This document shows, piece by piece, positions 1 through 64,000 of a stretch of DNA of 64,000 bases (the stretch's first letter is position 1; the number at the start of each line of letters is the position of its first letter). The position numbers and the translations under genes are program-made. Under the pieces are notes generated by a model that was not told where the DNA came from, did not search any database, and was given only the letters and a program-made list of their open reading frames with translations. This stretch comes from an uncultured Acidobacteriota bacterium (GTDB lineage: Bacteria > Acidobacteriota > JAQAZP01). The stretch covers positions 322,437 to 386,436 of the forward strand of contig CAWIIB010000009.1 of the NCBI GenBank assembly GCA_963836075.1, in the 5' to 3' direction.

Positions 1-942
1 GATGAAGATGGTGGCGATGATGGTCAGCACCTTCATCACCTCGTTCATCCGGTTGCTCACACTGGAGAGGTAGGTGTTCACGAGGTCCGAGCAGACCTCG
101 CGGTAGGCCTCGATCAGCTCGATGATCTGCACCGTGTGGTCCTGGCAGTCGCGCAGGAAGAGGCCGGTCTCCGGCGTGATCATCTCGTCCGCGTCCCGGA
201 TCATCGCGGCGAACATCTCGCGGTGCGGCCAGGCGTCCCGCCGCAGGGAGAGCAGCGCCCCCTTCATGCCGTGGATCTGGTGCGGCGCGCCCGGGTCCTG
301 CCCCCCCATCACGAGCTCTTCCAGCTGCTCCAGCGACTCGGCGGTACTCTCCAGCACCGGGAAGTAGCTGTCCACCACCGCGTCCAGCAGGGCGTAGAGC
401 AGGTAGTCCGCCGCGGATCCGCGGATCCGGCCCCGCCCCTTGCGCAGCCGCTCCCGGACCTGCTCGAAGCAGCCGATCGGTTCGGGGGTCAACGTCAGCA
501 CGAAGCCCTTGCCCAGCACCAGGCTCACCTGCCGCGTGTCGAAACCGTCGGGGGCCAGCGGGGCCCGGGCCACCACGAAGAGCTGGTCATGGTACGGTTC
601 CACCTTGGCCCGCTGCCCGAGGTTGACCACGTCTTCGAGCACCAGCGGGTGGATCCCGAACATCTGGCCCAGGTGGCGCAGCGAATCGAGGTCGCCCACC
701 CCCTCCACGTGAACCCAGACCGTGGGCCACTTCTCGCGGTAGGCCGTGATCGCCTCCACCGAGTCCACCCGGCTCTCGGCGAGGTCATCCGCGCTGTAAG
801 CCATCACCATGAGCTGCGACGCGGGCGCCGCCGGGTCGTGGACCAGCGTCCCCGGCGCCGCACCCGGTGCGGTCAGTTTGCGGACCTTCGACCTCCAACT
901 GCGTCCCTTTTTCGGCTTGTGATGTCCGGGCTCGGCGCTCAT
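1..942 (-). CDS. corA: Magnesium/cobalt transporter CorA. The 5' part is present (start ATG 942, RBS AAGGAGAA); the C-terminus runs off the window start.
   Basis: Reverse-complement translation gives MSAEPGHHKPKK...VEAITAYREKWPTVWVHVEG...FPVLESTAESLEQLEE... and, at the window edge, ...NEVMKVLTIIATIFI (the CorA TM1 region preceding the GMN motif). It is not in the ORF track because no stop lies within the window. Confidence 0.8.
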   Translation of the reverse strand, partial: MSAEPGHHKPKKGRSWRSKVRKLTAPGAAPGTLVHDPAAPASQLMVMAYSADDLAESRVDSVEAITAYREKWPTVWVHVEGVGDLDSLRHLGQMFGIHPLVLEDVVNLGQRAKVEPYHDQLFVVARAPLAPDGFDTRQVSLVLGKGFVLTLTPEPIGCFEQVRERLRKGRGRIRGSAADYLLYALLDAVVDSYFPVLESTAESLEQLEELVMGGQDPGAPHQIHGMKGALLSLRRDAWPHREMFAAMIRDADEMITPETGLFLRDCQDHTVQIIELIEAYREVCSDLVNTYLSSVSNRMNEVMKVLTIIATIFI

Positions 943-975
943 GTTCGGTTCTCCTTTGGGGCTACGGAGAAAATC

Positions 976-998
976 GGGGACAGTCCCCATTTTCTAAT
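976..998. promoter_or_regulatory. Perfect 6-1-6 palindrome GGGGAC-A-GTCCCC (976-988) followed by TTCTAAT (992-998). It lies 34-46 bp upstream of the corA start. Candidate operator.
   Basis: Inverted repeat seen directly. A near-identical copy (AGGGACAGTCCCC...TTCTAAT) occurs at 2482-2507, upstream of the MscS gene. Confidence 0.45.
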
Positions 999-2403
999 CA
1001 GAACTCACCACTCCGTCATCCGGCGGCCAGGCCAGCGAGTCGCTGATCGTCTCGATCTCGCCCTCGCTCATCGCCGGGAAAGGCATCCGCCCCTCGGCGC
1101 GCCATTTGGCCACATCCGCCTCGGCGGCACTGGTCCTTTCCCCGTCCAGGCCGCTGTCCTTGCCCAGATACGCCGTCTGGGAGGGGAAGGCGAATCCGCT
1201 GCCGCTCCTGGCCACGATGTCCATCATTCTCAGGTAGAGGTCCTCGCGCACTCCGAGAAACTCGTTCCAGTCGGAAGTCATCACGAAGGAGAAGATCTCG
1301 ATGTCCAGCGAAAACGCGCCGAAGCCGACGAAACGGACCCGCGCCGGTTCGTTGGTCACCATCGGGTGCGAGATGAGCAACCGGCGCAGTTCAGCCAGTA
1401 CCCAGCGCAGCTGGTCCGGGCTGGTCTCGTAGCGCAGGCCGATGGTGGTGATCAGCCGGACCCTGTCGCGCACGCCGAAGTTCTCGATCTGCAGTGACGA
1501 AAACTCCGCGTTGGGCACCGCGACCACCGTCCGGTCGAGGGTGCGGATGCGGGTGGAGCGAATTCCCACGTCTTCCACCGTGCCCATCTTGTCCCCGAAT
1601 TTGCAGAAGTCGCCCACCCTCACCGGCCGGTCGGTCACTACCATGATCCCGCCCAGCAGGTTCTCCAGTGTCTTTTGCGAAGCGAGGGCGATGGCCACGC
1701 CGCCGATGCCCAGGCCGGCCAGCAGGCTGGTCACCTGGAACCCCAGGTTGTGCAGGATGGTGATCGTGGCCAGGCCCAGCAGGGCCACCTTCAAGGCCCG
1801 GCGGCCCAGGACCACCAGGGAGAGCGCCGACTTCCGCTCCTCCTCCACGAGCCGCGCGGAGAGCACCCGGGAGTATGAATTCACCACCCAGAAGAGGATC
1901 CAGCAGGCCGCGGCCACACCGAGACCCTTCTCCAGCCCCCCCAGCGTTTTCTGGGCCGGCGGCGCCAGTAGCAGCGCCTGGCTGCCGGCGCTGAACAGGA
2001 CCACGGTGAACAGGAACCTGGCCGGGTGCCGGGACCCGGCGAGGAGCTCGTCATCGAAGAGGTTTTCAGTTCGCGCCACCACCTTGCGCAGCGAGCGCCT
2101 GATGATGCCGACGATGAACATCGCCAGGAAGTAGGCCACCACGGCCACCAGCAGCAGACCGATCCACTGCCAGAGCTGGATACGGAGGAAGACGATGTCG
2201 AAATAATGGGACGGCAGCCGGTCGGCGAGCAGGTCGTAGCCGACCTCGCCCTCCAGATGGGCCGTGCTCTCCGACACCGGCTCGGCCGGTTCCTGGGCCA
2301 GGGCCGGAACCGCCAGGCCGAAAAAGAGCAACGGGATGAGCAGAACCGGGACGAGCAGTGCAACCGCCGCTCGCCGGACTGCACCCGCCAGGAATGTAGA
2401 CAT
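994..2403 (-). CDS. Mechanosensitive ion channel, MscS family, with an N-terminal signal peptide/periplasmic domain.
   Basis: The 485-aa ORF 994..2451 has an internal start MSTFLAG at 2403 preceded by GGAGGA. The MscS beta-domain signature VRVGDFCKFGDKMGTVEDVGIRSTRIRTLDRTVVAVPNAEF is present, with TM helices upstream. Confidence 0.8.
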   Translation of the reverse strand: MSTFLAGAVRRAAVALLVPVLLIPLLFFGLAVPALAQEPAEPVSESTAHLEGEVGYDLLADRLPSHYFDIVFLRIQLWQWIGLLLVAVVAYFLAMFIVGIIRRSLRKVVARTENLFDDELLAGSRHPARFLFTVVLFSAGSQALLLAPPAQKTLGGLEKGLGVAAACWILFWVVNSYSRVLSARLVEEERKSALSLVVLGRRALKVALLGLATITILHNLGFQVTSLLAGLGIGGVAIALASQKTLENLLGGIMVVTDRPVRVGDFCKFGDKMGTVEDVGIRSTRIRTLDRTVVAVPNAEFSSLQIENFGVRDRVRLITTIGLRYETSPDQLRWVLAELRRLLISHPMVTNEPARVRFVGFGAFSLDIEIFSFVMTSDWNEFLGVREDLYLRMMDIVARSGSGFAFPSQTAYLGKDSGLDGERTSAAEADVAKWRAEGRMPFPAMSEGEIETISDSLAWPPDDGVVSSD

Positions 2404-2481
2404 GGATCGTTCCTCCATGGGATGTTGTATTCGGTACAAGAGATGCATCAAGAGTAGTCAAAAGCGGTGTGGGGTTCAAGC

Positions 2482-2507
2482 AGGGACAGTCCCCGGCTTC
2501 TTCTAAT
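2482..2507. promoter_or_regulatory. Second copy of the GGGACAGTCCCC palindrome + TTCTAAT motif, upstream of the MscS gene.
   Basis: AGGGACAGTCCCC at 2482-2494 and TTCTAAT at 2501-2507. It sits in the intergenic region between the divergent MscS and DUF2062 genes. Confidence 0.45.
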
Positions 2508-2536
2508 GATGGTATACTTCCGCGCTCCCGGCAAAG

Positions 2537-3130
2537 GTGAAACGGATGATTGACGACGTGCTGAAAACAGGCGGCAGGAAGCCCCACGGCAGGATAAGCC
2601 AGCTGTTGCGCAAGCTCTTCCGCTGGCTGCTGACCCTGCGCGGGTCACCAGAGTCGATCGGCCTCGGTGTGGCCATCGGTATCTTCGTCGCCTGCTCCCC
2701 GCTGCTCGGCATCCACGTCCTGATGGCCATCATCCTCTCCACCCTGCTGGGTGCCAACCGGCCGGCAGCCCTGGCCACCAGCTTCCTCAACAACCCGGCC
2801 ACCTTCGTCCCGATCTATGTCCTCGAATACTGGGTGGGCAGCCTGTTTTGGCCCGGCCCGCCGGTGGCCCGGGTCAAGCAGGTCCTGGGTCAGCTGCTGG
2901 ACCAGCTCACCAGCACCGGTTTCTTCCACATCCGCGACCACTTCACCGCGGTGTTCGAGCTGGGCTGGGACGTCTTCATCCCGATGATGATCGGCGGGAC
3001 ACTGCTCGGTCTCCTTGCCGGCGGTGCGGCCTATATCCCCACCGTAGCCCTGGTGCGCAAGCTGCGCTTGAAGCGTCAGAAGAAGCGGGAGAGGCAAGCA
3101 GCGGCCAGGGGCGACCAGCCATCCTCCTGA
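2537..3130 (+). CDS. DUF2062-like small membrane protein.
   Basis: 197-aa ORF with hydrophobic segments (GLGVAIGIFVACSPLLGIHVLMAIILSTLLG); the family recollection is from memory. A GC hairpin (GCCCGCG-TC-GCGGGC, about 3163-3178) follows, before the convergent gene. Confidence 0.5.
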   Translation: MKRMIDDVLKTGGRKPHGRISQLLRKLFRWLLTLRGSPESIGLGVAIGIFVACSPLLGIHVLMAIILSTLLGANRPAALATSFLNNPATFVPIYVLEYWVGSLFWPGPPVARVKQVLGQLLDQLTSTGFFHIRDHFTAVFELGWDVFIPMMIGGTLLGLLAGGAAYIPTVALVRKLRLKRQKKRERQAAARGDQPSS

Positions 3131-3197
3131 CAACAATACTGTCGCCCGGGAGACTGCCACGTCGCCCGCGTCGCGGGCTCCTCGCAGTGACAGCAGC

Positions 3198-4490
3198 CTA
3201 CTTCCTGACCCACTTCGCGATGCGGCGCACGGCCTCGATCACCTTGAAGCAATAGCGGTCGGTGAAGTCCCCGGGCAGTGGCGAGTCCAGGGGGTGCGTC
3301 TCGCTGGCCGCCAGGGCGCCGGCGCCGTCGAAGTCGACATAGGCCAGCCGGGCGGTGAGCTCCTTCTCCGGCCGGCCGAAGGCCACCCCGGGCAGTATCG
3401 CCACCCCGGTCTCCTCGAGGAGCAGCTGCTGCAGGCTCTCGCTGCCCTCCACCCCGCGCTGTTCCAGTTCGGCGGCCAGCGGCGTGAAGTCGGGGAAGAG
3501 GTAGAAGGCGCCAACCGGCGGGTGGACGCCGATTCCGGCACCGACAAGAATCCGAGTGCACTCATTGCCCAGGGCCGCCAAGATACGGCGCGCGTGCCAG
3601 AGGTAGCGCTCGATACGTACCCCGCCGAGGAAGGCCCGCACCGCGGCGTACTGCACCGGGGCGCAGACCGAGGTGTAGGTCTCGCTGGCCACCGCGGCCA
3701 TCGATTCCAGCAGCCAGTCGAGGTTGCGGGGGAAAGCGAAGGTGCCCAGCCGCCAGCCGCCGGCGCCGCACCACTTGGAGAGGCCCGAGCTGATGATCGT
3801 CCCCTCGGGGTAGTAGCGGGCCACCGACACGTGCTCGCCCCTGTGGTGCAGCTGGCCGTAGATCTCGTCGGAGAGGAGGATCACCTCGAAGCGCCGGGCC
3901 ACCTCGGCGATGGCCTTCAGTTCGTCGGCGCTGTAGGTTCCGCCCTCGGGGTTGCCGGGGTAGTTGAGGATCAGCATCCGCGGACGGAACTGGTCCTGCT
4001 CCTCTTCGCAGATCCGCTGGAACTGCTCGGCGGTCATCCGCCAGCGGTCCTCGAAGCGGGTCTGGACCAGGCGCACCTTCTTGCCCAGAATCGCCGCCTG
4101 GGGAACGTAGGTCACCCAGCAGGGAGCGGGGACGATCAACTCGCCGTAGAAAACCAGCTGGAGCAGGAAAAGCAGCTCCTTGGAGCCTGGGCCGATCAGA
4201 ATCTGTTCAGGCCTGGTATCCAGGTCGTCCTTGCGGCGGTGAAAGGAGGCCACCGCGGCGCGGAGGGCCGGCAGCCCTTTCACCGGCAGGTAGCTCTTCT
4301 CGTGGGCGTGGTTCTTCAACTCGTCCACCACCGGCTCCGGCACCGGGAAGGGGGACTGGCCCAGCCCCAGGCGGTAGACCGTGCGCCCCTCGTCCTCCAG
4401 GGCCCAGCTCCGCTCGTTGATCGCCAGGGTGGGCGACTGGTCGACGCCCCGCACATTCATGTTCAGGCTGACGTGTTTCATGATGTTCAC
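3198..4490 (-). CDS. PLP-dependent aminotransferase, class I/II (fold type I).
   Basis: 430 aa. LILNYPGNPEGGTY...SSGLSKWCGAGGWRLG (PLP-lysine motif S-x-SK...G-x-R-x-G). The length is typical of aspartate/aromatic aminotransferase-like enzymes. Confidence 0.75.
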   Translation of the reverse strand: MNIMKHVSLNMNVRGVDQSPTLAINERSWALEDEGRTVYRLGLGQSPFPVPEPVVDELKNHAHEKSYLPVKGLPALRAAVASFHRRKDDLDTRPEQILIGPGSKELLFLLQLVFYGELIVPAPCWVTYVPQAAILGKKVRLVQTRFEDRWRMTAEQFQRICEEEQDQFRPRMLILNYPGNPEGGTYSADELKAIAEVARRFEVILLSDEIYGQLHHRGEHVSVARYYPEGTIISSGLSKWCGAGGWRLGTFAFPRNLDWLLESMAAVASETYTSVCAPVQYAAVRAFLGGVRIERYLWHARRILAALGNECTRILVGAGIGVHPPVGAFYLFPDFTPLAAELEQRGVEGSESLQQLLLEETGVAILPGVAFGRPEKELTARLAYVDFDGAGALAASETHPLDSPLPGDFTDRYCFKVIEAVRRIAKWVRK

Positions 4491-4539
4491 CGTGAACCTC
4501 CTCCAGCAGGGAGCTGTGGATCCTGTTGGTCCTGGTCAA

Positions 4540-5292
4540 TCAGGGCCGGTCCGGTTCCCAGGTCATGGTCTCCAGGTGCCGGCGGAGCCTGGTTATGGTC
4601 CTGAACTTATTCAGGATCAGCGTTTTCTTCAGCCCGCAGCAGATATATTTCACCGCCGGGGGGTGTTTGGCGTAGTGCTTCGCTCCGCCCAGTGCGTCGT
4701 AGAAAACCCGCACCAGGTCAACGATGTCGGTCTTGCGGCAGTCGGCCCGGGAATGCTCCAGCCGGTAGAGGTCGATCAGCTTCAGGTCGAAGGCCAGGCC
4801 GAAACGGCTGACGATGATGTTGTCGTCGTGGATGTCGCCGTGGTACTCGCCCCGGCAGTGGATCTCTTCCACGCCCCGGGCCAGGTCGTAGAGCAGGCGC
4901 AGCCCGACAAATGGCGGTAACCGCCGGCCCGGCTGGCGGCGGACAAAGGACGAGAGCAGCTCGCCCTTGACGAACTCGGAGATGAAGGCGGTCACCGGCG
5001 TCCGCCGGAAGACCACCTTTTCCTCGGTGAAATACTGGACCAGGATCGGGCAGTCCTTGAGCTTGTGCAGTTTCTTGGCGCAGCGGCGGGAGGTCCGCTC
5101 GTTGACGTTCCGCTGGGGGTAGAAGAACTTGGCCGTCCGCTCGATCCCGGTGCGGATCTCGAGGATCTTGTAAACCTCGCCCTCCCAGCCGCCGCCGAGC
5201 CGGCGGATGACCCGGTACTTGCCGAGAAACTCCCGGCCGGCCGGAAAGTCGAAGGCGTCGATCTGTCTGGTTGCGGATCCCATACGGATCAC
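4540..5292 (-). CDS. Small protein-kinase-like protein (ePK fold; RIO/Bud32/Kdo-kinase-like size).
   Basis: 250 aa. Gly-rich loop LGGGWEGEVYKI, candidate VAIK-like lysine (TAKF), catalytic loop HGDIHDDNIIV. Confidence 0.5.
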   Translation of the reverse strand: MIRMGSATRQIDAFDFPAGREFLGKYRVIRRLGGGWEGEVYKILEIRTGIERTAKFFYPQRNVNERTSRRCAKKLHKLKDCPILVQYFTEEKVVFRRTPVTAFISEFVKGELLSSFVRRQPGRRLPPFVGLRLLYDLARGVEEIHCRGEYHGDIHDDNIIVSRFGLAFDLKLIDLYRLEHSRADCRKTDIVDLVRVFYDALGGAKHYAKHPPAVKYICCGLKKTLILNKFRTITRLRRHLETMTWEPDRP

Positions 5293-5314
5293 CGTTCCAC
5301 CTGGCTCGTTTAGA

Positions 5315-5929
5315 TCATTTCCTCTTCTCCAGCAGGAGCCGCAACTGCCTGAGGTTTCGTCTCCGTCTGAACTTTTGTACAGGCGAGACCCCGTTGCTGA
5401 CGAAACGGATGTCTTCGATGGAATAGAAGGCCCGAGGGTTGAAGTGTTTGATCTGGGCCACCACCCTGGGCAGGCTGCCCCTGTCGATCACTGAGTAGAT
5501 CACGTGCACCTTTCCCCGGCCCCCTTCGGCATCCACGCTGGTCACACTGAATTTCGACGACTTGAGAAAAGCGATCAGCTCCGAGGCGTCCTTGCGGGTG
5601 ATTATCCTGATCCCCACCGTGCCCACGGCAAGCTTCTCTTCCAGGATCATCCCGGTCCAGTTGCCCAGCGCAAAACCACCGGCATAAGCCAGGTAACAGA
5701 CCCAGTTGGTCAAGTTCTGCATGATCTGCCCGATGGCCAGCAACCAGATCAGCACCTCGAAAAATCCGAGCAGCGGGGCCAGCCCGCGCAACCCCCGGGA
5801 GACGAAGATCAGGCGGACCGTGCCGATGCTCACGTCGATCACCCGGGCCAGGGCGATGAGCAGGGGCAGCAACGCCCAGGTGTACAGGGGGGACTGCATG
5901 AACGGGACGGATGCGGTTGCTTCCATCAT
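5315..5929 (-). CDS. UPF0316/DUF2179-type small membrane protein.
   Basis: 204 aa. Three N-terminal hydrophobic helices followed by a soluble domain (GIRIITRKDASELIAFLKSSKFSVTSVDAEGGRGKVHVIYSVIDR) resembling the YitT C-terminal DUF2179. Family assignment is from memory. Confidence 0.45.
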   Translation of the reverse strand: MMEATASVPFMQSPLYTWALLPLLIALARVIDVSIGTVRLIFVSRGLRGLAPLLGFFEVLIWLLAIGQIMQNLTNWVCYLAYAGGFALGNWTGMILEEKLAVGTVGIRIITRKDASELIAFLKSSKFSVTSVDAEGGRGKVHVIYSVIDRGSLPRVVAQIKHFNPRAFYSIEDIRFVSNGVSPVQKFRRRRNLRQLRLLLEKRK

Positions 5930-6207
5930 CTGCTTCTTCTCTTTCTATATCTTTCCGGCAAGCCGGGATCATGATCCGGAGTGCAGCGGACCAAATGAGG
6001 CAAGCTCCGCCTCGAAACCCCTAGCACAGCAAGGGGCATGCCAGCAGGCCGGCGGCCCGGCTCATCTCTTTCAAGTGGTTCAGGTACTTTGGTTTCCGCG
6101 CAGCCCCGGTTTGCGCCAGGTGGCGGGCGCCGTCAGGTGGCGGTAAAAACCGGAACTAAATAGTCCGACAAAGCGGCCCGTCGGGGCCTGGAGCGGGATC
6201 GGCAGGC

Positions 6208-7647
6208 TCACCGGCCGTCACGGAAATCCTCCTTGCGCAGGCCGTGGCGCCGCATCTTCTCGTTAACCGACCGCGGGTCCATCCCGGCCAGCTTTGCCGT
6301 CTTCCCGATCCGCCCCCCGGTCCGCCGCAGCAGGCCGGCAATGTACCGCGCTTCCAGCCGGCTCACCGCTTCCCGCCGCACCTCGCGAAACGGCCGGTCG
6401 AGCCACTCGTCGGACAGCGGTTCCCCGCCGCCGGCGATCAACCCGTCGAGGTCGGTCCGCTTGCCACCCTCGGCCAATCCGCTGATCGACTGGGGCAGGT
6501 CGGCCAGCCGGATCTCGTCCCCCCGGCAGAGCAGCATGGCCCGCTCGATAATGTTCATCAGTTCGCGGACATTTCCCGGCCAGGCATACTCGCTGAGCGC
6601 CTCCAGCGCGGACGGCTCGATCCGCTCGATACGCCGTCCCACCCGGGGCAGGAAGTATTCGAGATAGCTCTCGGCCAGCACGGGGATGTCCTCCTTCCTC
6701 TCTCGCAGCGGCGGGATGGTCAGCGAGATCACGCTGAGCCGGAAGTAGAGGTCCTGGCGAAATCGCCTGGCCTGCACGTCATCATCCAGGTCGCGGTTGG
6801 TGGCCGCCACCACCCGCACGTCGATCTTCACCGGCTTCTCGCTGCCCACCCGCTGGATCTCGTGGTCCTGGAGCACCCGCAGCAGTTTGACCTGCAGGTG
6901 GACCGGCATCTCCCCCACCTCGTCGAGGAAGACGGTGCCCCGGTGGGCCATCTCGAACAGGCCGCGGCGCGCCCGGGTGGCCCCGGTGAAGGATCCCTCC
7001 TCGTGTCCGAACAGTTCGCTCTCCAGCAGGCTCTCGTGCAGTGCCCCGCAGTTCACCGCCACGAACGGCCCCCGGGTACGAGGCCCTTCGGCGTGTATCG
7101 CCCGGGCCAGCCGCTCCTTGCCGGCGCCGGTCTCGCCGAGGATCAGCAGTGACACGTCGCTCGGCGTCACCCGGCGCACCAGGTCGATGAAGGCGTCCAT
7201 CGCCGGGCTGGCCGAGATGAAATCGTTGAGCGTCGGCTGGGAGAGCGGGTGACGGATCATCAGCCCCTGCACGGTGTTCTCCTGCCGCTTGCTGAGCAGC
7301 GACTGCACCACCAGGGCGTGCTGTCCGGCCGGCAGGCCGGTGTAGAGCACGGCATCGCAACCGGCCGACATCAGCGACACCCGTTGTTCCGGGTCCTCCT
7401 CGTCCACCAGCACCGCCACCAGCGGAGAGTCGGGCAGCTCGCGGAAGAGGCGGATGGCGTCCACCGCCGGCTCGGGCACCAGCCCGATACTGACCATGAT
7501 CAGGTCGGCGTTCTCCCGCGACACCCGCTCCCAGAGCCGCTGCCGGCTGGGGATGCTCTCCACGATCACATCGGGAGCGGCGAGGGCATTGATCAACTCC
7601 TTCTTCAGGATCGGCCGGTCGACCACCAGAATCACCCTGGACAGCAT
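6208..7647 (-). CDS. Sigma-54-dependent transcriptional activator (NtrC-family bacterial enhancer-binding protein; receiver + AAA+ sigma-54 interaction + Fis-type HTH domains).
   Basis: 479 aa. Walker A GETGAGKE; the sigma-54 contact GAFTGA motif is present as GSFTGA (...ELFGHEEGSFTGA...); C-terminal HTH ...TAKLAGMDPRSVNEKMRRHGL. Confidence 0.85.
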   Translation of the reverse strand: MLSRVILVVDRPILKKELINALAAPDVIVESIPSRQRLWERVSRENADLIMVSIGLVPEPAVDAIRLFRELPDSPLVAVLVDEEDPEQRVSLMSAGCDAVLYTGLPAGQHALVVQSLLSKRQENTVQGLMIRHPLSQPTLNDFISASPAMDAFIDLVRRVTPSDVSLLILGETGAGKERLARAIHAEGPRTRGPFVAVNCGALHESLLESELFGHEEGSFTGATRARRGLFEMAHRGTVFLDEVGEMPVHLQVKLLRVLQDHEIQRVGSEKPVKIDVRVVAATNRDLDDDVQARRFRQDLYFRLSVISLTIPPLRERKEDIPVLAESYLEYFLPRVGRRIERIEPSALEALSEYAWPGNVRELMNIIERAMLLCRGDEIRLADLPQSISGLAEGGKRTDLDGLIAGGGEPLSDEWLDRPFREVRREAVSRLEARYIAGLLRRTGGRIGKTAKLAGMDPRSVNEKMRRHGLRKEDFRDGR

Positions 7648-7839
7648 CGGCTCCCCTCCTTTTCCCGTGAACGCATCAGTGCCCGCTGATATCAGAACAT
7701 TTTATTCCTATCTATCGGAACTAAAAAATCCTACCAGAACCGGACCGCGGTTGTCGAGCCAGTCGAGCGAACTGTTTAAGTTGTTCGATTTCTTTGACTA
7801 ACGGTTGCCGTCCTCGGGATCGGCAACTCGGGGGGAAGG

Positions 7840-7854
7840 TGGCACGCCGATTGC
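7840..7854 (+). promoter_or_regulatory. Sigma-54 (-24/-12) promoter TGGCAC-N5-TTGC, directed away from the divergent activator gene.
   Basis: tGGCACgccgaTTGCc matches the RpoN consensus with exact spacing. It lies about 115 bp upstream of the small Lys-rich ORF. Immediately upstream is an imperfect inverted repeat CGGTTGCCG-N11-CGGCAACTCG (7803-7830); further upstream is the palindrome CTGATATCAG (about 7685-7694). Confidence 0.5.
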
Positions 7855-7968
7855 CTCTACTCCGGTTGCGGGACGGGGAGTGCCGCGGTCGGGACTCGGG
7901 AGACGAGCTCTTCGGCGGCATACCGTCCGGCCGGCAAACTGATCGGAACGGGGCGAGGAGGCGAACCA

Positions 7969-8100
7969 GATGCCAAGGAAAAAAGTTCAGGGGAAAAAGA
8001 AGAAAATCACGACGGTGAAGACAGCTGCCACCAAAAAAGTCAAACCGGAAAAAATCAAGCAGGTCAAACCAAGAACGGCGGCCGCGCACCCCAAGGGATG
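7969..8100 (+). CDS. Candidate 43-aa lysine-rich small protein (MPRKKVQGKKKKITTVKTAATKKVKPEKIKQVKPRTAAAHPKG).
   Basis: ATG preceded by GGAGG at 7 nt. It is AT-richer and Lys-codon-rich in an otherwise GC-rich genome, and lies downstream of the sigma-54 promoter. It is below the ORF-track length cutoff, so I found it by reading the sequence. Confidence 0.35.
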
Positions 8101-8142
8101 AACGGCAGCCCGCCGGACGCGGGATTAAAAGGAGTCTGGAAA

Positions 8143-8652
8143 ATGAGATCACACACTGTTTCATCGGTGTTCGTCGCGTTGCTTTTTTTCATGCTGGCCC
8201 CGGCCTTCGTCCTGGCCCAGGCACCGGCCCGGGCGGGGGAGACGACGGCCATCGTGGCCTACGTCGTGGCCGAATACGACGGGGAGGAAAACCTCGTGGG
8301 GCTCGTACTGGAGGAGGAGCAGGGTGGGCTGTTCCGAGTGGTTCTCGATCAGCGGGGCCGGCAACTGGGGAGCGAGCTCGACGGTGAATGGGTTGAAGTG
8401 AGCGGCACCGTCGTCGAAAGGGACGGCGAAAGCTGGATGACGGTGAGCGGCTATTCCCTTCCGGCCCGGCAGGAAGAGGAGGACCAGTGGATCGAGGAGG
8501 AAGAGGTCGAAGACTGGAACGATCAGGTGGAACCATCTGATCAGGAAGAAGAGACGGAGGAGGGCTGGGAGGAGGATTCCTGGGAAGAGGAGGTGGAGGA
8601 AACTTCGCCCGAAGGTGACAATGAACCGGCTGACGAGCCCGACCTTTTCTGA
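8143..8652 (+). CDS. Secreted acidic protein of unknown function (signal peptide, Glu/Asp-rich C-terminus).
   Basis: MRSHTVSSVFVALLFFMLAPAFVLAQA has the shape of a signal peptide, and GGAG sits before the ATG at 8143. The C-terminal tail is EEEDQWIEEEEVEDWNDQVEPSDQEEETEEGWEEDSWEEEVEE. Confidence 0.5.
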   Translation: MRSHTVSSVFVALLFFMLAPAFVLAQAPARAGETTAIVAYVVAEYDGEENLVGLVLEEEQGGLFRVVLDQRGRQLGSELDGEWVEVSGTVVERDGESWMTVSGYSLPARQEEEDQWIEEEEVEDWNDQVEPSDQEEETEEGWEEDSWEEEVEETSPEGDNEPADEPDLF

Positions 8653-8675
8653 GTCGGAAATGAGAGAATTGCGGA

Positions 8676-9834
8676 ATGACTGAATCCAGAGAACCGGCGG
8701 TCCCGAAAACCGCACCCGGGGCCGCCGGCGACACCCCGGCGGACTCCCGACCTGGCGAAGCCGGGCCGGGGATACTGATGCTCGACGCGGCCACGGCGCA
8801 CTCGCCGGCCATCGCCGCCGAGTTTCAGCAGCAGACCCAGGTGGCGGCGAACACCGAAGCGCCGCTGGACGAGCGCCTGGAGGCCTACGAGGACATCTTC
8901 GACAGCGAGGTGGGCGACACTTCGCTGTCCCGCTCACGCAACATCGAACGCGAAGTGGGGCTGCGGCAGATCTACCTCAAGTTCGAGGGGGGCAACCCCA
9001 CCGGCACGCAAAAGGACCGCATCGCCTTTGCCCAGGCCATGGACGCCATGCGCCGCGGCTACGACGCGGTCACCGTGGCCACCTGCGGCAACTACGGGGC
9101 GGCCCTTGCCCTGGCCGCCACCATGGCCGGCCTGCGCTGCGTGGTCTACCTCCCCGAGGGGTTCCACACCCGGCGGGTGGTGGAGATGGAGCAGCACGGG
9201 GTCGGAGATCGTGCGGGTCAAGGGGGACTACGAGGCGGCGGTGGTCGCCTCGCAGGAGCGGGCGGTGAAGGACGAGATCTACGACGCCAACCCCGGCGGG
9301 GCCAACACCATGATCCAGCTCAAGGCCTATGGAGAGATCGCCTACGAGATCTACGACGAGCTGCGCGACGCGCCGGCGGTGGTGGCCGTCCCCGTTTCCA
9401 ACGGCACCACCCTCGCCGGGATCCACCGCGGGTTCGTCAGCCTCTACCGCCGGGGCAAGACCTCGCGGATCCCGCGGATGGTGGCCGGGTCGTCCCACGG
9501 CAAGAACCCCATCGTCCGGGCCTTTTTGAAGAACATGGCCAGTTGCGAGGACCTCGACCCCGGCCAGATCAGGGAGACGGCGGTCAACGAACCGCTGATC
9601 AACTGGCACGCCATCGACGGCGACCTGGCCCTGGATGTGATCCGCGACACCGGCGGCTGGGCCGCCGATGCCAGCGACAAAGCGATGCTCGCCTGTTCGC
9701 GCATGCTGCGCGAGCGGGAAGGGCTCAACGTGCTCCCCGCCTCCACCGCCGGCCTGATGGTGCTCATCGAGCGGCACAAGCGGGAAGCACTGCCCGGCGA
9801 CCGTTACGTGGTCGTCCTCACCGGAAGAAGGTAG
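8676..9834 (+). CDS. PLP-dependent enzyme of the tryptophan-synthase-beta/threonine-synthase fold. The reading frame is interrupted by a 1-nt insertion near 9200 (frameshift or sequencing error).
   Basis: LKFEGGNPTGTQKDR (PLP-lysine motif; compare threonine synthase NPTGSFKDR); VATCGNYGAALA. The frame switches from the 8676 frame to the 9028 frame at the GGGG run around 9197-9200. Confidence 0.6.
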
Positions 9835-9839
9835 GAGTG

Positions 9840-10952
9840 ATGAACAGTTTACCGGAAGGGAACGCAATCGTTTATTGCCAGGGCGCTTTTGGCACGCCCA
9901 ACGGCAAGACGGCCCACGGGCTGGTCCGCCGCACCGACCGCTACACGGTCCTCTCCGTGGTGGACGGCCGCCACGCCGGGCAGGACGCCGGCCAGCTGCT
10001 GGACGGTACCCCAAAAGGGATCCCGGTGCTCAAAAACATCGACGCGGCGCTGGCCCGGGCCGCTGCCGACGGCACACCGGCGACCCACCTGGTGATCGGC
10101 CTCGCCCCGGACGGCGGGCGCCTGACCCCGGCAGCCCGCACCGACGTGATGGCCGCCATCCGCCAGGGGCTCCACGTGGACTGCGGGCTGCACGACTTCC
10201 TCTCCGAGGACCCCGAGATCGCCGCCCTCGCCGGGCAGCACCAGGTGCGAGATCCGCGACGTGCGCAAGCCGCCGCCGATCAGCCGGCTGCACTTCTTCT
10301 CCGGCAAGATCGAGGAGGTCGACTCCCTGGTCATCGCCCTCCTCGGCACCGACTCGGCGGTGGGCAAGCGGACCACCGCCTGGCTTGCTGGTGGAAGCGC
10401 TGCGCCAGGCCGGGATCAGTGCCGAGCTGGTGGGCACCGGTCAGACAGCCTGGATGCAGGGGGTGCGCTTCGGCATCATCCTCGACTCGCTGGTCAACGA
10501 CTTCGTTTCCGGCGAGATCGAGCACGCCGTCTGGTCGGCCTGGAAGGAAGCCGCGCCCCGAGGTGATCGTCATCGAGGGGCAGGGCAGCCTGATGAACCC
10601 GGCCTACCCCGGCGGGTTCGAGATCCTCGCCGCCGGCCGGCCCGACGCGGTGGTCCTGCAGCACGCCCCGGCCCGGCGGGACTACGACGGTTTCCCCGGC
10701 TACCCGATTCAGGGCATCGGCAAACAGATCGAGGCGGTGGAGCTGATCTCCGGCAAACCGGTGGTCGCGGTCACCGTGAACCACGAGGGGCTGGACGAGG
10801 AGGGTGTGGCCGAGGCCTGCGGCTGGATCAAGAAAACCACCGGCCTGCCGGCCTGCGACGTGCTCACCGGCGGCGCCGGCCCCGTGGTCGAGGCGATCAT
10901 CGAGCAGATCGAACTGGCGGCCGCCGAAGAGGATGACGACGATGATGAGTAA
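9840..10952 (+). CDS. DUF1611-family protein. The reading frame is interrupted by three +1 frame jumps (about 10245, 10385, 10560).
   Basis: MNSLPEGNAIVYCQGAFGTPNGKTAHGLVRRTDRYTVLSVVD... continues across frames as ...RKPPPISRLHFFSGKIEEVDSLVIALLGTDSAVGKRTTAWL / LVEALRQAGISAELVGTGQTAWMQG... / EVIVIEGQGSLMNPAYPGGFEILAAGRPDAVVLQHAP... The family call is from memory of the DUF1611 N-terminal signature. Confidence 0.5.
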   Translation: MNSLPEGNAIVYCQGAFGTPNGKTAHGLVRRTDRYTVLSVVDGRHAGQDAGQLLDGTPKGIPVLKNIDAALARAAADGTPATHLVIGLAPDGGRLTPAARTDVMAAIRQGLHVDCGLHDFLSEDPEIAALAGQHQVRDPRRAQAAADQPAALLLRQDRGGRLPGHRPPRHRLGGGQADHRLACWWKRCARPGSVPSWWAPVRQPGCRGCASASSSTRWSTTSFPARSSTPSGRPGRKPRPEVIVIEGQGSLMNPAYPGGFEILAAGRPDAVVLQHAPARRDYDGFPGYPIQGIGKQIEAVELISGKPVVAVTVNHEGLDEEGVAEACGWIKKTTGLPACDVLTGGAGPVVEAIIEQIELAAAEEDDDDDE

Positions 10953-13326
10953 GCAGCCGGGCAGCGAAGGCAAACCGCTCGCGCCACTCCATACCCTGAG
11001 GCGGCTGGAAGTGGGTCCGGTGCGGGTGGAGCCGCAGCGGCTCATCGCGCCCTACCGGGTGGTCGGCGGCGGCGTGGAGGACGGATCTGGAACTGATCTA
11101 CCGCTACGAGGAGGAAGTCTTCATCCCCGATGACCCGTCCTCGCTCAACCTGGCCGGAATGATCGCCGCCCAGGTGGCCCTCAACTACGGCCTCTTCTGC
11201 GACGAGATCGTCTTCCACGGCCCCTTCGACCACCATGACCGCCGTTTCATCGAATCGATGGCGGCCAACACGGCCCGGGAGATCTATGTCAAGAAGTTCC
11301 TCCAGCCCAACCCCTTCCTCCGCGGGCCGGCAGCCTCGCTGCCAGTGGTGAAGCAGAAGAGCTACCTCCGGGCCCGGCTGGTCTTCCCCGACGCCCCGGA
11401 CCGTGAAGGGGCCCGGGCACCAAGTTACAGTACCGGCTGGGCCTCGGACCACGGGAAACACGCGGTGCTCTCCAGCGGCGGCAAGGACAGCCTGCTCAGC
11501 TTCGGCCTGCTCAACGAGATCGGCCGCGAGACCCACCCGATCTTCATCAACGAGTCGGGGCGCCACTGGTTCACCGCGCTCAACGCTTACCGGCACTTGG
11601 CAGGGAACGTTCCCGGCACGGCCCGGGTCTGGACCAACTCCGACCGGGTTTTCTCCTGGATGCTGCGGCACCTCCGCTTCATCCGGCCCGACTTCGCCAC
11701 GGTCCGCTCCGACGACTACCCGATCCGGCTCTGGACCGTGGCGGTCTTCCTCTTCGGCGCCCTGCCCCTGCTGCGCAAGCGGGGCATCGGCCGGCTGCTC
11801 ATCGGCGACGAGTTCGACACCACCCGGCGGCTCTCCTTCCAGGGAATCACCCACTACGACGGGCTCTACGACCAGAGCCGCTACTTCGACAACGCCCTGA
11901 CCCGCTACTTCCAGGCGCAAGGGCTGGGGGGTCAGCCAGTTCTCGGTGCTCCGGCCGCTCTCCGAGCTGCTGATCGAGAAGATCCTCGTCGAGCGCTATC
12001 CCGAGCTGCAGGCAGCACCAGGTCTCCTGCCACGCCGCCCACGCTGCGCGGGGACCGCGTCCTGCCCTGCGGCCGCTGCGAGAAGTGCCGCCGCATCGTC
12101 GGCATGCTCTCCGCCATCGGCGCCGACCCGGGCAACTGCGGGTACACGCCGCAACAGATCGAACAGGGGCTGGCGAGGTTCTCGGTGAAGAGCGTGCACC
12201 AGGAGAGCGACTGCGCCGAGCAGGCGCTCCACATGCTGGGAGAGCGGGGGTTGCTGGGCGGGACGGAGAAACCGGCCGTGACAACCCGGCCGCGGCCCGA
12301 GATGCTCAAGCTGCGCTTCGACCCCGAACGGTCGCCGATGGATGACATCCCGGTGGACCTCCGTGAGCCGCTCTACCGGCTCTTTCTTGAGCACGCCTCG
12401 GGGGCGGTGAGGCGCAGCGGGCGGGTCTGGCTGGACACCGATGCCCTCGACCCGCAGGAGCTGGGCAAGCCCTATCCCTTCGAGCACCGGCTGGCCGGAG
12501 GCAATGCTTCCGGCCGCCGGGCCAGCCGCAGGGCCGCTGACGGGGCCCCGAACCACATCCTGGCCGAGCTGAGCTGGCCCGCGGCCCAGCGAAGGCTGCG
12601 CGAAGTGGACGTGGCGCTGCTGCCGGTGGGGGCCATCGAGCAGCACGGGCCCCACCTGCCGCTGGACGTCGACGCCTGGGATGCCGACTATCTCTGCCGC
12701 CGGGTGGCCGAGAGCTGCTCCGCCCCGCGGCCGCTGGTCCTGCCCCTGGTGCCCTACGGCGTCTCCTACCACCACGACGACTTCAGCGGCACGCTGAGCA
12801 TCGGCCCGGACACGCTCTCCAGGCTGGTCTACGAGATCGGGATGAGCGCGGCGCGCAACGGGATCTCCAAGCTGGTGATCATCAACGGCCACGGCGGCAA
12901 CTCGCCGTCGCTGCACTTTGCCGCGCAGATGATCAACCGCGACGCGAGGATCTTCACCTGGTGGACACCGGGGAATCGAGCGACCACGACATCGACACCC
13001 TCACCGAGACGCCCAACGACGTCCACGCCGGGGAGGTGGAGACCAGCACCGCCCTGGCCACCCGCCCCGAGCTGGTGGACATGTCGGCGGCCCGCCGTTT
13101 CGTTCCCGAGTTCTCCAGCCGTTACCTCGACTTCACCTCCAAGCGGAGCGTCGGCTGGTATACCCGGGTGGCCCAGATCTCGCCCACCGGGGTCCTCGGC
13201 GACCCCACCGTGGCCAGCGCGGAGAAAGGCCGCAAGATATGGGACGTGATGGTGAAGAACCTGGTTGAGTTCGTCGAGGACATTCGCGAACTGAGCCTGG
13301 AAGAGATCTACCAGCGGCGCTACTGA
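10942..13326 (+). CDS. Multidomain fusion: N-terminal domain + PP-loop ATP pyrophosphatase (SGGKDS) + CGxCxxC zinc ribbon (QueC/TtcA-like) + C-terminal creatininase-family amidohydrolase. At least 4 frameshifts (about 11085, 11930, 12010, 12960).
   Basis: HAVLSSGGKDSLLSFGLLNE (PP-loop); PCGRCEKCRRIVGML (C-x2-C-x2-C, as in QueC CGECPAC); VALLPVGAIEQHGPHLPLDVD...INGHGGN...HAGEVETS (creatininase family). It overlaps the DUF1611 stop by 11 nt. Confidence 0.5.
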
Positions 13327-13349
13327 CCCGCGGCTGGAAAAGGAGCGAT

Positions 13350-14415
13350 ATGCGCATCACCGCAGTTGAGTCATGGCCCCATGCCCTGACCCTCGACGAA
13401 CCGTACACCATCGCCTACGAGACGGTGGACAAGGCGACCAACATATTTCTCCGCCTGGAGACCTCGACGGGGATCATTGGCTACGGCTGCGCAGCCCCCG
13501 ACGAGGCGGTGACCGGGGAGACGGAGGAGGAGGCGCTCACCGCGCTGCGCGAGGTCGCCGCGGCAACGCTGAAAGGCTCCGACCCGCTGCGGCATGCCCG
13601 GCTGATGGAGCTGCTGAAGAAGACGATGAGCGGCCGCCCGTCGGCGCTGGCCGCGGTGGACATGGCGCTGCACGACATTCTCGGCAAGGTCGCCGGCCTG
13701 CCGCTCTGGCGCCTGCTGGGCGGCTACCGTGACCGGATCCGGACCAGCATCACCATCGGCATCCTCCCGGTGGACGAGACGGTGGAGCGGGCGCTGGACT
13801 TCACCGCCCGCGGTTTCCGCTGCCTGAAGATCAAGGGCGGCCTCGACGTGGAGGAGGACGTCGACCCGGGTACTCGAGGTGCGCGAGGCCGTGGGCCCCG
13901 GTATCGAGCTGCGGTTCGACGCCAACCAGGGCTACTCGATGATCGACTCGCTGCACTTCGTCGACATGACCCGCTCGGCCAAGCTGGAGTTGATCGAACA
14001 GCCGACCCCGGTGGGCTCGCCCGACCTGCTGGGGCGGGTGGCCGGCCGGGTGCCGATCCCGGTGATGGCCGACGAGAGCCTGCTCACCCTGCGCGACGCC
14101 TTCCGCATCGCGCGCAACGACCTGGCCGACATGGTCAACATCAAGCTGATGAAGGTCGGCGGGATCGCCGAGGCGCTGCAGATCAATGCCGTGGCCCGCT
14201 CGGCGCGGCTGGAGGTGATGGTGGGCTGCATGGACGAAGCAGCCCTGGCCATCGCCGCCGGCCTGCACTTCGCCCTGGCCCGGCCCAACGTGATCTATGC
14301 CGACCTCGACGGCCACCTCGACCTGTCGGACGACCCGTCTGACGGGGCGGTGATCCTGAGAGACGGTACGCTGTTCCCCACCAACAGGCCGGGGCTGGGC
14401 TTTGACCTACCCTAG
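13350..14415 (+). CDS. Dipeptide epimerase (enolase superfamily, L-Ala-D/L-Glu epimerase-like). One frameshift near 13865.
   Basis: [52 protein letters not shown]...CLKIKGG... then, in the other frame, [19 protein letters not shown]...[13 protein letters not shown]...[10 protein letters not shown] (mandelate racemase/muconate-lactonizing-enzyme fold motifs). Confidence 0.65.
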
Positions 14416-16730
14416 AAGGGGAAGAAGACCGGCACCAGCACCACCATCAGGATCAGCAGGATGATGGTCAGCGGCGTGCCCACCTTGAGGTAGTCCGACA
14501 CCTTGTAGCCTCCTGCGCCCATCACCAGCAGGTTGGCCTTGTGCGAGAAGGGCGTCATGAAGGCCGCGGAGGTGGCCAGCGCCACCGCCATCATCACCGA
14601 CTGCTGGCTGATGCCCGCGTCCAGCGCGGCGGGCAGCACCACCGGAGCCATCAGCACCACCGCCGGGGCGCCGTCCAGGGCCTGGCTCAGGGCGCTGCCC
14701 AGCACCACCATTCCGGCCATGATCCCGTAGGGCCCCAGCGGCCCGGTCAGCGCGGTCACCGAGTCGGAGAGCAGTGCCGCCGCACCGGTGCGTTCGATGG
14801 CGATGCCCAGGGGCAGGATCGCGGCCACCAGGAAAACCGCCTTCCACTCCACCGAGCGGTAGGCCTCCTCCATGGTCACCGCTCCGAAGAGGGCCACCAG
14901 CGTGGCCGCGGTGAACGAGGCCACGTGTATCGGCATGTACCCGGTCACCACCATGGCGATCATCACCACCAGCGCGCCCACGGCCACCGGCGCCTTGCGG
15001 GTCCGGCGCTCCTCCTGGGCCGCCTGGGTCAGCACCACGTAGTCGGGGTGGGATCCCAACGCCCGGATCTGCTGCCAACTGCCCTGGACCAGCAGGGCGT
15101 CGCCCTCCCTGAGCCGCCGGCCGGCCAGCATGGTGTGGATCGCCTGCCCCTGGCTCCAGATGGCCAGCACCTGCAGCCCGGTCTTCTCGCGGAAGTTCAT
15201 TTCGGCCAGGGTCCTGCCCGCCGCCCGCGACCGTGGGGAAAGGGTCACCTCGACGATCCCCACGTCATCGGCCTGAATGCCGGAGCGGGTGATATCCCGC
15301 TCCAGCTGCACGTTGCCCAGGCTCACCAGCCGGCGGATCCGGTCGGTGTCTCCGGCCACCAGCAGCTGGTCCTCGGAGTGAATCCGCTCCAGCGGGGAAA
15401 CGGCCATCATCACCCGGTCCCCGCGGATGATCCCGGCCACGGTCAGGCCGTTCAGCTCGCCCAGGCGGGTCTCCCGCACCGTGGCCCCGGCCAGCGTCGA
15501 GCCGGAGTGCACCCGCAGCAGAAAGAGGTGCGACTTCAGTTCCCGCATGTCCGACTTGTCGAGGTGTGCCACCACCAGGTCGCCGGGGAACTCGGCCCCG
15601 TCCAGCTTCTCCGGCGCACCCACGGCAATGAGTTCGTCCCCCTCGCGGAAGGTCACCGCCGCCAGGTCGCTGTCGATCAACTCGCCATCCCGGCGGATAC
15701 CCACCACCTCCATGCCGTGACGGTCACGCAGGGTGAGGTCGCGCAGGGTCCGGCCGATGAAGCTCGAACCGGGGATAACGGCGGCCAGGATGCTGCGCAC
15801 GTAGCGGAACGCCTGGTCCAGGTCCTGCGGATCGGGCGCCGCCGGTGTCCGAAAGAGGTTTTGCACCTCGTCGTAAGCCCCCTCCACCAGCAGCACGTCG
15901 TTCTCCTCCAGCCGGGTGGCCGCCGTGGGGGTCAGGATCTTCTTGCCGCCCCGTTCGATGCTGACCACCTGCACCCCCAGGGTGTCGGTCAACTGCGCTT
16001 CACCGAGGGTCATTCCATCCAGGCCGGACCCGGGGAGCACGCGGATGGAGAAGAGCGACTCCTCGAGGTGGTAGACGCGGGTCAGGTCCACGGAGCGGGG
16101 GGCCCGGTCCGCGATGCCCTTGTCGGGGAGCAGCCAGCGGCCGATGGTGATCATGTAGAGGATCCCGCAGCCGAGCAGGATCGAGCCCATGGGCAGGAAG
16201 TCGAAGAGGGCGAAGGAGCCGAGGCCGCGGTCCCGCAGCATCTGGTCGGCGAGGATGTTGGGCGGGGTGCCCACCAGGGTCATGGTCCCGCCGAGGATGG
16301 CGCCGAAGGCCAGGGGGATGAAAAGCCGCGAGGGGCTGATCTCGGTCTTGCGGCAGATGCCGGCCACCGCCGGGAGCAGCACCGCCACGGCGGCGATGTT
16401 GTTCATGAAGGCCGAGAGCACGCCGCTGACCAGCATGATGGCGATGATCAGCGGCACCTCGCGGTTGCCGATCAGCTTGTGCACCCGCCCGGCGATGACG
16501 TCGGCCACCCCGGTGTGCAGCAGGGCCGCGCTGACAAAAAAGATCGAGAGCATGGTGATCACCGCCGGCGAGGCGAAACCGGTGAACGCCTCGGCCGGGG
16601 TGACGAAACCGGCCAGGGTGAGGATCACCAGGCCGATGAAGGCGGTCAGTTCCACCGGCAGCTTCTCGGTGAAGAAGAGCGCCGCCATCCCGGTGACCAG
16701 GACAAAAAGAAAGCCGATTTCCAGTGTCAT
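14412..16730 (-). CDS. SLC13/DASS-type anion permease with central tandem TrkA-C (RCK_C) regulatory domains.
   Basis: 772 aa. Permease halves at both ends (GTPPNIL...) and repeated TrkA-C-like segments in the middle (…[11 protein letters not shown]…VVSIERGGK…). Confidence 0.7.
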
Positions 16731-16767
16731 GTGCGCTGCTCCATAACCACCTCCCGCCCCTGGCGAT

Positions 16768-19722
16768 TCAGAGCGTGGCCATCTCCGAGTTGTCGAAGTT
16801 GCGGCGGTAGAACTCCATGTACTGCACCTTGCGCTCCAGGGCCCTGATCACCGTACGGCTGAAGTTGACCCCGGTGAACTTCTGCGCGCTGCCCAGCCCG
16901 CCGGGGCTGAAGACGTTGATCTCCATCAGCTTGTCACCGACGATGTCCAGGCCCACCAGGAACATCCCGTCCTGGACGATCTTCGGCCGCACGATCTCCA
17001 CGATGCGCAGCGCCTCATCGTCCACTTCGGCCGCGGCCAGCTTGCCGCCGGCGTGGATGTTCGAGCGCATGTCGCCCCCGGTGCGCACCCGGCGGAAAGC
17101 GGCATACTTGCCCTTTTCGCGCAGCGGCTGCCCGTTCATCAGGAAGAGCCGCATGTCCCCCTGCTCCGCCGCCGGCAGGTACTCCTGGGCGATGACGTAG
17201 CCGTCGCGGCTCACCGCGTCGATCATCTGGTTCAGGTTCGGCACGTCGTCCGGCCGGACGAGGAAGACGCTCTGCCCGCCCGAGCCCTGGAGCGGCTTGA
17301 GCACGATGGTCCCGCCCTGTTCCTTGGCAAAGGCCTTGATCTCCGAGCGGTCGCGGGTGATCAGGGTCTGCGGCCGCACCTCCTCGGGGAACATCTGGAA
17401 GTACATCTTGCTCTCGGCCTTGGACAGGCCGTTGGGGTCGTTGACCACGATCACCCCGTGGCGCATGGCCAGCCGGCCGAAGAGGATCCCGGCGCTGGCC
17501 GCCCAGGGGCGGGACATGGCGTCGGTGGAGGGATCGTTGCGCAGCATCAGCACGTCCAGGTCGTCCACGGTGATCCGCTTCTTCACCGCAGCCTTCCCTT
17601 GCAGGTCCTTGAGGTAGGTTTCGCTGTTCTTGTATTTCTTCTTCGGCACGCTGGTGGCCCGGGCGCGGATCTGCTCGTCCGGGTCGTAGGCCAGGTCGCC
17701 CACCCCGATGACCCACGACTCGTGCCCCATGTTGATCGCCGCCACCGCCAGCCGGCTGGTGGTGTACCCGCTCTGCTCGGTCATCACGTCGTTTACGACA
17801 AATCCGATTTTCATTATTTTCGTCCTTTCCACGAGGTCGGTTACCGAAAGCCCGCCAGCCAACCTGGCCAGGCGGGAGGCGGTATCCGGCCGGTTCATAA
17901 ACTCAGGCGTCAGCGGCGGCTCGTGCAGCACGCGCCGCAGGGTCAGTTCCTTGATGATCGGTATGTGCTCGGTGGCGATCTTGCCGATGAACAGCGGTCC
18001 CAGCTCGCCGCCGCCGGCCAGGTGGTCCAGCAGTTCCGCCAGGCCGCGGAGATAGATGGCGTCCTTGCTCAGCCCGCCGCCGCGGTGCACCCGCATCACC
18101 AGGGTGAAGGCGGCGCGCTGCTCGATCTTCTGCTCGTCGCGGATCGTGCGGAAGTTCTCGACAAAGCTCGCGCCATCCACCATCTGCTTCACCGCCAGCA
18201 CCCGGGCGGCCAGCAGGCGCAGCCGCGGCCGGCTCAACCCGCCCACCAGGTATTCGGCCAGCACGGCCAGGCCCTCCTGCAGCGCCTCGTACCCGGCCAG
18301 ACCGGCGCTGAGCAGCCGCAACGGCTGGGACCGGCCGTTGAACCAGGTCAGCGAGTGGGTGCCGATCTCGTGCTGCAGCAGCGCCTCGGCCCGCCGCACC
18401 GGGATACTGCTCCCCGCGCCCACCATCAGCGAACCGCGGGAAACCATCAGGCCGCTGCCCATGTCCCGGCGGATCTCCACCCCGGCCTTGAACCCGGACC
18501 ACTTCCCGCGGTAACGGGCGATCTCCTCCCGGGCCAGGCCGGCAAACGCTTCCGCCGCCAGCCGGCCGCCCCCGGCATCATCCCGCGCCCGCGGGGGGAA
18601 CCGCTGCAGGATCTCGTCGGCCATGGCGCCCAGTTCGTCGCTCACCCTGCCGTAGATCTGCAGCCCCCCGTAGAGGAAACGCGGGGTGCCGAGGTCGCAG
18701 AGCATGGTGATCTGCCGGTCCAGCTCGTCCTGCTTCTGGCGGAAGATGCGGGCCAGCGTCGGGTCCTCCACCCGCTCCAGCGCGATGGCGTAAAGCCGGC
18801 GCTTGAGCGCCGACGGGTCCACCGGCACCGGCCGGTAGCGGAAGAGCGGCGCCCGCTGGAACCGGCCGCGCCGGAACACGTTCCACGCCTGGGCGGCATT
18901 GACCGGAGTGGCCTGGATCAGCAGGTCGAACTGCTCGGCCACTTCGGCCAGCAGCCGGTCCACCTGCCAGACCGCCTTGACCACCGCGTTCCGGCCCAGC
19001 ACGTGGAAGTGCCGGGGACGGTGGGAGGTGCAGGCGCGGCTGAACTCGAAGAAGGTGCGCTGCAGCGCCCGGCTCAGCTGGCGCCGCAGGGCGCGGAGCA
19101 CCAGCGGGTACTCCAGTCCGCTCACCGGGTCGCGGTAGACCGGGTTGATCTCGAGGACCAACTGGCTGCAGTTCAGTTCCGCGGCGTCGGCCGCGGGGAT
19201 CAGCGGGGCGAGACGACCCGCTGAGACAGATCGCGAACGAATAACCTCCACCTGGGCCCGGCGTTTCTGCAGACGGACCAGACGCAGCGACTTTTCCAGG
19301 ACAGCCACCGGGCCGTCGATGCTTTCGTCGCGCGGGGCGCGGAGCCGAAAAGCCGGCACCGGCCCTTCATCGGGGCCGAGACCGAAGCGGTCAGCGGGTA
19401 CGGCCCGGACTTCCAGCACCAGAAAGGCGCCGAACAACGGGCCGACGGTCCGCACCACCTGCCCGGCCAGGGCGGCCAGCCCCGGCCGTTGGCGGGTCAG
19501 GGTTGAGCCGATGAGGTAGGAGGCCTCGGTGGTCACCAGCTTCTCCGTCCCCTGGTCCGCTCCCATTTTTGGCTGGCGGTAGAGGCAGAGAAAGGGCAAC
19601 TGGCGGTCGACGTGCAAGCGCCCGCCTTCGGGCAGGCTCCGGCGGACCTGCTTGTTGGCGGCCAGACGCAGGCCCACCTGGGTAACCAGCCGGTCGGTGA
19701 TGGTTGTCTGCCTGGGGACCAT
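16768..19722 (-). CDS. Fusion protein. N-terminal DUF1704/MATCAP-like zinc metallopeptidase (HExxH and QEGLA motifs). C-terminal GshB-type ATP-grasp ligase (glutathione-synthetase family).
   Basis: 984 aa. LLQHEIGTHSLTWFNG (HExxH); YEALQEGLAVLAEYLVGG (QEGLA). The C-terminal 350 aa from MKIGFVVNDVMTEQ... to ...GLDIVGDKLMEINVFSPGGLG is prokaryotic GshB-like. An internal RBS+ATG (GAAAGGACGAAAATAATG) sits at the domain junction, yet the frame is continuous. Confidence 0.7.
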   Translation of the reverse strand: MVPRQTTITDRLVTQVGLRLAANKQVRRSLPEGGRLHVDRQLPFLCLYRQPKMGADQGTEKLVTTEASYLIGSTLTRQRPGLAALAGQVVRTVGPLFGAFLVLEVRAVPADRFGLGPDEGPVPAFRLRAPRDESIDGPVAVLEKSLRLVRLQKRRAQVEVIRSRSVSAGRLAPLIPAADAAELNCSQLVLEINPVYRDPVSGLEYPLVLRALRRQLSRALQRTFFEFSRACTSHRPRHFHVLGRNAVVKAVWQVDRLLAEVAEQFDLLIQATPVNAAQAWNVFRRGRFQRAPLFRYRPVPVDPSALKRRLYAIALERVEDPTLARIFRQKQDELDRQITMLCDLGTPRFLYGGLQIYGRVSDELGAMADEILQRFPPRARDDAGGGRLAAEAFAGLAREEIARYRGKWSGFKAGVEIRRDMGSGLMVSRGSLMVGAGSSIPVRRAEALLQHEIGTHSLTWFNGRSQPLRLLSAGLAGYEALQEGLAVLAEYLVGGLSRPRLRLLAARVLAVKQMVDGASFVENFRTIRDEQKIEQRAAFTLVMRVHRGGGLSKDAIYLRGLAELLDHLAGGGELGPLFIGKIATEHIPIIKELTLRRVLHEPPLTPEFMNRPDTASRLARLAGGLSVTDLVERTKIMKIGFVVNDVMTEQSGYTTSRLAVAAINMGHESWVIGVGDLAYDPDEQIRARATSVPKKKYKNSETYLKDLQGKAAVKKRITVDDLDVLMLRNDPSTDAMSRPWAASAGILFGRLAMRHGVIVVNDPNGLSKAESKMYFQMFPEEVRPQTLITRDRSEIKAFAKEQGGTIVLKPLQGSGGQSVFLVRPDDVPNLNQMIDAVSRDGYVIAQEYLPAAEQGDMRLFLMNGQPLREKGKYAAFRRVRTGGDMRSNIHAGGKLAAAEVDDEALRIVEIVRPKIVQDGMFLVGLDIVGDKLMEINVFSPGGLGSAQKFTGVNFSRTVIRALERKVQYMEFYRRNFDNSEMATL

Positions 19723-19726
19723 GGAT

Positions 19727-20512
19727 CTACATCCGCTCCAGTTCTTCGATCACGCCGGGAACGGTGGAGCGCAGGGCGTCGCCCACCGCGGCCAGCAGGG
19801 CCGGGTCAGGCACGCCGGTCCACTCGTCCATGAAGAACTTCTTGAATTCGATGGCGATGGAGCAGCCGGTGCGGGGGAAGGTTTCGTGGACCCAGCCGGA
19901 GAACCTGGCGCCGCGGAACTTCACGTTCTCCCGCACGTCGAGCGGGCCGCCGGGGAAAGGGTAGGCCCGCAGATCGGCGATGAAGCGCTCCACCACCGGC
20001 GCCCAGAAGCGGCGGTCCATGCTGCCGGTTCCCAGGTTGACCTGGGGGTTTCCGGCCGGATCTTCCGGTTCGGCGCCGGGGCCGCCCCGGCGGTGGTTGT
20101 AGCTGTGCAGGTCGAAGACCATGAACCGGCCGTGCTGCCGCGCCATCTCCGAGAAGAGCTGTTCCATCGCCCGGTAAAACGCATCGTAACCGGCGAGGGA
20201 CCGCTGGGCCACGTCGGCCGGCAGCTCACCCTTCCAGACCTTGAGGCCCCAGGCGTCCTCGGGCGTGCGGTAGACCGCCTTGCCCCGGGGCCGGTTGAGG
20301 TCCACCTCGAAGCGCGAGTGGCGCCCGATGACCCGCGTGGGGCAGATGGCGGTCCACTGGCCGGTGAAGGGGTCTTCCTCCCGCAGGCGGTCCGCCTCGG
20401 GAAGGTTCATCACCTGCTCCACCTCGGGTCGCAGCTCGTGGCCGTCATGGACCGCCGCGGCGGCCACCGGCCCCTTGCCCTGTTCCAGTGTCCAGATCGT
20501 ACTCGTCATATC
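19727..20512 (-). CDS. N-formylglutamate amidohydrolase (FGase)-family protein.
   Basis: MTSTIWTLEQG...RPEVEQVMNLPEADRLREEDPFTG...VFDLHSYNHRR is FGase-like. Its stop lies 4 nt from the start of the MATCAP-GshB gene. Confidence 0.6.
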   Translation of the reverse strand, partial: DMTSTIWTLEQGKGPVAAAAVHDGHELRPEVEQVMNLPEADRLREEDPFTGQWTAICPTRVIGRHSRFEVDLNRPRGKAVYRTPEDAWGLKVWKGELPADVAQRSLAGYDAFYRAMEQLFSEMARQHGRFMVFDLHSYNHRRGGPGAEPEDPAGNPQVNLGTGSMDRRFWAPVVERFIADLRAYPFPGGPLDVRENVKFRGARFSGWVHETFPRTGCSIAIEFKKFFMDEWTGVPDPALLAAVGDALRSTVPGVIEELERM

Positions 20513-20719
20513 AACACCCTCAGCCGGCAGACGTCGTTGCTGCGACCACCGACAGTTCACCGGTGCAGCGGAACGTCACCGGTGGATTTGATTCCCTGGT
20601 TCAGATGTCTGCCGGGACAGCGAAAGGTAATCCGCGAAATGCACGGACTCTAATACTGTAACACGCCGGGAGAATGCAATAAAAAAGTAGCGTTTGATCG
20701 AGGGGCCGGGGCCCGGCTC

Positions 20720-21712
20720 TCACGGCCCCCAGCGGGCGCGGAAACCGCGGGTGTCGGTGTGAACGAAGGGGCCGTGGCTGCGGTTCTTTTTGTAGCGCCC
20801 CAGGCCGCCGGTAAACGGCTCGTACCACGGCTTGCCGAACATGCCGTCGATGATGTCGTAAACCACCGCCGCGTCACGGTAATCGACCGTCCCGTCACCG
20901 TTGAGATCGTCCATATCGCCGTCGGCCGGCTGCTCGTCGATGTAGATATCGGCGGCGTCGCCCCAGAGGTGGCGGCTGTATTCGACGTTGCCGATGTCGC
21001 GGTTGTACGCCGGTGTGCGGTAGCCGCTGAGGATGGCAAAGGTCCGGGCCGGGTACCCCGCCTCGTTCACCGCCTCGAGGACCAGTTCCAGTTTGAGCAG
21101 CAGCCTCACGCGGAGCGCCACGTATTTCGGGTATCCCCCGGCCTGCTTGCAGAGAAACTGCTTCAAGCGGAAATGCGGCGCGATCAGCGTCTCGGCGTTT
21201 GCCGGGGTCACCTCCACCAGGCCCGCCGGCGCCCGGTAGATCGGGAGCCGGCGCAGGGGGATCGACGGATACTCGCCGATGCGGTAGCCGTTGAGCGTGC
21301 CGTTCTTCACCCGGGACAGCGGCGCCATCACAAAGGCGTTGAGCCGCATCTGCCTGCCGGAGGGCGAACCGGTGATCCTGACCCGCACCAGGCCGGGCCG
21401 CCCACCAGGGGTCCAGCGCCACTTCCGGCCCGACACTGTTTCCACCCGCCCGCTTTCCGCCTCCAGAGTGTAACCGTCGCCATCGCCGGCATCGAGCACT
21501 TCGAAGACGGTGGGCGTCCCGGGCATCACGTAGACACCGAACACCCGGTACGGTATCCGCTCGTCACCCACGGAAACGGTGAACCCGGCCCGTTCGGCGG
21601 AGAACGGTGGGCGGTCGGCAGCCGCAGCGCCGCAGGCGGCGCAGGCCGCCATGATTGCTGCAATGACCAGCAGCGCCGCGGGCCGCCCGCTGCGGCACGG
21701 GATGCCGCTCAT
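20720..21712 (-). CDS. Peptidase M15 family lipoprotein (YcbK/MepK-like, DUF882-type).
   Basis: Lipoprotein signal LLVIAAIMAACAAC. C-terminal ...RTPAYNRDIGNVEYSRHLWGDAADIYI... matches the M15/DUF882 metal-binding region. It overlaps the upstream ldtD-like gene by 4 nt. Confidence 0.65.
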   Translation of the reverse strand: MSGIPCRSGRPAALLVIAAIMAACAACGAAAADRPPFSAERAGFTVSVGDERIPYRVFGVYVMPGTPTVFEVLDAGDGDGYTLEAESGRVETVSGRKWRWTPGGRPGLVRVRITGSPSGRQMRLNAFVMAPLSRVKNGTLNGYRIGEYPSIPLRRLPIYRAPAGLVEVTPANAETLIAPHFRLKQFLCKQAGGYPKYVALRVRLLLKLELVLEAVNEAGYPARTFAILSGYRTPAYNRDIGNVEYSRHLWGDAADIYIDEQPADGDMDDLNGDGTVDYRDAAVVYDIIDGMFGKPWYEPFTGGLGRYKKNRSHGPFVHTDTRGFRARWGP

Positions 21713-23385
21713 CGGCCGGCACCGGCGGCGATGACCGGCGGCTCGGCCATCGCCTCGTTCAGCGCGCCGTCCCGGTCGTAGATGTCCCGGCGAAACTGGA
21801 TCTCGCCGTTCTCCTCGGCCCAGGCGGTCCAGTAGAGCAGGTGCACCGGGATCGGCCGGGGCAGGGTCACCGTCTGTTCGCGTCCCGAGGCCACGGCCGC
21901 GGCGATCTTGCCGCGGTCCCAGGCGGGATCTTCGGCCAGCAGGTATACCGCCAGCTCCAGCGGCTTTTCGGTGCGGATGCAGCCGGAGCTGAAATCCCGC
22001 TGGGGCTGCGAAAAGAGCTCCCGCGTGGGCGTGTCGTGAATGTAGACATTGAACTTGTTGGGGAACATGAATTTCACCTGGCCCAGCGCGTTGAGCGGGC
22101 CCGGCTCCTGCCGCAGCCGGTAGGGGAACCGCTCGCGGTCCAAAGCCTTCCAGTCCACGCCGGCGGGGTCGATCTCGCGGGCGTCGGCGCCCCAGCCCTG
22201 GAAAACCTTGATCCCCATCCGGGCGAAGTAGGTCGGGTCCTTGAGGATCTCGGGCAGCTTGTCCTGCACGGCAAGGTTGTGCGGGACGTTCCAGGAGGGG
22301 CTGAACACCAGGTAGGTCATCAGGGAGCTGAACACCGGAGTCCGGCGGAAAGGCCGGCCGACGATGGCCCTCATGTTGAGTGCCGACCGGTTGTCCTGCA
22401 CCACGTCCAGCTCGAAGTTGGCGATGTTGACCAGGATGTGGCGCCGGCCCAGGTCCTTGGGCAGCCAGCGCCAGCGCTCCATGTTGGCCAGCAGTTGTTC
22501 GACACGCTGCTTCGCCGGCACGTTGAGCGCCTCGATGCTCTTCGGCCCGACGACGCCGTCGGCGGCCAGGCCGTGCCGCCGCTGGAACCGCCGCACCGCT
22601 TCGGCCAGGATATCGTCGAAAACCTCGCCCCCGGCCGACCCGGCATCGAGATCGCCCGACGCGGCCAGCCGGGCGGAAAGCAGTCTGACCCGCTCGCCGG
22701 TGTCCCCGGCTTCCAGCTTTTCCCCGCCGGGCACCGGCGCCCAGCCCCCCGCGGCGTGCAGTGCACGGTAGCGGGCCAGCGCCTGCCGCATGCAGCCGTA
22801 CCCGTCGTGGGCTGGACGCAGGCCGTCAAGGGCGGCTTCGATCCCGGTCCCCTCAAGGGCGTTTTCCAGCACATCGGCCAAATCCCCCTCACGGCGGCTG
22901 GCGTGCCACTGGGGGTCCACCGTCTCCGGGTCGAGACGCCCGGAGAGCAGGTGAGAGCCACAGACCAGGAACGCATCGCTGAGCAGGAGGTCCAGGTCGG
23001 CCAGCCGGCCGAGGCTGAACGGTTTCCCCGCATCCCGGTTCGCCTTCACCTCCTCCAGGACCTGGACGATTCCGGCCAGGTGGTAATCCGACGGGTTGAG
23101 CCCGTCAGCGGACAGACCGCGGATCGCGGCCACCATCGCCTCGGCCCGCGGTCCCGGCCCCGCCTCACCGGACCAGGCCGGCCGGAAGCCTCGACGTTCG
23201 TAAAACACCGGCAATACCCGGCTGGCATGAACCCGCTCGCCGTTGACCTCTATTCGCGGCGGCACTCCCGCCGCCTCGATCCGTGTTCGGATATGTTCAT
23301 CCAGCCGTTCAACCAGCAACCGGGCATGGGCTGGAACAGAGGCAAGGGCGACCAGCACGGTGATCAGCGTGAGCCGGCGCATCAT
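21709..23385 (-). CDS. L,D-transpeptidase of the YcbB/LdtD type (PG-binding + YkuD domains).
   Basis: Signal peptide MMRRLTLITVLVALASVPAHA. The peptidoglycan-binding repeat RFQRRHGLAADGVVGPKSIEAL. The YkuD catalytic region ...HDTPTRELFSQPQRDFSSGCIRTEKPLELA. Confidence 0.75.
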   Translation of the reverse strand: MMRRLTLITVLVALASVPAHARLLVERLDEHIRTRIEAAGVPPRIEVNGERVHASRVLPVFYERRGFRPAWSGEAGPGPRAEAMVAAIRGLSADGLNPSDYHLAGIVQVLEEVKANRDAGKPFSLGRLADLDLLLSDAFLVCGSHLLSGRLDPETVDPQWHASRREGDLADVLENALEGTGIEAALDGLRPAHDGYGCMRQALARYRALHAAGGWAPVPGGEKLEAGDTGERVRLLSARLAASGDLDAGSAGGEVFDDILAEAVRRFQRRHGLAADGVVGPKSIEALNVPAKQRVEQLLANMERWRWLPKDLGRRHILVNIANFELDVVQDNRSALNMRAIVGRPFRRTPVFSSLMTYLVFSPSWNVPHNLAVQDKLPEILKDPTYFARMGIKVFQGWGADAREIDPAGVDWKALDRERFPYRLRQEPGPLNALGQVKFMFPNKFNVYIHDTPTRELFSQPQRDFSSGCIRTEKPLELAVYLLAEDPAWDRGKIAAAVASGREQTVTLPRPIPVHLLYWTAWAEENGEIQFRRDIYDRDGALNEAMAEPPVIAAGAGR

Positions 23386-24072
23386 GGGGTGTCCTGTTCA
23401 GTGGCCTCGACAACCACCGCCACCGCCACGTCGGGCCACTGCCCCCCCAGGGGCTGGATCGACGGCGGGGCGATGATCTTGCAGAAAATGGTCGTGGACT
23501 CGCGAATCGTCCCGAGATAGACCGGCGTGGTGAGCAGAGTGGTGTTGCTGTCGCCGCCGCTTTCCGCCGCGCGCACCCGGACCGTTGCCGGGGAAACGCG
23601 AACCTCCCCCATCAGCAGACCCTCGGGCAGGGTGCCCACCAGCTGCGGCTGTATCCGGTATTCCTGTTCGCGGATCTCGTTCAGGGTCACCTCGAACGAC
23701 GGCGGGATCGGCTTCGAGCAGGCTGATCCCCCGGGGCAGCGAAACGTTATCCTCGGTGATCACCACCGTCTGTGTCCCGGGCAGGGCGCCGGACAGGTCC
23801 ACTCTCACCTGCAGACGGAAGGGGTCGAGCCGTTCCAGCTCGCTCAGCGGGCCGGCCAGGCGCAGCAGGGCATCGACCCGTTTCTCGCCGCCCAAGCCGA
23901 GGTGGGAAGGCAGGGAGACGTACTCGACGGGTGCTGAAATCACCCGTTCCCGCACCTCGTATTGCCGGTACACCACCGCGGACCAGAAAAAAATCGCCAG
24001 GACCAGCGGGATGATCAGCGACAGGGCGACACTTCGCGTCCCGCCCTCGGCAGTTCGGACCGGCAGGATGAC
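23382..24072 (-). CDS. YbbR/CdaR-like protein with a 1-nt frameshift near 23705. The boundary with cdaA is ambiguous: there is no stop between them in this frame.
   Basis: TM helix LSLIIPLVLAIFFWSAVV, then YbbR-like repeats (...QVRVDLSGALPGTQTVVITEDNVSLPRGISLLE / EVTLNEIREQEYRIQPQLVGTLPEGLLMGEVRVSPATVRVRAAES...). Confidence 0.45.
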
Positions 24073-24074
24073 CA

Positions 24075-24843
24075 GCGACCGCTGCCAGTGGGCGATGAGC
24101 TCCTCCTCGAAGACTTCCCGGCTCTCGATCACCCGGCCCCGGCCGCCGCTGAACAGCATCACCGTCCCCCGTTCTTCGGAAACCACCGCCACCAGGGCAT
24201 CGGTCACCTCGGTCAGACCGGCGGCGGCGTGGTGCCGGGTCCCCAGGGTCTCGGGGAGCAGGTTCGACCGCGACATGGGGAGCCGGACACCCAGCGCGGC
24301 CAGCCGGCCGTCCTCCACGATCACCGCCCCGTCGTGACCGGGGGAGTGGACCTCGAAAATACTCTGCAGCAGCGTCAGGCTGGGCTGGCCGTCCACCGGG
24401 TGCCCGCCGTGAACCCACTCGGCGATCGACTCGCGGCCCGGCATAACCAGCAGCGCCCCCACCCGATCGCCGGCCAGGGCGAAGGCGGTTTCAGCGAGGG
24501 TCCCGGCCAGGCCGCCGCCCGGTCCGCTCCGGCGCTGGCGGTGCAGCGAGGCGGCCCGCTCGAAGATCTTGCGGATTTCGGGCTGGAAAATGACGATCAG
24601 GGCCACCAGGGCCACCGGGCTGAGGTTGGAAAAGATCCACTCCAGCCCGCGCAGCTGGAGCAGGCTGGCCAGGAAGAACACCGCCGCGGTGAGCAGAATC
24701 CCGGCGAGGATCTTCCAGGTCCCCAGCCGGCGCAATGTCCGGTAGGCGATGAAAAGGGCCAGGGTGATCAGCAGGATGTCGAGGACTTCGCGCCAGCCGA
24801 AGACTTCGAAGAACGTGCGCATTGAGAGGATCGTTGATTCCAT
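24075..24843 (-). CDS. cdaA: Diadenylate cyclase CdaA (c-di-AMP synthase), membrane-anchored.
   Basis: Three N-terminal TM helices (MESTILSMRTFFEVFGWREVLDILLITLALFIAY...). The DAC domain motifs DGAVIV and GTRHHAAAGLTE (RHR-type). Confidence 0.7.
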
Positions 24844-24982
24844 GGTCACCACTGAACGGGCAGTCCGGCCCCTGCACCCTGCCTGCACCATGATATTGAA
24901 ATCGACACAATCGAAGCATCGCCCCGGTCACAGATCACTATAGACGTGATCTGCAGGGGATAACAAGGGACTGGAACTCCTG

Positions 24983-25666
24983 TCACATCCCCTTCCCCGC
25001 CACTCCCCTCACCCACTCGACCCAGCCGTCGAACCCTTCGCCGGTCTGGGCCGACAGTTCGGCCAGCGGGATCGCGCCGTTGATCTTTCGCAAGTTGGCC
25101 CGGGCGGCATCCAGATCGAACTTCAGGTGGGGCAACAGGTCTGTCTTGCTCAGCACCGCCAGGTCCGAGACCCGGAAGGCGAGGGGATACTTGAGCGGCT
25201 TCTCCTCCCCCTCGGTCACCGAAAGCACGGCCACCCGGGCGGTCTGCCCCAGGTCGAACTCGGCGGGGCAGACCAGGTTGCCCACGTTCTCGATGAAGAG
25301 GAGGTCGAGGTCTGAAAGTGAAATCCGGTCCAGCGCCTGCTTCAGCGTGCCGGCCTCGAGGTGGCAGGCGCCGCCGAACCCCTCGGTCTGGATCTGGACC
25401 GTGGGGACGCCGAACCGGGAGATGCGCTCGGCGTCACAGGAGGTGGCGATGTCGGCGGCGATCACGCCGACCCGCAAGGTCGCGCCCAGCCGTGAGATGG
25501 TCTCCTCGATCAGCGCCGTCTTTCCCGAACCGGGGCTGCCGATCACATCGATGACGCAGACCCCCGCCTCGGCGAAACGCCGGCGGTTCTCCTCAGCCAA
25601 CCGGTCGTTGGCCTGCAGAATGCTGGTCACCACGCTGTATTTTCCGGGGCCTGCCTCATCCCTCAT
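24983..25666 (-). CDS. hypB: [NiFe]-hydrogenase nickel-incorporation GTPase HypB.
   Basis: GSPGSGKTALIEETI (P-loop) ... ENVGNLVCPAEFDLG ... LSKTDLL. Confidence 0.85.
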   Translation of the reverse strand: MRDEAGPGKYSVVTSILQANDRLAEENRRRFAEAGVCVIDVIGSPGSGKTALIEETISRLGATLRVGVIAADIATSCDAERISRFGVPTVQIQTEGFGGACHLEAGTLKQALDRISLSDLDLLFIENVGNLVCPAEFDLGQTARVAVLSVTEGEEKPLKYPLAFRVSDLAVLSKTDLLPHLKFDLDAARANLRKINGAIPLAELSAQTGEGFDGWVEWVRGVAGKGM

Positions 25667-26011
25667 CTAGTCCACCTCCACGGCGAAAAGCTCCAGCTCC
25701 CGGCCGCTGACCAGCTCCAGGTCGGGCGACCCGCAGCCGGAGCAGAGAAAACAGGGTTCCTCGATTTCAACACTGATCCCGCAGGCCCTGCACGTGCCCC
25801 GGACCGGCACCATGGTGATCTCCAGGGAACTGCCGGCAAGCGGGGTATCTTCCGCCAGGACACCATAGAGAAACTTCAGGTTGTCCGGCACCACCGCGGT
25901 GAGCCGGCCCACGCGGACGGAGACGGTCTCCACCCGGCCGGCGATCTTCCCTCCGGCCAACTGCTGTTCAACCGCCTTGATGATGCTGAGCGCGATGGAG
26001 GCTTCGTGCAT
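25667..26011 (-). CDS. hypA: Hydrogenase nickel insertion protein HypA.
   Basis: MHEASIALSII...; zinc site CRACG...CSGCGS. Confidence 0.85.
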   Translation of the reverse strand: MHEASIALSIIKAVEQQLAGGKIAGRVETVSVRVGRLTAVVPDNLKFLYGVLAEDTPLAGSSLEITMVPVRGTCRACGISVEIEEPCFLCSGCGSPDLELVSGRELELFAVEVD

Positions 26012-27006
26012 CAGCAGATCCTCGGCAACTGGGCGCCCCTGAGGGGGATCAGGGGCCGCCGGCCGCCGATGGCGGTTTCCAGCACCACACCGGCCGGACC
26101 GCTGTCCACCTCGCCGATCAGGGCGGCGCCCTCGCCCCGCGGGTGACCCCGCAGGAGTCCGAGCCCTGCTTCAGCCTGGTCGGCCGGCACCACGGCGACC
26201 AGCCTTCCCTCGCAGGCCACGTAGAGCGGGTCGAGGCCCAGCAGGTCGCAGGCCGCCGACACCTCGCGCCGCAGCGGGATGGCGGTTTGCCGGACCCGCA
26301 TCCCCACACCGGACGCGTCGGCCAGGTCGATCAGCGCGGTGGCCAGGCCGCCCCGGGTGGGGTCGCGCATGCACCTCGCTCCCGGCACGGCGTCAAGCAG
26401 GGCGCCGGCCAGGTCGGCCAGCGGCTGGCAGTCGCTCTCCAGGCGGCCGGCGAGCCCGAACCCTTCACGGGCCGCCATCACCGCCACGCCATGGTCACCC
26501 ACCGGCCCGCTGACCAGCACCGCATCGCCGGGACGGCAGGCCGCAGCCGACAGGCTGCGGCCCGGGGGTACCAGGCCCAGGCCGCTGGTGTTGATGAAGA
26601 TCCCGTCCGCCTCCCCGCGGCCCACCACCTTGGTGTCCCCGCTGACCACGGCCACCCCGGCCTCCCGGGCGGTGCGCCCCATGGAGGCCACGATCCGTTC
26701 CAGGTCGCCGATGGAGAAACCTTCCTCGATGATGAACGCCGCGGTGAGCCAGCGCGGTTCGGCACCGGCCACGGCCAGATCGTTCACCGTCCCGGCCACG
26801 GCGAGCCGGCCGATGTCCCCCCCGGGGAAGAAAACCGGGCGCACCACGAAGGAATCGGTGGTCAGCGCCACCCGCTCGGCCCCCGTCACCGTGGCTGCGT
26901 CCTCCAGCACCGCCGGCGCCCCGAGATGTTCGAGGAAAAGGCCGCGCACCAGCTCAGCGGTGGCCGCCCCCCCCTCGCCATGATCCAGGAGGATGATCCC
27001 GCTCAT
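26011..27006 (-). CDS. hypE: Hydrogenase maturation protein HypE.
   Basis: 331 aa, AIR-synthase-like fold, HypE-typical C-terminus ...PRIC. Confidence 0.85.
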   Translation of the reverse strand: MSGIILLDHGEGGAATAELVRGLFLEHLGAPAVLEDAATVTGAERVALTTDSFVVRPVFFPGGDIGRLAVAGTVNDLAVAGAEPRWLTAAFIIEEGFSIGDLERIVASMGRTAREAGVAVVSGDTKVVGRGEADGIFINTSGLGLVPPGRSLSAAACRPGDAVLVSGPVGDHGVAVMAAREGFGLAGRLESDCQPLADLAGALLDAVPGARCMRDPTRGGLATALIDLADASGVGMRVRQTAIPLRREVSAACDLLGLDPLYVACEGRLVAVVPADQAEAGLGLLRGHPRGEGAALIGEVDSGPAGVVLETAIGGRRPLIPLRGAQLPRIC

Positions 27007-28094
27007 TGGACTCCTCGCCGCTCGTATCGATACCAGGCCGCACAGGCCCCCTCGCTGGAAACCATGCAGGGGCCCACCGGCCCCAGCGGGTCGCAGGTCT
27101 CTGCGAAGAGCGGGCAGTCGGGCGGGACGATCTTCCCCTTCAGCACGTCGCCGCAGGCGCAGCCCGGCGGCAGGTCCGCCGTCTCCTCCAGCTCCACCGG
27201 CAGGCGCGTCCCGGCGTCGAAGCCGGCATACTCCCCGTTCAGCTCGAGGCCCGAGCCGGGAATGGTCCCCAGGCCGCGCCAGGCGGCGTCGCAGCTCTGC
27301 AGCACCGCCGCCGTGACCTCGCGGGCCGCCGGGTTGCCTTCCGGCCGCACCGCCCGGCGGTACTGGATCTCCACCTCGGCCCGCTGCTCGGCCCGCTGGC
27401 GGAGCAGCATGGCGATCCCCTCGAGGATGTCCAGCCCCTCGAAACCGGTGACCACCGAGGGGATGCGGTATTCGGCGGCGATCGGCTCGTAGGGCCGGCT
27501 GCCGATGATGGCACTGACGTGGCCGGGGAGAATGAACCCGTCGATGGCCGTTTCCTCGTCTTCCAGCAGGGCTTCCATCGCCGGCGGAATCAGCTTGAAG
27601 GCCGGCATGACGAGGAAGTTCTCCACCCCCGATTTTTTGGCCTGCTGCAGGGTGGCCGCCACGGTGGGGCTGGTGGTCTCGAAACCGATGCCGAAGAAGA
27701 CCACCAGGCGCTCCGGCTCGGCCCGGGCCGCCCCCAGCGCCTCCATCGCCGAGTAGACCAGCCGCACGTCGCGACCGGCGGCGCGCTCCTGCTCCAGCGA
27801 GGAGGAGGAGCCGGGCACCCGCAGCATGTCGCCGAAGGTGGTCACGGTCACCCTGTCGAGGCGCCCCATGGCGATCACCTGGTCCACCGCGGAGCAGGGG
27901 GTGACACAGACCGGGCAGCCGGGACCGGAGAGCAGCCGGAGGTTTTCGGGCAGCCGGGCGCGGAGGCCCAGCCGGCAGATCGCCATGGTGTGGGTACCGC
28001 AGAGCTCCATCAGGTTGACCGGCCCCCGGGCCAGCGACCCGATCTCACCGAACAGCTCTTCGGCCCGGCCGCGCAGGGCCGCTTGACCGCTCAT
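27003..28094 (-). CDS. hypD: Hydrogenase maturation protein HypD.
   Basis: ATG at 28094 overlaps hypC by 4 nt. CGTH, GPGCPVCV, ...CPLF... HypD motifs. The ORF-track extension up to 28352 is out-of-frame overlap with hypC. Confidence 0.85.
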   Translation of the reverse strand: MSGQAALRGRAEELFGEIGSLARGPVNLMELCGTHTMAICRLGLRARLPENLRLLSGPGCPVCVTPCSAVDQVIAMGRLDRVTVTTFGDMLRVPGSSSSLEQERAAGRDVRLVYSAMEALGAARAEPERLVVFFGIGFETTSPTVAATLQQAKKSGVENFLVMPAFKLIPPAMEALLEDEETAIDGFILPGHVSAIIGSRPYEPIAAEYRIPSVVTGFEGLDILEGIAMLLRQRAEQRAEVEIQYRRAVRPEGNPAAREVTAAVLQSCDAAWRGLGTIPGSGLELNGEYAGFDAGTRLPVELEETADLPPGCACGDVLKGKIVPPDCPLFAETCDPLGPVGPCMVSSEGACAAWYRYERRGVQ

Positions 28095-28336
28095 CCCTCC
28101 GCCCCTTTGCCAGAGCCATCCGCCGTTCCGAACGCCTCGCCGAGCAGGGCCAGCGTCTCCTCCGCCTCCTCCCGGTCGAGGACCTGGATCGCGAACCCGG
28201 CATGGGTCAGAACGTACTGGCCCACTTCCACTGCGGAGAGGAGCTGGATGTGGACCGTGCGCTCGGTGCCGCCGAAGTCGACCCTGGCGGTCTCCCCCTC
28301 GATCCGGATCACCTTCCCTGGTACTGCGAGACACAT
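28091..28336 (-). CDS. hypC: Hydrogenase assembly chaperone HypC.
   Basis: N-terminal MCLAVPGKVI (the MC(L/I)(A/G)(I/V)P signature), 81 aa. Confidence 0.85.
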   Translation of the reverse strand: MCLAVPGKVIRIEGETARVDFGGTERTVHIQLLSAVEVGQYVLTHAGFAIQVLDREEAEETLALLGEAFGTADGSGKGAEG

Positions 28337-28348
28337 TTGCCGCTCCGT

Positions 28349-30700
28349 TCACTCCGCCGCACGGCCGCCGGCCGCCGCCCCGGCAATCATTGCCTGGCCC
28401 AGGGCCAGCCCGCCGTCATTCACCGGGATCAGGCCCGGCGGAACCACGCTGAATCGGGACGACTCCAGCGCTTCGGTGGTCAGGCGGGTCAGGATTCTGT
28501 TCTGGAACACGCCCCCACAGAGTACCACAGTCGAAGGGCCGCCGCCTTCCCTGATCAGGCGGCAGGCCCCGGCCAGGGCTGCGGCCAGGGCCCGGTGAAA
28601 GGCCAGGGCCAACCCCGCCCGGTCCTCGCCCTCGAGCAGGCCGCGGACCAGCCCGGCCAGCAGGGGTTCGGGGTCGAGGATCACCTTGCCCTCTTTTTCG
28701 GCCACCTCGATCCCGAGCCAGCTCTGATCACCGGTTCCGGCCTGACCGGCCAGCTGCTCCAGCTCGATGGCCGCCTGGCCCTGGTAGGTCACGCTGTCCC
28801 GCACACCGAGGATCGCCGCCGCCGCGTCGAACAGGCGGCCGGCGCTGGAGGTGAGCGGCGTATTGAAGCCCCGCTCCACCATTCGGCGGATCACCCCGGC
28901 CTCGCCGGGGGCGGCACGGCTCCGGAGGCCGAGCCCGCTTTCCTCGGCCCAGGGCGCCAGCAGCTGGAGCCAGGCCAGGGCCAGGGCCAGGGGCCGGCGG
29001 ATCGCCCGGTCGCCGCCGGGGAGCGGCAGGGGCCTGAAGTGGCCGGCCCGGGTGTAGCCCGCGGCGGAGCCGACCAGCAGTTCCCCGCCCCAGACAGTCC
29101 CGTCCGGGCCCCAGCCGCTGCCGTCGAGCACCAGGCCCAGGGCCTGCCCTTCGAGCCCGGCCGCGGTCATCGCTGAAACCAGGTGCGCGTGGTGGTGCTG
29201 GACCGGGACGGCGCGGCGGCCGCTGCCGGACAGCCGCTGGGCCAGGCGGGTGGTGAGCAGATCGGGGTGCAGGTCGTGGGCCACCAGTTCGGGCTCCAGG
29301 CGCAGCCAGCGGCCGAAACGTCCGATCGACTCCTCGAGAAAGGCCAGCGTTTCGAGGTTGTCCACGTCGCCGATGTGCTGGGAGAGAAAAGCCCGACGGC
29401 CGGTGGCGAGGACAAAGACGGTGCCGGTCATTGCGCCCAGGGCCAGGACCGGGCGGACCGGGCGGGGCAGCTCCAGCGGCAGCGGTACGAACCCCCGGGA
29501 GCGGCGCAGGAGCACCAGCCGCTCCCCGGACATCATCCCCACCGAGTCGTCACAGCGGTTGGCCACCGGCCGGTCATGGACCAGCAAGGCGTCGGCGATC
29601 CGTCCCAGCTTATCCAGCGCTTCTCCGTTGTCGGTGACGATCGGCTCTTCGGAGATGTTGCCGCTGGTCATCACCAGGCAGGGTGGTGAGTCTTGATCAA
29701 AGAGCAGCCGGTGCAGCGGCGTGTAGGGCAGCATCACTCCGAGGTGCTGCTGCCCCGGCATGACGAGGGGAGAGATGGGCGCCAGGCCGCGGCCAGGGGA
29801 TTCCCGCAGGCGGAGCAGCAGGATCGGCCGGCGCGGCCCGGCCAGCTCGGCCAGTTCCCCCGGCGAGACCGCGCAATACCCTTCGGCCACCGCGCGGTCG
29901 CGGCACATCACGGCCAGGGGCTTGTGCGGCCGGCCCTTGCGCTTGCGCAGCAGGGCCACCGCGCTGCCGTCAGCGGCATCGCAGGCGAGGTGGAAGCCGC
30001 CGAGCCCCTTCACCGCAACGATCCTGCCCGCGGTGAGGAGCACCCGGGCCTCGGCCAACCCCCGTTCACGCCCGGCGAGAATCGAGCCGTCAGGAGCGAG
30101 CAGCGAGAGCTCCGGCCCGCAGTCCGGGCAGGCATTGGGCTCGGCGTGGAACCGCCGGTCCCCCGGGTCGCGGTATTCCGCCGCGCAGGCCGGGCAGAGG
30201 GTGAAGCGGCCCATGGTGGTCCGCTCCCGGTCGTAGGGCACGGACTGCACCACGGTGAACCGCGGGCCGCAGTTGGTGCAGTTGATGAAGGGGTGGCCGA
30301 AGCGGCGATCCCCCGGGTCTTCCAGCTCGCCCAGGCAGTCGGGGCAGAGCGAAACATCGGGGCTGATCAGGGCCGCCTGGTCCCCGTCCGGGGCGCTCTC
30401 TTGCACCACAAACGATCGGGCGCTCCCCGGAGGGGCCTCTTCGACGAGCACGTCCGAGACCCGGGCCAGCGGCGGCGCCTCTTCGCGCAGGGCCGCCAGC
30501 AGCGCCTCCACCTCCTCGGGCCCGCCCTCGGCGTCGATCTCCACGCCCCCGGTGCTGTTGCGCACCGACCCGGCCAGCCCCAGCCGCCGGGCCGCCCGGT
30601 AGACGAAGGGGCGAAATCCCACCCCCTGAACCAGTCCGGTGACCCGGATCAGAATCCGCTGACTGGTCTCTTTGGCCATCTCCTCCCTCATCCCGGTCAC
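28349..30700 (-). CDS. hypF: Carbamoyltransferase HypF (acylphosphatase + 2 Zn fingers + YrdC + Kae1-like).
   Basis: 783 aa. ...VQGVGFRPFVYR... (acylphosphatase). CPDCL...CTNCGPR and CPACA...CPDCGP (zinc fingers). The alternative start is ATG 30679 with GGAGGA. Confidence 0.85.
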   Translation of the reverse strand: MTGMREEMAKETSQRILIRVTGLVQGVGFRPFVYRAARRLGLAGSVRNSTGGVEIDAEGGPEEVEALLAALREEAPPLARVSDVLVEEAPPGSARSFVVQESAPDGDQAALISPDVSLCPDCLGELEDPGDRRFGHPFINCTNCGPRFTVVQSVPYDRERTTMGRFTLCPACAAEYRDPGDRRFHAEPNACPDCGPELSLLAPDGSILAGRERGLAEARVLLTAGRIVAVKGLGGFHLACDAADGSAVALLRKRKGRPHKPLAVMCRDRAVAEGYCAVSPGELAELAGPRRPILLLRLRESPGRGLAPISPLVMPGQQHLGVMLPYTPLHRLLFDQDSPPCLVMTSGNISEEPIVTDNGEALDKLGRIADALLVHDRPVANRCDDSVGMMSGERLVLLRRSRGFVPLPLELPRPVRPVLALGAMTGTVFVLATGRRAFLSQHIGDVDNLETLAFLEESIGRFGRWLRLEPELVAHDLHPDLLTTRLAQRLSGSGRRAVPVQHHHAHLVSAMTAAGLEGQALGLVLDGSGWGPDGTVWGGELLVGSAAGYTRAGHFRPLPLPGGDRAIRRPLALALAWLQLLAPWAEESGLGLRSRAAPGEAGVIRRMVERGFNTPLTSSAGRLFDAAAAILGVRDSVTYQGQAAIELEQLAGQAGTGDQSWLGIEVAEKEGKVILDPEPLLAGLVRGLLEGEDRAGLALAFHRALAAALAGACRLIREGGGPSTVVLCGGVFQNRILTRLTTEALESSRFSVVPPGLIPVNDGGLALGQAMIAGAAAGGRAAE

Positions 30701-30707
30701 GACAGAA

Positions 30708-30720
30708 CTGCCGTCGGCAG
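30708..30720. promoter_or_regulatory. Perfect palindrome CTGCCG-T-CGGCAG in the hypF/hoxE divergent intergenic region. Candidate operator or 5'-UTR hairpin.
   Basis: Seen directly. It lies 8-29 nt upstream of the alternative hypF starts. Confidence 0.3.
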
Positions 30721-30952
30721 ATTTTATTACGGATTGACAAGGACGGGTAGAACGATCGTCAACAGAATCCTAATCCGCCCGAAAAGCGGCTGTTCGACCT
30801 CACTCCTATTGAACCCCGTAACTATTCGGTGGATAATACCTTGAAGCCAACAACCGAAATTGAATCGACTCTTCTTGACCATGAAACGGGAAGCCACTAT
30901 TGCTTGCGGGATTCGTGACAACAATCCCGGAAGTCCATAGTAGGAAGCACCG

Positions 30953-31450
30953 ATGATCATCGACTACGCCAAGCCCGCGCCGCCCTCCGACGACAAACGG
31001 TGGAAGATGGTCCAGGCCGAGATGCGCAAGTACGGCCACTCGCACGACGCGCTGATCCAGGCGCTGCACGCCGTGCAGAGCGCCTTCGGCTACCTCGACC
31101 CGGGCGCCCTGGGCTTCGTCGCCGCCTCGCTGCGCGTCCCGTTGAGCCGGGTCTACGGCGTGGCCACCTTCTACCACTACTTCACCATGAAGCCGCGGGG
31201 GCGGCACACCTGCGTGATCTGCACCGGCACGGCCTGCTACATCAAGGGCGTGCCCGAGCTGCTGGCGGCACTGAAAGAGACCTACGACATCGGCCTCGGC
31301 GAGACCAGCGAGGACGACAACCTCTCCCTGCTCTCCGCCCGCTGCGTCGGCGCCTGCGGCCTCGCGCCGGTGGCGGTGATCGACGGCGAGGCGGTGGGCA
31401 AGCTGACCCCGGAGCACTTGCTGCTCACGCTGGAGGAGGTGATCGGATGA
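30953..31450 (+). CDS. hoxE: NAD-reducing hydrogenase diaphorase subunit HoxE (NuoE-like 2Fe-2S thioredoxin-like).
   Basis: VCTGTACYIKG...CVGACGLAPV (NuoE-type cysteine pattern). Confidence 0.8.
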   Translation: MIIDYAKPAPPSDDKRWKMVQAEMRKYGHSHDALIQALHAVQSAFGYLDPGALGFVAASLRVPLSRVYGVATFYHYFTMKPRGRHTCVICTGTACYIKGVPELLAALKETYDIGLGETSEDDNLSLLSARCVGACGLAPVAVIDGEAVGKLTPEHLLLTLEEVIG

Positions 31451-33078
31451 TCTTCGACCAACTCGAAGAGCTGGGGCGGACGGCCGTCGAGGAGGAGCAG
31501 GCGGCGGAGCACTGCATCAACGTCTGCGTCGCCGCGGGCTGTGTCTCCTCGGGCAGCGACCAGCTGCTCGAGCAGCTGAAGGCGGAGGTCGCTTCCCGCG
31601 GCCTCGAGGGCAAGGTGCTGGTCAAGGGCGTGGGCTGCATGGGCCCCTGCGCCGGAGGCCCGGTGGTGCGCGTGGCCTCCGAGGAGATCCTCTACGAGAA
31701 CGTCCAGCCAGAGGATGCCCGCTCGATCATGGACCAGCTGGGCAAGGGGCCCATCGAGCGGCTGGCCGTCTCCACCGACCGGCCCTTCTTCAGTCGCCAG
31801 GAGCAGATCGTCACGCAAAACTGCGGCGTGATCGACCCCGAGCGCCTCGACGACGCCGTGGCCCACGGCGCCTACTCGGCGCTGGCCAAAGTGCTCAGCG
31901 AGATGACCTCGCTGGAGGTCATCGACCAGGTGATCCGCAGCGGCCTCAGGGGCCGCGGCGGCGCCGGCTATCCCACCGGCCTCAAGTGGAGCACGGTGGC
32001 CAAGGCCGGCGGCGAGAAGAAGTACATCGTCTGCAACGCCGACGAGGGCGACCCCGGGGCCTTCATGGACCGCTCGGTGCTGGAGAGCGACCCGCACCGG
32101 GTGCTGGAGGGGATGGCCATCGCCGCGGTGGCCACCGACGCCCAGGAGGGCATCATCTACATTCGGGCCGAATACCCGCTGGCTATCGACCGGCTGAAGA
32201 AGGCGATCCGCCAGGCCGAGCGAGCCGGGGTGCTGGGCAAGAACGTGCTCGGGGCGATGCACGAGTTCCACGTGCAGATCCGCCTCGGCGCCGGGGCCTT
32301 CGTCTGCGGCGAGGAGACGGCGCTGCTGGCCTCCATCGAGGGCAAGCGGGGCAGCCCGCGGCCGCGGCCGCCCTACCCCGCCGAGTCGGGCCTCTGGGGG
32401 AAGTCGACGCTGATCAACAACGTGGAGACCTTCGCCAACATCCCGGCGATCATCACCAACGGCGCCGACTGGTTCGCCGGCATCGGCACCGAGAAGAGCA
32501 AGGGGACCAAGGTCTTCGCCCTGGCCGGCAAGGTGAAGAACACCGGCCTCATCGAGGTGCCCATGGGCACACCCCTGCGCGACATCGTCTTCGAGATCGG
32601 CGGCGGCATCCCCGACGGCCACAGCTTCAAAGCGGTGCAGACCGGCGGGCCTTCGGGGGGCTGCATCTCCGCCGAGAACCTCGACAGCCCGGTGGACTAC
32701 GAGAGCCTCGCCGAGCTGGGCTCGATCATGGGCTCGGGCGGGATCATCGTCCTCGACGAGACCTCGAGCATGGTCGACGTGGCGCGCTACTTCATGGACT
32801 TCTCCATGGATGAGTCCTGCGGCAAGTGCGTGCCCTGCCGGGTGGGCACGGTGCAGCTCCACGATCTGCTGGAGAAGTTTTTGCGCAAGGAGGCCGGCCC
32901 GCGCGACCTCAGGCTGCTCGAGGAGCTCTGCGACACGATGCAGACCTGCAGCCTCTGCGGCCTGGGACAGGCGGCGCCCAACCCGGTGCTCTCCACCCTG
33001 CGCTACTTCCGCAACGAGTACGAGGAGCTGATGGCCCAACAGCCGGCGACGACGGCCGGCGGGGAGGATAAGTCATGA
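31447..33078 (+). CDS. hoxF: Diaphorase subunit HoxF (NuoF-like; NAD(H)- and FMN-binding, 4Fe-4S).
   Basis: ATGA overlap with hoxE. GRGGAGYPTGLKW, CGEETALLASIEG, ESCGKCVPCRVG motifs. Confidence 0.85.
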   Translation: MIFDQLEELGRTAVEEEQAAEHCINVCVAAGCVSSGSDQLLEQLKAEVASRGLEGKVLVKGVGCMGPCAGGPVVRVASEEILYENVQPEDARSIMDQLGKGPIERLAVSTDRPFFSRQEQIVTQNCGVIDPERLDDAVAHGAYSALAKVLSEMTSLEVIDQVIRSGLRGRGGAGYPTGLKWSTVAKAGGEKKYIVCNADEGDPGAFMDRSVLESDPHRVLEGMAIAAVATDAQEGIIYIRAEYPLAIDRLKKAIRQAERAGVLGKNVLGAMHEFHVQIRLGAGAFVCGEETALLASIEGKRGSPRPRPPYPAESGLWGKSTLINNVETFANIPAIITNGADWFAGIGTEKSKGTKVFALAGKVKNTGLIEVPMGTPLRDIVFEIGGGIPDGHSFKAVQTGGPSGGCISAENLDSPVDYESLAELGSIMGSGGIIVLDETSSMVDVARYFMDFSMDESCGKCVPCRVGTVQLHDLLEKFLRKEAGPRDLRLLEELCDTMQTCSLCGLGQAAPNPVLSTLRYFRNEYEELMAQQPATTAGGEDKS

Positions 33079-33800
33079 GCCCGCAGACCGTCCGCATCAA
33101 GACGCTGACCATCGACGGCCGCCAGGTGGGCGCGGCGCACAACGAGACGATCCTCCAGGTGGCCCAGGAAAACGGCATCTGGATCCCGACCCTCTGCTAC
33201 CTCGAGGGCCTGACCCCGGCGGGCGCCTGCCGGCTCTGCCTCGTCGAGGTGGCCGGCCAGCGGCGGCCGATCCCCGCCTGCACCACCGAGGTCTACGAGG
33301 GGATGGAGGTCACCACCCAGTCGGAGAAACTGAAGCACTACCGCAAGGTGATCATGGAGCTGATCTTCTCCGAGCGGCACCACGTCTGCGCCGTCTGCGT
33401 CTCCAACCACCACTGCGAGCTGCAGGAGCTGGCTCACCGCCTCGGCGTGGACCACATCCGCTTCCCGCACCTCAACAAGGCCTGGAAGGTTGACGCCTCC
33501 CACGACCGCTACGTTCAGGACGACAACCGCTGCGTCCTCTGCGGCCGCTGCGTCCGCGTCTGCGGCGAGATCGAGGGCGCCCACACCATGGGCTTCGACG
33601 GCCGCGGGATCAACACCTGCATCATCACCGACCTGCGCCAGCCCTGGGGCGAATCCCAGACCTGCACCCGCTGCGGCAAGTGTGTGCACGTCTGTCCCAC
33701 CGGGGCGCTGATCGAGCAGGGCAGGAGCGTGGCGGAGCAGACCAAGCGCTCGCAGTTCATGCCCTACCTGACGATGATGCGCGAGGAGGACAAGAAATGA
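33075..33800 (+). CDS. hoxU: Diaphorase subunit HoxU (NuoG N-terminal-like 2Fe-2S/4Fe-4S ferredoxin).
   Basis: IPTLCYLEGLTPAGACRLCLVEV..., CVLCGRCVRVCGEIEG, CTRCGKCVHVCPTGAL. Confidence 0.8.
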   Translation: MSPQTVRIKTLTIDGRQVGAAHNETILQVAQENGIWIPTLCYLEGLTPAGACRLCLVEVAGQRRPIPACTTEVYEGMEVTTQSEKLKHYRKVIMELIFSERHHVCAVCVSNHHCELQELAHRLGVDHIRFPHLNKAWKVDASHDRYVQDDNRCVLCGRCVRVCGEIEGAHTMGFDGRGINTCIITDLRQPWGESQTCTRCGKCVHVCPTGALIEQGRSVAEQTKRSQFMPYLTMMREEDKK

Positions 33801-34330
33801 GCAGGCCCCGGCTCGCCACCATCTGGCTCGACGGCTGCTCCGGCTGCCACATGTCGTTCCTCGACATCGACGAGCGGCTCCTCGAGCTGGCCGGCCGCGC
33901 CGACCTGGTCTACAGCCCGCTGGTCGACGCCAAGGAGTACCCCGAGAACGTGGACATCGTCCTGGTCGAGGGCTCGGTCTCCACCGACGAGGACGAGGAG
34001 AAACTCCGCCTGGTGCGCAGCCGCACCAAAACGCTGATCTCCTTCGGCGACTGCGCGGTGACCGGCAACGTGCCGGCGATGCGGAACCCTTTCGGCCCCG
34101 GGAAGACATTGGAACAGTCGTACCTGGAGAACACGGACCAGAATCCGGCGATCCCCGCCGAAGGGCTGCCCACGCTGCTCGAACTGGTCAAACCGGTACA
34201 CGAGGTGGTCGATGTGGATGTCTATTTGCCTGGCTGCCCGCCGCCGGCGGACGCCATCTGGTATGTGCTGACGGAGTTGCTGGAGGGCCGCACGCCCGAT
34301 CCTCTCACGATGACCCGGTTCGGAAAGTGA
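33797..34330 (+). CDS. hoxY: [NiFe] hydrogenase small subunit HoxY.
   Basis: ATIWLDGCSGCHMSFLD...FGDCAVTGN...LPGCPP. Confidence 0.8.
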   Translation: MSRPRLATIWLDGCSGCHMSFLDIDERLLELAGRADLVYSPLVDAKEYPENVDIVLVEGSVSTDEDEEKLRLVRSRTKTLISFGDCAVTGNVPAMRNPFGPGKTLEQSYLENTDQNPAIPAEGLPTLLELVKPVHEVVDVDVYLPGCPPPADAIWYVLTELLEGRTPDPLTMTRFGK

Positions 34331-34340
34331 GGCTGCGATC

Positions 34341-35765
34341 ATGTCACGAAAGATCACCATCGACCCGATCACGCGCATCGAGGGACACGCCCGCATCACC
34401 CTCCACCTCGACGACGACGGCATCGTCGAGCAGGCGCTGTTCCACGTAACGCAGTTCCGCGGCTTCGAAACGTTCGTCCAGGGGCGGCCGTTCTACGAGA
34501 TGCCCTCGCTGATGGCCCGTACCTGCGGCATCTGCCCGGTGGCCCACCTGATCGCCGGGGCCAAGGCCTGCGACGACCTGTTCGCAGTGCAGATCCCGAA
34601 AGCCGCACGCAATTTGAGGCGGGTGATGAACCTGGCCCAGATCCTCCAGTCGCACGCGCTGAGCTTCTTCCACCTGTCGAGCCCCGACCTGCTGTTCGGC
34701 ATGGACGGCGACCCGGCAAAACGGAACATCCTCGGCATTTTCGAGGAGAACCCGCAACTGGCCAGGGACGGCATTCGACTGCGGCAGATCGGCCAGACGA
34801 TCATCGAGTCGCTCGGCGGCAAACGGATTCATCCGTCGTGGGTGGTGCCCGGCGGCGTGAACGAACCGCTTTCCGAAGAGCACCGCGGCAGCATTCTCGC
34901 CTCGATGCCCGAAGCGATGGAAATCGCCGGCCGGACGCTCGACTGGTTCAAGGGGCGGGTGAAGGACTTCGAAGCCGAGATCCGCACCTTTGGCAATTTC
35001 CCCAGCCTCTACATGGGCCTGGTGGACGGCAAGGGGAACCTCGAGCATTACGACGGCACCCTCCGCATCGTCGATGCCGCCGGCAACATCATCGTCGACC
35101 GGCACGACACCCTGCGCTACGAAGAACTGGTGGGCGAGGCCGTGGAGCCCTGGACCTACATGAAATTCCCCTACTACAAACCACTGGGCTACCCCAAGGG
35201 GATGTACCGCGTGGGGCCGCTGGCCCGGCTCAACGTGGTCAACCGCTGTGGGACAGACCGGGCGGACAAGGAGCTGGAGATTTTCCGCTCGCTGGAAAAG
35301 GGCCCGGTGTCCAGCTCGTTCCACTACCATTGGGCGCGGCTGATCGAGATCCTCTTTTGCATCGAGCGGACACAGCAGTTGCTCGACGATCCGGAAATCC
35401 TCTCCCGTCACGTGCGGGCCGAGGCCAAACCGAACAGCTTCGACGGCATCGGCGTCACCGAGGCCCCGCGGGGCACACTTTTCCACCACTACAAGATCGA
35501 CGAGCAGGGGCTGGTCACCTGGGCCAACTTCATCATCGCCACCGGCAACAACAACCTGGCGATGAACCGCTCGATCCTCCAGGTGGCCAAGAACCATGTG
35601 GACGGCAACAACCTCTCCGAGGGCATGCTCAACCGTGTGGAGGCGGTGATCCGCGCCTACGACCCGTGCCTCAGCTGCTCGACCCATGCCTCGGGTCAAA
35701 TGGCGCTGAAGATCGAGCTGCTGGACCCGGAAGGGACCGTCGTCGACCGGCTGATTCGCGATTAG
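34341..35765 (+). CDS. hoxH: [NiFe] hydrogenase large subunit HoxH.
   Basis: ITRIEGHARI... N-terminal RxCGxC (ARTCGICPVAH) and C-terminal DPCLSCSTH nickel-binding motifs. Confidence 0.85.
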   Translation: MSRKITIDPITRIEGHARITLHLDDDGIVEQALFHVTQFRGFETFVQGRPFYEMPSLMARTCGICPVAHLIAGAKACDDLFAVQIPKAARNLRRVMNLAQILQSHALSFFHLSSPDLLFGMDGDPAKRNILGIFEENPQLARDGIRLRQIGQTIIESLGGKRIHPSWVVPGGVNEPLSEEHRGSILASMPEAMEIAGRTLDWFKGRVKDFEAEIRTFGNFPSLYMGLVDGKGNLEHYDGTLRIVDAAGNIIVDRHDTLRYEELVGEAVEPWTYMKFPYYKPLGYPKGMYRVGPLARLNVVNRCGTDRADKELEIFRSLEKGPVSSSFHYHWARLIEILFCIERTQQLLDDPEILSRHVRAEAKPNSFDGIGVTEAPRGTLFHHYKIDEQGLVTWANFIIATGNNNLAMNRSILQVAKNHVDGNNLSEGMLNRVEAVIRAYDPCLSCSTHASGQMALKIELLDPEGTVVDRLIRD

Positions 35766-35779
35766 GGCGGGCGTGGCCT

Positions 35780-36251
35780 ATGGCACGAATCCTGATCATC
35801 GGAATCGGCAATCCCCTGAGGGAGGACGACGCAGTGGGCCGGCTGGCCGCCCGGCAACTCGCCAGCCGCTATGCCGGCGATGAGCGGGTCACCGCGATCG
35901 ATTGTCACCAGTTGACCCCTGAACTGGCCGAGTCCGTGGCCGGGTCAGACCTGGTGCTCTTTCTCGACGCGGCACGAGCCGGTGAACCCGGCCGGCTGTC
36001 GAAAACGGAAGTGGCGCCTTCCGTCAGTGCCGGCTGCCGCGATCCCCACGACCTCACACCGCAGGATCTCCTCGCCGTCGCCCAAGCGCCTTTTCGGTGG
36101 CGCGCCCCGGGCCCTGCTGCTCACCGTTACCGGCCGGCTGTTCGGTCTCGGCGAGGGGCTCAGCCGGGAGGCGGGGCGGGGAGTGGATCGGCTGGTGGAA
36201 AGCGCTGCCGGCATTATTTCCGGGTTCGGCCATGGCGAAGCCCCCGGGTGA
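35780..36251 (+). CDS. hoxW: Hydrogenase maturation endopeptidase (HoxW/HycI family). 1-nt indel frameshift near 36085.
   Basis: MARILIIGIGNPLREDDAVGRLAA... continues in the other frame as ...LFGGAPRALLLTVTGRLFGLGEGLS... Confidence 0.65.
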
Positions 36252-36256
36252 CCGGC

Positions 36257-37192
36257 CTACCCCTCCGACGCCCGTGCCCCCGGCTTCCCCTCCCTGGCGT
36301 TGTCGTAAAAACGCTGGGTGGGGTAGGCGAAATCAACGTCGTCACACTCCCCGAAAGCGGCGAGGATATCCTCCCAGATCGTTCCGGCGGACGATCTGCG
36401 TTTGCGTGGTTCGCAGAGGTAGCGCAGGGTCAGGGTCACGCCGATATCGGCCACCGAGGTCCAGACGATGGGTGTGAGATATTCAAAGAAGATCAGGTAT
36501 TTCTTTGCCGCCCGGCGGATCTCCCGCTTCGCGTGCTCGGTCTTCACCGCCGTGTGCCGCTCGCCGATCTCCTGGATCAGCTGCTTCGCCTTCTGCCAGT
36601 CGCTCTCGAAGGTCACGGTCACCGCGATCTCGTTCCAGATGATGTTGAACCCCTGGGTAAAATTGGAGAGCGACTGCTTGAAAACCCAGCCGTTGGGGAT
36701 ATGGATGATCCGGCCGGTGCTCTGGTCGGCATCGACCCAGTTGCCGATCTCCAGCAGGGTGAACTGGAACAGCCTGACGTCGATCACGTCGCCGGCGTGG
36801 CCGTTGATGTCCACCCGGTCCCCCACCTCGAACGGCTTGCGCACGACGATGAAAATCCAGCCGGCAAAATTGGCCAGCAGGTCCTGCAGGGCAATGGCCA
36901 GCCCGGCGCTGAAGATGGCGAGATAAGCGGCGAGACCGGTCTGCTGACCCAGCCAGACCCGCCAGAGGGTGATGAACAGGGCAAAGCCAAGGAGATATTT
37001 GACCGTCTTGAGAAAGATGTACTGCCGGGTGATCTCCTGGTGGCCGTGGCGGACCGCGTAGCCGATGACCCAGCGCAGCAGCATGTAGGCCAGGATGGCG
37101 ATGATGGAGAAGACAAACTTCTGCTGCAGCTGGACACTGAGCCCAAGCGCTTCGGAGACGCCAAGCGACAAGTCATCGAGTGTCTGATGCAT
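36257..37192 (-). CDS. Mechanosensitive ion channel, MscS family (small type).
   Basis: …GLAIALQDLLANFAGWIFIVVRKPFEVGDRVDINGHAGDVIDVRLFQFTLLEIGNW... (the MscS TM3/beta-domain signature). Confidence 0.8.
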   Translation of the reverse strand: MHQTLDDLSLGVSEALGLSVQLQQKFVFSIIAILAYMLLRWVIGYAVRHGHQEITRQYIFLKTVKYLLGFALFITLWRVWLGQQTGLAAYLAIFSAGLAIALQDLLANFAGWIFIVVRKPFEVGDRVDINGHAGDVIDVRLFQFTLLEIGNWVDADQSTGRIIHIPNGWVFKQSLSNFTQGFNIIWNEIAVTVTFESDWQKAKQLIQEIGERHTAVKTEHAKREIRRAAKKYLIFFEYLTPIVWTSVADIGVTLTLRYLCEPRKRRSSAGTIWEDILAAFGECDDVDFAYPTQRFYDNAREGKPGARASEG

Positions 37193-37376
37193 TGAACGAG
37201 ACCTCGGTTCACTATAGACAACTTGATGCCCGAAAGACAAGGACCGCCGTCGACGGCAAACGCTGGAGACCGAATGCCGGGCGGATCAAATGGCGGCTAC
37301 CGGCAATGGGAGAGCCGTCTTGTGGGAGGCAGAAAACCAGAGGCAGTGTCACATCGTGATGAGGAAAGGAATCCGT

Positions 37377-39086
37377 TCACTTGGGGAGTTCGATCTCGAA
37401 CGATGTGCCTTTGCCCACCCGGCTGGATACGTGGATCGTGCCCCCCAGCGAGGTGACGATCCCGTGGCTGATGGAAAGCCCCAACCCGGTACCTTTGCCG
37501 ACTTCCTTGGTCGTGAAGAACGGTTGGAAAATTTTCGGGAGGACGTCCGCTTCAATTCCGCGGCCGGTATCGGAAATGATGACGCTGACAGTTTCGCTGT
37601 TCTCATGCGAGGAGATCGTGATGCGCCCGTCCTTGCCGATGGCGTCCCTTGCGTTTCGAAGAAGATTGATGAAAACCTGCTTTATCTTTTCCGCATCCGT
37701 CTCGATCGCGGGCAATTGATCATCCGTCTCGATCCTTATCTCGATGTTTTCCAGGGTGAACTCCTTCTGGATCAGCTCGACGGCGTCCCGCACCACCTCA
37801 TTGATCCGGTGGGTTTCGATCCGGGTTTCGTGATGCCTTGAGAACCCCAGCAGCTTCTGCGTGATGCCCCGGCAGCGGCGGATCTCCTGCTTGATCGACT
37901 CCATCCGCTGCTGAAACTCGTCCTGGTTGAATTCCTGGCCGAAGGCAGGGTCGAGGGTGTCCTCCATCACGCCGATCTCCGAGAACATCACTGCCAGTGG
38001 ATTGTTGATCTCGTGGGCCACGCCGGCGGCCATCTCGCCCATCGTCGAGAGCTTACCCGCCTTGATCAGGTGGTCGATCAGCCTGGCACGGTCCCGTTCG
38101 GCCCTCGCGTAGCGCCTGAGCAGCGTCTGTGTCGAGAGCACCGAGATCACGACGATGACCAGCGCACTCAGGGCAAGGATAACCAGGACCACCCGCGTGG
38201 TCGATCGGACCGGCAGGTTGGCCACGGCCAGGTCCTGCATCACGACCAGCGTCCAGTCGGTGGTCTGCATCCTCGACCAGGCGACCAGGTACGATTCATT
38301 TCCCGACTGGGTTTTTCCCACTCCCCGGCTCTCGGACAATGCCGGAAGGGATACCAGGGGCAAAAAGACATTGTTGCACAACTCCGGCGGCCCGCACTGG
38401 CAAACGCCCTCACTGTTCACAATCAGGGCCCTTGCCCCCTCGATGACCTGCACGTCGTTGACCAGCTGGTTGAAACGGACCGGGTTGATGGTGATGCGCA
38501 GGAAGCGGACGTGTGCGGCGGTGGAAATCCGGTGGGCCACGATGAAGTGTGGTTCGTTACGATACCCGAGGTAGACATCGCTGACAAACAGATCTTTCTC
38601 GGTTGTGGACAGGACGCGAAACCAGTTTTCCTCGCTGTAGTTCCTCCCCTCGAGGGACGGGAACGGCCCGGCGTACCGCGAATGCGTGCCGTCCTCGTCG
38701 AAGAGCCCGATATCCAGAATCGTCTCGTCCATGCTCTGCAACAACCCGAGCAGGTTGATCATGTCCTGGTGGGAGGGGTACGCATCCAGGTCGATGATGC
38801 TTGAGATGCTCCTCAGTGCATTGGTCTTGTTGGTGAGGATCTGATCGATGGCGGTCTGCCGGCCCTTGGCGATGGTTTGCAGCAGGAGCTCCGAACGGGC
38901 CTCTAGGGTGTTGGTGAACTGGTGGCGCAGGTAGAACGCCAGCAGGAAGAGGGGGACCAGGGACACGATGAGCAGCCGGACCAGGACCCGGTTCCGCAGC
39001 CCGTTCAGCGTTTGTGAGTGGGGCGCGAAAATCTCGTCCGGCCTGTCCTTCACCGGATCGGCGGCGGATCGTTGCTGCCTGTCCAT
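37377..39086 (-). CDS. Sensor histidine kinase with a periplasmic Cache-like domain.
   Basis: Two TM helices flank a periplasmic domain of about 250 aa. H-box HEINNPLAVM. The HATPase N, G1 and G2 boxes (LLRNARDA...DTGRGI...GTGLGLSI). Confidence 0.8.
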   Translation of the reverse strand: MDRQQRSAADPVKDRPDEIFAPHSQTLNGLRNRVLVRLLIVSLVPLFLLAFYLRHQFTNTLEARSELLLQTIAKGRQTAIDQILTNKTNALRSISSIIDLDAYPSHQDMINLLGLLQSMDETILDIGLFDEDGTHSRYAGPFPSLEGRNYSEENWFRVLSTTEKDLFVSDVYLGYRNEPHFIVAHRISTAAHVRFLRITINPVRFNQLVNDVQVIEGARALIVNSEGVCQCGPPELCNNVFLPLVSLPALSESRGVGKTQSGNESYLVAWSRMQTTDWTLVVMQDLAVANLPVRSTTRVVLVILALSALVIVVISVLSTQTLLRRYARAERDRARLIDHLIKAGKLSTMGEMAAGVAHEINNPLAVMFSEIGVMEDTLDPAFGQEFNQDEFQQRMESIKQEIRRCRGITQKLLGFSRHHETRIETHRINEVVRDAVELIQKEFTLENIEIRIETDDQLPAIETDAEKIKQVFINLLRNARDAIGKDGRITISSHENSETVSVIISDTGRGIEADVLPKIFQPFFTTKEVGKGTGLGLSISHGIVTSLGGTIHVSSRVGKGTSFEIELPK

Positions 39087-39153
39087 ATGGTCACCTGCTG
39101 GATGATCTTCCCTGTCCAGGGCCCCTGGCCGAGACCGAGACCGGCGCTCCGGC

Positions 39154-39642
39154 TCAGTCGCTCTCCTTGTCCAGCTTTCGCAGTTCCTCGAGCAGCGCCA
39201 GCGGGCTGTACCTGGTGGCCTTGTCCAGCAGTGCCTGCACCCCCGCTGCTTTTTGTTCCTTGCGGGCGATGATGCGCTTGGCGTAGGCCTGCGACAGGAC
39301 GGAGATCAGTTCATCGAGCTCGCACGGCTTTTGCAGGTATTCGTAAGCCCCTTCACGCGTCATTTTTTTGGCCGAATCGAGAGAGCCGTGGCCGGTCAGG
39401 ACCACGACCTCCATGCGGGGATGCTGCTGCTTGATTCGCCGCAACAGTTCCTCGCCGTCCATTCCGGGCATCTTCAGGTCGATGAGCGCCACATCGAATT
39501 TCTGGTTCTGAGTCGCCTCCAGGGCATCTTCCCCCCGGGTGAATGGAAAAACCTCGATGTTCCGGACCTCGAGCCTCCTCGTTGTCGCGTTGAGAAATTT
39601 CTTCTCGTCGTCAACGAACAGCAACCGAATCTTTTCACTCAT
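39154..39642 (-). CDS. Single-domain response regulator (receiver only, with a short C-terminal coiled tail).
   Basis: LLFVDDE...DVALIDLKMPGMDG...VVVLTGHGS. Strong RBS AAGGAAGGAG. Confidence 0.75.
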   Translation of the reverse strand: MSEKIRLLFVDDEKKFLNATTRRLEVRNIEVFPFTRGEDALEATQNQKFDVALIDLKMPGMDGEELLRRIKQQHPRMEVVVLTGHGSLDSAKKMTREGAYEYLQKPCELDELISVLSQAYAKRIIARKEQKAAGVQALLDKATRYSPLALLEELRKLDKESD

Positions 39643-39675
39643 CGCACAACTCCTTCCTTTCAGTTTCCTCACGCT

Positions 39676-41703
39676 TCATACGGCCGGGAACCCCACCCAG
39701 GGCCAGTATACGAGGAAGAGCCAGAACCAGAGCACAGCCATTGAGATGAGAAAAACGGCCGTGCCGTGCCTGGCAAAGTCGCCCAGGGAGATCAACTGCT
39801 TCCCCGTTTCGGGGTCTTTGGCTACCGCGTAAATGATCGCGTTGTTCGGCGTGCCGATGATCAGAATGTGGGCGAAGGACGAGGCGAAGGCGGTGGCAAA
39901 ACCGATCATCCACGGGTGCGTGCCGGAAATCACCGCCATCGGGGTGGTGATCGGACCGATGGCGGAAACCGTCGCGCCGTCGCTCATGAAATTGGTCAGT
40001 ACGCCGGTGAGGATGCTGCAGGCTATGGCCAGCCCCGTGCCCGAGCCCATCGACTCCGGCAGCAGCTCGAGGAAACCGGCGGCGATCCAGAGGCCGGCCC
40101 CGGTGACCGCCAGCCCCTTGCCCATGGCCGTCGCGCCCGCATAGAGGGCGACCACGTCCCAGTGGATGTGGCTGACGTCGCGCCAGCGGGTGATGCGGAG
40201 CATGGACATCAGCACGAGGCCCAGCAAAACAGGCCCGGCCATGCCGAAGGTGCTGGAGAGAAAAACCCAGCCGAGGATCACCAGCACCAGGATGCCGGCC
40301 ATCAGATACTCCTCGAGGAGCATCGGCCCGAGGCGCTTCGATTCGGTTTTGACGATCTCGGCCACGTTCAGATTCTTCACTTTTATCTTCTTCCTGAAAA
40401 CGAGGAAGAAATAGAGGCCCACTGCCAGGGCGGCGACCGGAACAAAGGGCAAGCCGTATTTCATCCATTGACCGTAGGAGGGAGCATTGCCGTAATCCAT
40501 CATGATGCCCAGCATGACCGCGTTTCGCCCGCCGGCGCTTGGCGACCCCGGCCCGCCCAGGTTTCCGATAAAGGTCACGATGAGGATCAGGGTGATGGCC
40601 AGGCTCCGGTCTTCATCGATCCCGGCGGATTTGATCGAAACCGCGTAGACCGCCACCATGATCGGCGCGATGAAGGCGACCAGGGCGTGCTCGGAGACGA
40701 ACGAGGCACTCACCGCCAGCAGCGGGCAAAAGAGGAAAACGAACCGCCGCAGGCTGCTGGACATCCCAAGCAGCAGGACACCGATCCGTTTGTCCAGGCC
40801 CGTTTTGGCGATCCCCACGGACAGCGCCAGCACACCGAAAATGAACAGCACCGAATCCTTGGCAAATGCCTTGGCCACCATCTCGGGAGGCATGATGCGG
40901 AACCAGTACATTACCACGCCGACCAGGATCGCCGTGAATCCGACTGGAATCGCGCCGGTGGCCCAGAAAAACGCGGCGAGGAACAGCAGCGCCACCATGA
41001 CCTTGGCCTTGAATGCCGCAAAGGTCACCGGGTCCCCCCCATCATACCCTCTCATGAAGTCGGTATACTTCCCGTAGTAATCCGAAATCGTTTGTCCCGC
41101 GGCCATCTTCTTGTATTCGGCGTAACCGCTGATCGGGTCAGCAAGATCCCCGCTCTTGACTGTTCCCAGCAGGTCGAGCATCGACCGCGGCGGCGGGAGA
41201 AGGATGATGAGGAAGAATATGAACAACCCGACAAGAATGAACAGCGGGCGGTAATTGCTGACGCCGATCAACCGTGTTTTCAAGCCGGGCTTCTTCTCCG
41301 GGATCTCGTCCTCACGGATCAGCACACCCACGCGGTGCCGCCTGGCAGCTTCGATCTCATGGAGCAGTTCCTCGAACTCCACCGGCTTCTCGAGGTAGGA
41401 ATAGGCGTCGAGCTTTCCGGTGACCGTAGCGGACTGGAAGGACGCATGTCCGGTCAGGATGATGACCTGGCTCGACGGGCTGTATTTCTTGATCGCCTTG
41501 AGGGTCTCTTCGCCGCTCATGCCCGGCATCTTCAAATCGAGAAGAATGACTTCGTACTCATGCTGGCGAACCATGGCGATCGCGTCGTCACCGCGTTCGA
41601 CCTCGTGAACCTTGTACCCCCGTTTTTCGAGGCGGAGTTTCGTGTTTTCCCTGAACTTCCGTTCGTCCTCCACCATCAGAACATCGACATGCTTGTCCGG
41701 CAT
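39676..41703 (-). CDS. Receiver (REC) domain fused N-terminally to a CitMHS/ArsB-NhaD-type anion permease.
   Basis: VLMVEDE...ILLDLKMPGMSG...VIILTGHAS (REC, about 125 aa), followed by 12 or more TM segments typical of the CitMHS/SLC13-like permease fold. Confidence 0.7.
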   Translation of the reverse strand: MPDKHVDVLMVEDERKFRENTKLRLEKRGYKVHEVERGDDAIAMVRQHEYEVILLDLKMPGMSGEETLKAIKKYSPSSQVIILTGHASFQSATVTGKLDAYSYLEKPVEFEELLHEIEAARRHRVGVLIREDEIPEKKPGLKTRLIGVSNYRPLFILVGLFIFFLIILLPPPRSMLDLLGTVKSGDLADPISGYAEYKKMAAGQTISDYYGKYTDFMRGYDGGDPVTFAAFKAKVMVALLFLAAFFWATGAIPVGFTAILVGVVMYWFRIMPPEMVAKAFAKDSVLFIFGVLALSVGIAKTGLDKRIGVLLLGMSSSLRRFVFLFCPLLAVSASFVSEHALVAFIAPIMVAVYAVSIKSAGIDEDRSLAITLILIVTFIGNLGGPGSPSAGGRNAVMLGIMMDYGNAPSYGQWMKYGLPFVPVAALAVGLYFFLVFRKKIKVKNLNVAEIVKTESKRLGPMLLEEYLMAGILVLVILGWVFLSSTFGMAGPVLLGLVLMSMLRITRWRDVSHIHWDVVALYAGATAMGKGLAVTGAGLWIAAGFLELLPESMGSGTGLAIACSILTGVLTNFMSDGATVSAIGPITTPMAVISGTHPWMIGFATAFASSFAHILIIGTPNNAIIYAVAKDPETGKQLISLGDFARHGTAVFLISMAVLWFWLFLVYWPWVGFPAV

Positions 41704-42058
41704 TTAACACTCCCGGGCACCCCTTTGCGGACCCAACCAGAATTATCGACGGGACGGAATCCAACTTTGGGCATTATTCTCGTAAACACCTCTACGATCA
41801 AGGGATTTCGCAGAAGCAGATCAAGTTAAAATTCCGCTGTCCAGGCTGGCCGGCGGGCCTGGAGCGGAAAGCCGTCATTGACTTCATCGAACGCTCTCCG
41901 GTACATTTTCCACCAGCAGACTGATTCCGATCACGCTTGAGGCCATCCGATCAGGCACACTGCCGCAAAGGAACGAGAACTCCGTTGGGGCTCAAATCAC
42001 GAACCTGGAAATCATTGATCCCGGCCGGCCGGGTGACAGTCACCAGAGAGGAGCCGCG

Positions 42059-43108
42059 ATGTTTGTCCTGATCGTTATAGTCGCCGTCACCATCCTCGTC
42101 TCGTCCAGTTGCTCGCTGTTCGAGTCGGTCCTGTACACCACCCGCATGGGCACCCTGGAAGCGTCGAAGAGCGAGGGCCGGCGGCAGCGGCTGGCCGCCT
42201 CCATGCTCGAGATGAAACGCAACATCTCCGGGCCCATCGCCGCCATCCTGATCCTCAACACCATCGCCAACACCGCCGGGGCCACCATGGCCGGCGCCTG
42301 GGCGGACAAGGTGCTCGGCGTGGGGATGGTCCCCCTCTTCTCGATCCTCTTCACCTTTGCCATCCTGTTTTTTGCAGAAATCTTTCCCAAAACTGCGGGG
42401 GCGGTGTACTGGCGCACCCTCTGGCCGGGCATCGTCCGGCCGCTGACCGCCATGCGCTACCTCCTCTCGCCGCTGATCTGGGTCACGGAAAAGGCGACCT
42501 CGCTGATCACCCGCGGCCAGAAGTCACAGCACATCACCGAGAAGGAGATTCTCGCCGTCATCCGCTGGGGCGAAACCGAAGGGGAAATATCGAATCTCGA
42601 GAGCCTCATCGTCCACAACATCATCGGGCTCGAGGACAAACAGGTTGAGGACATCATGACGCCGCGGACGGTGATGTTCAGCCTGCCCGAGACCGCGCTG
42701 GTGGAAGACGTCCGCGAGGAGGCCAGCGAACGGGGGTTCACCCGCATACCGCTATACCGCGACGACCGCGAGCGGATTACCGGCTACGTGATGATCCACG
42801 ATCTCAACTCGCACCAGGCATGCAGCAAGCAAGGGGTGACGCTGGCCGAACTGGCCCGCCCGATGGGCTTTATCGACCAGGGGACCAACTGCCTCAAGCT
42901 CCTGGCCCGCTTCCTCCGCACCCGGCGCCACGTGTCGGTGGTGAAAGACACCTATGGCGGCGTGGCCGGCCTGGTCACCCTCGAGGACCTGCTGGAAACC
43001 ATGCTCGGGACGGAGATTGTGGACGAGCGGGACGAGGTGGCCGACCTGCAGAAACTGGCCCGGCGTAAAATGCGAAGGGGTCCCGCCGAAAAGGACGGAG
43101 GAGGCTGA
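42059..43108 (+). CDS. CNNM/CorC-HlyC family transporter (DUF21 + CBS pair).
   Basis: N-terminal 4-TM DUF21 (…AEIFPKTAG…). CBS pair …VEDIMTPRTVMF… / …VVKDTYGGVAGLVTLEDLLE…. Confidence 0.75.
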   Translation: MFVLIVIVAVTILVSSSCSLFESVLYTTRMGTLEASKSEGRRQRLAASMLEMKRNISGPIAAILILNTIANTAGATMAGAWADKVLGVGMVPLFSILFTFAILFFAEIFPKTAGAVYWRTLWPGIVRPLTAMRYLLSPLIWVTEKATSLITRGQKSQHITEKEILAVIRWGETEGEISNLESLIVHNIIGLEDKQVEDIMTPRTVMFSLPETALVEDVREEASERGFTRIPLYRDDRERITGYVMIHDLNSHQACSKQGVTLAELARPMGFIDQGTNCLKLLARFLRTRRHVSVVKDTYGGVAGLVTLEDLLETMLGTEIVDERDEVADLQKLARRKMRRGPAEKDGGG

Positions 43109-43110
43109 TT

Positions 43111-44352
43111 ATGACCATCTGGCTCTGGGTCGGATTTGTCGTCTTCGTGCTGTTCCTGCTGGCCCTGGACCTGGGGGTGTTCAACCGCAAGGCCCACGTG
43201 GTCTCCGCCGGCGAGGCGCTGGGCTGGACGGCCCTCTGGGTCGCGCTGGCGCTGCTCTTCAACGTCGCGATCTACTACCTCTATGAGAATCACTGGCTCG
43301 GAGTGGGCCTCGAGATTGGCCATTCGCTCGGGGGGCGGCAGGCGGCCCTGCAGTTCTTCACCGGCTACCTCATCGAGAAGTCGCTGAGCCTCGACAACAT
43401 CTTCGTCATCGCGCTCATCTTCACCTACTTCAGTGTGCCCCTGCGGCACCAGCACCGGCTGCTCTTCTGGGGCGTGCTCGGCGCACTGGTCCTTCGCGGG
43501 CTGATGATCGTCGCCGGCGTGGCGCTGATCAGCCGCTTCAGCTGGATGATCTACGTTTTCGGCGGCCTGCTGCTGGTGACCGCGGTGAAGATGCTGGTGG
43601 CCCGCCATGACAACCTGGCAACGGAAAACAACCCGCTGGTCCGGCTGACCCGCCGCTTCTACCCGGTCACCGACGACATCGAGAGCGGGAGGTTTTTCAC
43701 CAGGGTTGACGGGCGCAGGGCCGTTACGCCGCTTTTTCTCGCCCTGATGGTGATCGAGAGCACCGACATCCTCTTCGCCGTGGACTCCATCCCCGCCATC
43801 TTCGCCGTCACCCGGGACCCGTTTATCATTTTCACGTCCAATGTCTTCGCCATCCTCGGGCTGCGCTCGCTCTACTTCGTCCTCGCCGCGGCCCTGGAGC
43901 GGTTCCGCTACCTCAAGATGAGCCTGGCCTTCATCCTCGCCTTCGTGGGCGTGAAAATGATTCTCGCCCACCACCACCCCATTCCGACGATGATCTCGCT
44001 GGCGGTGATCGCCGGGATCCTACTTGTCGGGATCGCCGCATCAATGCTTCACGGCCACCGGGACACGGCGGCCCTGGTCTCGCCCGTGGTCGAAGAAATG
44101 GAGCAGATCCTGCGCTTGACCGTCCGGCGCGCGAAACGCGTGATCATCCTGGTGGTGGGGAGCACGGTGATCCTCCTCGGCGCGGCGCTGCTGGTGCTGC
44201 CCGGCCCGGGCCTGCTGGTGATCTTCTTCGGCATTTCTCTTCTGGCCACCGAGTTTTTCTGGGCCCGGCGGCTCCTGCGCAGGGTGCGCCGGGAGACATC
44301 GAGGCTGGCGAAGGCGTCAAAGCGGACGCTGGGTATGGGGGACGATGGTTGA
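43111..44352 (+). CDS. TerC-family membrane protein fused to a C-terminal PGPGW domain.
   Basis: LSLDNIFVIALIF and DSIPAIFAVT (TerC repeats). C-terminal ...LVLPGPGLLVIFFGISLLATEFFWAR (PGPGW). Confidence 0.7.
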   Translation: MTIWLWVGFVVFVLFLLALDLGVFNRKAHVVSAGEALGWTALWVALALLFNVAIYYLYENHWLGVGLEIGHSLGGRQAALQFFTGYLIEKSLSLDNIFVIALIFTYFSVPLRHQHRLLFWGVLGALVLRGLMIVAGVALISRFSWMIYVFGGLLLVTAVKMLVARHDNLATENNPLVRLTRRFYPVTDDIESGRFFTRVDGRRAVTPLFLALMVIESTDILFAVDSIPAIFAVTRDPFIIFTSNVFAILGLRSLYFVLAAALERFRYLKMSLAFILAFVGVKMILAHHHPIPTMISLAVIAGILLVGIAASMLHGHRDTAALVSPVVEEMEQILRLTVRRAKRVIILVVGSTVILLGAALLVLPGPGLLVIFFGISLLATEFFWARRLLRRVRRETSRLAKASKRTLGMGDDG

Positions 44353-44450
44353 GTCATGTTGCCTCGATCCGGCCGGATAGACTATCCTTTCTTCGTCTCA
44401 TTCCCCTCTAAAAGGAAGAACCACCCCGGGGTCAACGAAGGGCCACCGAC

Positions 44451-46664
44451 ATGACAGTCAATGCCAAGACCCGGACTCTGGGCACCTTTCTCGGTGTGTT
44501 CACACCGACCATGCTGACCATCCTCGGCGTAATCATGTATCTGCGCTTCGGCTGGCTGGTGGGTCACCTCGGTCTGCTCCGCGCCCTGCTGGCCGTCTGC
44601 CTGGCCAACATCATCACCCTGGTCACCACGCTCTCCTTTTCCGCCGTGGCCACCAACACCCGCGTCGGGGCCGGCGGGGCCTACTTCATCATCTCCCGCA
44701 GCCTGGGCCTGGAGCTGGGCGGGGCGATCGGCTTCCCCCTCTTCCTCTCCCAGGCCTTTTCGGTCACGCTCTACGCCTACGGCCTGGCCGAATCGCTGCG
44801 GCTCTTCTGGCCGGCCCTGCCGCTGCAGCTGGCGGTGCTGGTGATCATCGCCGTGGTGGCCGCCCTGGCCCTGGTGGGCGCCGAAGCGGCGCTGAAGTCG
44901 CAGCTCCCGCTGATGGTCTTCATCGCGGTGTCCATCGGCGCCTTTGCCGCCGGCGCCATCCTTCGGGCGCCCGGGGCCAGCATCCCGATCACTCCCCCAT
45001 CGGGCGAGGTGCCTTTCTGGGCCGGTTTTGCCGTGTTCTTTCCCGCGGTGACCGGGGTGATGGCCGGCCTTGGCCTCTCCGGGGATCTGAAGGACCCGGA
45101 ACGCTCCATTCCGCGGGGTTCTCTGCTCGCCGTGCTCACCGGGTTCGCGGTCTACCTCATCATTCCCGTCCTGCTGGTGATCGGCGCCACCCCCGATGAA
45201 CTGCGCACCAACCCCATGATCTGGTCAAAGGTGGCGCCGCTGGGTCCCTGGCTGATCTTTCCCGGACTCTGGGGCGCCATCTTCTCCTCGGCCGTGGCCT
45301 CGATGCTCGGCGCGCCGCGAACCCTCCAGGCCCTGTCCCGGGACCGGCTGATCCCCCGCTTCTTCGGTCTGCGCACCGGCGACTGGCGGGAGCTGGCGCC
45401 GGGGTTCGCCCTTTCGGTGATCATCGCCCTTTCCGCCGTCTTGCTCGGGGACCTCAACGCCGTGGCCACGGTGGTCACCATCTTTTTCATCACGGTCTAC
45501 GGCACGCTGAACATCGTCGCCGCCGCGGAATCGCTGAGCGGCGACCCGTCCTGGCGCCCCACGCTGCGGGTGCCCTGGCCGGTCAGCCTGGCCGGCGGCC
45601 TGGCCTGCGTGGCGGTGATGTTCCTGATCAGCCCGCTGGCCGGCATCCTCGCCGTCTTTGCCGAACTGTGCCTCTGGCTGCTGCTGACCCGCCGGGAGCG
45701 GGCCGAGACCTGGGGGGACGCCCGCCGCGGGATCTACGAATCGCTGATCCGCAAGGCGCTGCTGCAGCTGGCCAAGCGCCCGGTGAGCGCCCGGAACTGG
45801 CGGCCCCACGTGCTGGTCTTCATCTCCGACCCGCTGCTCGGGCTGGACCTGATCCGCTTCGCCGGCTGGTTCAGCCAGGGGCGCGGCCTGGTCACCGCCT
45901 GCGAGCTGCTGGTGGGCGACCTGGAGGACGAGGACCTGGACCTGGAGGGCCGCCGGCAGCGGATCAACGACATCCTCCGCCAGGAAGGCCTGGTGGCCTT
46001 TGCCGAGGTGGACGTGGTGCGCAGCGTCCTGGACGGCATCACCGGCGTTTCCCAGGCCAACGGCATGGCCGGTCTGCAGAGCAACACGGTGCTCCTCGGC
46101 TGGCCCGAAGACCGCGCGCTGCTGATCGAGTTCCTGCACACCATGAACCGGTTGGAACGGCTGCACAAGTCGCTGATCATCGGGCGGATCGAGCCTCGTC
46201 ACCTCTACCCCCGGATGGGGGTCGAGCGCACGATCCATGTCTGGTGGAGCGGGCTGGAGCGCAACGGCGATCTGATGCTGCTGCTGGCCCACCTGCTCAC
46301 CCGAAACCCGGTCTGGCGCCGGGCCAAGGTCCGGGTGATGAGCGTGGCGTCGAACGAACTGATGAAGACCGAGACCGAACGCCACCTGGCCCGCCTGATC
46401 CCCGAGATCAAGATCGATGCCGAGCCGCACGTGATCATCAAACCCCCGGACACCCGCGTCCGCGACGTGGTCCACAAAGAGAGCGCGGATGCGGAGGTGG
46501 TCTTTTTCGGGCTCAACACTCCTGACGAGGGGAAGGAAGCGGAATATGCCGAACGGCTGGAGGAGCTGGCCGGGAAACTGCCCACCGTGTTCTTCGTCAA
46601 GAACTCGAGCCTGTTCATCGGTGACCTGATCAGCCCGAGCAATGACGAGAACGGAGACTCCTGA
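44451..46664 (+). CDS. SLC12-family cation-chloride cotransporter homolog (APC superfamily 12-TM core + large cytoplasmic C-terminal domain).
   Basis: 737 aa. N-terminal permease MLTILGVIMYLRFGWLVGHLG... C-terminal soluble domain of about 280 aa, as in bacterial NKCC/KCC homologs. Confidence 0.6.
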   Translation: MTVNAKTRTLGTFLGVFTPTMLTILGVIMYLRFGWLVGHLGLLRALLAVCLANIITLVTTLSFSAVATNTRVGAGGAYFIISRSLGLELGGAIGFPLFLSQAFSVTLYAYGLAESLRLFWPALPLQLAVLVIIAVVAALALVGAEAALKSQLPLMVFIAVSIGAFAAGAILRAPGASIPITPPSGEVPFWAGFAVFFPAVTGVMAGLGLSGDLKDPERSIPRGSLLAVLTGFAVYLIIPVLLVIGATPDELRTNPMIWSKVAPLGPWLIFPGLWGAIFSSAVASMLGAPRTLQALSRDRLIPRFFGLRTGDWRELAPGFALSVIIALSAVLLGDLNAVATVVTIFFITVYGTLNIVAAAESLSGDPSWRPTLRVPWPVSLAGGLACVAVMFLISPLAGILAVFAELCLWLLLTRRERAETWGDARRGIYESLIRKALLQLAKRPVSARNWRPHVLVFISDPLLGLDLIRFAGWFSQGRGLVTACELLVGDLEDEDLDLEGRRQRINDILRQEGLVAFAEVDVVRSVLDGITGVSQANGMAGLQSNTVLLGWPEDRALLIEFLHTMNRLERLHKSLIIGRIEPRHLYPRMGVERTIHVWWSGLERNGDLMLLLAHLLTRNPVWRRAKVRVMSVASNELMKTETERHLARLIPEIKIDAEPHVIIKPPDTRVRDVVHKESADAEVVFFGLNTPDEGKEAEYAERLEELAGKLPTVFFVKNSSLFIGDLISPSNDENGDS

Positions 46665-46878
46665 ACCACGACCGGTCCATTTTTCTCCGGGACCGGCGGG
46701 ATATTCCACTGTAGGCGATGGAAGATACCGATGATGATCGACGAGACCAAACCCGCGCCAGGAGAAAATGCATTAGCACCGTGAAACCGTTCCAGAGCCA
46801 GAGTGTCGGCGCTTCCCTCGCCTCCCCTGCACCGTGATAAAATGCCGGACAGACCAGTCAAAACAAGGGGGACCTGAC

Positions 46879-49446
46879 ATGATTCATTCGGTAAAGACCT
46901 TCCGGGTGCAGCCGGCACTCCCCGACCCGGTCAAGGGGCTGGTTGAGATCGCCTACAACCTGCACTGGACCTGGCGCAAGGAAACGGTGGAACTGTTCCG
47001 CCGCCTCGACCGGGAGGCGTGGGAGACGTCGGGGCACAACCCGGTGCTGATGCTGGGGACGATGGATCAGCAGCGGCTCGACCGGCTCCCCGAAGACAAT
47101 GGCTTCATGGCTCACCTGGAGCGGGTCCACACCTACCTGCAGGGCTACCTCGAGGCTGAAACCTGGTACGAAAAACAGCACGGCAAACCGGCTGCGCCGC
47201 TGGTCGCCTATTTCTCCATGGAGTTCGGCCTCACCGACTGCCTGCCGATCTACTCGGGGGGCCTGGGCATCCTGGCCGGCGATCACCTGAAATCGGCTTC
47301 CGAGCTCGGCGTGCCGCTGGCCGGGGTGGGGTTGATGTATCGCCAGGGCTACTTCCAGCAGTACCTCAACGAGGACGGCTGGCAGCAGGAGTTCTACCCG
47401 GACAACGACTTCTACAACCTTCCGGTGCGGCTGGAGACCGGGGCCGACGGCGCCCCGGTCACCGTGGCGGTGCCGCTGGCCGACCGGGAAGTACACTGCC
47501 GGATCTGGCGCGCCGACGTGGGCCGGGTCCCGCTCTACCTTCTCGACACCGGCTTTCCGGCCAACAGCCCCGCCGACCGCAAGATCACGCTCCAGCTCTA
47601 TGGCGGGGACCAGGAAGCAAGGATCCAGCAGGAGATCGTCCTCGGCATCGGCGGGATGCGCGCCCTGCGGCAGCTCGGCGTCTGCCCCACCGTCTGCCAC
47701 ATGAACGAGGGCCACTCCGGGTTTCTCGCCCTGGAAAGGATCCTGCACCGCCGGGAGACCCTGAAGCTGAGCAACTGGGAGGCGTCGGAGCTGACCGGAT
47801 GCGGCACGCTGTTCACCACCCACACCCCCGTCCCGGCGGGGATCGACGAGTTTCCCCGGGAGCTGATGACCCGCTACTTCAAGCGCTTCTTCCCCGAGGA
47901 CCCCGATACGCTGGAGAGCTTTCTCTCCTGGGGCCGGCTGCACCGGCGGGCCAACCCCGACGAGCCGTTCAACATGGCGATCATGGCTCTGCGCTTCGCC
48001 GACTTCGCCAACGGCGTCAGCCGGCTCCACGGCCGGGTTTCGCGTAAGATGTGGCAACTGCTCTGGCCCGGGGTCCCCGAGGAGGAGGTCCCCATCGACC
48101 ACGTGACCAACGGCGTGCACATCAACTCCTGGATCTCCTCCGACATGGCCGGGCTTTTCGACCGCTACCTCGGCCCGGACTGGGAGCAGAAACCGGCGGA
48201 CCAGGAGATCTGGGCCGGGGTGGACGGGATCCCCGACGAGGAGCTGTGGCGGACCCACGAACGCCGCAGGGAGCGGCTGGTGGCCTTCACCCGGCGGCGG
48301 CTGCGCGAGCAGCTCCAGCGGCGCGGCGCACCGGCCCCGGAGATCGAGGCCGCCGGCGGCGCCCTGAATCACGACGCGTTGACCATCGGCTTCGCCCGCC
48401 GCTTCGCCACCTACAAGCGGGCCACACTGCTCCTGGAAGACGAAGCGCGGCTCTCGGCGCTGCTGCGCGACGAGGAGCGGCCGCTGCAGATCATCTTCGC
48501 CGGGAAGGCGCACCCCCGGGACGATGAAGGGAAGAACCTCATCCGGCGGATCATCGCCTTCGCCCGCAAGGACGCGATCCGCCGCCGGGTGGTGTTTCTC
48601 GAAAACTACGACATGAACGTGGCCCGCTACCTGGTCCAGGGGGTCGATGTCTGGCTCAACACCCCCCGGCGCCCCCTGGAGGCCTCGGGAACCTCGGGGA
48701 TGAAGGTCTGCGCCAACGGCGGTCTGAACCTGAGCATCCTCGACGGCTGGTGGGACGAGGGCTACGCCCCCTCCCGCGGCTGGTCCATTGGCCTGGGCGA
48801 GGAGTACGACGAATGGAAACAGCAGGATGCCGTGGAGAGCCGGTCGCTGTTCCACATCCTGGAAAGCGAACTGCTGCCGCTGTTCTACGAGCGGGGCACC
48901 GACGGGCTCCCCCGGCGCTGGCTGGCCAAGGTCAAAGCATCGATGCGGGAGCTCTCCCCGGCGTTCAGCGCCAACCGGATGGTCCGCGAGTATACCGAGC
49001 GGTTCTACGTGCCGGCGCAGGAACGCTGGCGCCGGATGGAGGTGGACAACGCACAGCCGGCACGGGACTTCGCCGCCTGGCGGGTGAGGGTGACCAAGGC
49101 CTGGGACGGGGTCAGAGTGGCTGGGGTCCAGGTTGATACACCGACGGAGATCGCGGTTGGAACCGAGCTCCGGGTGACCGCCGAAGTGGAGTTGGGCCAA
49201 CTCACCCCCGCCGACGTGGCGGTGGAAATCTACACCGGAAGCGTCGACAGCGAAGAGCAGATCGGATCCGGGACTGCCGTCGCCATGGCGGACCAGGGAC
49301 AGGGGAAACCCGGAACCTGGGGCTATGCCGGGACCATCGCCTGCACCGACACCGGGCTGCGGGGGCTCTCGGTGCGGATCCTGCCGCACCACGAGATGAT
49401 GGCCGGCAAGCACGACCTGGGGCTGATCCGCTGGGCCGACGCCTGA
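46879..49446 (+). CDS. glgP: Alpha-glucan (glycogen) phosphorylase, DUF3417 + GT35 type.
   Basis: N-terminal DUF3417 (…LVEIAYNLHWTWRKETVELFRRLD…). …EFGLTDCLPIYSGGLGILAGDHLKSASELGVPL…. PLP site …GTSGMKVCANGGLNLSILDGWW…. Confidence 0.85.
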   Translation: MIHSVKTFRVQPALPDPVKGLVEIAYNLHWTWRKETVELFRRLDREAWETSGHNPVLMLGTMDQQRLDRLPEDNGFMAHLERVHTYLQGYLEAETWYEKQHGKPAAPLVAYFSMEFGLTDCLPIYSGGLGILAGDHLKSASELGVPLAGVGLMYRQGYFQQYLNEDGWQQEFYPDNDFYNLPVRLETGADGAPVTVAVPLADREVHCRIWRADVGRVPLYLLDTGFPANSPADRKITLQLYGGDQEARIQQEIVLGIGGMRALRQLGVCPTVCHMNEGHSGFLALERILHRRETLKLSNWEASELTGCGTLFTTHTPVPAGIDEFPRELMTRYFKRFFPEDPDTLESFLSWGRLHRRANPDEPFNMAIMALRFADFANGVSRLHGRVSRKMWQLLWPGVPEEEVPIDHVTNGVHINSWISSDMAGLFDRYLGPDWEQKPADQEIWAGVDGIPDEELWRTHERRRERLVAFTRRRLREQLQRRGAPAPEIEAAGGALNHDALTIGFARRFATYKRATLLLEDEARLSALLRDEERPLQIIFAGKAHPRDDEGKNLIRRIIAFARKDAIRRRVVFLENYDMNVARYLVQGVDVWLNTPRRPLEASGTSGMKVCANGGLNLSILDGWWDEGYAPSRGWSIGLGEEYDEWKQQDAVESRSLFHILESELLPLFYERGTDGLPRRWLAKVKASMRELSPAFSANRMVREYTERFYVPAQERWRRMEVDNAQPARDFAAWRVRVTKAWDGVRVAGVQVDTPTEIAVGTELRVTAEVELGQLTPADVAVEIYTGSVDSEEQIGSGTAVAMADQGQGKPGTWGYAGTIACTDTGLRGLSVRILPHHEMMAGKHDLGLIRWADA

Positions 49447-49515
49447 CCCGGCCATTCACTGCCCGCCGGGGGAAGAGCTTACCAACACGAATAGCCCCGG
49501 GCAATGTGGACTGTT

Positions 49516-49599
49516 TGAAAATGTTGCAAGCCGCGGGTTACTTTCGTGCCCCATTCGTCATTAGTCGGAATGAGGGAACGGCCGCAAAGCGGCGGTCTG
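49516..49599 (+). promoter_or_regulatory. Copy B of an approximately 80-nt conserved upstream element. It contains a GGAAC-N16-TCTG sigmaE/ECF-like -35/-10 candidate at 49575-49599.
   Basis: TGAAAATGTT...CGGGTTACTTTCGTGCC..TCGTCATTAGTCGG..TGAGGGAAC..AGCGGCGG aligns closely with 57433-57514. It sits in the 225-bp gap between glgP and the YPYWY-repeat gene. Confidence 0.4.
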
Positions 49600-49670
49600 C
49601 TTTTCCGCCTTGATGAGCTTGAGTCTCATCTTCCCGGGCACCGCGCCCGGAAGCCCAGGAGAAAAGAGCG

Positions 49671-51224
49671 ATGATAAAATATGTGATGGGAATTCTGTTT
49701 CTCGCCTTGTTGCCCGTTTTCCCGCCGGCCCTGGCGGAAGATGTCCCGCCCCCGGCGGCCGGGGAAAGCGGCGACCTCCAGCTTCTGGAGGATGTCATCT
49801 ACCAGGACCAACAAGCCGTCGAGGCGCTGTCGCTCTACCCCCGGGAGGTTCGGGAGGCGATCTTCATCGTCGCGGCCAGCCCGGACGGCGTGGTGCGCGC
49901 CACCGGCATCCAGGCCCGGTCCAGCGCCAGCTTCGCCGGTCTGCTCTCCGATCTTTCCCAGGAGGAACAGAAGTCGTTCTGGGATCTCAGCCGCTACCCC
50001 GGCCTGATCGACCAGCTGGTGGCCGGCGGGGGGAAGTCGGCCGACGAGATCACCGCCATACTCGTCTCCTGGCCGAATGAGATCCGCGAGGCGGCGCGGT
50101 CATGTGCCGCCACCCATTTTTCCATCCTGGTCCAGGTTCGGCAGTTGAGGACCGCCGCCGAGCAGGCGTTCGATGCGGCCATCGCGGACTATCCAGCCGA
50201 GACCCGGGACGCCTACCGGATGCTGGTCGGCATGCCCGAGGTCTTCACCCTGCTCAACGAGAACATGTCGATGACCGTGCTGGTGGGAAGTCTCTACCGC
50301 CAGGACCCGGAGGCCCTGAAGGCCAGGATCGAGGAGCTGGGCCTGGAAGCGGCACGTAAGAACGCCGAGGCGCTGGAAGACTGGAAAAGGGAGCTGGCGG
50401 AAAACCCCGAGGCGCTCGAGGAACTGAAGGCCTCGGCCGAAGACTTTGCCGTGGAATACGGGGCCGATGCCGAAACCGTTTCCCAGCCGGTTTCCCAGAC
50501 CCGGGTCAACGTGGTCATCGAGCCCTACCCCTACTGGTACGGCTATCCCTACTGGTACCCGTATCCCTACTGGTATCCCTACCCCTACTGGTACTATTGG
50601 GGTTACTACTACGGCCCGGGCGACGCGATCGTCATCTGGGGCCCCCCGTCCTACTACTATACCTGGTGGTACTACCGCTATCCGTCTCACCACTACCGTT
50701 ATCCGCACCTCTCCGATTCGTTTCTCCGGCATCACCAGCGGCACCGGGATGTGAAGAACGGCTTCAACGACGTGGTGGGCCGGTGGAAATCGGACACCGG
50801 ACAGCGCATGGGCCCGGACTGGATGAAGGATGACGGACGCCGCGCCGAGCGTCTCAAGGAATACGGGCGGTTCGAGCGTGACTACAGCGCGGAATCCCGC
50901 GGCATCGCGGGGAGATCGATGTCCCGCAGCGACTACCTGAAGACCAACGGCGGCCGCTACCCGGACCTGCAGACACCGGCCGGCCAGGAGCGGCAGGGCC
51001 TCGGCAGCCGCCAACCCCCGACCGGGTTTCAGGGCGGGCCACCCGAAAGCAGGCTGGATACTCCGCCGCCTCCCCCCGGACCACCGGGGGATGGACGGGT
51101 GGTCATCACCAAGCCCAACGAGGCGCAGAAACTCAACGGGGCCAAGGACCATCACAAGAGCGGGTGGGACAGGAAACCCGGATCGAAACCACCGGCGAGC
51201 CCCCCGGCCGGCCGCCGGCGCTGA
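49671..51224 (+). CDS. Secreted protein with an extreme aromatic repeat (YPYWY)n and a Gly/Pro/Arg-rich tail. Possibly DUF3300-like.
   Basis: Signal peptide MIKYVMGILFLALLPVFPPALA. ...EPYPYWYGYPYWYPYPYWYPYPYWYYWGYYYGP...YYYTWWYYRYPSHHYRYP... The DUF3300 resemblance is from memory only. Confidence 0.55.
   Translation: MIKYVMGILFLALLPVFPPALAEDVPPPAAGESGDLQLLEDVIYQDQQAVEALSLYPREVREAIFIVAASPDGVVRATGIQARSSASFAGLLSDLSQEEQKSFWDLSRYPGLIDQLVAGGGKSADEITAILVSWPNEIREAARSCAATHFSILVQVRQLRTAAEQAFDAAIADYPAETRDAYRMLVGMPEVFTLLNENMSMTVLVGSLYRQDPEALKARIEELGLEAARKNAEALEDWKRELAENPEALEELKASAEDFAVEYGADAETVSQPVSQTRVNVVIEPYPYWYGYPYWYPYPYWYPYPYWYYWGYYYGPGDAIVIWGPPSYYYTWWYYRYPSHHYRYPHLSDSFLRHHQRHRDVKNGFNDVVGRWKSDTGQRMGPDWMKDDGRRAERLKEYGRFERDYSAESRGIAGRSMSRSDYLKTNGGRYPDLQTPAGQERQGLGSRQPPTGFQGGPPESRLDTPPPPPGPPGDGRVVITKPNEAQKLNGAKDHHKSGWDRKPGSKPPASPPAGRRR
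50524..50596 (+). repeat. In-frame tandem nucleotide repeat (15-18-nt units) encoding the YPYWY motif.
   Basis: tacccctactggtac / ggctatccctactggtac / ccgtatccctactggtat / ccctacccctactggtac, seen directly. Coding repeat, not CRISPR. Confidence 0.8.
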
Positions 51225-51261
51225 ATCACCGACCGAACCAGGATCATTGGAGGATTGACGG

Positions 51262-51849
51262 ATGAAAAAAACGATAGTGACTGCCGTAGCAGTGCTGGCG
51301 ATGATCAGCCTCGGCGCCTGCGCCACCCGCACGGTGCAGCGGGTGGACGAAACGCAGCAGGTCGATCTCAGCGGCCGCTGGAACGACACCGATTCACGGC
51401 TGGTGGCCGAGGAGATGATCAGCGACAGCCTCACCCGGGTCTGGATCACCGACTTTGCCGAGGCCAAGGGCAGAAAACCGACGGTGATCGTCGGCCTGGT
51501 GGGGAACAAGACCCACGAACTGATCAATACCGAAACCTTTACCAAGGACCTCGAGCGGGCTTTCATCAACTCGGGCAAGGTCAAGGTGGTCCAGGCCGCG
51601 GGCACCCGGGACGAACTGCGGGGCGAGCGGGCCGACCAGCAGAAATACGCATCCCCGGAAACGATGAAGAACTGGGGGCGGGAGAAGGGGGCCGACTTCA
51701 TGCTCCAGGGGACGGTGAACAGCATCGTCGACGAGTACAAGAAGGACAAGGTGGTCTACTACCAGGTCGACCTGGAGCTGTCCGACCTGGAATCCAACGA
51801 GAAGGTCTGGATCGGCGACAAGAAGATCAAGAAGCTGGTCAAGAACTGA
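51262..51849 (+). CDS. Lipoprotein, LpoB-like (penicillin-binding-protein activator family).
   Basis: Lipobox MISLGAC. Size and the ...KPTVIVGLVGNKT...FMLQGTVNSI... pattern are reminiscent of LpoB/TolB-N-like lipoproteins (from memory). Confidence 0.45.
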   Translation: MKKTIVTAVAVLAMISLGACATRTVQRVDETQQVDLSGRWNDTDSRLVAEEMISDSLTRVWITDFAEAKGRKPTVIVGLVGNKTHELINTETFTKDLERAFINSGKVKVVQAAGTRDELRGERADQQKYASPETMKNWGREKGADFMLQGTVNSIVDEYKKDKVVYYQVDLELSDLESNEKVWIGDKKIKKLVKN

Positions 51850-51925
51850 TCGATGCGCTTGACACCGATTCAACGCGCGGTTCCCGGCACCCTGACGGCC
51901 GGGGCCGCCAACGAACAGGCAGACC

Positions 51926-53351
51926 CATGTCGCTGAACCGTTTGGCCGTGACCGACCTCTCCCTTTTCGCGGCAACCGTCTGCCTGGTCCTGCTCGCTCC
52001 GGCCTGCGCCACCTACTACCAGAAGAACATCGGTTTCCACGAAGCGTTCGTCAAAGGCGACGTGGAGGAGGCCGCGCGGATCCTGGAAAAAGACAAGGGC
52101 GCGGCCAAAGACCGTAACCGGCTGCTCTTCTTCCTGCAGAAGGGCGTGGTGTTGCAGATGCTGCGCGACTACCCGGGGAGCAACGATTTCTTCGAGCAGG
52201 CCTACCTCTTCACCGAGGACGTCCAGCGCAACTACGGGGCCGAGGCCCTGGGCCTGCTCTCCAACCCGCAGGTCACGCCCTACCGCGGCGAAGACTTCGA
52301 GGTGGTCCAGATCCACTACTACAAGGCGCTCAACCACCTCTTCCAGGGGCGCTACGAAGAAGCCCAGGTGGAGTGCCGGCGGATCGACATCAAGCTCAAC
52401 CAGTTCAACGACCGCTATGAAAAGCGGAAGAACCGCTACAAGCGGGACGCCTTTGCGCGAAACCTGATGGGGATCATATTTGAGGCCGCGGGGGACGTGA
52501 ACAACGCCTTTGTCTCCTACCGCAACGCCTACGAGGCCTACCAGGAGGACTACGGGCCGAATTTCGGCGTGCCGACCCCGCTGCAGCTGAAGAAAGACCT
52601 GCTGCGCACGGCGTATCTCAACGGTTTCTCCGACGAGCTGCAGAAATATCAGTCCCTGTTCGGAATGACCCACGAACCGCGGGAGTCTCCGGGCGGGGAG
52701 CTGGTCTTCTTCTGGAACAACGGGCTGGGCCCGGTGAAGGACGAGTGGAGCGTCAACTTCTTCATCGTCAGGGGCCGGGGCGGCCTGGTGACCTTTGTCA
52801 ACGAAGAGCTGAAGCTGGCCCTCCCCTTCCCGCTGGGCGGTTCAGGATCGGGGTCCACGGATCTCGGCGACCTGAAATTCGTCAGGGTCGCCTTTCCCAA
52901 GTACCTGGTGCGCAAGCCCTACTACCGGACAGCGGAACTGGTGGCGGGCGGAAAGACCTTTCCGTTGGAAACAGGCCAGGACCTGAACGAAATCGCCTTA
53001 AAAACGTTGGAAGATCGGATGATCAGGGAGCTTGCCAAGTCACTGCTCCGGCTGGCGGTCAAACAGGCGGCGGAGCAGGCAGTGCGGAATAAGAACGAGA
53101 ATCTGGGCGCCCTGCTCTCCATCGCCCAGGCAATCTCGGAAAAGGCGGACACCCGGAACTGGCAAACCCTGCCCTACAGTATTTCCTATGCCCGGGTGCC
53201 GCTGCCCGCCGGCCAGAGCACGGTGAGCTTCAAGGCCTGGTCACCGAAAGAGAGCCAGGTCTACACGTCCGATTTCCAGTTCGACGGCCAGCCCGGGGTC
53301 AGTCAATTCTACCTGTTTCACAATCTGGAGAGTCTTCCCCTGGGTCAATAG
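51926..53351 (+). CDS. Lipoprotein with TPR-like helical repeats, unknown function.
   Basis: Lipobox LLAPACA. Helical repeat content (…EEAQVECRRIDIKL…AFVSYRNAYEAYQ…). Starts 75 nt after the LpoB-like gene. Confidence 0.45.
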
Positions 53352-53359
53352 AGGTGGCG

Positions 53360-54679
53360 TCAAAATCCGTAGGCGATTCCCAGACCGAAATAGTCGACGG
53401 TCAGATTGTAGAACTGGCCGTGGGGCATGTGCCCGTCGTAGTATTCGAGCAGCAGCTCGATGGAGTGGGCGTCCGAATAGGGGCTGCGGAAGCGCAGCCC
53501 GGCCTTGAGGTTGAAATCGAGGTCCCAGTCCGTTTCCTCCCACACCTTGAAACCCATGCCGGCCACCACCCGCGCCGTGCGCCAGCCGATGGGCGAGCCG
53601 CGGAAGTCGACCCCCCATTGGTACTGCTGCCATCCCAGCGGCGTGTCCGAGTGAAAGATGCCGGTGCCGCCGCCATAGAACCGCAGAAAGCGGATCTCCC
53701 GCGATACGAGTAGTTCCGCCGCCTCGTAGCTGAGGTTGATCCGTTTCTCGATTTTTCCCGGCTGCGGGTAAAGCAGGTACTCGTCGCCAAGATGAGAGGA
53801 CTGGTGATACGCCCGGAGCCGAGCGGACCATTTTCCTTCCCGCCAGGACAGCGGGAACCCGACGATGAAATCCGAATTGATCAGGTCCATTGAAGGGGCG
53901 TCGAGGTTGAAGAGCGAAAACACCGCGCCACTGATGCCCAGCTGAATACCGTCCCCCTCTCTCCTCGCCGGCCGCCGCAGCAGGCCGAAATCCATTCCGA
54001 AGCCCACCGAGGCCATGTTGAAATAGCCGTATTCGCTGTCGTATCGCTGCCAGGTAGTGTGAAATCTCGGCTGCTTCTGGTCGGCCAGCGGCGGGAAGAA
54101 CAGGTGCCCGGAAGGGAAATGGACCGTCTTGCGATCCGGCGGCGTTTCGGCCCACTCGAGCCAGGACTGCCAGCGGCCCGTTCCCTGGGCAGGAGCGCTC
54201 TCCGCCTCCGGCAGCGGTTCCGGGGGCATGATTTCCAGCCTGTTCGTCACCTCGGCCACGCCGGCAAAGGAAATCACCGTCGCGACGAGCCGATCGGCAA
54301 GTTCAACGCTTGGGACAGCACCGGTGAGTGTGACCTCCCCATCGCGAACCGTGACCTCGACCTGCTCCGCATCGAGGCCGTGGGCGAAGAGGAGCCATCC
54401 CTCGATGAACCCGCGCAGGTGCTCGTCATCCGGTGACGGCTGAGCGTCGCTCATTTCGGCATCGGCGGGACCGGCGGCCAGGAGTGCCGGGAAGAAATAG
54501 ATAAGCACACAGGACAGTATGATGAGACCCAATAGCCGCACAAAGACCGACCCGGGAACCATGGCCCGGCCAAAGCAGGGGCCGCCGGTTAGCGGGGTGC
54601 ATGATGACAGGTTGTTCAGTGCGTCGAGCATCGGCACCGTCCACCGTTCAGGCCACGATTTGATCGGCGCTCTCGGCAC
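53360..54679 (-). CDS. BON-domain + DUF1207-type outer-membrane protein.
   Basis: BON-like segment VTLTGAVPSVELADRLVATVISFAGVAEVTNRLEI. C-terminal beta-rich region ending ...GLGIAYGF (typical OMP terminal aromatic). The start is uncertain (GTG 54679 or an internal ATG). Confidence 0.5.
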   Translation of the reverse strand: MPRAPIKSWPERWTVPMLDALNNLSSCTPLTGGPCFGRAMVPGSVFVRLLGLIILSCVLIYFFPALLAAGPADAEMSDAQPSPDDEHLRGFIEGWLLFAHGLDAEQVEVTVRDGEVTLTGAVPSVELADRLVATVISFAGVAEVTNRLEIMPPEPLPEAESAPAQGTGRWQSWLEWAETPPDRKTVHFPSGHLFFPPLADQKQPRFHTTWQRYDSEYGYFNMASVGFGMDFGLLRRPARREGDGIQLGISGAVFSLFNLDAPSMDLINSDFIVGFPLSWREGKWSARLRAYHQSSHLGDEYLLYPQPGKIEKRINLSYEAAELLVSREIRFLRFYGGGTGIFHSDTPLGWQQYQWGVDFRGSPIGWRTARVVAGMGFKVWEETDWDLDFNLKAGLRFRSPYSDAHSIELLLEYYDGHMPHGQFYNLTVDYFGLGIAYGF

Positions 54680-54714
54680 CGATCCTTTTGAGGTGCTTCC
54701 GGTCGGGCGGCCGG

Positions 54715-55598
54715 TCAGTTCCGGACCGGCAGTCGGACCCTGACCTGGTTTCCGGGGGGTGTGAATTCCAGCGTCAGTGTGGCGGTGGCCATCAGCACCC
54801 CTCGCCCGTGGGTGTCGAACATCCTGGATTTGTCCAGCTTCATGTACCGCCGGAAATCGAATCCGGGACCTTCATCCCTTATTTTCACCTCCAGCAGGCG
54901 GTCGCGGCGCCGGACATTGATTGAGACCTTTTTCCTGCTGAATTCCGCCTGGGCCAATCGCCTGCGCCGTTCCTCGGTCAGCTTGCCCTCGGCCAGCAGG
55001 CGCCCCTTGTCCTCGTAGCCGATCCCCAGGTTGCCGTGCTCGATGGCGTTGACCAGCAGCTCCAACAGTCCGACACAGGCATCCGGGGTGCCGGCGGCGG
55101 AAGCGAGATGGACGGCGAGCAGTTCGGCTTCCCGGATCGTTTTCACATGGAAGGTCCCCGCCTCGAGGAGCCGGAAGGCATCCTGCGTCTCCTCGACCTT
55201 CTCGGCGAGCTTCCGTTTCAGCTCCAGGCTCTGGACCGCGGCCCGAATAATGGCCTCCAACTGTGGTTCATCAAACGGTTTGGTCAGAAAGTAATAAGCG
55301 CCGAATTCGATGGCCTTCCTGATGTTCTCGGGGGCGAACTCCGCCGAGTGCACCACGATTTCCACATCAGCCAGCGCCGGCTGATCTTTCATCCAGCCCA
55401 GCAGTTCCATCCCGTCAGCATCGGGCAGGATCCAGTCCATCAGTACGGCGGCAATGTCCGGGCCCTGCCGCCCCACGATTTCCCGGACCTGCTTTCCCGT
55501 CGACGCCGTTTCAAACCGGTAGTCATCATCCTCGAGCATGGACCGCAGGAGGTCGCCTTCGACGGGTTCATCGTCCACGATGAGAATGGTCAGCACGG
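54715..55598 (-). CDS. Response-regulator receiver fused to a GHKL (HATPase, RsbW-like) domain.
   Basis: GTG start with GGAGG. ILIVDDEP...VLMDWILPDADG (REC). ...LLELLVNAIEHGN...IRDEGPGFD...GRGV (N, G1, G2 boxes). Confidence 0.6.
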
Positions 55599-56444
55599 CT
55601 CTTCCTCCTGGTCGGAGAAAATGATGACCGAATCGATCAGCCTGGCGTTGGGCACGCTCCAGGATCCGCCCTCGCCGGTAAACGTCGTCTCCACCGGGCC
55701 AACCTGTTTCACCCGGCCGCGCCGTCCTTCCACCTCGACCCCGGCGCCCACGATGAGACTGCGCCGGAGATAGTGGCCGGCCAGCAAGCCCCGCACGATA
55801 TCCCGCGAGCCGAAGGCGAAGGCCCACCCCATCCCGATGCTGGCCGAGACCACGATCGCCGTGAAGACCATAATGAGGATCTGCGTGTCGATACCCAGCT
55901 GTTCGAGAGCCACGACGCCCACCATGATAACAATCATAATCTTGGCGGTCGTGCCCAACTGTTTGGCAAAGACCAGGTTGGCCGTGGCCGCGCCGGAAGC
56001 GACGAGATTACCGGCGAACTGGGCCAGCAGGACGCCGATGACGATCACCAGCACCGCACCGATCACGCTGGGCAGGAACTGGATCAGACGGTCGATGGTC
56101 ACGGTCACCGCGGATAGACCGAGGATCTCGGCCGCGGAAAGGAGAAAGGTCAGCATCAGGGTCCAGAAGAGGAGGCGCCCGATGATCGCCGAGGGAGTTT
56201 TATCGATGCCGGCGGTGTGGAGCATTTCCCTGATCCCGATCCGCTCCGAAACACGGTCAAATCCGAAACGGTCGAGCAGGCCCCGCGCCGCCGACTCCAC
56301 CAGCCTGGAAACGCCCCAGCCGGCGACGAGGACGAACACGGTCCCGAAAACACTGGGCAGGAAGGCGGCAACGGTGCTGCCGAGTTCGGAGAGCCAGGAG
56401 ATCAGGATTGTCTGCCAGGCGCTGAAGTTCAGCAGTTCATTCAT
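55590..56444 (-). CDS. MscS-like small channel with conserved-TM-helix (PF05552-type) repeats and a degenerate beta-domain.
   Basis: Repeated ...LPSVIGAVLVIVIGVLLA.. helices. C-terminal ...GAGVEVEGRRGRVKQVGPVETTF...SVPNARLIDSVI. Confidence 0.55.
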   Translation of the reverse strand: MNELLNFSAWQTILISWLSELGSTVAAFLPSVFGTVFVLVAGWGVSRLVESAARGLLDRFGFDRVSERIGIREMLHTAGIDKTPSAIIGRLLFWTLMLTFLLSAAEILGLSAVTVTIDRLIQFLPSVIGAVLVIVIGVLLAQFAGNLVASGAATANLVFAKQLGTTAKIMIVIMVGVVALEQLGIDTQILIMVFTAIVVSASIGMGWAFAFGSRDIVRGLLAGHYLRRSLIVGAGVEVEGRRGRVKQVGPVETTFTGEGGSWSVPNARLIDSVIIFSDQEEEPC

Positions 56445-56676
56445 GGTTCTCCTCCTCGATTACAAAAACACCACTGTAGAACAGGCCAAGGAGCGGTACG
56501 CAGCAACCCAGGACGAAAACCGATGAAAAGAATTCGAGAAGATCCCTCCCGGTGACCTCTGCATGGACACGTGCCATCGTCTGCCTGTAGAGGTCGGGAC
56601 GGGGAGCGGGTATGTGGTCATCGAGCCTGGAGAAAAATCTTCCGGCCTCTTCCTCGAGAACTGCTTTCTCGTCCAT
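56437..56676 (-). CDS. Putative anti-sigma factor (small, C-terminal single TM).
   Basis: 80 aa, starts 16 nt after the ECF sigma stop. C-terminal hydrophobic segment FFSSVFVLGCCVPLLGLFYSGVFV. Confidence 0.45.
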   Translation of the reverse strand: MDEKAVLEEEAGRFFSRLDDHIPAPRPDLYRQTMARVHAEVTGRDLLEFFSSVFVLGCCVPLLGLFYSGVFVIEEENHE

Positions 56677-56692
56677 TTCGTCTCCACTCCTT

Positions 56693-57289
56693 TCAGTCCG
56701 CTGGTTCCTCATCATCGAGCGCCGGGGCCGCTGTGCCGGGCCCGCCGGCGGCATGTTGCCGCAGCTGCTCGACGGCCCGCACCACCCGCATTTTCACTGC
56801 CGACTCCTTCATCCCCAGAACGTCGGCTATTTCGGCGTATCCCCACCCTTCGGAAAAACGCATCACCACCGCCACCCGTGTCTCGGGTGCAAGAACGTCC
56901 ATCATCTTTTCCAGCGTCAAGCGATCCTCGTTGTTCGACTCCCGGTTGCCGGCCCAACGGCCGCCCTGGTCCTCGAATGCGCCCCGGCGGCGCTGCTCCT
57001 GGTGACGGCGCCGCAGAACAAGCCGGCAGGCATTGATCACGATCGTATTCAGCCAATGCTCAAACGGCTTCTCGAAACGGAAGCGGGGAAGTGAGCGAAA
57101 GACGCTGAGGAAGCTGTCCTGGACCACGTCCTCGGCGTCCTCCCTGGTGCGCAGGATCCGGTAGGCCCGGCGGTAGACCCGGGCCTGGTGCCGCGTAACC
57201 AGGGCGTCGAAGGCAGCGGTGGCGTAGGGCAACTCCTTCTGCGCCCGTTCGACGAGTGCCCGATCAGCATCTGTGGTGTGATCGCTCAC
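56693..57289 (-). CDS. ECF-type RNA polymerase sigma factor (sigma-70 regions 2 and 4).
   Basis: ...AFDALVTRHQARVYRRAYRILRTREDAEDVVQDSFLSVFRSL... (region 2). ...RVAVVMRFSEGWGYAEIADVLGMKESAVKMRVVRA (region 4 HTH). Confidence 0.75.
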   Translation of the reverse strand: MSDHTTDADRALVERAQKELPYATAAFDALVTRHQARVYRRAYRILRTREDAEDVVQDSFLSVFRSLPRFRFEKPFEHWLNTIVINACRLVLRRRHQEQRRRGAFEDQGGRWAGNRESNNEDRLTLEKMMDVLAPETRVAVVMRFSEGWGYAEIADVLGMKESAVKMRVVRAVEQLRQHAAGGPGTAAPALDDEEPAD

Positions 57290-57432
57290 GTCTCTCCGCG
57301 GGTTTCCCTCCGCCGAGCGGCCGTTAAAGTTGTCATCCACTACAGTAAAAGCAGGCCAGGGCGGAAAACGTCACATAACACCGGACTTCGCGTCGCGGCC
57401 TTGAACCGAAGCACGCCGCCATTGGACAACCT

Positions 57433-57514
57433 GAAAACAAATTCCACTCCCGGGGTTACTTTCTTGTCCGGTCCGTCATTAGTCAGGTGAGGGAAGCATG
57501 CCGGATAGCGGCTG
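57433..57514 (+). promoter_or_regulatory. Copy A of the approximately 80-nt conserved element, in the divergent region between the ECF sigma operon and the OMP gene.
   Basis: TGAAAACAAATTCC..CGGGGTTACTTTCTTGTCC..TCCGTCATTAGTCAGG.TGAGGGAAG..AGCGGCTG. More than 75% identical to 49516-49599 over about 80 nt. Confidence 0.4.
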
Positions 57515-57671
57515 CGCACCCGTGGATTAAAACATGCAGACAAAAGCACAGTCAAACGTGGGATCCGCCTGTGAAGAGGTGATCACCGGTGATCCCAGTC
57601 AAGGAGCGTTCTGCTCCGACCGGTAGTGGTGAACTGCACGCAATGCGACCTGGAGTCGCAAAAAAGGAGAA

Positions 57672-59285
57672 TTGCTGATGAAGAGCAACACGAATCGGAC
57701 CAAGCGGTATCTCAATTTAGCGACCACCCTGGTCCTACTGCTCCTGTTCCCGGGTATGACCCCGGTGCTGCAGGCAGGGGAGGACTCGGATTTCTACAAA
57801 TGGACCGCACCCTCGGTGGAGGATCAGCTGGCCGCCGACCAGACCCCCGTCCCGACAGATGCGGGCGCGATTTTCGTCCCGGCGATGACCGACGGGAACG
57901 ATGAGCCCCTGGTTCTCGTGTTCCAGAACGAGCAGAAAGTGGCTTCGGGCAAGACCGGGGCGAGGATTATCGTCAGCCCCGGCGCCTGCGACATCCGTGT
58001 GGGCTCAGGTGCGGTTAAGCAGATGATGACCTATGGGGTCGAAGTGGCCGCAGGCGAAACAACCGTCGTGGACTGCACCTGGGGCGGCCTGAAGGTCAGT
58101 GTCGTTGACGAGAACAACATCCCCCATCGGGGTACATACGAGGTCATCCGCGCGGAGGGCCGGGAGCTCTTCGGCATCGGCTACGGCGCCGACACCCTGC
58201 AGGCCGAGCCGCTGGGCACCTGGCTGCTCGGTCCCGGCCTCTACCGCATCGTCCGCACCGGTGAGACCTACCGGGCCAGAGAGGATTTCGCCACCGTGGT
58301 TCTCCCCGAGGGCGGGCTGGTCCACTTCAAACTGGTCATCAACCCCGACACCGGCGAATTTCGTGGCGCCGGCGTGGCCCTGCCTGACGAACTGGGAATC
58401 GTGGATGAGGCGGTGAGCAACTGGGCCAAATCGATGACCCTCGGCGTGGCGGCGTCCCTCAGCGACTCGTCCGATGTGGTCGGATCTCCGAACCAGTCCA
58501 GCTACTCGGGAGTCGGATACTTCGACACCTATCTGACCTACAAGAACGGACCCCATTTCGGATCCGCCATCCTGGAACTGGAGGAGGGTTTCCTGAGGGT
58601 CGACCCGGAAACCAGCGAGTCCCTGCCGACGCAGAAAACCCAGGACCGGTTGCGTGCCGACCTCCTCTACACCTGGTTTGTCAAGGAGTGGGTCGGCCCC
58701 TATGCTCGCGCCGGGTTACTGACCAACATCTTTCCCTCGGAAACCCTGACCACCGAGGACCAGTTCATCGCTTACAACCGGCTTGACGGTACCAGAGACG
58801 TTATCTTCGTTCCGGCGAACAACAACTACCGGACGTCGGACAGCTTCGGCAACCTGCGGTTCCGCGAGGGTGTGGGCGCCAACTTCCGCCTCTTCAGAAA
58901 CCAGCACGTCACCCTGAACTGGCGGCTCGGCGTCGGACTGAGACAAAACGTGTTCAACGGCCTGTATGTCAACGAGGACGATGCGGCAACCGAAGAGATC
59001 GACCTCTACCAGGTGGACAGCTTCAACCAGGAGGGTCTCGAGACCACCATCACCGGGAACGTGCGGATCACCCGGTATCTCTCGTATATCACCGACCTGG
59101 AAGTGTTCGCCGATTTCTCCGACATGGGCGAGCCGACCGTTGACTGGCGTAACAATCTCAGCCTGCGCCTGACGCGGTATCTGTCGCTGGACTACGTGCT
59201 CGACATTCTCAGGTTCCCGCAGGTTGTGGACCAGACCCAGACGAGCCAGAGCCTGCTGCTGCGGTTCTCGTTCGACATTATCTAA
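57672..59285 (+). CDS. Secreted beta-rich protein, probably an outer-membrane beta-barrel, unknown function.
   Basis: Signal peptide ...TLVLLLLFPGMTPVLQAG. Alternating hydrophobic patterns. C-terminal ...LLLRFSFDII. Confidence 0.5.
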   Translation: MLMKSNTNRTKRYLNLATTLVLLLLFPGMTPVLQAGEDSDFYKWTAPSVEDQLAADQTPVPTDAGAIFVPAMTDGNDEPLVLVFQNEQKVASGKTGARIIVSPGACDIRVGSGAVKQMMTYGVEVAAGETTVVDCTWGGLKVSVVDENNIPHRGTYEVIRAEGRELFGIGYGADTLQAEPLGTWLLGPGLYRIVRTGETYRAREDFATVVLPEGGLVHFKLVINPDTGEFRGAGVALPDELGIVDEAVSNWAKSMTLGVAASLSDSSDVVGSPNQSSYSGVGYFDTYLTYKNGPHFGSAILELEEGFLRVDPETSESLPTQKTQDRLRADLLYTWFVKEWVGPYARAGLLTNIFPSETLTTEDQFIAYNRLDGTRDVIFVPANNNYRTSDSFGNLRFREGVGANFRLFRNQHVTLNWRLGVGLRQNVFNGLYVNEDDAATEEIDLYQVDSFNQEGLETTITGNVRITRYLSYITDLEVFADFSDMGEPTVDWRNNLSLRLTRYLSLDYVLDILRFPQVVDQTQTSQSLLLRFSFDII

Positions 59286-59400
59286 GCCGATGGCTGATGA
59301 CTGCCGGTCGGCGGAGCGGCAACGCTTCCCGTCCGGCGGCTCGGTCGGCCGGTTGTGACCGGGTGCAGCCGGGATGATTACTGATAAGGGGGAAAAAATC

Positions 59401-60879
59401 ATGAATGAAATTATCAATCTGCTGAAAGAATCGGTTGGCGGATACCTTCCGCAACTGCTCGGCGCCGTGGCCATTCTGGTCGTCGGCTGGCTGATGGCCC
59501 TGGTCATTGCCGGGGCGATCCGTGGGTTAGTAAGGCGCACCGGGATAGACGACAAACTGGTCACCTGGTTTGGCGAGGAAAAATCGGGCGGCAAGGCGCC
59601 GGATTTCGCCGTCGGCATCGGCCGGGGCGTGTTCTGGTTGATCATGATCCTGGTATTGACTGCCGTCCTGCAGGTCCTCGACCTGACCCTGACCACGGCC
59701 CCGCTGAACAATTTCCTGTCCCAGGTTTTCCAGTTCCTGCCCCAGCTCGTGGGGGCGGCCGTGCTGGCCCTCATCGCCTGGATCACCGCGGTCACCCTGC
59801 GGCTGCTGCTGAGCAAGGCGCTGAAGGCGGCAAAGGTGGATGAAAAAATCTGGCGCCAGCTGAGCGACGGGGAACCGTCCGGGCAGGTGTCGCGGACCAT
59901 CGCCGATGCCGCGTACTGGCTGGTGCTGCTGCTCTTCCTGCCGGCCGTGCTGGGTGCCCTGAAGTTGCAGGGCCTTCTCCAGCCGGTGCAGGGCATGATG
60001 AACAGGATTCTCGGCTTTCTGCCGAACCTGCTCGCCGCCGCCCTGATCGCCCTGGTCGGCTGGTTCGTGGCCCGCCTGGTCCGGCGGATTGTGGAAAACC
60101 TGGCGGGAACGGCCGGCGGGGATCGGCTCGGTCAACAGATCGGACTGCCGCAGCTGTCCCGGATCATCGGCCTGGTGGTCTACATCCTGATCCTCGTTCC
60201 GGTGCTCATCGCCGCACTCAACGCCCTGGCGCTGGAGGCGGTCACCCGGCCGGCCAGCCTGATGCTGACCAAGATCCTCGCCGCCTTCCCGTCCATCTTT
60301 GCCGCCGCGGTGGTCGTCCTGATCGCCTACGCGGTGGGGCGGCTGGTTTCCGGACTGGTCACCGAACTGCTCACCGGCATCGGGTTCAATACCATCCTGG
60401 TCCGGCTGGGCATCGGCCGGGAACCGGAGGAGGGTCGGCGTACGCCGTCCGAGATCGTCGGCTACCTGGCACTGGTGGCGATCATGCTCTTTGGCGCTCT
60501 CGAAGCCTCCGGTCTGCTGGGCTTCGAAGTCCTCTCGGACCTGACGACCGATGCCACCGTGTTCGGCGGGCACATTCTCGTGGGGCTGGTTATTTTCGGG
60601 ATCGGTCTCTACCTGGCCAACCTGGCCGCTGAGGCCATCCAGTCCAGCGGTGTGGCGCAGTCCCGTCTTCTCTCCGTCACCGCCCGTATGGCCATCCTGG
60701 TCCTGGCCGGCGCCATGTCGCTGCGGCACATGGGCCTGGCCGACGAGATTGTCAGTCTGGCCTTTGCCCTGATCGTCGGCGCCGTGGCGGTGGCCGCAGC
60801 TGTGGCCTTCGGCATCGGCGGCCGGGACCTTGCCGCGAAGAAGCTGGCCCAGTGGTTCAAGGAAAAACCATCGGTTTGA
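59401..60879 (+). CDS. Membrane protein with four conserved-TM-helix (MscS-associated PF05552-like) repeats, no beta-domain.
   Basis: Four repeats of ...LP.L.GA...L..GW..A....R (e.g. LPQLLGAVAILVVGWLMALVIAGAIRGLV; LPQLVGAAVLALIAWITAVTLRLLL; LPNLLAAALIALVGWFVARLVRRIV). Confidence 0.5.
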   Translation: MNEIINLLKESVGGYLPQLLGAVAILVVGWLMALVIAGAIRGLVRRTGIDDKLVTWFGEEKSGGKAPDFAVGIGRGVFWLIMILVLTAVLQVLDLTLTTAPLNNFLSQVFQFLPQLVGAAVLALIAWITAVTLRLLLSKALKAAKVDEKIWRQLSDGEPSGQVSRTIADAAYWLVLLLFLPAVLGALKLQGLLQPVQGMMNRILGFLPNLLAAALIALVGWFVARLVRRIVENLAGTAGGDRLGQQIGLPQLSRIIGLVVYILILVPVLIAALNALALEAVTRPASLMLTKILAAFPSIFAAAVVVLIAYAVGRLVSGLVTELLTGIGFNTILVRLGIGREPEEGRRTPSEIVGYLALVAIMLFGALEASGLLGFEVLSDLTTDATVFGGHILVGLVIFGIGLYLANLAAEAIQSSGVAQSRLLSVTARMAILVLAGAMSLRHMGLADEIVSLAFALIVGAVAVAAAVAFGIGGRDLAAKKLAQWFKEKPSV

Positions 60880-61017
60880 ACCGGTAGCGACGGGCGGGAT
60901 CCTCAGGAATGCCGAGGCTCCCGCCCCGAAGCGCCAATCACCACAGAGCCCGGGTTCAACCGATTAACCCGCGGTGCAGTATCGCCGCATAGATGGAGTA
61001 TCGAAAGGTAGCAAAAA

Positions 61018-62063
61018 TGAAAATCGGATTCGTCGTCAACGACATTATGACCGAACAAAGCGGGTACACCACCAGCCGGCTGGCAGTGGCCGCGATCAAC
61101 ATGGGCCACGAATCGTGGGTCATCGGGGTGGGCGACCTGGCCTACGACCCGGACGAGAACATCCGCGCCCGGGCCACCGGCGTGCCGAAGAAAAAGTACC
61201 AGAACAGCGTGGCCTACCTCAAGGACCTGCAGGGGAAAAACGCGGTGAAAGAGCGGATCACCGTCGACGACCTCGACGTGCTGATGCTGCGCAACGATCC
61301 CTCAAACGATGCGGTGAACCGGCCCTGGGCCACCTCCGCCGGGATCCTCTTCGGCCGGCTGGCCATGCGCCACGGGGTGATCGTGGTCAACGACCCCAAC
61401 GGCCTGTCCAAGGCCGAGAGCAAGATGTATTTCCAGATGTTCCCCGAGGAGGTGCGGCCGCAGACCCTGATCACCCGCGACCGCTCGGAGATCAAGGCTT
61501 TCGCCAAAGACCAGGGCGGGACCATCGTGCTCAAGCCGCTGCAGGGCTCGGGCGGGCAGAGCGTCTTCCTCATCCGGCCGGACGACGTGCCGAACATGAA
61601 CCAGATGATCGACGCGGTGAGCCGCGACGGCTACGTCATCGCCCAGGCCTACCTGCCGGCGGCGGAACAGGGTGACATGCGGCTCTTCCTGATGAACGGC
61701 CAGCCGCTGCGCGAGAAGGGAAAATACGCCGCCTTCCGCCGGGTGCGCACCGGGGGCGACATGCGCTCGAACATCCACGCCGGTGGCAAGCTGGCCGCGG
61801 CGGTGGTGGACGAAGAAGCGCTGCGCATCGTCGAGATCGTGCGGCCGAAGATCGTCCAGGACGGGATGTTCCTGGTGGGCCTGGACATCGTCGGTGACAA
61901 GCTGATGGAGATCAACGTCTTCAGCCCCGGCGGGCTGGGCAGCGCGCAGAAGTTCACCGGGGTCAACTTCAGCCGTACGGTGATCAGGGCCCTGGAGCGC
62001 AAGGTGCAGTACATGGAGTTCTACCGCCGCAACTTCGACAACGCGGAAATGGCCACTTTGTAA
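61018..62063 (+). CDS. Stand-alone GshB-type ATP-grasp ligase (glutathione-synthetase family). Paralog of the C-terminal domain of the 16768-19722 fusion.
   Basis: About 94% aa identity to the fusion's ATP-grasp domain. RBS GAAAGG upstream of the ATG. GshB C-terminal motifs ...MRLFLMNGQPL...GGDMRSNIHAGG...GLDIVGDKLMEINVFSPGG. Confidence 0.75.
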
Positions 62064-62342
62064 GCTGCACCGGCTGCATCTTGCCGAAACAAAGTGCTAA
62101 TCTGCTTGCGCGCCTGCGGACCGATTGACAGGCAGGTTATTATTTACGGAGCAGACAAGCAATATATTATGACAAAAAACTTACACTCCCGGCAGCTGAA
62201 CGCAATCCGGAATCCGGTTTGAATGTACCCGTCGGGACCCTGGCTTCGCGGACGAGCGGACCAGACCGCTCTGTGTGCCGCACTTCCCAGGCCTGCCGGC
62301 CAGGAAGAAGGGTGGGGTGCAGACCGCTAACGGAGGTGTCCG

Positions 62343-63170
62343 ATGGAATTTGAAAACTGGAGCTCGGCCCTGAAGAACATGGCGGAACAGCTCTGGAACG
62401 GCTTTCTGGCATACCTGCCGCAATTGGCCCTCGTCATCGTATTGCTGCTGGCCGGGTGGGCCCTGGGCCGGCTGGCCCGCAGGCTGGTCAGCAGGCTCAT
62501 TCTGCGTCACGCCCGCGGCCGAAAAGGGCCCGCCATGGAGCAGGCGCTGCAAGAATCCGGGGTGGACCGGATGGCCGCCGAGATTTTCGGGCGGATCGCT
62601 TTCTGGTTCGTGCTGATCTTCTTCGCCGCCCTGGCCGGAGAAGTTCTCGGACTGGCCGTGGTTTCCCGTGGTCTCGCCGTGCTGATCCTCTACCTGCCAC
62701 GCGTACTGGCCGCGGGGCTGATCGCCTTCGCCGGTCTGCTGATGAGCAACCTGGCCCGGGACGCGGTGATGACGCTGAGCAGTTCGAACCGTTTCAGTGG
62801 GAAGGTTCCGGCACAACTGGTCCGCTACGCCATCCTGCTGCTCACCACCGTCGTGGCCCTGGATCAGATCGGGATCGACAGCACGCTGCTGATCCTGGCC
62901 ACGGGAATCGTGCTTGCCGCGCTGCTGGGCAGCGCGACGCTCGCCGTCGGTCTCGGCGCGCGGACCGAGGTGGGCAATATCATCGCCCTGCACTATCTGG
63001 CCAAGTCCTATTCGGTGGGCCAGCGAATCCGGATCGGGGATGTGGAAGGCCGCATCGTGGAGCTCGGCACCACCGGAGTGGTCCTGGACACCGCACAGGG
63101 ACGGACAACCATCCCCGGCAAGGAATTCAGCACGCGCAGCTCCTGTCTGCTCGACGAGACGGCGCCATGA
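62343..63170 (+). CDS. MscS-like small channel (paralog of 55590-56444).
   Basis: TM-helix repeats plus C-terminal ...GQRIRIGDVEGRIVELGTTGVVLDTAQGRTTIPGKEF (MscS beta-domain-like). Confidence 0.55.
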   Translation: MEFENWSSALKNMAEQLWNGFLAYLPQLALVIVLLLAGWALGRLARRLVSRLILRHARGRKGPAMEQALQESGVDRMAAEIFGRIAFWFVLIFFAALAGEVLGLAVVSRGLAVLILYLPRVLAAGLIAFAGLLMSNLARDAVMTLSSSNRFSGKVPAQLVRYAILLLTTVVALDQIGIDSTLLILATGIVLAALLGSATLAVGLGARTEVGNIIALHYLAKSYSVGQRIRIGDVEGRIVELGTTGVVLDTAQGRTTIPGKEFSTRSSCLLDETAP

Positions 63171-64000
63171 AAATCGAAAACACCTTGTCGAATCTCTACC
63201 TGGAGAGCCATCCGGATGACGCGGCGCGGGCCCTGGAAGGCCTTCCGCTGGAGCAGGCTGCCGCACTTCTCGAGACCGCACCGGCCGCAGCCGCCTCAAA
63301 GGCGCTGGATCGGATGGAACCGGCAAGGTCGGTGGAACTGCTGAAGCTGTTTTCCACGGCTCGTGTCGGTGAAATTCTCGAGATTCTGCCCCCCGAATCG
63401 GCGGTTCAGCTGATGCTCAGGCTGGAGCCGGAGGAGCGCGAGCTGCTGCTCGGCAGCGCGTCGGAAGCCACGGCCGACCGGCTGCGGCGACTGCTCACCT
63501 ATCCCGAAGACAGTGCCGGCCGGCTGATGGATCCGCGGGTGATGGCTTTTCCCGAGGATCTCGAGGTCGCCGAGGCGGTGCGCCGGCTCCGCCGCCACAA
63601 TCACCAGCTTCGCTACTACCTCTACGTTACCGACCCGGAGCACAGGCTGATCGGCGTGCTCTCCCTGCGTGAACTGATGGCCGCTCCGCCGGACGAACGC
63701 CTGGCGCCACGGTTTCGCCGGCCGGTGACCCGGCTCAGCGTCAGGGATACCCGCTCGACAGTCCTGCAGCACCCCGGGTGGTTGAAGTACCATGCGCTCC
63801 CGGTGACCGGCGGTTCAGGGATCCTGGTCGGCGTCTTGCGCTACAAGACCTTACGGAAGCTGGAAGGCGAAACAGCAACCACACGGCCTTCCGATCTCAT
63901 CGGATTGGGGTCGGCGCTGGGCGAAGCCTGGGTCGGCATATCCGGACTGCTGTTCGACGGGTTTGCCGGATCCCTGCACGGGAGCCGCGAATTCAGGGCC
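63167..64000 (+). CDS. mgtE: Magnesium transporter MgtE (N-terminal MgtE_N + CBS domains present; the C-terminal membrane part lies beyond the window).
   Basis: ATGA overlap with the upstream gene. ...AALLETAPAAAASKALDRMEPARSVELLKLFSTARVGEILEILPPESAVQLMLRLEPEER... is MgtE_N-like. ...HRLIGVLSLRELMAA... is CBS. Confidence 0.7.
   Translation, partial: MKIENTLSNLYLESHPDDAARALEGLPLEQAAALLETAPAAAASKALDRMEPARSVELLKLFSTARVGEILEILPPESAVQLMLRLEPEERELLLGSASEATADRLRRLLTYPEDSAGRLMDPRVMAFPEDLEVAEAVRRLRRHNHQLRYYLYVTDPEHRLIGVLSLRELMAAPPDERLAPRFRRPVTRLSVRDTRSTVLQHPGWLKYHALPVTGGSGILVGVLRYKTLRKLEGETATTRPSDLIGLGSALGEAWVGISGLLFDGFAGSLHGSREFRA

What the first reader, a model, noticed from the sequence alone, without database searches (positions are those of the whole stretch)
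37377..41703. Permease with an N-terminal phospho-receiver domain, encoded with an orphan receiver and a Cache-domain histidine kinase
The first gene of the operon fuses a complete REC domain (VLMVEDE...D...K pattern) to a CitMHS/ArsB-type anion permease. It is followed by a stand-alone REC protein and a sensor kinase with a periplasmic single-Cache domain. There is no DNA-binding output anywhere in the operon. This implies a phosphorelay whose output is direct post-translational gating of a transporter, with the Cache domain plausibly sensing the transported carboxylate or anion and the orphan REC acting as a phosphate sink. Receiver-regulated transporters are rare and poorly characterised.
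Basis: inference. Interest (0 to 1): 0.55.

Follow-up and report, generated by a model that had tools for sequence, protein, structure and literature searches.

The report
Phospho-receiver fused to an anion transporter
A bacterial anion transporter carries its own two-component "receiver" switch and always sits beside a matching sensor kinase and a second free receiver. This suggests a widespread, unstudied way of switching a transporter on or off directly by phosphorylation instead of through gene expression.

Summary
Three co-directional genes on the minus strand encode:
- a 675-aa protein with a catalytically complete REC domain fused to a DASS/SLC13-fold permease;
- a stand-alone REC, really 162 aa;
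- a histidine kinase with a periplasmic double-Cache domain.

No DNA-binding regulator lies within about 30 kb.

The fusion is a large conserved family, not an oddity. All 120 closest database homologues have the same architecture and invariant phospho-acceptor residues. A scan of species-representative genomes found 491 relatives. In 81 loci from Myxococcota, Desulfobacterales, Zixibacteria, Ignavibacteriales, Planctomycetota and other phyla, the only conserved neighbours are the downstream REC (72/77) and the Cache kinase (76/81).

The REC-to-first-membrane-helix distance is exactly 48 residues in all 120 homologues. Close relatives carry a USP domain or nothing at that position.

The permease is an atypical DASS. 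Both Ser-Asn-Thr hairpin motifs are replaced (Ser-Glu-His and Ser-Asp-Gly), so its substrate is unknown.

Best reading, inferred and not shown: a self-contained phospho-switch acting directly on an elevator-type anion transporter. I found no paper describing the fusion. One UniProt entry calls it "response regulator modulated" symporter, and related gene clusters in sulfate reducers have been interpreted transcriptionally. The claims that Cache senses the substrate and that the free REC is a phosphate sink remain untested.

The parts
41773..41801 (-). sigma-70-like promoter candidate (TTGATC-17-AATAAT), about 70 nt upstream of the REC-DASS start
   Evidence: Consensus scan only; not evidence of function. 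No Rfam element in 36000-43000.
39676..41703 (-). REC-DASS fusion gene (675 aa, stop codon included)
   Evidence: ORF. Pfam REC plus Na_sulph_symp/CitMHS. 100% identical protein P0001 is in public databases, and 120/120 top homologues share the architecture. AF2 mean pLDDT 87, pTM 0.79.
41353..41682 (-). Receiver (REC) domain, residues 8-117; phospho-acceptor Asp56 is codon 41536-41538
   Evidence: Pfam E 2.5e-26. E12/D13, D56, T84, Y103 and K106 are aligned to CheY and conserved across 120 homologues. Nearest solved receiver is NtrC1, including its linker.
41248..41352 (-). Extended alpha5 helix plus linker (residues 118-152) joining REC to TM1
   Evidence: AF2 shows helix 110-130, a loop, and helix 141-146. 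K106 to P153 is exactly 48 residues in 120/120 homologues, and R130, G147, R152 and P153 are invariant.
41170..41247 (-). TM1 (about residues 153-178)
   Evidence: AF2 helix 153-168 and hydropathy. It lies N-terminal to the part that aligns with VcINDY from its residue 24 onward.
41005..41169 (-). Family-specific periplasmic insert between TM1 and TM2 (about residues 179-233)
   Evidence: Has conserved K183, G193, Y194 and Y210 but variable length, 48-62 aa. It is enlarged to about 120 aa in the 615-aa REC-less paralogues.
39679..41004 (-). DASS/SLC13-fold transport core (residues 234-675) with hairpin-tip motifs S337-E338-H339, G383..R393-N394, S574-D575-G576 and G617-T-P-N-N621
   Evidence: Pfam PF00939 at 128 bits. 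Alignments to VcINDY and SLC13A2 place SEH and SDG where those proteins have SNT and SNT/SNV. Motifs are invariant in 120 homologues. Foldseek TM 0.73-0.83 (target-normalised) to NaS1, NaCT and VcINDY.
39154..39642 (-). Stand-alone receiver REC2 (162 aa from ATG 39642; the mechanical ORF starts at GTG 39672) with a conserved C-terminal tail of about 40 aa
   Evidence: Pfam REC E 5.8e-28. AGGAG lies 8 nt before ATG 39642. An ortholog sits directly downstream of the fusion in 72 of 77 loci with enough flank. Tail consensus is SPLxILRxLRELDxE. 39% identical to the fused REC.
37377..39086 (-). Sensor histidine kinase (569 aa): TM, periplasmic dCache_1 (38241-38906), TM, HisKA (37830-38042), HATPase_c (37383-37697)
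   Evidence: Pfam. Best NCBIfam matches are AtoS/ZraS-type kinases. H-box AHEINNPL and the G-boxes are conserved in 87 orthologues. A kinase ortholog lies within 1.5 kb of the fusion in 76/81 loci.

Best explanation
This is a self-contained signalling-and-transport module.

Proposed mechanism (all steps inferred):
1. The membrane kinase detects a still unknown periplasmic ligand with its double-Cache domain and autophosphorylates.
2. It transfers the phosphoryl group to Asp56 of the receiver domain on the cytoplasmic N-terminus of a dimeric, elevator-type DASS-fold anion permease.
3. It also transfers to the paralogous free receiver REC2.
4. Phosphorylation changes how the two receiver heads of the transporter dimer associate, as in NtrC1/DctD-type receivers.
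5. Through a linker of fixed length into TM1, this favours or blocks the movement of the transport domain, switching uptake on or off within seconds and without new gene expression.
6. REC2 tunes this, either by competing for phosphoryl groups or by binding through its conserved tail.

Shown here: the domain content, intact catalytic residues, DASS fold, conservation of the fusion and of the three-gene module, fixed linker length, and absence of a DNA-binding partner in the module.

Inferred only: phosphotransfer, the direction of the effect, the ligand and the transported ion. The ion is probably an inorganic oxyanion, with sulfate the leading candidate in sulfate reducers.
For: 1. The receiver is catalytically complete and under strong constraint. 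D56, T84 and K106 are invariant in 120/120 homologues, D13 in 119, and position 12 is D in 116 and E in 3.
2. The fusion is fixed. All 120 top homologues (54-88% identity) carry REC plus DASS. All 80 genome loci give a single tblastn alignment across residues 1 to about 672.
3. Module conservation across at least 7 phyla. Of all neighbour gene families in 81 loci, only DASS (77 loci), Cache kinase (70) and REC (69) recur. REC2 lies directly downstream in 72/77 loci and a kinase lies within 1.5 kb in 76/81.
4. There is no DNA-binding domain in the module. The RECs next to it in Desulfobacula are REC-only or REC-CBS. The nearest activator in the window is about 30 kb away.
5. The REC-to-TM1 spacing is exactly 48 residues in 120/120 sequences, whereas the adjacent periplasmic insert varies from 48 to 62. 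Alpha5 is extended as in NtrC1.
6. At the same N-terminal position, the nearest 50%-identity clusters carry REC, a USP domain, or nothing. That is the behaviour of a swappable regulatory head. REC-less paralogues in the same loci are still flanked by stand-alone REC and kinase genes.
7. The transport core keeps invariant hairpin-tip motifs, shared with many ordinary DASS proteins of about 470 aa. It is therefore most likely a working transporter, not a mere anchor.
8. REC and REC2 share the alpha1 face (E14, F17 and L25 invariant in both), and both score best against NtrC-type receivers, matching the NtrB-type kinase.
Against: - No experiment and no structural contact data are available. The AF2 output gives no inter-domain contacts and cannot model the dimer.
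- The linker loop 131-140 has pLDDT of only about 65-75, so rigid mechanical coupling is not established.
- A test for locus-specific co-variation of REC and REC2 at presumed kinase-contact positions gave the same small excess as control positions, so it is inconclusive.
- 16 of 81 loci carry an NtrC-type sigma-54 activator nearby, so the kinase may have a transcriptional branch as well.
- CBS-pair proteins are a frequent fourth component that this model does not explain.
- The substrate is unknown.
Confidence: 0.55

Rival explanations
1. Transceptor or flux-sensor model. The permease is primarily a sensor. Its conformational cycle, and so substrate availability or flux, controls how accessible its REC is to the kinase. 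The fused REC then acts as a substrate-dependent phosphate sink or scaffold. The real output is phosphorylated REC2, which acts through its conserved tail on some other target.
For: REC2 is as conserved as the fusion and has a conserved C-terminal tail unlike a plain sink. The kinase, REC and REC2 are always together. From established knowledge, co-sensing between DASS or C4-dicarboxylate carriers and sensor kinases is known (DctA/DcuB with DcuS).
Against: No candidate REC2 target is conserved in 81 loci. Swapping REC for USP at the same position in close relatives fits regulation of the transporter better than signalling from it. The two models are not mutually exclusive.
Confidence: 0.2
2. 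Branched conventional system. The Cache kinase's main output is transcriptional, through an NtrC-type sigma-54 activator encoded elsewhere, as in the published model for DASS clusters of Desulfobacteraceae. The fused REC and REC2 only fine-tune phosphate flow.
For: The kinase is NtrB/AtoS-like and both RECs are NtrC-like. An NtrC-type activator gene occurs in 16/81 loci. PMC11887813 proposes transcriptional control of DASS sulfate transporters by Cache kinases.
Against: 65 of 81 loci, including the window, have no such gene nearby. The only sigma-54 activator in the 64-kb window is about 30 kb away, and Pfam does not detect a receiver in it. No sigma-54 promoter was evident by eye upstream of the operon. 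The receivers adjacent to DASS genes in Desulfobacula have no DNA-binding domain.
Confidence: 0.15
3. The N-terminal REC is a structural or pseudo-receiver domain used for dimerisation, folding or localisation, and it is never phosphorylated. Alternatively, the fusion is a gene-calling or assembly artefact.
For: None specific. Pseudo-receivers do exist in other proteins (established knowledge).
Against: All phospho-chemistry residues are invariant in 120 sequences. The single ORF recurs in more than 80 independent assemblies from many phyla. A cognate-type kinase is adjacent in 76/81 loci.
Confidence: 0.03

Closest known systems
DASS/SLC13 transporters (VcINDY, NaCT, NaDC1/3, NaS1; TC 2.A.47)
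   Same: Same fold and topology. The profile matches 5uld/4f35 over about 420 residues, with Foldseek E 1e-16 to 1e-17 and TM up to 0.83. It passes the Pfam PF00939 threshold.
   Different: Both Ser-Asn-Thr hairpin motifs that bind Na+ and substrate are replaced by Ser-Glu-His and Ser-Asp-Gly, with an added invariant Arg393. It scores below the NCBIfam TIGR00785 cutoff (153 against 198.6 bits). It has a 55-aa periplasmic insert after TM1 and an N-terminal REC. None of the solved or characterised members has a receiver domain.
Yeast Pho90/Pho87 phosphate transporters (SPX domain fused to a DASS-fold core)
   Same: A DASS-fold anion transporter with an N-terminal cytoplasmic regulatory domain. 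Pho90 structures 8r33-8r35 are Foldseek hits at E about 1e-14. That the SPX domain restrains transport is from my own knowledge of the literature.
   Different: The regulatory domain is SPX, which binds inositol pyrophosphate, and not a phosphorylatable receiver. It is eukaryotic and has no dedicated kinase.
SLC13/CitMHS permeases with inserted TrkA_C (RCK_C) domains
   Same: Same transporter superfamily carrying a built-in cytoplasmic regulatory domain. One is encoded in this very window at 16730..14412, with four TrkA_C domains.
   Different: The regulatory domains are ligand-binding and inserted mid-protein. There is no two-component input.
Two-component control of carboxylate carriers (DctB/DctD, DcuS/DcuR, CitA/CitB, CitS/CitT), including co-sensing by DctA/DcuB
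   Same: A periplasmic PDC/Cache-type sensor kinase is functionally tied to an anion carrier. DctD and NtrC1 receivers are the nearest solved relatives of the fused REC, including the helical linker.
   Different: Those systems act through a DNA-binding regulator on transcription (established knowledge). Here the receiver is covalently part of the carrier and the conserved module has no DNA-binding domain.
DASS 'sulfate transporter' gene clusters of Desulfobacteraceae (PMC11887813; group Cii of PMC5840216)
   Same: The Desulfobacula toluolica homologue P0026 (57% identity) lies in such a cluster, with Cache kinases, receivers, a second DASS, and REC-CBS and CBS proteins. Those papers treat these DASS proteins as candidate sulfate importers. 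They report that two cluster members of D. autotrophicum are induced at low sulfate.
   Different: Neither paper mentions a receiver fused to the transporter. The 2025 model assumes WalR-type transcriptional regulators, whereas the receivers I see next to these genes have no DNA-binding domain. The window's organism and many other carriers (Ignavibacteriales, Planctomycetota, Zixibacteria) are not known sulfate reducers.
Single-domain CheY-like receivers and phosphate sinks
   Same: REC2 is a stand-alone receiver with a complete active site, co-encoded with a kinase and a second receiver.
   Different: REC2 has a conserved C-terminal extension of about 40 aa, and its position immediately after the fusion gene is fixed. 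A sink role is untested.

Membership tests
Response-regulator receiver (REC/CheY-like) domain: fused REC | Acidic pocket (CheY D12/D13), phospho-acceptor Asp (D57), Thr/Ser (T87), aromatic switch (Y106) and Lys (K109) | tested here: met
   E12/D13, D56, T84, Y103 and K106 are present. D56, T84 and K106 are invariant in 120/120 homologues.
Response-regulator receiver (REC/CheY-like) domain: fused REC | (beta-alpha)5 fold | tested here: met
   AF2 secondary structure shows E6-11, H15-27, E30-35, H38-47, E52-55, H64-74, E79-84, H89-97, E102-105 and H110-130. Foldseek TM 0.84-0.92 to PmrA and NtrC1 receivers.
Response-regulator receiver (REC/CheY-like) domain: fused REC | Phosphorylated by a cognate histidine kinase | not testable with these tools
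   Only circumstantial evidence: an adjacent NtrB-type kinase in 76/81 loci.
DASS / SLC13 (TC 2.A.47) | Sequence-family membership by curated thresholds | tested here: inconclusive
   Pfam PF00939 scores 128 bits against a cutoff of 27, so it is met. NCBIfam TIGR00785 scores 153 bits against a cutoff of 198.6, so it is not met.
DASS / SLC13 (TC 2.A.47) | Fold with two re-entrant hairpins and scaffold plus transport domains | tested here: met
   Foldseek to NaS1, NaCT, VcINDY and INDY gives probability 1.00, and target-normalised TM up to 0.83.
DASS / SLC13 (TC 2.A.47) | Conserved Ser-Asn-Thr motifs at both hairpin tips (Na+ and substrate site) | tested here: not met
   SNT becomes S337-E338-H339, and SNT/SNV becomes S574-D575-G576, in alignments to VcINDY and SLC13A2. 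These are invariant in the family and shared with a broader clade of about 470-aa proteins.
DASS / SLC13 (TC 2.A.47) | Na+-coupled transport of di/tricarboxylate or sulfate | not testable with these tools
   Substrate and coupling ion are unknown.
   CitMHS PF03600 scores 92 bits, below PF00939 at 128 bits. ArsB appears in Foldseek only at E 1e-9, against 1e-17 for SLC13 members. All belong to the same superfamily.
Cache-domain sensor kinase | Single versus double Cache | tested here: met
   dCache_1 (double Cache) is matched over profile positions 3-239 of 240 at 64 bits against a cutoff of 45. The 'single Cache' label is not supported.
Cache-domain sensor kinase | Amino-acid-binding dCache motif (Arg two residues before the conserved Trp) | tested here: not met
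   Aligned to the chemoreceptor 6iop, the 'RPWY' segment reads 'EENWF'. The family consensus is ExWF. The ligand is unknown.
Classical two-component system with a transcription-factor output | Response regulator with a DNA-binding (or RNA-binding) output domain encoded with the kinase | tested here: not met
   None is present in the operon. None is among the conserved neighbours in 81 loci, and an NtrC-type gene occurs in only 16 loci.
Phosphate-sink single-domain receiver (REC2) | Stand-alone REC with no output function that drains phosphate from the kinase or the main regulator | not testable with these tools
   REC2 is stand-alone with a full active site, but it has a conserved C-terminal tail. 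Sink behaviour needs phosphotransfer kinetics.

The most novel reading that the evidence does not exclude
This would be the first known case of a receiver domain directly gating a secondary, elevator-type transporter. It would be a complete two-component pathway whose only output is the activity of the carrier it is fused to, present in hundreds of anaerobic and sediment bacterial species. In sulfate reducers it could be the unexplained fast switch that adjusts sulfate-uptake capacity or affinity to ambient sulfate. REC2 and CBS/USP proteins would integrate the cell's energy state.
Probability: 0.4. Interest if true: 0.75.

Novelty: new variant of a known kind. Interest (0 to 1): 0.6.

Why it matters
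Two-component systems are almost always discussed as transcription switches, and the known non-transcriptional outputs are mostly enzymes or motor-binding proteins. A receiver covalently attached to a DASS-fold carrier would add direct, reversible phospho-control of membrane transport to that list. The evidence here is its conservation with its kinase in many phyla.

It would also give structural biologists a natural handle to lock an elevator transporter in defined states, using BeF3- or D-to-E variants.

For sulfur-cycle microbiology, the published model of DASS sulfate-transporter clusters in Desulfobacteraceae may need revising from transcriptional to post-translational control. Cultivated, proteomically studied strains such as Desulfobacula toluolica carry the module, so the idea is directly testable.

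Tried and rejected
1. REC2 tail as a copy of the REC-to-TM1 linker. BLASTP of the window pair extends to 'RYSPLALL' against 'NYRPLFIL'. A profile-profile comparison of the tail and linker regions alone finds nothing (hhalign probability 0.2). Rejected as unsupported.
2. Locus-specific co-variation of the fused REC and REC2 at presumed kinase-contact positions. Within-locus identity exceeds between-locus identity by about 2 points, at contact and control positions alike. Uninformative.
3. Ligand of the Cache domain. The only PDB sequence hit is a weak match to a double-Cache chemoreceptor (E 0.003). No ligand can be inferred.
4. Substrate from context. No metabolic gene is conserved next to the module in 81 loci. 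This argues weakly for an inorganic ion but identifies nothing. NCBIfam gives only the generic DASS subfamily for relatives.
5. Riboswitch or other RNA element around the operon: none in Rfam at E <= 1.
6. Literature on the fusion. Six full-text searches found no paper describing it. The Galperin response-regulator census papers are not in the held library, so prior mention there cannot be excluded.
7. Equating P0026 with the proteomically detected TOL2_19410. Gene-order counting against locus tags in the supplement of PMC11887813 suggests TOL2_C19410 is more likely the neighbouring 615-aa REC-less paralogue. Left unresolved.
8. My first clustering labelled the 188-aa genes between the kinase and the fusion as REC. 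They are CBS-pair proteins, linked by single linkage through REC-CBS fusions.

Full report
**What is in the window**

Three co-directional ORFs lie on the minus strand: 41703..39676 (675 aa), 39672..39154 and 39086..37377 (569 aa).

Pfam finds the following:
- First protein: a receiver domain at residues 8-117 (E 2.5e-26). This is followed by Na_sulph_symp at 232-671 (E 5.8e-37), overlapped by a weaker CitMHS match.
- Second protein: a receiver domain only.
- Third protein: dCache_1 (61-282, full-length match to the double-Cache model), HisKA and HATPase_c.

NCBIfam places the kinase nearest AtoS/ZraS-type (NtrB-like) kinases and both receivers nearest NtrC-type receivers.

The intergenic gaps are short. 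An AGGAG lies 8 nt before ATG 39642, so the second gene most likely starts there. That gives 162 aa, the modal length of its orthologues.

A sigma-70-like promoter candidate lies about 70 nt upstream of the first gene. No Rfam element is present.

**Surroundings**
- Downstream on the same strand is an MscS-like gene.
- Divergently upstream are CNNM-CBS, TerC and SLC12-like transporter genes.
- Further away are a Hox-type hydrogenase with HypF and a second SLC13/CitMHS permease with four TrkA_C domains.
- The only sigma-54 activator in the window is at 7647..6208.
- No DNA-binding regulator lies within about 30 kb of the module.

**Is the receiver real?**

Aligned with CheY, the fused domain has E12/D13, D56, T84, Y103 and K106. 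In the 120 closest homologues, D56, T84 and K106 are invariant, D13 is present in 119, and position 12 is Asp in 116.

**Is the fusion real and conserved?**

- A search of 5.8 billion protein clusters returned 1,268 hits at E <= 1e-10 among the 8,000 candidates scored. All 120 listed (54-100% identity, about 99% coverage) carry REC plus DASS.
- One of them, from Desulfobacula toluolica, is named 'Response regulator modulated sodium/sulfate symporter' in UniRef.
- A scan of one genome per species (GTDB) found 491 relatives.
- The best 80 loci come from Myxococcota (the closest named group, 63-68% identity; an unclassified MAG reaches 83%), Desulfobacterales/Thermodesulfobacteriota, Zixibacteria/GN15, Ignavibacteriales, Planctomycetota, Acidobacteriota, Fibrobacteraceae and others.
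- In every locus the protein aligns as one uninterrupted ORF.

**Neighbourhood**

I clustered all ORFs of 81 non-redundant loci. Only three families recur: the DASS protein (77 loci), the Cache kinase (70) and small receivers (69). The next family, an NtrC-type sigma-54 activator, occurs in 16 loci.

- An ortholog of the 162-aa receiver lies directly downstream of the fusion in 72 of the 77 loci with enough flank.
- A kinase ortholog lies within 1.5 kb in 76 of 81 loci. It is usually immediately upstream; in the window and its closest relative it is downstream.
- In the FCB-group loci, a CBS-pair protein sits between the kinase and the fusion in at least 21 loci.
- In Desulfobacterales, the cluster is expanded with a second kinase, a second receiver, a REC-less 615-aa DASS paralogue, REC-CBS, CBS and USP genes.
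- REC-less DASS paralogues in these loci are almost always flanked by stand-alone receivers and kinases too.

The second refutation criterion, REC and permease as unrelated separate genes, also fails. The split forms are further evidence of a functional link.

**The transporter part**

- Profile and pairwise searches of the PDB give SLC13A2, NaCT, NaS1 and VcINDY as nearest solved relatives (E 1e-22 to 1e-29).
- An AlphaFold2 model built on the 120-sequence alignment is confident (mean pLDDT 87, pTM 0.79).
- Foldseek returns NaS1, NaCT, VcINDY, Drosophila INDY, NaDC3 and yeast Pho90, with ArsB more distant.
- It is therefore a DASS/SLC13-fold carrier, more precisely than 'CitMHS/ArsB-type'.

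It is atypical in several respects:
- The two Ser-Asn-Thr hairpin-tip motifs that bind Na+ and substrate in VcINDY and SLC13 align to S337-E338-H339 and S574-D575-G576. There is also an invariant GGPGSPxAGGRN (R393) and GTPNN.
- It scores below NCBIfam's DASS cutoff.
- These motifs are shared with a broad clade of ordinary DASS proteins of about 470 aa, which do pass that cutoff. They define a subfamily, not the fusion.
- The substrate and coupling ion cannot be read from sequence.
- No catabolic genes are conserved next to the module, and ion-homeostasis genes surround it in the window. Both point weakly to an inorganic ion.

In sulfate reducers, the literature treats this DASS group as candidate sulfate importers, and two cluster members of Desulfobacterium autotrophicum are reported as induced at low sulfate (PMC5840216). 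Many carriers of the module are not known sulfate reducers.

**How the receiver is attached**

- The model shows a canonical (beta-alpha)5 receiver whose alpha5 is extended (residues 110-130). The nearest solved receiver, Aquifex NtrC1, aligns through its linker.
- A loop follows, then a short helix (141-146), then TM1 (153-168).
- The distance from K106 to P153 is exactly 48 residues in all 120 homologues. The periplasmic insert right after TM1 varies from 48 to 62 residues.
- The VcINDY-alignable core starts after this insert. TM1 plus the insert is therefore a family-specific N-terminal addition.
- The receiver is on the cytoplasmic side, consistent with the cytoplasmic N-terminus of DASS proteins (established knowledge).
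- A search of 1.84 billion representatives with the transporter part alone shows that the nearest 50%-identity clusters differ at this N-terminal position. Five have REC, one has a USP domain, and others have only about 25 residues. This is the pattern expected of an exchangeable regulatory head.

**Mechanism proposed**

The kinase senses a periplasmic ligand and phosphorylates Asp56 of the transporter's receiver and the paralogous REC2. Phosphorylation re-arranges the two receiver heads beneath the constitutive DASS dimer, which favours or blocks the elevator movement of the transport domain. REC2 (39% identical to the fused receiver) competes for phosphate or binds through its tail.

The anatomy and conservation are shown. 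Phosphotransfer, the sign of the effect, the ligand and the substrate are inferred.

Alternatives, given in the rival list, are a flux-sensing 'transceptor' with REC2 as the true output, and a parallel transcriptional branch through an unlinked NtrC-type activator.

The Cache domain lacks the Arg of the amino-acid-binding motif (ExWF instead of RxWY). Nothing supports or refutes the idea that it senses the transported ion.

**Comparison with what is known**

- I found no paper describing a receiver fused to a DASS carrier. The response-regulator census papers were not available to me.
- PMC11887813 describes DASS 'sulfate transporter' clusters with Cache kinases, receivers and CBS proteins in Desulfobacteraceae. 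It proposes a PhoRB-like transcriptional circuit with 'WalR-type' regulators. Its text and supplements, as held, do not mention a fused receiver.
- In the Desulfobacula cluster, the receivers I examined are REC-only or REC-CBS. That model may therefore need revision.
- The nearest architectural analogues are yeast Pho90/Pho87 (SPX domain on a DASS-fold phosphate carrier) and SLC13 permeases with TrkA_C domains.
- The nearest functional analogues are the DctB/DctD- and DcuS/DcuR-type systems, which act transcriptionally.

**Verdict**

The feature is a member of a large, conserved, database-annotated but experimentally unstudied family. I rate it a new variant of a known kind: a two-component system with a secondary transporter as its output domain. 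Interest is 0.6.

Noticed in passing
window 14412-16730 (-): A second permease of the same superfamily: 772 aa, CitMHS/Na_sulph_symp with four TrkA_C (RCK_C) domains inserted. The genome therefore carries two differently regulated SLC13-type carriers within 25 kb.
   Followed up: no
window 36257-37240 (-), 42059-46664 (+), 55590-56444 (-): The module sits among ion- and osmo-homeostasis genes: MscS-like channels, a CNNM-CBS transporter, a TerC-PGPGW fusion and an SLC12-like cation-chloride cotransporter homologue. The MscS-like gene lies 137 nt downstream of the kinase on the same strand. This neighbour is not conserved in the closest relative, which has a transposase there instead.
   Followed up: partly
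L030 2441-3028, L045 2647-3213 and about 20 other FCB-group loci; L002 16036-16938: A CBS-pair protein of about 188 aa is inserted between the Cache kinase and the REC-DASS gene in Zixibacteria and Ignavibacteriales loci. Desulfobacterales clusters have REC-CBS fusions plus free CBS and USP proteins. This is a recurrent fourth component that may link transport to nucleotide or energy status.
   Followed up: partly
P0129 (692 aa; representative library): A close relative of the transporter core (48% identity) carries a universal stress protein (USP) domain at the N-terminus, exactly where this family has REC.
   Followed up: partly
L002 5911-7956 (Desulfobacula toluolica) and similar 681-aa kinases in L010, L012, L016, L042 and L074: The kinase upstream of REC-DASS in Desulfobacterales itself starts with a receiver domain placed before its first membrane helix: REC, TM, dCache, TM, HisKA, HATPase. 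This is the same REC-before-TM1 arrangement as in the transporter.
   Followed up: no
L002 13354-15201; P0159, P0146: The 615-aa REC-less DASS paralogues have a periplasmic domain of about 120 aa, with no Pfam match, between TM1 and TM2. The fusion family has a 55-aa insert at the same place.
   Followed up: partly
window 6208-7647 (-): A sigma-54 activator (AAA+ and HTH_8) whose N-terminal region of about 140 aa aligns to NtrC receivers by tblastn. Pfam does not recognise it as REC, and the sequence reads 'VVDRP' where the acidic pair should be, so it is possibly a degenerate receiver.
   Followed up: no
window 31000-35765 (+), 28349-30700 (-): Genes for a Hox-type bidirectional [NiFe] hydrogenase (HoxF-, HoxU-, HoxY- and HoxH-like) and the maturation factor HypF lie just downstream of the module.
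   Followed up: no
PMC11887813 versus L002: The published regulatory model for DASS clusters calls the associated response regulators 'WalR type' (DNA-binding). The receivers encoded next to the DASS genes in the Desulfobacula cluster show only REC, or REC plus CBS, in Pfam.
   Followed up: partly

Follow-up and report, generated by a model that had tools for sequence, protein, structure and literature searches.

A duplicated intergenic element with two invariant boxes upstream of two envelope-protein operons, a candidate ECF-type promoter beside a SigX-like sigma factor locus

The window (the whole stretch of DNA that was analysed, 64,000 nt) carries two plus-strand operons that encode exported envelope proteins, each preceded by a copy of the same element in non-coding DNA. 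The operon at 49671-53351, delimited by ORF calls, encodes a YPYWY-repeat, DUF3300-like secreted protein (49671-51224; homologues carry PF11737/DUF3300), an LpoB-like lipoprotein (51262-51849; NCBIfam LpoB, 103 bits, under the cut-off of 110.55) and another lipoprotein (51936-53351). The operon at 57678-60879 encodes a beta-barrel-like protein with a signal peptide (57678-59285; weak Pfam matches to OMP_b-brl and DUF481), whose gene is called the OMP gene below, and a four-repeat MS_channel_1st_1 protein (59374-60879; strong Pfam match, NCBIfam msc 337 bits). Divergent from the latter operon is a minus-strand operon (55590-57289), characterized by Pfam and translation, for an ECF sigma factor (56693-57289; Pfam Sigma70_r2/r4_2), a small, anti-sigma-like transmembrane protein (~56437-56715; translation of a small ORF) and a CmpX-like MS_channel_1st_1 protein (55590-56444; Pfam); the same three-gene operon is found in the related loci L011, L013 and L016. 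The sigma factor contains sigma2 and sigma4 only and is co-encoded with the CmpX-like channel protein, as at ECF102/SigX-type loci, and its best NCBIfam match is SigX (PRK09640), at 106 bits, below the 194-bit equivalog cut-off. In gene content and layout, the operon resembles SigX/ECF102 loci.

One copy of the element lies between the divergent ECF sigma and OMP genes (57409-57520, plus strand; copy A of the original prediction) and the other lies at 49493-49603 (plus strand; copy B). The segments originally singled out, 49516-49599 and 57433-57514, are both present and fall within this homologous pair of ~110 nt, as defined by an nhmmer profile that was built from the copies and that matches them with E-values of 6e-35 (57.4-kb copy) and 4e-26 (49.5-kb copy). 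A Smith-Waterman alignment of the two full intergenic regions pairs 49531-49593 with 57450-57512 at a score of 53, whereas shuffled sequences score 17.8 on average (sd 2.3; maximum 34). The ~110-nt repeat is confirmed as real, and its two copies are homologous. This bears out the proposal of a shared, non-coding element of ~80 nt, identically oriented 5' of two envelope-protein operons; the placement of copy A between divergent genes, one of them that of the ECF sigma factor, and the signal-peptide-like N termini of both downstream proteins were also correctly described. The quoted identity of more than 75% holds for the best local stretch (~76%) and is slightly generous over the 84- and 82-nt spans to which it was applied (~73%, by hand count on the pairwise alignment). 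Similarly, a distance of 70-160 nt upstream of the genes describes the 49.5-kb copy (72-155 nt from ATG 49671) but not the 57.4-kb copy (164-245 nt from ATG 57678).

Comparison with relatives suggests that the 57.4-kb copy is the ancestral one, conserved in two related lineages; its orthologues are present in L005, L006 and L010. The junction that holds the 49.5-kb copy, 187 nt long (49447-49633), is peculiar to this lineage: homology to L019 stops at the phosphorylase stop codon (49446), and homology to L014 starts at 49634. Because relatives lack the junction on both sides, this copy is a paralogous duplicate, and the ~110 nt common to both loci reflect duplication of one copy from the other rather than two sites converging independently. 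The element tracks the sigma locus rather than the OMP gene. L006 has no OMP gene, and its element stands directly 5' of the channel gene, which encodes a 99% identical product, whereas an OMP orthologue (80% identical) with no sigma gene nearby lacks the element. The length of the repeat had been taken to imply a composite element; it is better explained by common descent, as the 49.5-kb copy is paralogous and strict constraint is confined to 2 x 11 nt of the repeat.

These constrained positions form two boxes, box 1, GGGTTACTTTC (49535-49545 and 57453-57463, plus strand), and box 2, CGTCATTAGTC (49556-49566 and 57474-57484, plus strand), each identical at all 11 positions in both copies. Together they make up a 32-nt core, GGGTTACTTTC-N10-CGTCATTAGTC, which ends 104 nt before ATG 49671 and 193 nt before ATG 57678. 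The pattern GGGTTACTTTCNNGNCCNNTNCGTCATTAGTC occurs exactly at 49535-49566 and 57453-57484, and a search of the 64-kb window that tolerated 3 mismatches found no third site (0 matches in 100 shuffles); a relaxed core motif also matches coding DNA, at the chance rate. Hand counts show that the boxes are identical at 22/22 positions between the copies, as compared to ~63% of the other aligned positions (39/62 columns) and 5/10 positions of the inter-box spacer, which argues for selection in both copies; if each box position were retained at ~63%, the chance of all 22 staying identical would be ~0.63^22 = 4e-5. Box 1 is also unchanged (11/11) in L006 and L010, while box 2 has one change in L010 (CGTCATTGGTC), and the CGTCATT within it (49556-49562 and 57474-57480) is kept in both relatives. 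The core is 91-94% identical to L006 and L010 (94% for L010), as compared to 73-89% for four-fold degenerate sites and 57-58% for the rest of the leader (58% for L010). In both window copies, L006 and L010, the boxes are exactly 10 nt apart; indels distinguish the window copies on both flanks of the core and none falls between the boxes, as expected of a bipartite -35/-10 or protein-binding site. Invariant boxes at an exact spacing are the signature of a bipartite protein-binding site on DNA.

Several further features flank the core. On its 5' side at the 57.4-kb locus is an A/T-rich block, AAAACAAATTCCACTC (57434-57449, plus strand), which is invariant in the window, L006 and L010, whereas the 49.5-kb copy retains only part of it; the block may be UP-element-like or may serve a promoter of the divergent sigma operon. 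On the 3' side, similarity between the copies runs ~35 nt beyond box 2 (TGAGGGAA, then a GC hairpin); among orthologues, no other part of the element is so poorly conserved (72% identity to L010). In the 49.5-kb copy the hairpin and the following TGCTTTTCC (49580-49597, plus strand) constitute a terminator-like site, detected by a scan, that could act as an attenuator; the 57.4-kb copy has no T-run and lacks this site. A second conserved block, AAAACAT-N16-TCAAA (57529-57556, plus strand), is present at the 57.4-kb locus only, 3' of the shared element, and is conserved in L006 (AGAACAT-N16-TCAAA) and in L010. It fits the RpoE/AlgU consensus, GAACTT-N16/17-TCTNN (PMC7641640), and is a candidate second promoter. 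The original prediction had located a sigmaE-type promoter at GGAAC-N16-TCTG (49575-49599), with a counterpart GGAAG-N16-TGCGC in the other copy. Both exist as sequence, and the promoter is not supported: the former reads GGAACGG-N14-TCTG, 2 nt under the spacing of that consensus, its TCTG '-10' is not conserved (TGCGC in the other window copy, CGGTC in L006, no equivalent in L010), and the constrained bases are the two boxes 5' of the site.

We assign about an even chance to the element being an ECF-type promoter, with GGGTTAC as its -35 and CGTCATT as its -10, whose copying added a second operon to the targets of one sigma factor. Box 1 (GGGTTAC, with TTTC) would provide the -35 element, box 2 (CGTCATT, with AGTC) the -10 element, and the 10 variable bases between them the spacer. 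Transcription would start ~6-8 nt past CGTC, near 49567 (49566-49568) and 57485 (57484-57486), which would place AAAACAAATTCCACTC at about -51 to -36; an A/T-rich TGAAAA patch at ~-45 to -55 is perhaps UP-like. The region would have had its ancestral place 5' of the OMP/mechanosensitive-channel operon and would later have been copied into the rearrangement junction 5' of the DUF3300-like/LpoB operon. If true, the copying extended the reach of one stress-responsive sigma factor, most probably the SigX-like one encoded beside the 57.4-kb copy, to a second envelope operon; the protein that binds the boxes, the start sites and the dependence on the adjacent sigma factor are all features that we infer from the sequence. 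Both copies are oriented toward their downstream genes, CGTC is the common ECF -10 motif, and a promoter scan revealed no sigma-70-like promoter in either intergenic region. Escherichia coli sigmaE promoters (rpoE P2, degP) have the form GGAACTT-N14-xxTC, and the GG of GGGTTAC lies 21 nt 5' of CGTC, in the same register. Because one copy adjoins an ECF sigma operon, a shared ECF/envelope-stress control region, as originally suggested, is the most likely reading, and the wiring is most likely an ordinary regulon layout rather than a new kind of element.

The fit of box 1 to a -35 element is imperfect. The AAC core expected at 16±1 nt is missing, as GTT stands in its register, and setting the TAC of GGGTTAC against AAC leaves a spacer of 14 nt, 2 nt short. 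AAC occurs only on the opposite strand, where box 1 reads GTAACCC, a canonical ECF -35, and the strand assignment is therefore insecure. Counter to the promoter reading, the RpoE-type motif further 3' at the 57.4-kb locus (57529-57556) is the better fit. No persuasive instance of the motif precedes the sigma gene; the weak candidate there, CGGTTCA-N14-AGTC (57408-57384), matches at 7/14 positions, which is not above chance. In favour of the promoter reading, CGTC is found 15-53 nt 5' of the start codons of related sigma genes (L011, L013 and L016); these more distant sigma loci (54-55% identical) share no common -35.

Alternatively, a DNA-binding regulator that is not a sigma factor, such as a dimer occupying two sites two helical turns apart, could use the boxes as its operator or activator site, with the promoters located further 3' (49.5-kb copy, GGGAAC-N15-GTCT; 57.4-kb locus, AAAACAT-N16-TCAAA). 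The 11-nt boxes, with centres 21 nt apart, would present the same face of the helix, box 1 is non-canonical as a -35, an RpoE-type motif is conserved 3' of the core at the 57.4-kb locus, and the conserved sequence exceeds what a typical ECF promoter needs; most such promoters require fewer than 11 per box. We nevertheless consider an operator rather unlikely. By inspection, neither box repeats the other in direct or inverted form, core and candidate promoter are separated by very different distances at the two loci (~8 nt versus ~45 nt), which misfits a position-dependent activator, and the neighbourhood contains no transcription-factor gene besides the sigma factor; the response regulator encoded at 54715-55827 carries an HATPase_c_2 output domain and no DNA-binding domain.

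The canonical GTAAC on the minus strand also raises the idea that the ancestral 57.4-kb copy is a back-to-back promoter module, in which the sigma operon is autoregulated from minus-strand box 1 (GTAACCC-N16-GTTTT) as its promoter and only a plus-strand function, as promoter or operator, is retained in the 49.5-kb copy. The motif GTAAC-N16-GTTTT(C/A) is kept in alignments of the window, L006 and L010, and such a module would explain why AAAACAAATTCCACTC is invariant in three lineages and decayed in the 49.5-kb copy, where no gene lies on that side. It is improbable, however, as it leaves no role for box 2 despite its perfect conservation between the copies, and no such motif lies 5' of the sigma genes of the related loci L011, L013 and L016. 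Moreover, 2 nt are deleted between that -35 and -10 in the 49.5-kb copy, whose minus strand faces the 3' end of the phosphorylase gene, and the conservation of that copy would go unexplained. Comparably doubtful is the view that the element is a dispersed intergenic repeat, or a relic of segmental duplication, that regulates nothing at the 49.5-kb site. Its location in a junction missing from relatives on both sides would suit such a history, but the contrast between the 22/22 boxes and the ~63% flanks argues for selection in both copies, and no terminal inverted repeats or target-site duplications are apparent by inspection. There are only 2 copies in 64 kb, ~138 kb of relatives' loci contain only orthologous ones, scans of public collections of plasmids and viral contigs returned no match, and GTDB-representative genomes and JGI metagenomes gave chance matches only, with no true extra copy. 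A very improbable reading, put forward in the original prediction as a structured leader, is that the element is transcribed and acts as RNA after initiation, as a 5'-leader or short attenuator shared by both operons: the similarity 3' of box 2, the terminator-like hairpin of the 49.5-kb copy and a small hairpin, UCAUU/RRUGA, possible in all four sequences would favour it, but folding energies are no better than those of shuffles (z = +0.02, -0.45, +0.62 and -0.77), the RNAalifold covariation term is unfavourable (+0.44, with one compensatory pair, at the low power of n=4 sequences), Rfam gives no match at the gathering threshold or at E<=10, the GC hairpin shifts register between sequences, and both the poor conservation 3' of box 2 and the missing terminator-like site of the 57.4-kb copy speak against it.

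The preferred reading, an ECF-type promoter, can be set against known systems. As in ECF target promoters, two conserved boxes are held at a fixed distance with CGTC in the 3' box, and they lie 5' of envelope genes and beside an ECF sigma/anti-sigma-like operon with no sigma-70 promoter; in contrast, the -35 GGGTTAC lacks the usual AAC in register, and boxes of 11 nt each are longer than usual. At ECF102/SigX loci, reports or predictions place the neighbouring cmpX and OMP (oprF) genes under the sigma factor (PMC7826278; Todor et al. bioRxiv 10.1101/2020.06.23.168245), and the SigX promoter consensus is not defined (PMC7641640), leaving no motif for direct comparison. The Pseudomonas aeruginosa SigX (ECF102) locus, cmaX-cfrX-cmpX-sigX-oprF, combines, like the locus described here, an ECF sigma factor, a CmpX-like mechanosensitive-channel-family protein (PF05552), a small putative anti-sigma factor and an OMP gene, whereas order and orientation differ, the genes here being sigma, small transmembrane protein and channel, with the OMP gene divergent. 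The OMP here is a DUF481-like barrel and not an OmpA-family OprF; Pfam detected no OmpA domain in the exported protein adjoining the sigma locus. An additional, AlgU-dependent promoter has also been reported for P. aeruginosa oprF, and this would be paralleled here by the RpoE-type block at 57529-57556, which resembles RpoE/AlgU promoters, is kept in relatives and lies outside the shared element.

In the original prediction, two similar segments of non-coding DNA were placed upstream of two genes encoding signal-peptide proteins, and both were found where they had been located. With a profile built from the copies, the homologous span widens to 49493-49603 and 57409-57520, and the two intergenic regions, taken whole, score 53 in a local alignment, as compared to 17.8±2.3 (maximum 34) for shuffles. 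The copies are ~76% identical in the best stretch and ~73% identical across the spans originally proposed (hand count). The predicted distance of 70-160 nt to the downstream gene holds for the 49.5-kb copy, originally termed copy B, but not for the 57.4-kb copy, originally copy A, which is located 164-245 nt from the ATG at 57678.

The 49.5-kb copy lies downstream of a gene for glucan phosphorylase, whose end is at 49446, and upstream of the gene for a YPYWY-repeat protein that has a signal peptide and is related to DUF3300 (YPYWY gene, 49671-51224); genes for two lipoproteins follow, the first of them LpoB-like (51262-51849). The DUF3300-like secreted protein contains a Tyr/Trp/Pro-rich core followed by a basic low-complexity tail, and an 18-nt tandem repeat at 50523-50612 corresponds to its PYPYWY units. 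The 57.4-kb copy sits between two divergent operons. In the minus-strand operon, an ECF sigma gene (56693-57289) is accompanied by genes for a small protein with a single TM segment and for a CmpX-like MS_channel_1st_1 protein (55590-56444). The plus-strand operon encodes a signal-peptide beta-barrel-like protein (OMP gene, 57678-59285) together with an MS_channel_1st_1 protein that has four repeats (59374-60879). Together with a gene at 62343-63170, the two channel-type genes form a set of three MS_channel_1st_1 paralogues (CmpX-like / mechanosensitive-channel-family) in the 8 kb surrounding the ECF sigma gene; the sigma operon itself contains one of the three. Directly downstream of the sigma operon, a minus-strand gene (54715-55827) encodes a fusion of a response-regulator receiver with an RsbW/SpoIIAB-like HATPase_c_2 domain, which may be a partner-switching kinase; its true start is probably later than listed, as the listed ORF overlaps the CmpX-like gene. 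Between the two element copies, a minus-strand gene for a BON + DUF1207 protein (53360-54679) adds to this island of envelope / osmotic-stress-type genes.

Conservation is concentrated in a 32-nt core, GGGTTACTTTC-N10-CGTCATTAGTC, located at 49535-49566 and 57453-57484. All 22 positions of its two 11-nt boxes are identical between the copies, as compared to 5/10 in the spacer that separates them and ~63% of the other aligned positions (hand count); at that divergence, chance retention of all box positions has P ~4e-5. Indels flank the core on both sides, and none occur within it. The 57.4-kb copy has a counterpart at the equivalent position in L005 (a locus from the same strain), and in the relatives' loci L006 (sigma factor 93% identical) and L010 (sigma factor 82% identical; MAG GCA_032127265.1). 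In L006 and L010 the core is 91-94% identical, as compared to 73-89% at four-fold degenerate sites of the flanking genes and 57-58% in the distal leader, and within the element conservation is lowest 3' of box 2 (72% identity with L010). Because two short boxes are held at a fixed distance while the sequence between and around them is free to vary, these comparisons indicate that the element is a bipartite protein-binding DNA site, not RNA.

Box 2 opens with CGTC, the -10 motif most often seen in ECF promoters, and the GG of box 1 is positioned 21 nt upstream of it, which is the same register as in the GGAACTT-N14-xxTC of the E. coli sigmaE promoters (rpoE P2, degP). CGTC is also found 15-53 nt upstream of the starts of related sigma genes. 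The reading that we favor, to which we give an even chance, is that the element is a promoter region of the ECF type, whose probable reader is the SigX-like sigma factor encoded next to it, and that it was duplicated into a new junction; the duplication would place a second envelope operon under the same control. The weak point of the ECF-promoter reading is its in-register -35, which is GGGTTAC rather than GGAAC. In addition, no two-box motif is shared across the more distant sigma loci (L011, L013, L015 and L016), where CGTC recurs with no common -35. That the boxes instead form an operator for another regulator seems unlikely; the sole regulator gene nearby is that of the ECF sigma factor, and the response regulator encoded at 54715-55827 has no DNA-binding domain. 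The canonical AAC does occur on the opposite strand, and only there (GTAACCC), and a back-to-back module would use its minus-strand reading, with GTAACCC-N16-GTTTT as the promoter, to drive the sigma operon. We consider this arrangement improbable. As regards autoregulation, the window has one candidate, CGGTTCA-N14-AGTC at 57408-57384, which matches no better than chance. In L013, at about 2660-2700 (minus), the sequence CGTCATTC has 7/8 matches to the element's -10, CGTCATTA, with no matching -35 box; it is located in the region divergent from the related sigma locus and faces a PG_binding_1 gene. A relaxed motif, [CG]GGTT-N17-GTC, has 5 matches in the window and was rejected as a regulon definition, as its matches include coding DNA.

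Other promoter classes were also considered. A scan of both intergenic regions for a sigma-70-like promoter found none, and sigma-70, sigma-54 and sigma-32 promoters were rejected on the basis of unfit spacing or hexamers; the look-alikes TGGAC...TTGCA and TTGAAA...CCCCAT are wrongly spaced and present in one copy only. The sigmaE-type promoter that was originally proposed, GGAAC-N16-TCTG, is present at 49575-49599, but it reads GGAACGG-N14-TCTG in the usual notation, and is thus 2 nt short of the RpoE/AlgU consensus GAACTT-N16/17-TCTNN (PMC7641640); moreover, its -10 is not conserved in the 57.4-kb copy, L006 or L010. That consensus is fitted by AAAACAT-N16-TCAAA at 57529-57556, a block outside the shared element. 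L006 and L010 have conserved this block, the 49.5-kb copy lacks it, and it may serve the OMP/channel operon as a further stress promoter, independent of the first.

Of the two copies, that at 57.4 kb is the ancestral one. In L006 there is no OMP gene, and the element immediately precedes the channel gene, which encodes a 99% identical product (L006 1-730 as compared to window 57290-59401). As the OMP gene is missing from so close a relative, it is a recent gain or loss within the operon. Conversely, the element is lacking at an OMP orthologue (80% identical) with no sigma factor nearby, and since OMP-less L006 retains it, the element travels with the sigma locus and not with the OMP gene. The flanks of the 49.5-kb copy have a different history. 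In L019, a relative's locus whose phosphorylase is at least 90% identical, homology stops exactly at the stop codon at 49446 and the next gene encodes a patatin. In L014, a locus of the MAG that also contains L010, a different gene lies 45 nt upstream of the YPYWY orthologue (81% identical), and nucleotide homology to the window begins only at 49634. The intervening 187-nt stretch (49447-49633) has no homology to the relatives on either side, and 46 nt and 30 nt flank the copied element within it. Because homology to the two relatives ends and begins at these positions, 49447-49633 is a lineage-specific rearrangement junction and the 49.5-kb copy inside it a paralogous duplicate, which accounts for a similarity longer than a promoter requires. 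A GC hairpin at 49630-49663 (CTTCCCGGGC-ACCG-CGCCCGGAAG), which directly precedes the YPYWY gene's AGGAGAA ribosome-binding site, is kept in L014 (about 655-690), while all further upstream differs. The copied stretch could in principle be a repeat element or a neutral relic, although we regard this as equally improbable as the back-to-back module: at a tolerance of three mismatches the core still has no other match in the 64-kb window (shuffles also give none), its pattern has only chance matches in GTDB-representative genomes and JGI metagenomes (in coding regions or unrelated DNA), and it has zero matches in viral contigs and plasmids.

The structured leader RNA of the original prediction is the least probable reading, as Rfam gives nothing relevant at the gathering threshold or E<=10, fold energies equal those of shuffles (z -0.77 to +0.62) with no excess stability, and no covariation was found, the RNAalifold covariation term being unfavourable with one compensatory pair (four sequences, low power). 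Two small-ORF candidates were rejected: one starting from (A/G)TGAGGGAA, whose frame, stop codon and substitutions are not conserved in L006, and one with an SD-like GAGGG followed by an ATG that is lost in L006. An sRNA gene was likewise rejected, as its product would be ~40 nt and its terminator-like hairpin occurs in one copy only. That hairpin, at 49580-49606 in the 49.5-kb copy, is followed by TGCTTTTCC (T-run), lies ~15-40 nt after the inferred transcription start, and could act as an attenuator.

A more specific form of the promoter reading, which we advance only tentatively, takes the ~110-nt region as a promoter cassette complete in itself, belonging to an ECF sigma factor that is SigX-like, associated with channels and possibly mechanosensing; copying of the cassette into the junction would have recruited the DUF3300-like/LpoB peptidoglycan-associated operon into the regulon of this factor. 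If so, it would represent regulon growth by promoter duplication caught in the act, and GGGTTAC-N14-CGTCATT would reveal an unusual non-AAC -35 specificity in a sigma clade whose consensus is still undefined. The comparison with relatives shows a route by which an operon can be wired into an envelope-stress regulon, namely copying of the entire promoter region into a new junction. This is otherwise ordinary bacterial gene regulation, and neither a new RNA class nor a new kind of element.

Among the closest known systems is the ECF102/SigX locus. P. aeruginosa SigX, the only studied ECF102 member (PMC7826278), is co-encoded with CmpX, CfrX and OprF, and its control of cmpX and oprF has been reported or predicted (PMC7826278; Todor et al. 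bioRxiv 10.1101/2020.06.23.168245; PMC8871633). SigX/ECF102-like sigma factors are linked to mechanosensitive-channel proteins, and according to PMC7641640 the promoter consensus of SigX, although it is the model, has yet to be precisely defined; papers in the literature call it undefined or give figures only. If the promoter reading is confirmed, the copies and their orthologues would provide a clean, tractable target promoter for a sigma factor of this type. The sigma factor in P0132 (47% identical) was rejected as an orthologue, as its gene context differs. A sigma factor, a small TM protein and a CmpX-like protein are likewise encoded in one operon in the more distant loci L011/L012, L013 and L016. 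The layout matches that of ECF102, with the sigma factor co-encoded with a CmpX-like protein, and SigX is the best NCBIfam match of the window's sigma factor, yet at 106 bits as compared to a 194-bit cut-off; because of this score, the locus is SigX-like rather than SigX.

Follow-up and report, generated by a model that had tools for sequence, protein, structure and literature searches.

In the window analysed here, a 64,000-nt stretch of DNA from an uncultured Acidobacteriota bacterium, an ECF sigma factor gene is followed by genes for a small membrane protein, a mechanosensitive-channel homologue, a protein in which a receiver is fused to a GHKL domain (REC-GHKL), and a predicted outer-membrane protein (OMP). 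We wanted to know which signal may reach this sigma factor and which of its neighbours take part in its control. A previous reading made from the sequence alone had proposed membrane tension as the signal, which it did not recognise as a described input for an ECF sigma factor, and had also suggested a kinase-type partner-switching input through REC-GHKL.

Organization of the operon

The five consecutive minus-strand genes claimed by the sequence-only reading were confirmed at positions 53360-57289 by ORF calling and by direct reading of the sequence; all ORFs are present and they are tightly packed. The features of the region are listed below.

56693..57289, minus strand: ECF sigma factor, SigX-like (GTG start; alternative GTG at 57340)
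56437..56676, minus strand: 79-aa tail-anchored membrane protein, CfrX-like putative anti-sigma
55590..56444, minus strand: CmpX-like MscS-family membrane protein, 284 aa (PF05552)
54715..55596, minus strand: REC-GHKL, response regulator with a Bergerat-fold (RsbW-like) output domain, LvrC-like
53360..54631, minus strand: BON + DUF1207 predicted outer-membrane protein (alternative GTG start at 54679)
57290..57671, no strand: divergent intergenic region between the sigma gene and an OMP gene, presumed promoter region
57672..59285, plus strand: 537-aa predicted beta-barrel OMP, divergent from the sigma gene (weak OMP_b-brl and DUF481 matches)
59374..60879, plus strand: 501-aa "msc" protein with four PF05552 repeats (2.3e-54)
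62343..63170, plus strand: second CmpX-like protein, 275 aa (PF05552, 1.4e-12)

Between the sigma stop codon and the ATG of the small ORF lie 16 nt, and an AGGAG ribosome-binding site precedes this ORF, which shares 8 nt with the channel gene (ATGAATGA); both values agree with those given before. The overlap between the channel and REC-GHKL genes, previously given as 9 nt, reads 7 nt (GTGCTGA), and is preceded by AGGAGG. Instead of the 36 nt given before, the gap in front of the BON-DUF1207 gene measures 35 nt with the GTG start at 54679 and 83 nt with the ATG start at 54631, the latter being the start that aligns with an 81%-identical relative. No convincing intrinsic terminator was found between the five genes. 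In the divergent intergenic region, neither a sigma-70-type promoter nor a recognisable motif common to relatives was found, and no ECF-type promoter common to relatives was found either.

The first three genes resemble sigX, cfrX and cmpX

SigX of Pseudomonas aeruginosa belongs to group ECF102, and its gene is found together with those for CmpX, a homologue of mechanosensitive channels, for CfrX, a putative anti-sigma of 84 aa, and for the porin OprF (PMC7826278, PMC7641640). The 2021 reclassification of ECF sigma factors describes the channel as a conserved element of subgroups s1, s2 and s5 of ECF102 (PMC7826278). Transcription of cfrX-cmpX is SigX-dependent, SigX responds to membrane alteration, and the anti-sigma role of CfrX is putative even in Pseudomonas (PMC7641640). 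CmpX has an effect on a hybrid sensor kinase, and sigX transcription is reportedly lower in a cmpX mutant.

The earlier domain and gene descriptions were borne out, and Pfam backs every domain call, the 79-aa ORF being the one without a match. The window sigma contains only regions 2 and 4 (Sigma70_r2, 4.5e-16; Sigma70_r4_2, 2.7e-13; plus a Sigma70_ECF match), which is the ECF architecture, and scores 91.8 bits on TIGR02937 (cut-off 42.9). Its best NCBIfam match is SigX (NF007222), with a score of 105.8 bits that barely exceeds those of SigM (101.6 bits) and other ECF models. Because this score is below the equivalog cut-off of 194, the protein is SigX-like, and not a SigX orthologue by NCBI's criterion. 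On the same model, SigX of Pseudomonas saudimassiliensis, which is encoded beside a named CmpX and shares 33% identity with the window sigma over 172 aa (E 3e-26), scores 316.2 bits, and the sigmas of two loci showing the synteny (L034 and L007) score 116.5 and 102.3 bits. The N-terminal motif ELP[YH]xTxA[FY] is present in the window sigma and in all channel-linked sigmas, and absent from two unlinked control ECFs; the identity to the window sigma is 30-47% for the former and 24-27% for the latter. The top SigX match and this motif served as our proxies for membership of ECF102, a placement that sequence alone does not fix firmly.

The 79-aa protein has no NCBIfam match. Profile-profile comparison (hhalign) with the gammaproteobacterial and Pseudomonas proteins encoded at the CfrX position gave a probability of 83.6% and an E value of 8.2e-6 over 44 columns, a short match of low identity. 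The proteins have in common the motif R[VA]H..[IV]..RDLL..F and, after it, a single hydrophobic helix; homologues of the 79-aa protein are encoded at the same position in L004, L007-L009, L015, L017 and L022. Position and size also match, and there is moderate support, moderate because the proteins are short, for considering it a CfrX-type putative anti-sigma. It is predicted to have a cytoplasmic N-terminus of about 45 residues and essentially no periplasmic part.

The 284-aa protein matches PF05552 (MS_channel_1st_1) in two stretches (1.2e-17) and NF033912 msc with 71.9 bits. It aligns collinearly with a Pseudomonas protein annotated as "CmpX protein" (P0349; 32% identity over 264 aa, E 3e-36), and it agrees with Pseudomonas CmpX in length class and in its Pfam and NCBIfam profile. 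Residues 123-275 align to residues 11-157 of the 171-aa heptameric MscS 9sdb; the protein also aligns to 4hw9, and NCBIfam MscS models cover residues 126-280. The top 40 Foldseek matches of its AlphaFold model (pLDDT 78.9) all belong to the MscS family (E about 1e-6). Thus, the earlier call of an MscS-like channel holds as to family, and the pore-lining TM3 and the beta domain are present, but the protein falls short of a complete MscS: it aligns with E. coli MscS (2oau) and 9sdb over TM1-TM3 and the beta domain, whereas the two extra N-terminal helices, which form the first PF05552 repeat, are found in neither. The protein ends about 10 residues past the beta domain and, unlike E. coli MscS, has no C-terminal alpha/beta vestibule domain (MS_channel_3rd) and no C-terminal barrel; the 171-aa channels of the 9sdb type also stop after the beta domain. 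By these comparisons it is a CmpX-type mechanosensitive-channel homologue and a predicted channel.

The sigma, small protein and channel genes are conserved as a unit

We surveyed 34 independent genome loci of CmpX-like proteins from several phyla. An ECF sigma gene adjoins the channel homologue in 10 of them, and two more loci, at contig ends, keep only the CfrX-like ORF; the trio is found in about 12 of the 34, in Myxococcota, Gemmatimonadota and Gammaproteobacteria. This adjacency is more than chance. The order sigma, small gene, channel is that of five myxococcotal loci (L007, L008, L009, L015 and L017), one gemmatimonadotal (L036) and one gammaproteobacterial locus (L019), and the channel precedes the sigma gene in L029, L034 and L035. 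The Pseudomonas locus (L123) reads rraA, 84-aa gene, cmpX, sigX, oprF, and that of an Azotimanducaceae member (L034) small gene, cmpX-like, sigma, OmpA-family OMP. In every lineage examined, the small gene is translationally coupled to the channel gene. The sigma, small protein and channel genes form a conserved, translationally coupled unit, which makes a functional link between channel and sigma well founded.

The synteny expected in related genomes was found in part: the trio is widespread across phyla, and the full five-gene order is kept in a single Acidobacteriota MAG at 84% identity, whose BON-DUF1207 orthologue is 81% identical. The myxococcotal, gemmatimonadotal and gammaproteobacterial modules contain neither REC-GHKL nor BON-DUF1207.

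The REC-GHKL and BON-DUF1207 proteins

From its GTG start, REC-GHKL has 293 aa and is identical to database protein P0001. It matches Response_reg (2.8e-22) and HATPase_c_2 (2.3e-07) in Pfam; the phospho-acceptor D54 and the lysine K106 do not vary among 20 homologues, and the N, G1 and G2 boxes are conserved. The family profile aligns over its full length (residues 4-288, E 8e-23) with PDB entry 9qih, which is LvrC of Leptospira interrogans; the C-terminal half alone gives E 1.7e-5, and LvrC is also the best Foldseek match (E 1.9e-14). LvrC is a Rec-regulated putative anti-sigma factor for which sigma binding is only proposed (PMC13269768).

Only in the window and in the 84%-identical MAG is REC-GHKL encoded within a sigma operon. 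In 80 metagenome loci with homologues 32-49% identical to it, no gene for an ECF sigma like that of the window, for a CmpX-like protein or for BON-DUF1207 lies within 7 kb. Likewise, no sigma gene is adjacent in eight near-clade loci (seven proteins, 55-64% identity), where the single ECF gene seen, in L001, lies 8 kb away and encodes a protein without the motif of the channel-linked group. The genes surrounding these near-clade members encode CmpX-like proteins, MscS, MscL, MgtE, CNNM, SLC12 and CdaA. In L120 and L121 the order is cmpX-like, MgtE, REC-GHKL and then GGDEF; CNNM is a neighbour in L002 and on the contig of P0012, SLC12 in L122 and L124, and the CdaA gene lies 16 nt upstream in L125. 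Members of these transport and channel families are also encoded in the window. The 501-aa protein scores 337 bits on NF033912 msc (cut-off 100), and the second CmpX-like gene overlaps with the beginning of an MgtE_N/CBS gene (63167 to the window end; MgtE_N 6.2e-16), an order that also precedes the REC-GHKL homologue in L120 and L121.

The last protein of the operon contains BON (2.3e-11; 44.3 bits, cut-off 27) and DUF1207 (6.4e-63; 213.3 bits, cut-off 22) domains, a hydrophobic N-terminal segment and a C-terminus ending in AYGF, and its BON domain is weakly similar to Kbp, YraP and OsmY. Its gene occupies the place that oprF has in Pseudomonas.

A model for the operon and its alternatives

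The operon is probably the acidobacterial form of a SigX-CfrX-CmpX (ECF102-type) module for membrane and envelope stress. Weighing against this are the low score on the SigX model, the short CfrX match, the absence of OprF and the lack of a common ECF-type promoter. The window proteins are homologous to all three members of that described module (PMC7826278, PMC7641640), so that mechanosensing as an input to an ECF sigma has been hypothesised in print before, and the claim that such an input had not been described is not supported.

Following the published SigX model, the 79-aa protein would hold the sigma at the inner membrane through its cytoplasmic N-terminus. Since it has essentially no periplasmic part, the signal must then come from within the membrane, and tension, fluidity or ionic state would probably be sensed by the CmpX-like channel encoded next to it. 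The freed sigma would transcribe its own operon and envelope genes. REC-GHKL and BON-DUF1207 would be lineage-specific genes co-transcribed with the module. Most likely, the former would tie it to a phosphorelay for ion and osmotic homeostasis, whether as a second, cytoplasmic anti-sigma or by acting on the channel and transport side; the latter would probably be a regulon member or an envelope partner. The argument for the functional integration of these two is one of overlap and spacing, because they are found with the module in just one further MAG, a close relative. For the divergently encoded 537-aa OMP, we infer a part in the sigma system from its position alone.

It is possible, though we doubt it, that REC-GHKL and BON-DUF1207 are passengers, ion-homeostasis and envelope genes that came to lie behind a SigX-type module within an osmoregulation island, sharing the transcript without a mechanistic part in sigma control. 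The near-clade of REC-GHKL is always found among transport genes, its usual home, cmpX-like followed by mgtE, exists in the window from 62343 onward, the entire window is rich in ion-homeostasis and transport genes, and the modules of the other phyla do without both genes. However, the 84%-identical MAG keeps the arrangement, the REC-GHKL and channel genes overlap by 7 nt, which implies that their expression is coupled, and this REC-GHKL clade is repeatedly paired with genes of the CmpX-like or MscS type, which suggests a genuine link to the channel, itself the sigma-linked component.

Rather unlikely, too, is that the CmpX-like protein is an osmotic safety valve under the control of the sigma, a regulon member and not a sensor feeding it. 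It has TM1-3 and the beta domain of MscS, as in the 171-aa heptameric MscS, and cfrX-cmpX is a SigX target in Pseudomonas (PMC7641640). Moreover, MgtE is encoded nearby in 26 of the 34 CmpX-like loci, often without any sigma, which indicates a sigma-independent role of the CmpX-like protein. Yet in all the lineages that we looked at, translation of the small putative anti-sigma, which is devoid of a periplasmic domain, is coupled to that of the channel, and the reported decrease of sigX transcription in the cmpX mutant also argues for a sensor.

It is improbable that REC-GHKL is the main, phosphorylation-controlled anti-sigma (partner-switch-like), with the small protein and the channel as accessories: its gene overlaps the channel gene inside the sigma operon, its receiver and ATP-binding residues are intact and a dCache histidine kinase with a single-domain REC is encoded 15 kb away, but the 80 distant and eight near-clade loci lack the corresponding sigma gene, no STAS or PP2C match was found among the scanned window ORFs, and sigma binding by LvrC is itself only proposed. 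To our knowledge, RsbW-type anti-sigmas bind group-3 sigmas and not ECFs, which also counts against it.

Returning to the SigX-CfrX-CmpX-type module, we give still less credence to REC-GHKL being a second, phosphorylation-controlled anti-sigma for its SigX-like sigma. If true, the sigma would integrate a membrane signal, through the CfrX-like and CmpX-like proteins, with a two-component signal; this would also name the first class of sigma partner for the LvrC family and be the first case of an RsbW-type anti-sigma acting on an ECF.

Comparison with known systems

For the suggestion that REC-GHKL may work by partner switching, LvrC, a putative anti-sigma that combines a Rec with a Bergerat-fold domain, offers a precedent. 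The two proteins are similar in length (293 and 304 aa). As in LvrC, a receiver is followed by a Bergerat-fold, RsbW/SpoIIAB-like domain, and the motif NA[IV]EHG..GI.YE.K is common to both. In contrast, their identity is only about 21-22%, LvrC is a phosphorylation substrate of the Rec-controlled kinase LvrB whereas the window REC-GHKL has no kinase next to it, and the latter is encoded in an ECF sigma operon.

With the RsbW-RsbV-RsbU system, the window protein shares a GHKL domain of the HATPase_c_2 type, and some of its distant homologues adjoin REC-PAS-PP2C or HDOD-PP2C genes. The window differs in that the input would come through a fused receiver and the adjacent sigma belongs to the ECFs and not to group 3; no match to a STAS antagonist or a SpoIIE/PP2C phosphatase was found in the operon or among 40 scanned window ORFs, which are all but a few small ones.

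The closest parallel is the cmaX-cfrX-cmpX-sigX-oprF cluster of P. aeruginosa. The ECF sigma, the ~80-aa protein and the ~275-aa PF05552/MscS-like protein are homologous, the small gene adjoins the channel gene in the same direction, an outer-membrane protein gene comes next, and an Mg2+ transporter is encoded nearby (the CorA-like CmaX there; MgtE and CNNM in the window). However, the order is sigma, small gene, channel in the window and small gene, channel, sigma in Pseudomonas, and the window sigma falls below the SigX equivalog cut-off. The downstream OMP of the window is a BON-DUF1207 protein and has no OprF/OmpA domain, the neighbour typical of subgroup s1, whereas L123 has OprF and L034 an OmpA-like gene. 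Finally, an LvrC-like gene for a REC and Bergerat-fold protein lies between the channel and OMP genes of the window. The phylum differs as well, being Acidobacteriota to judge by the closest MAG. Judged by sequence, what is new relative to the Pseudomonas module is a receiver-controlled putative anti-sigma protein together with a different outer-membrane protein.

Anatomy of the operon

Reading the nucleotides confirmed five ORFs in the same direction on the minus strand, and the domains and tight packing described in the sequence-only reading were borne out:

56693-57289, minus strand: sigma factor (Sigma70_r2, Sigma70_r4_2), starting at a GTG, with an alternative GTG at 57340
56437-56676, minus strand: 79-aa ORF without a Pfam or NCBIfam match
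55590-56444, minus strand: 284-aa membrane protein with PF05552 in two stretches
54715-55596, minus strand: receiver plus HATPase_c_2 protein (REC-GHKL; Response_reg, HATPase_c_2)
53360-54631 or 54679, minus strand: BON plus DUF1207 protein

The sigma start at 57289 is in line with the N-termini of the sigma factors of relatives in an alignment, and the fourth gene yields 293 aa, the same sequence as database protein P0001. A 16-nt spacer containing AGGAG separates the sigma gene from the small ORF, which in turn overlaps the channel gene by 8 nt (ATGAATGA). The overlaps and spacers reported earlier thus held, except that the channel and REC-GHKL genes share 7 nt (GTGCTGA, preceded by AGGAGG) and not 9, and that the start of the BON gene is uncertain. 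The gap before this gene measures 35 nt with one start and 83 nt with the other; the alignment with an 81%-identical BON-DUF1207 relative begins at ATG 54631. Inspection of the sequence did not reveal convincing terminators between the operon genes, a search of the window operon for a sigma-70 promoter or a clean terminator found neither, and no recognisable ECF-type promoter was common to the regions upstream of the sigma genes.

The channel protein

The sole Pfam match of the 284-aa protein is the PF05552 "conserved TM helix" repeat. In the NCBIfam MscS models, residues 126-280 of the protein correspond to the N-terminal portion of MscS, and residues 123-275 align with 9sdb, a 171-aa heptameric small-conductance channel (E 1.7e-5). 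In its AlphaFold model (pLDDT 78.9), long helices lead into a small beta domain, after which the chain ends, and all Foldseek matches at E < 1e-3 are MscS-family structures. On the basis of these profile, alignment and model results, the protein belongs with MscS but has two more helices at its N-terminus and lacks the alpha/beta vestibule domain.

Likeness to the SigX-CfrX-CmpX module

SigX of Pseudomonas aeruginosa is the sole described member of ECF group 102 (ECF102) and is encoded together with the channel CmpX, CfrX (a presumed anti-sigma factor) and OprF; the mechanosensitive channel is conserved in subgroups ECF102s1, s2 and s5 (PMC7826278). According to Bouffartigues et al., CfrX has 84 aa and its location is unknown, cfrX and cmpX form a unit that depends on SigX, and SigX itself responds when the membrane is altered (PMC7641640).

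Using the channel of the gammaproteobacterial locus L034 as the search seed, we retrieved proteins of 273-274 aa from Pseudomonas, among them one named "CmpX protein" (P0349). Its locus (L123) contains rraA, an 84-aa gene, cmpX, a sigma gene and oprF, and the sigma factor scores 316 bits on the SigX model NF007222. The window channel is 32% identical to P0349 over 264 aa (E 3e-36), and the window sigma factor is 33% identical to the L123 SigX over 172 aa (E 3e-26). A profile of the small proteins of the window and Myxococcota matched that of the gammaproteobacterial, Gemmatimonadota and Pseudomonas CfrX-position proteins with a probability of 83.6% (E 8.2e-6), and all of these proteins have an R[VA]H..[IV]..RDLL..F motif with a single hydrophobic helix after it. 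The channel-linked sigma factors are 30-47% identical to that of the window and share an ELP[YH]xTxA[FY] motif, whereas two unlinked control ECFs are 24-27% identical and lack it. NF007222 is also the best NCBIfam model for the window sigma factor, but its score of 105.8 bits is below the cut-off of 194 and barely exceeds those of other ECF models. This protein is SigX-like rather than a SigX equivalog, and is given no formal ECF102 assignment.

The proposal that membrane tension, sensed through a mechanosensitive channel linked to an ECF sigma factor, is an undescribed input does not stand as a claim of novelty, because this linkage has already been published as the SigX/ECF102 case. The functional connection drawn between channel and sigma factor is reasonable: the three genes are homologous to sigX, cfrX and cmpX, are translationally coupled and are linked across phyla.

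The module in other genomes

We scanned one genome per species with an alignment of channel homologues (A1), which yielded 34 loci. Shadow frames contaminated an all-against-all clustering of the stop-to-stop ORFs in the GC-rich loci; cluster c2, for instance, was discarded as an off-frame shadow of MgtE. The closest locus, in an Acidobacteriota MAG (80% identity), contains the small gene, the channel, REC-GHKL and BON-DUF1207 genes in the same order, on a contig that stops short of the sigma gene. The order sigma gene, ~82-aa gene, channel gene is found in five Myxococcota MAG loci (L007, L008, L009, L015, L017; ~50% identity), in a Gemmatimonadota MAG (L036) and in the gammaproteobacterial locus L019; REC-GHKL and BON-DUF1207 are absent from the modules of these seven loci. 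Hence, the synteny expected in relatives extends across phyla for the trio of sigma, small protein and channel, and only to the closest MAG for the last two genes. In the gammaproteobacterial loci L029, L034 and L035, the sigma gene directly follows the channel gene; in L034 a 78-aa gene precedes this pair and a gene for an OmpA-family OMP comes after it. The cfrX-cmpX-sigX-oprF order of P. aeruginosa agrees with this gammaproteobacterial order.

The channel is linked to an ECF sigma gene in about 12 of the 34 loci, far more than expected by chance. MgtE lies within 7 kb in 26 of the 34, mostly as the immediate neighbour and with or without a sigma gene, in the form of two genes, one for MgtE_N/CBS and one for a full MgtE (for example, L010, 4678-6859). 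In Pseudomonas, the CorA-like cmaX holds the equivalent place. Contig CAVROS010000003.1 of a Myxococcota MAG carries three CmpX-like loci (L007, L009, L010) within ~90 kb, two with a sigma and a CfrX-like gene and one with MgtE, showing that the cassette has been duplicated.

The REC-GHKL protein

The REC-GHKL family is large, with 1172 database matches. The window protein has a phospho-acceptor Asp that is invariant in 20 homologues, a conserved Lys, and the N, G1 and G2 boxes. A profile of the family matches PDB 9qih over the full length (E 8e-23), which is also the top Foldseek match of the AlphaFold model (pLDDT 84; E 1.9e-14). The entry is entitled "response regulator LvrC from Leptospira"; its molecule name, "SenB", led to unrelated selenoneine papers and was set aside. 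LvrC has a Rec domain and a Bergerat-fold, RsbW/SpoIIAB-like domain, is phosphorylated by LvrB, and has been proposed to sequester a sigma factor, which was still unknown as of 2026 (PMC13269768).

A classical RsbW/RsbV/PP2C system was rejected because no STAS or PP2C partner was detected in the operon or among the 40 window ORFs scanned. Across 80 metagenome loci of REC-GHKL homologues (32-49% identity), no ECF sigma gene resembling that of the window, no CmpX-like gene and no BON-DUF1207 gene lay within 7 kb. A single neighbour cluster, other receiver-domain proteins, recurred in more than five of these loci; of the ten directly adjacent receiver proteins scanned, seven proved to be sensor histidine kinases and the other three PP2C phosphatases, the latter with REC-PAS-PP2C or HDOD-PP2C architecture. 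The 83-84-aa ORFs upstream of homologues at L003 and L122 were considered as CfrX relatives and dismissed, one being a CBS-like fragment and the other probably not a gene.

The 55-64%-identical clade sits among ion-homeostasis genes:

L120/L121 and L001: cmpX-like, mgtE_N, mgtE, REC-GHKL, GGDEF, plus an MscS gene
L002/L003: two CNNM genes near the REC-GHKL homologue
P0012 contig (a database protein): CNNM, Na/Ca exchanger, MscS, REC gene
L122: SLC12 and RimK near the REC-GHKL homologue
L124: MscL, SLC12, Na/Ca exchanger
L125 (marine contig), 5828-7882: CdaA diadenylate cyclase gene 16 nt upstream of the REC-GHKL homologue

This context and that of the metagenome loci argue against a general tie of REC-GHKL to the SigX-type sigma module. 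The window carries the same families, and most of it can be read as an ion/osmotic homeostasis island (14412-49446 and 59374-64000):

14412-16730: CitMHS transporter with four TrkA_C domains
16768-19722: MATCAP and GshB-type ATP-grasp fusion
23398-24891: CdaA diadenylate cyclase
37377-41703, minus strand: dCache-HisKA-HATPase histidine kinase (37377-39086), single-domain receiver, and receiver-Na_sulph_symp/CitMHS fusion (an unusual combination)
42059-43108: CNNM-CBS
43111-44352: TerC
44451-46664: SLC12
46834-49446: phosphorylase
within 59374-64000: four-repeat msc protein, GshB-like ATP-grasp, second CmpX-like gene and MgtE_N, the last two overlapping at the right end of the window

Therefore, the REC-GHKL gene is part of this homeostasis island; its clade is repeatedly associated with CmpX/MscS-type genes, and the placement of the gene in a sigma operon is lineage-specific. 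The dCache kinase, encoded 15 kb away, is a candidate phosphodonor for REC-GHKL, and the CdaA spacing in L125 together with CdaA in the window hints at a link of the clade to c-di-AMP signalling.

Other genes in the window

A 517-aa plus-strand ORF (49671-51224) without a Pfam or NCBIfam match has a striking aromatic repeat (PYPYWYGYPYWYPYPYWYPYPYWYYWGYYYG) and is found shortly upstream of the genes for an LpoB homologue (51262-51849) and for a TPR-like lipoprotein. A 785-aa plus-strand ORF (34838-37195) without a Pfam match has a third-position GC of 0.53, versus ~0.85 in its neighbours, and may be foreign DNA or no real gene. Region 24983-33800 encodes the hydrogenase maturation proteins HypF, a HypE-like AIRS protein and a HypB-like cobW protein, as well as NuoF/NuoG-like iron-sulfur flavoproteins, and is unrelated to the sigma operon.

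Discussion

The small protein is predicted to be tail-anchored: ~45 residues would lie in the cytoplasm, followed by a single hydrophobic helix and six residues at the C-terminus. It would tether the sigma factor. Because it has no periplasmic sensor, the signal would come from the membrane-embedded CmpX-like protein, as tension, fluidity or ionic state. The strong linkage of CmpX-like genes to MgtE points to a module concerned with Mg2+/ionic homeostasis and not with turgor alone. The sigma factor would drive its own operon. The LvrC-like protein could bring in a phosphorelay, via the channel/ion-homeostasis side or, in a minority view, as a second anti-sigma factor, and the BON-DUF1207 protein may be an output or envelope partner. 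Both domains of the latter exceed the Pfam cut-offs, and its BON part weakly resembles Kbp, YraP and OsmY; in the literature searched, DUF1207 came up solely for a chlamydial protein predicted to be a beta-barrel OMP.

The control of SigX has been a question ever since the description of the cluster, CfrX being a putative anti-sigma factor and CmpX having a presumed role. In Acidobacteriota, Myxococcota, Gemmatimonadota and Gammaproteobacteria, the trio has kept its linkage and translational coupling despite shuffled gene order. This comparison lends independent support to the view that the sigma factor has the small protein and the channel as functional partners. These trios are also simpler orthologous sets for testing SigX-type control, and the LvrC-like protein in a sigma operon offers a concrete, testable candidate sigma partner for the LvrC family.

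Compared with the Pseudomonas cluster, what is new here is an acidobacterial variant of the SigX-type module with the sigma gene first and with a gene for an LvrC-like putative anti-sigma factor translationally coupled to the channel gene. Where Pseudomonas has OprF, this variant has a BON-DUF1207 OMP, which takes the post-operon slot of the gammaproteobacterial OprF/OmpA-like genes but is unrelated to them.
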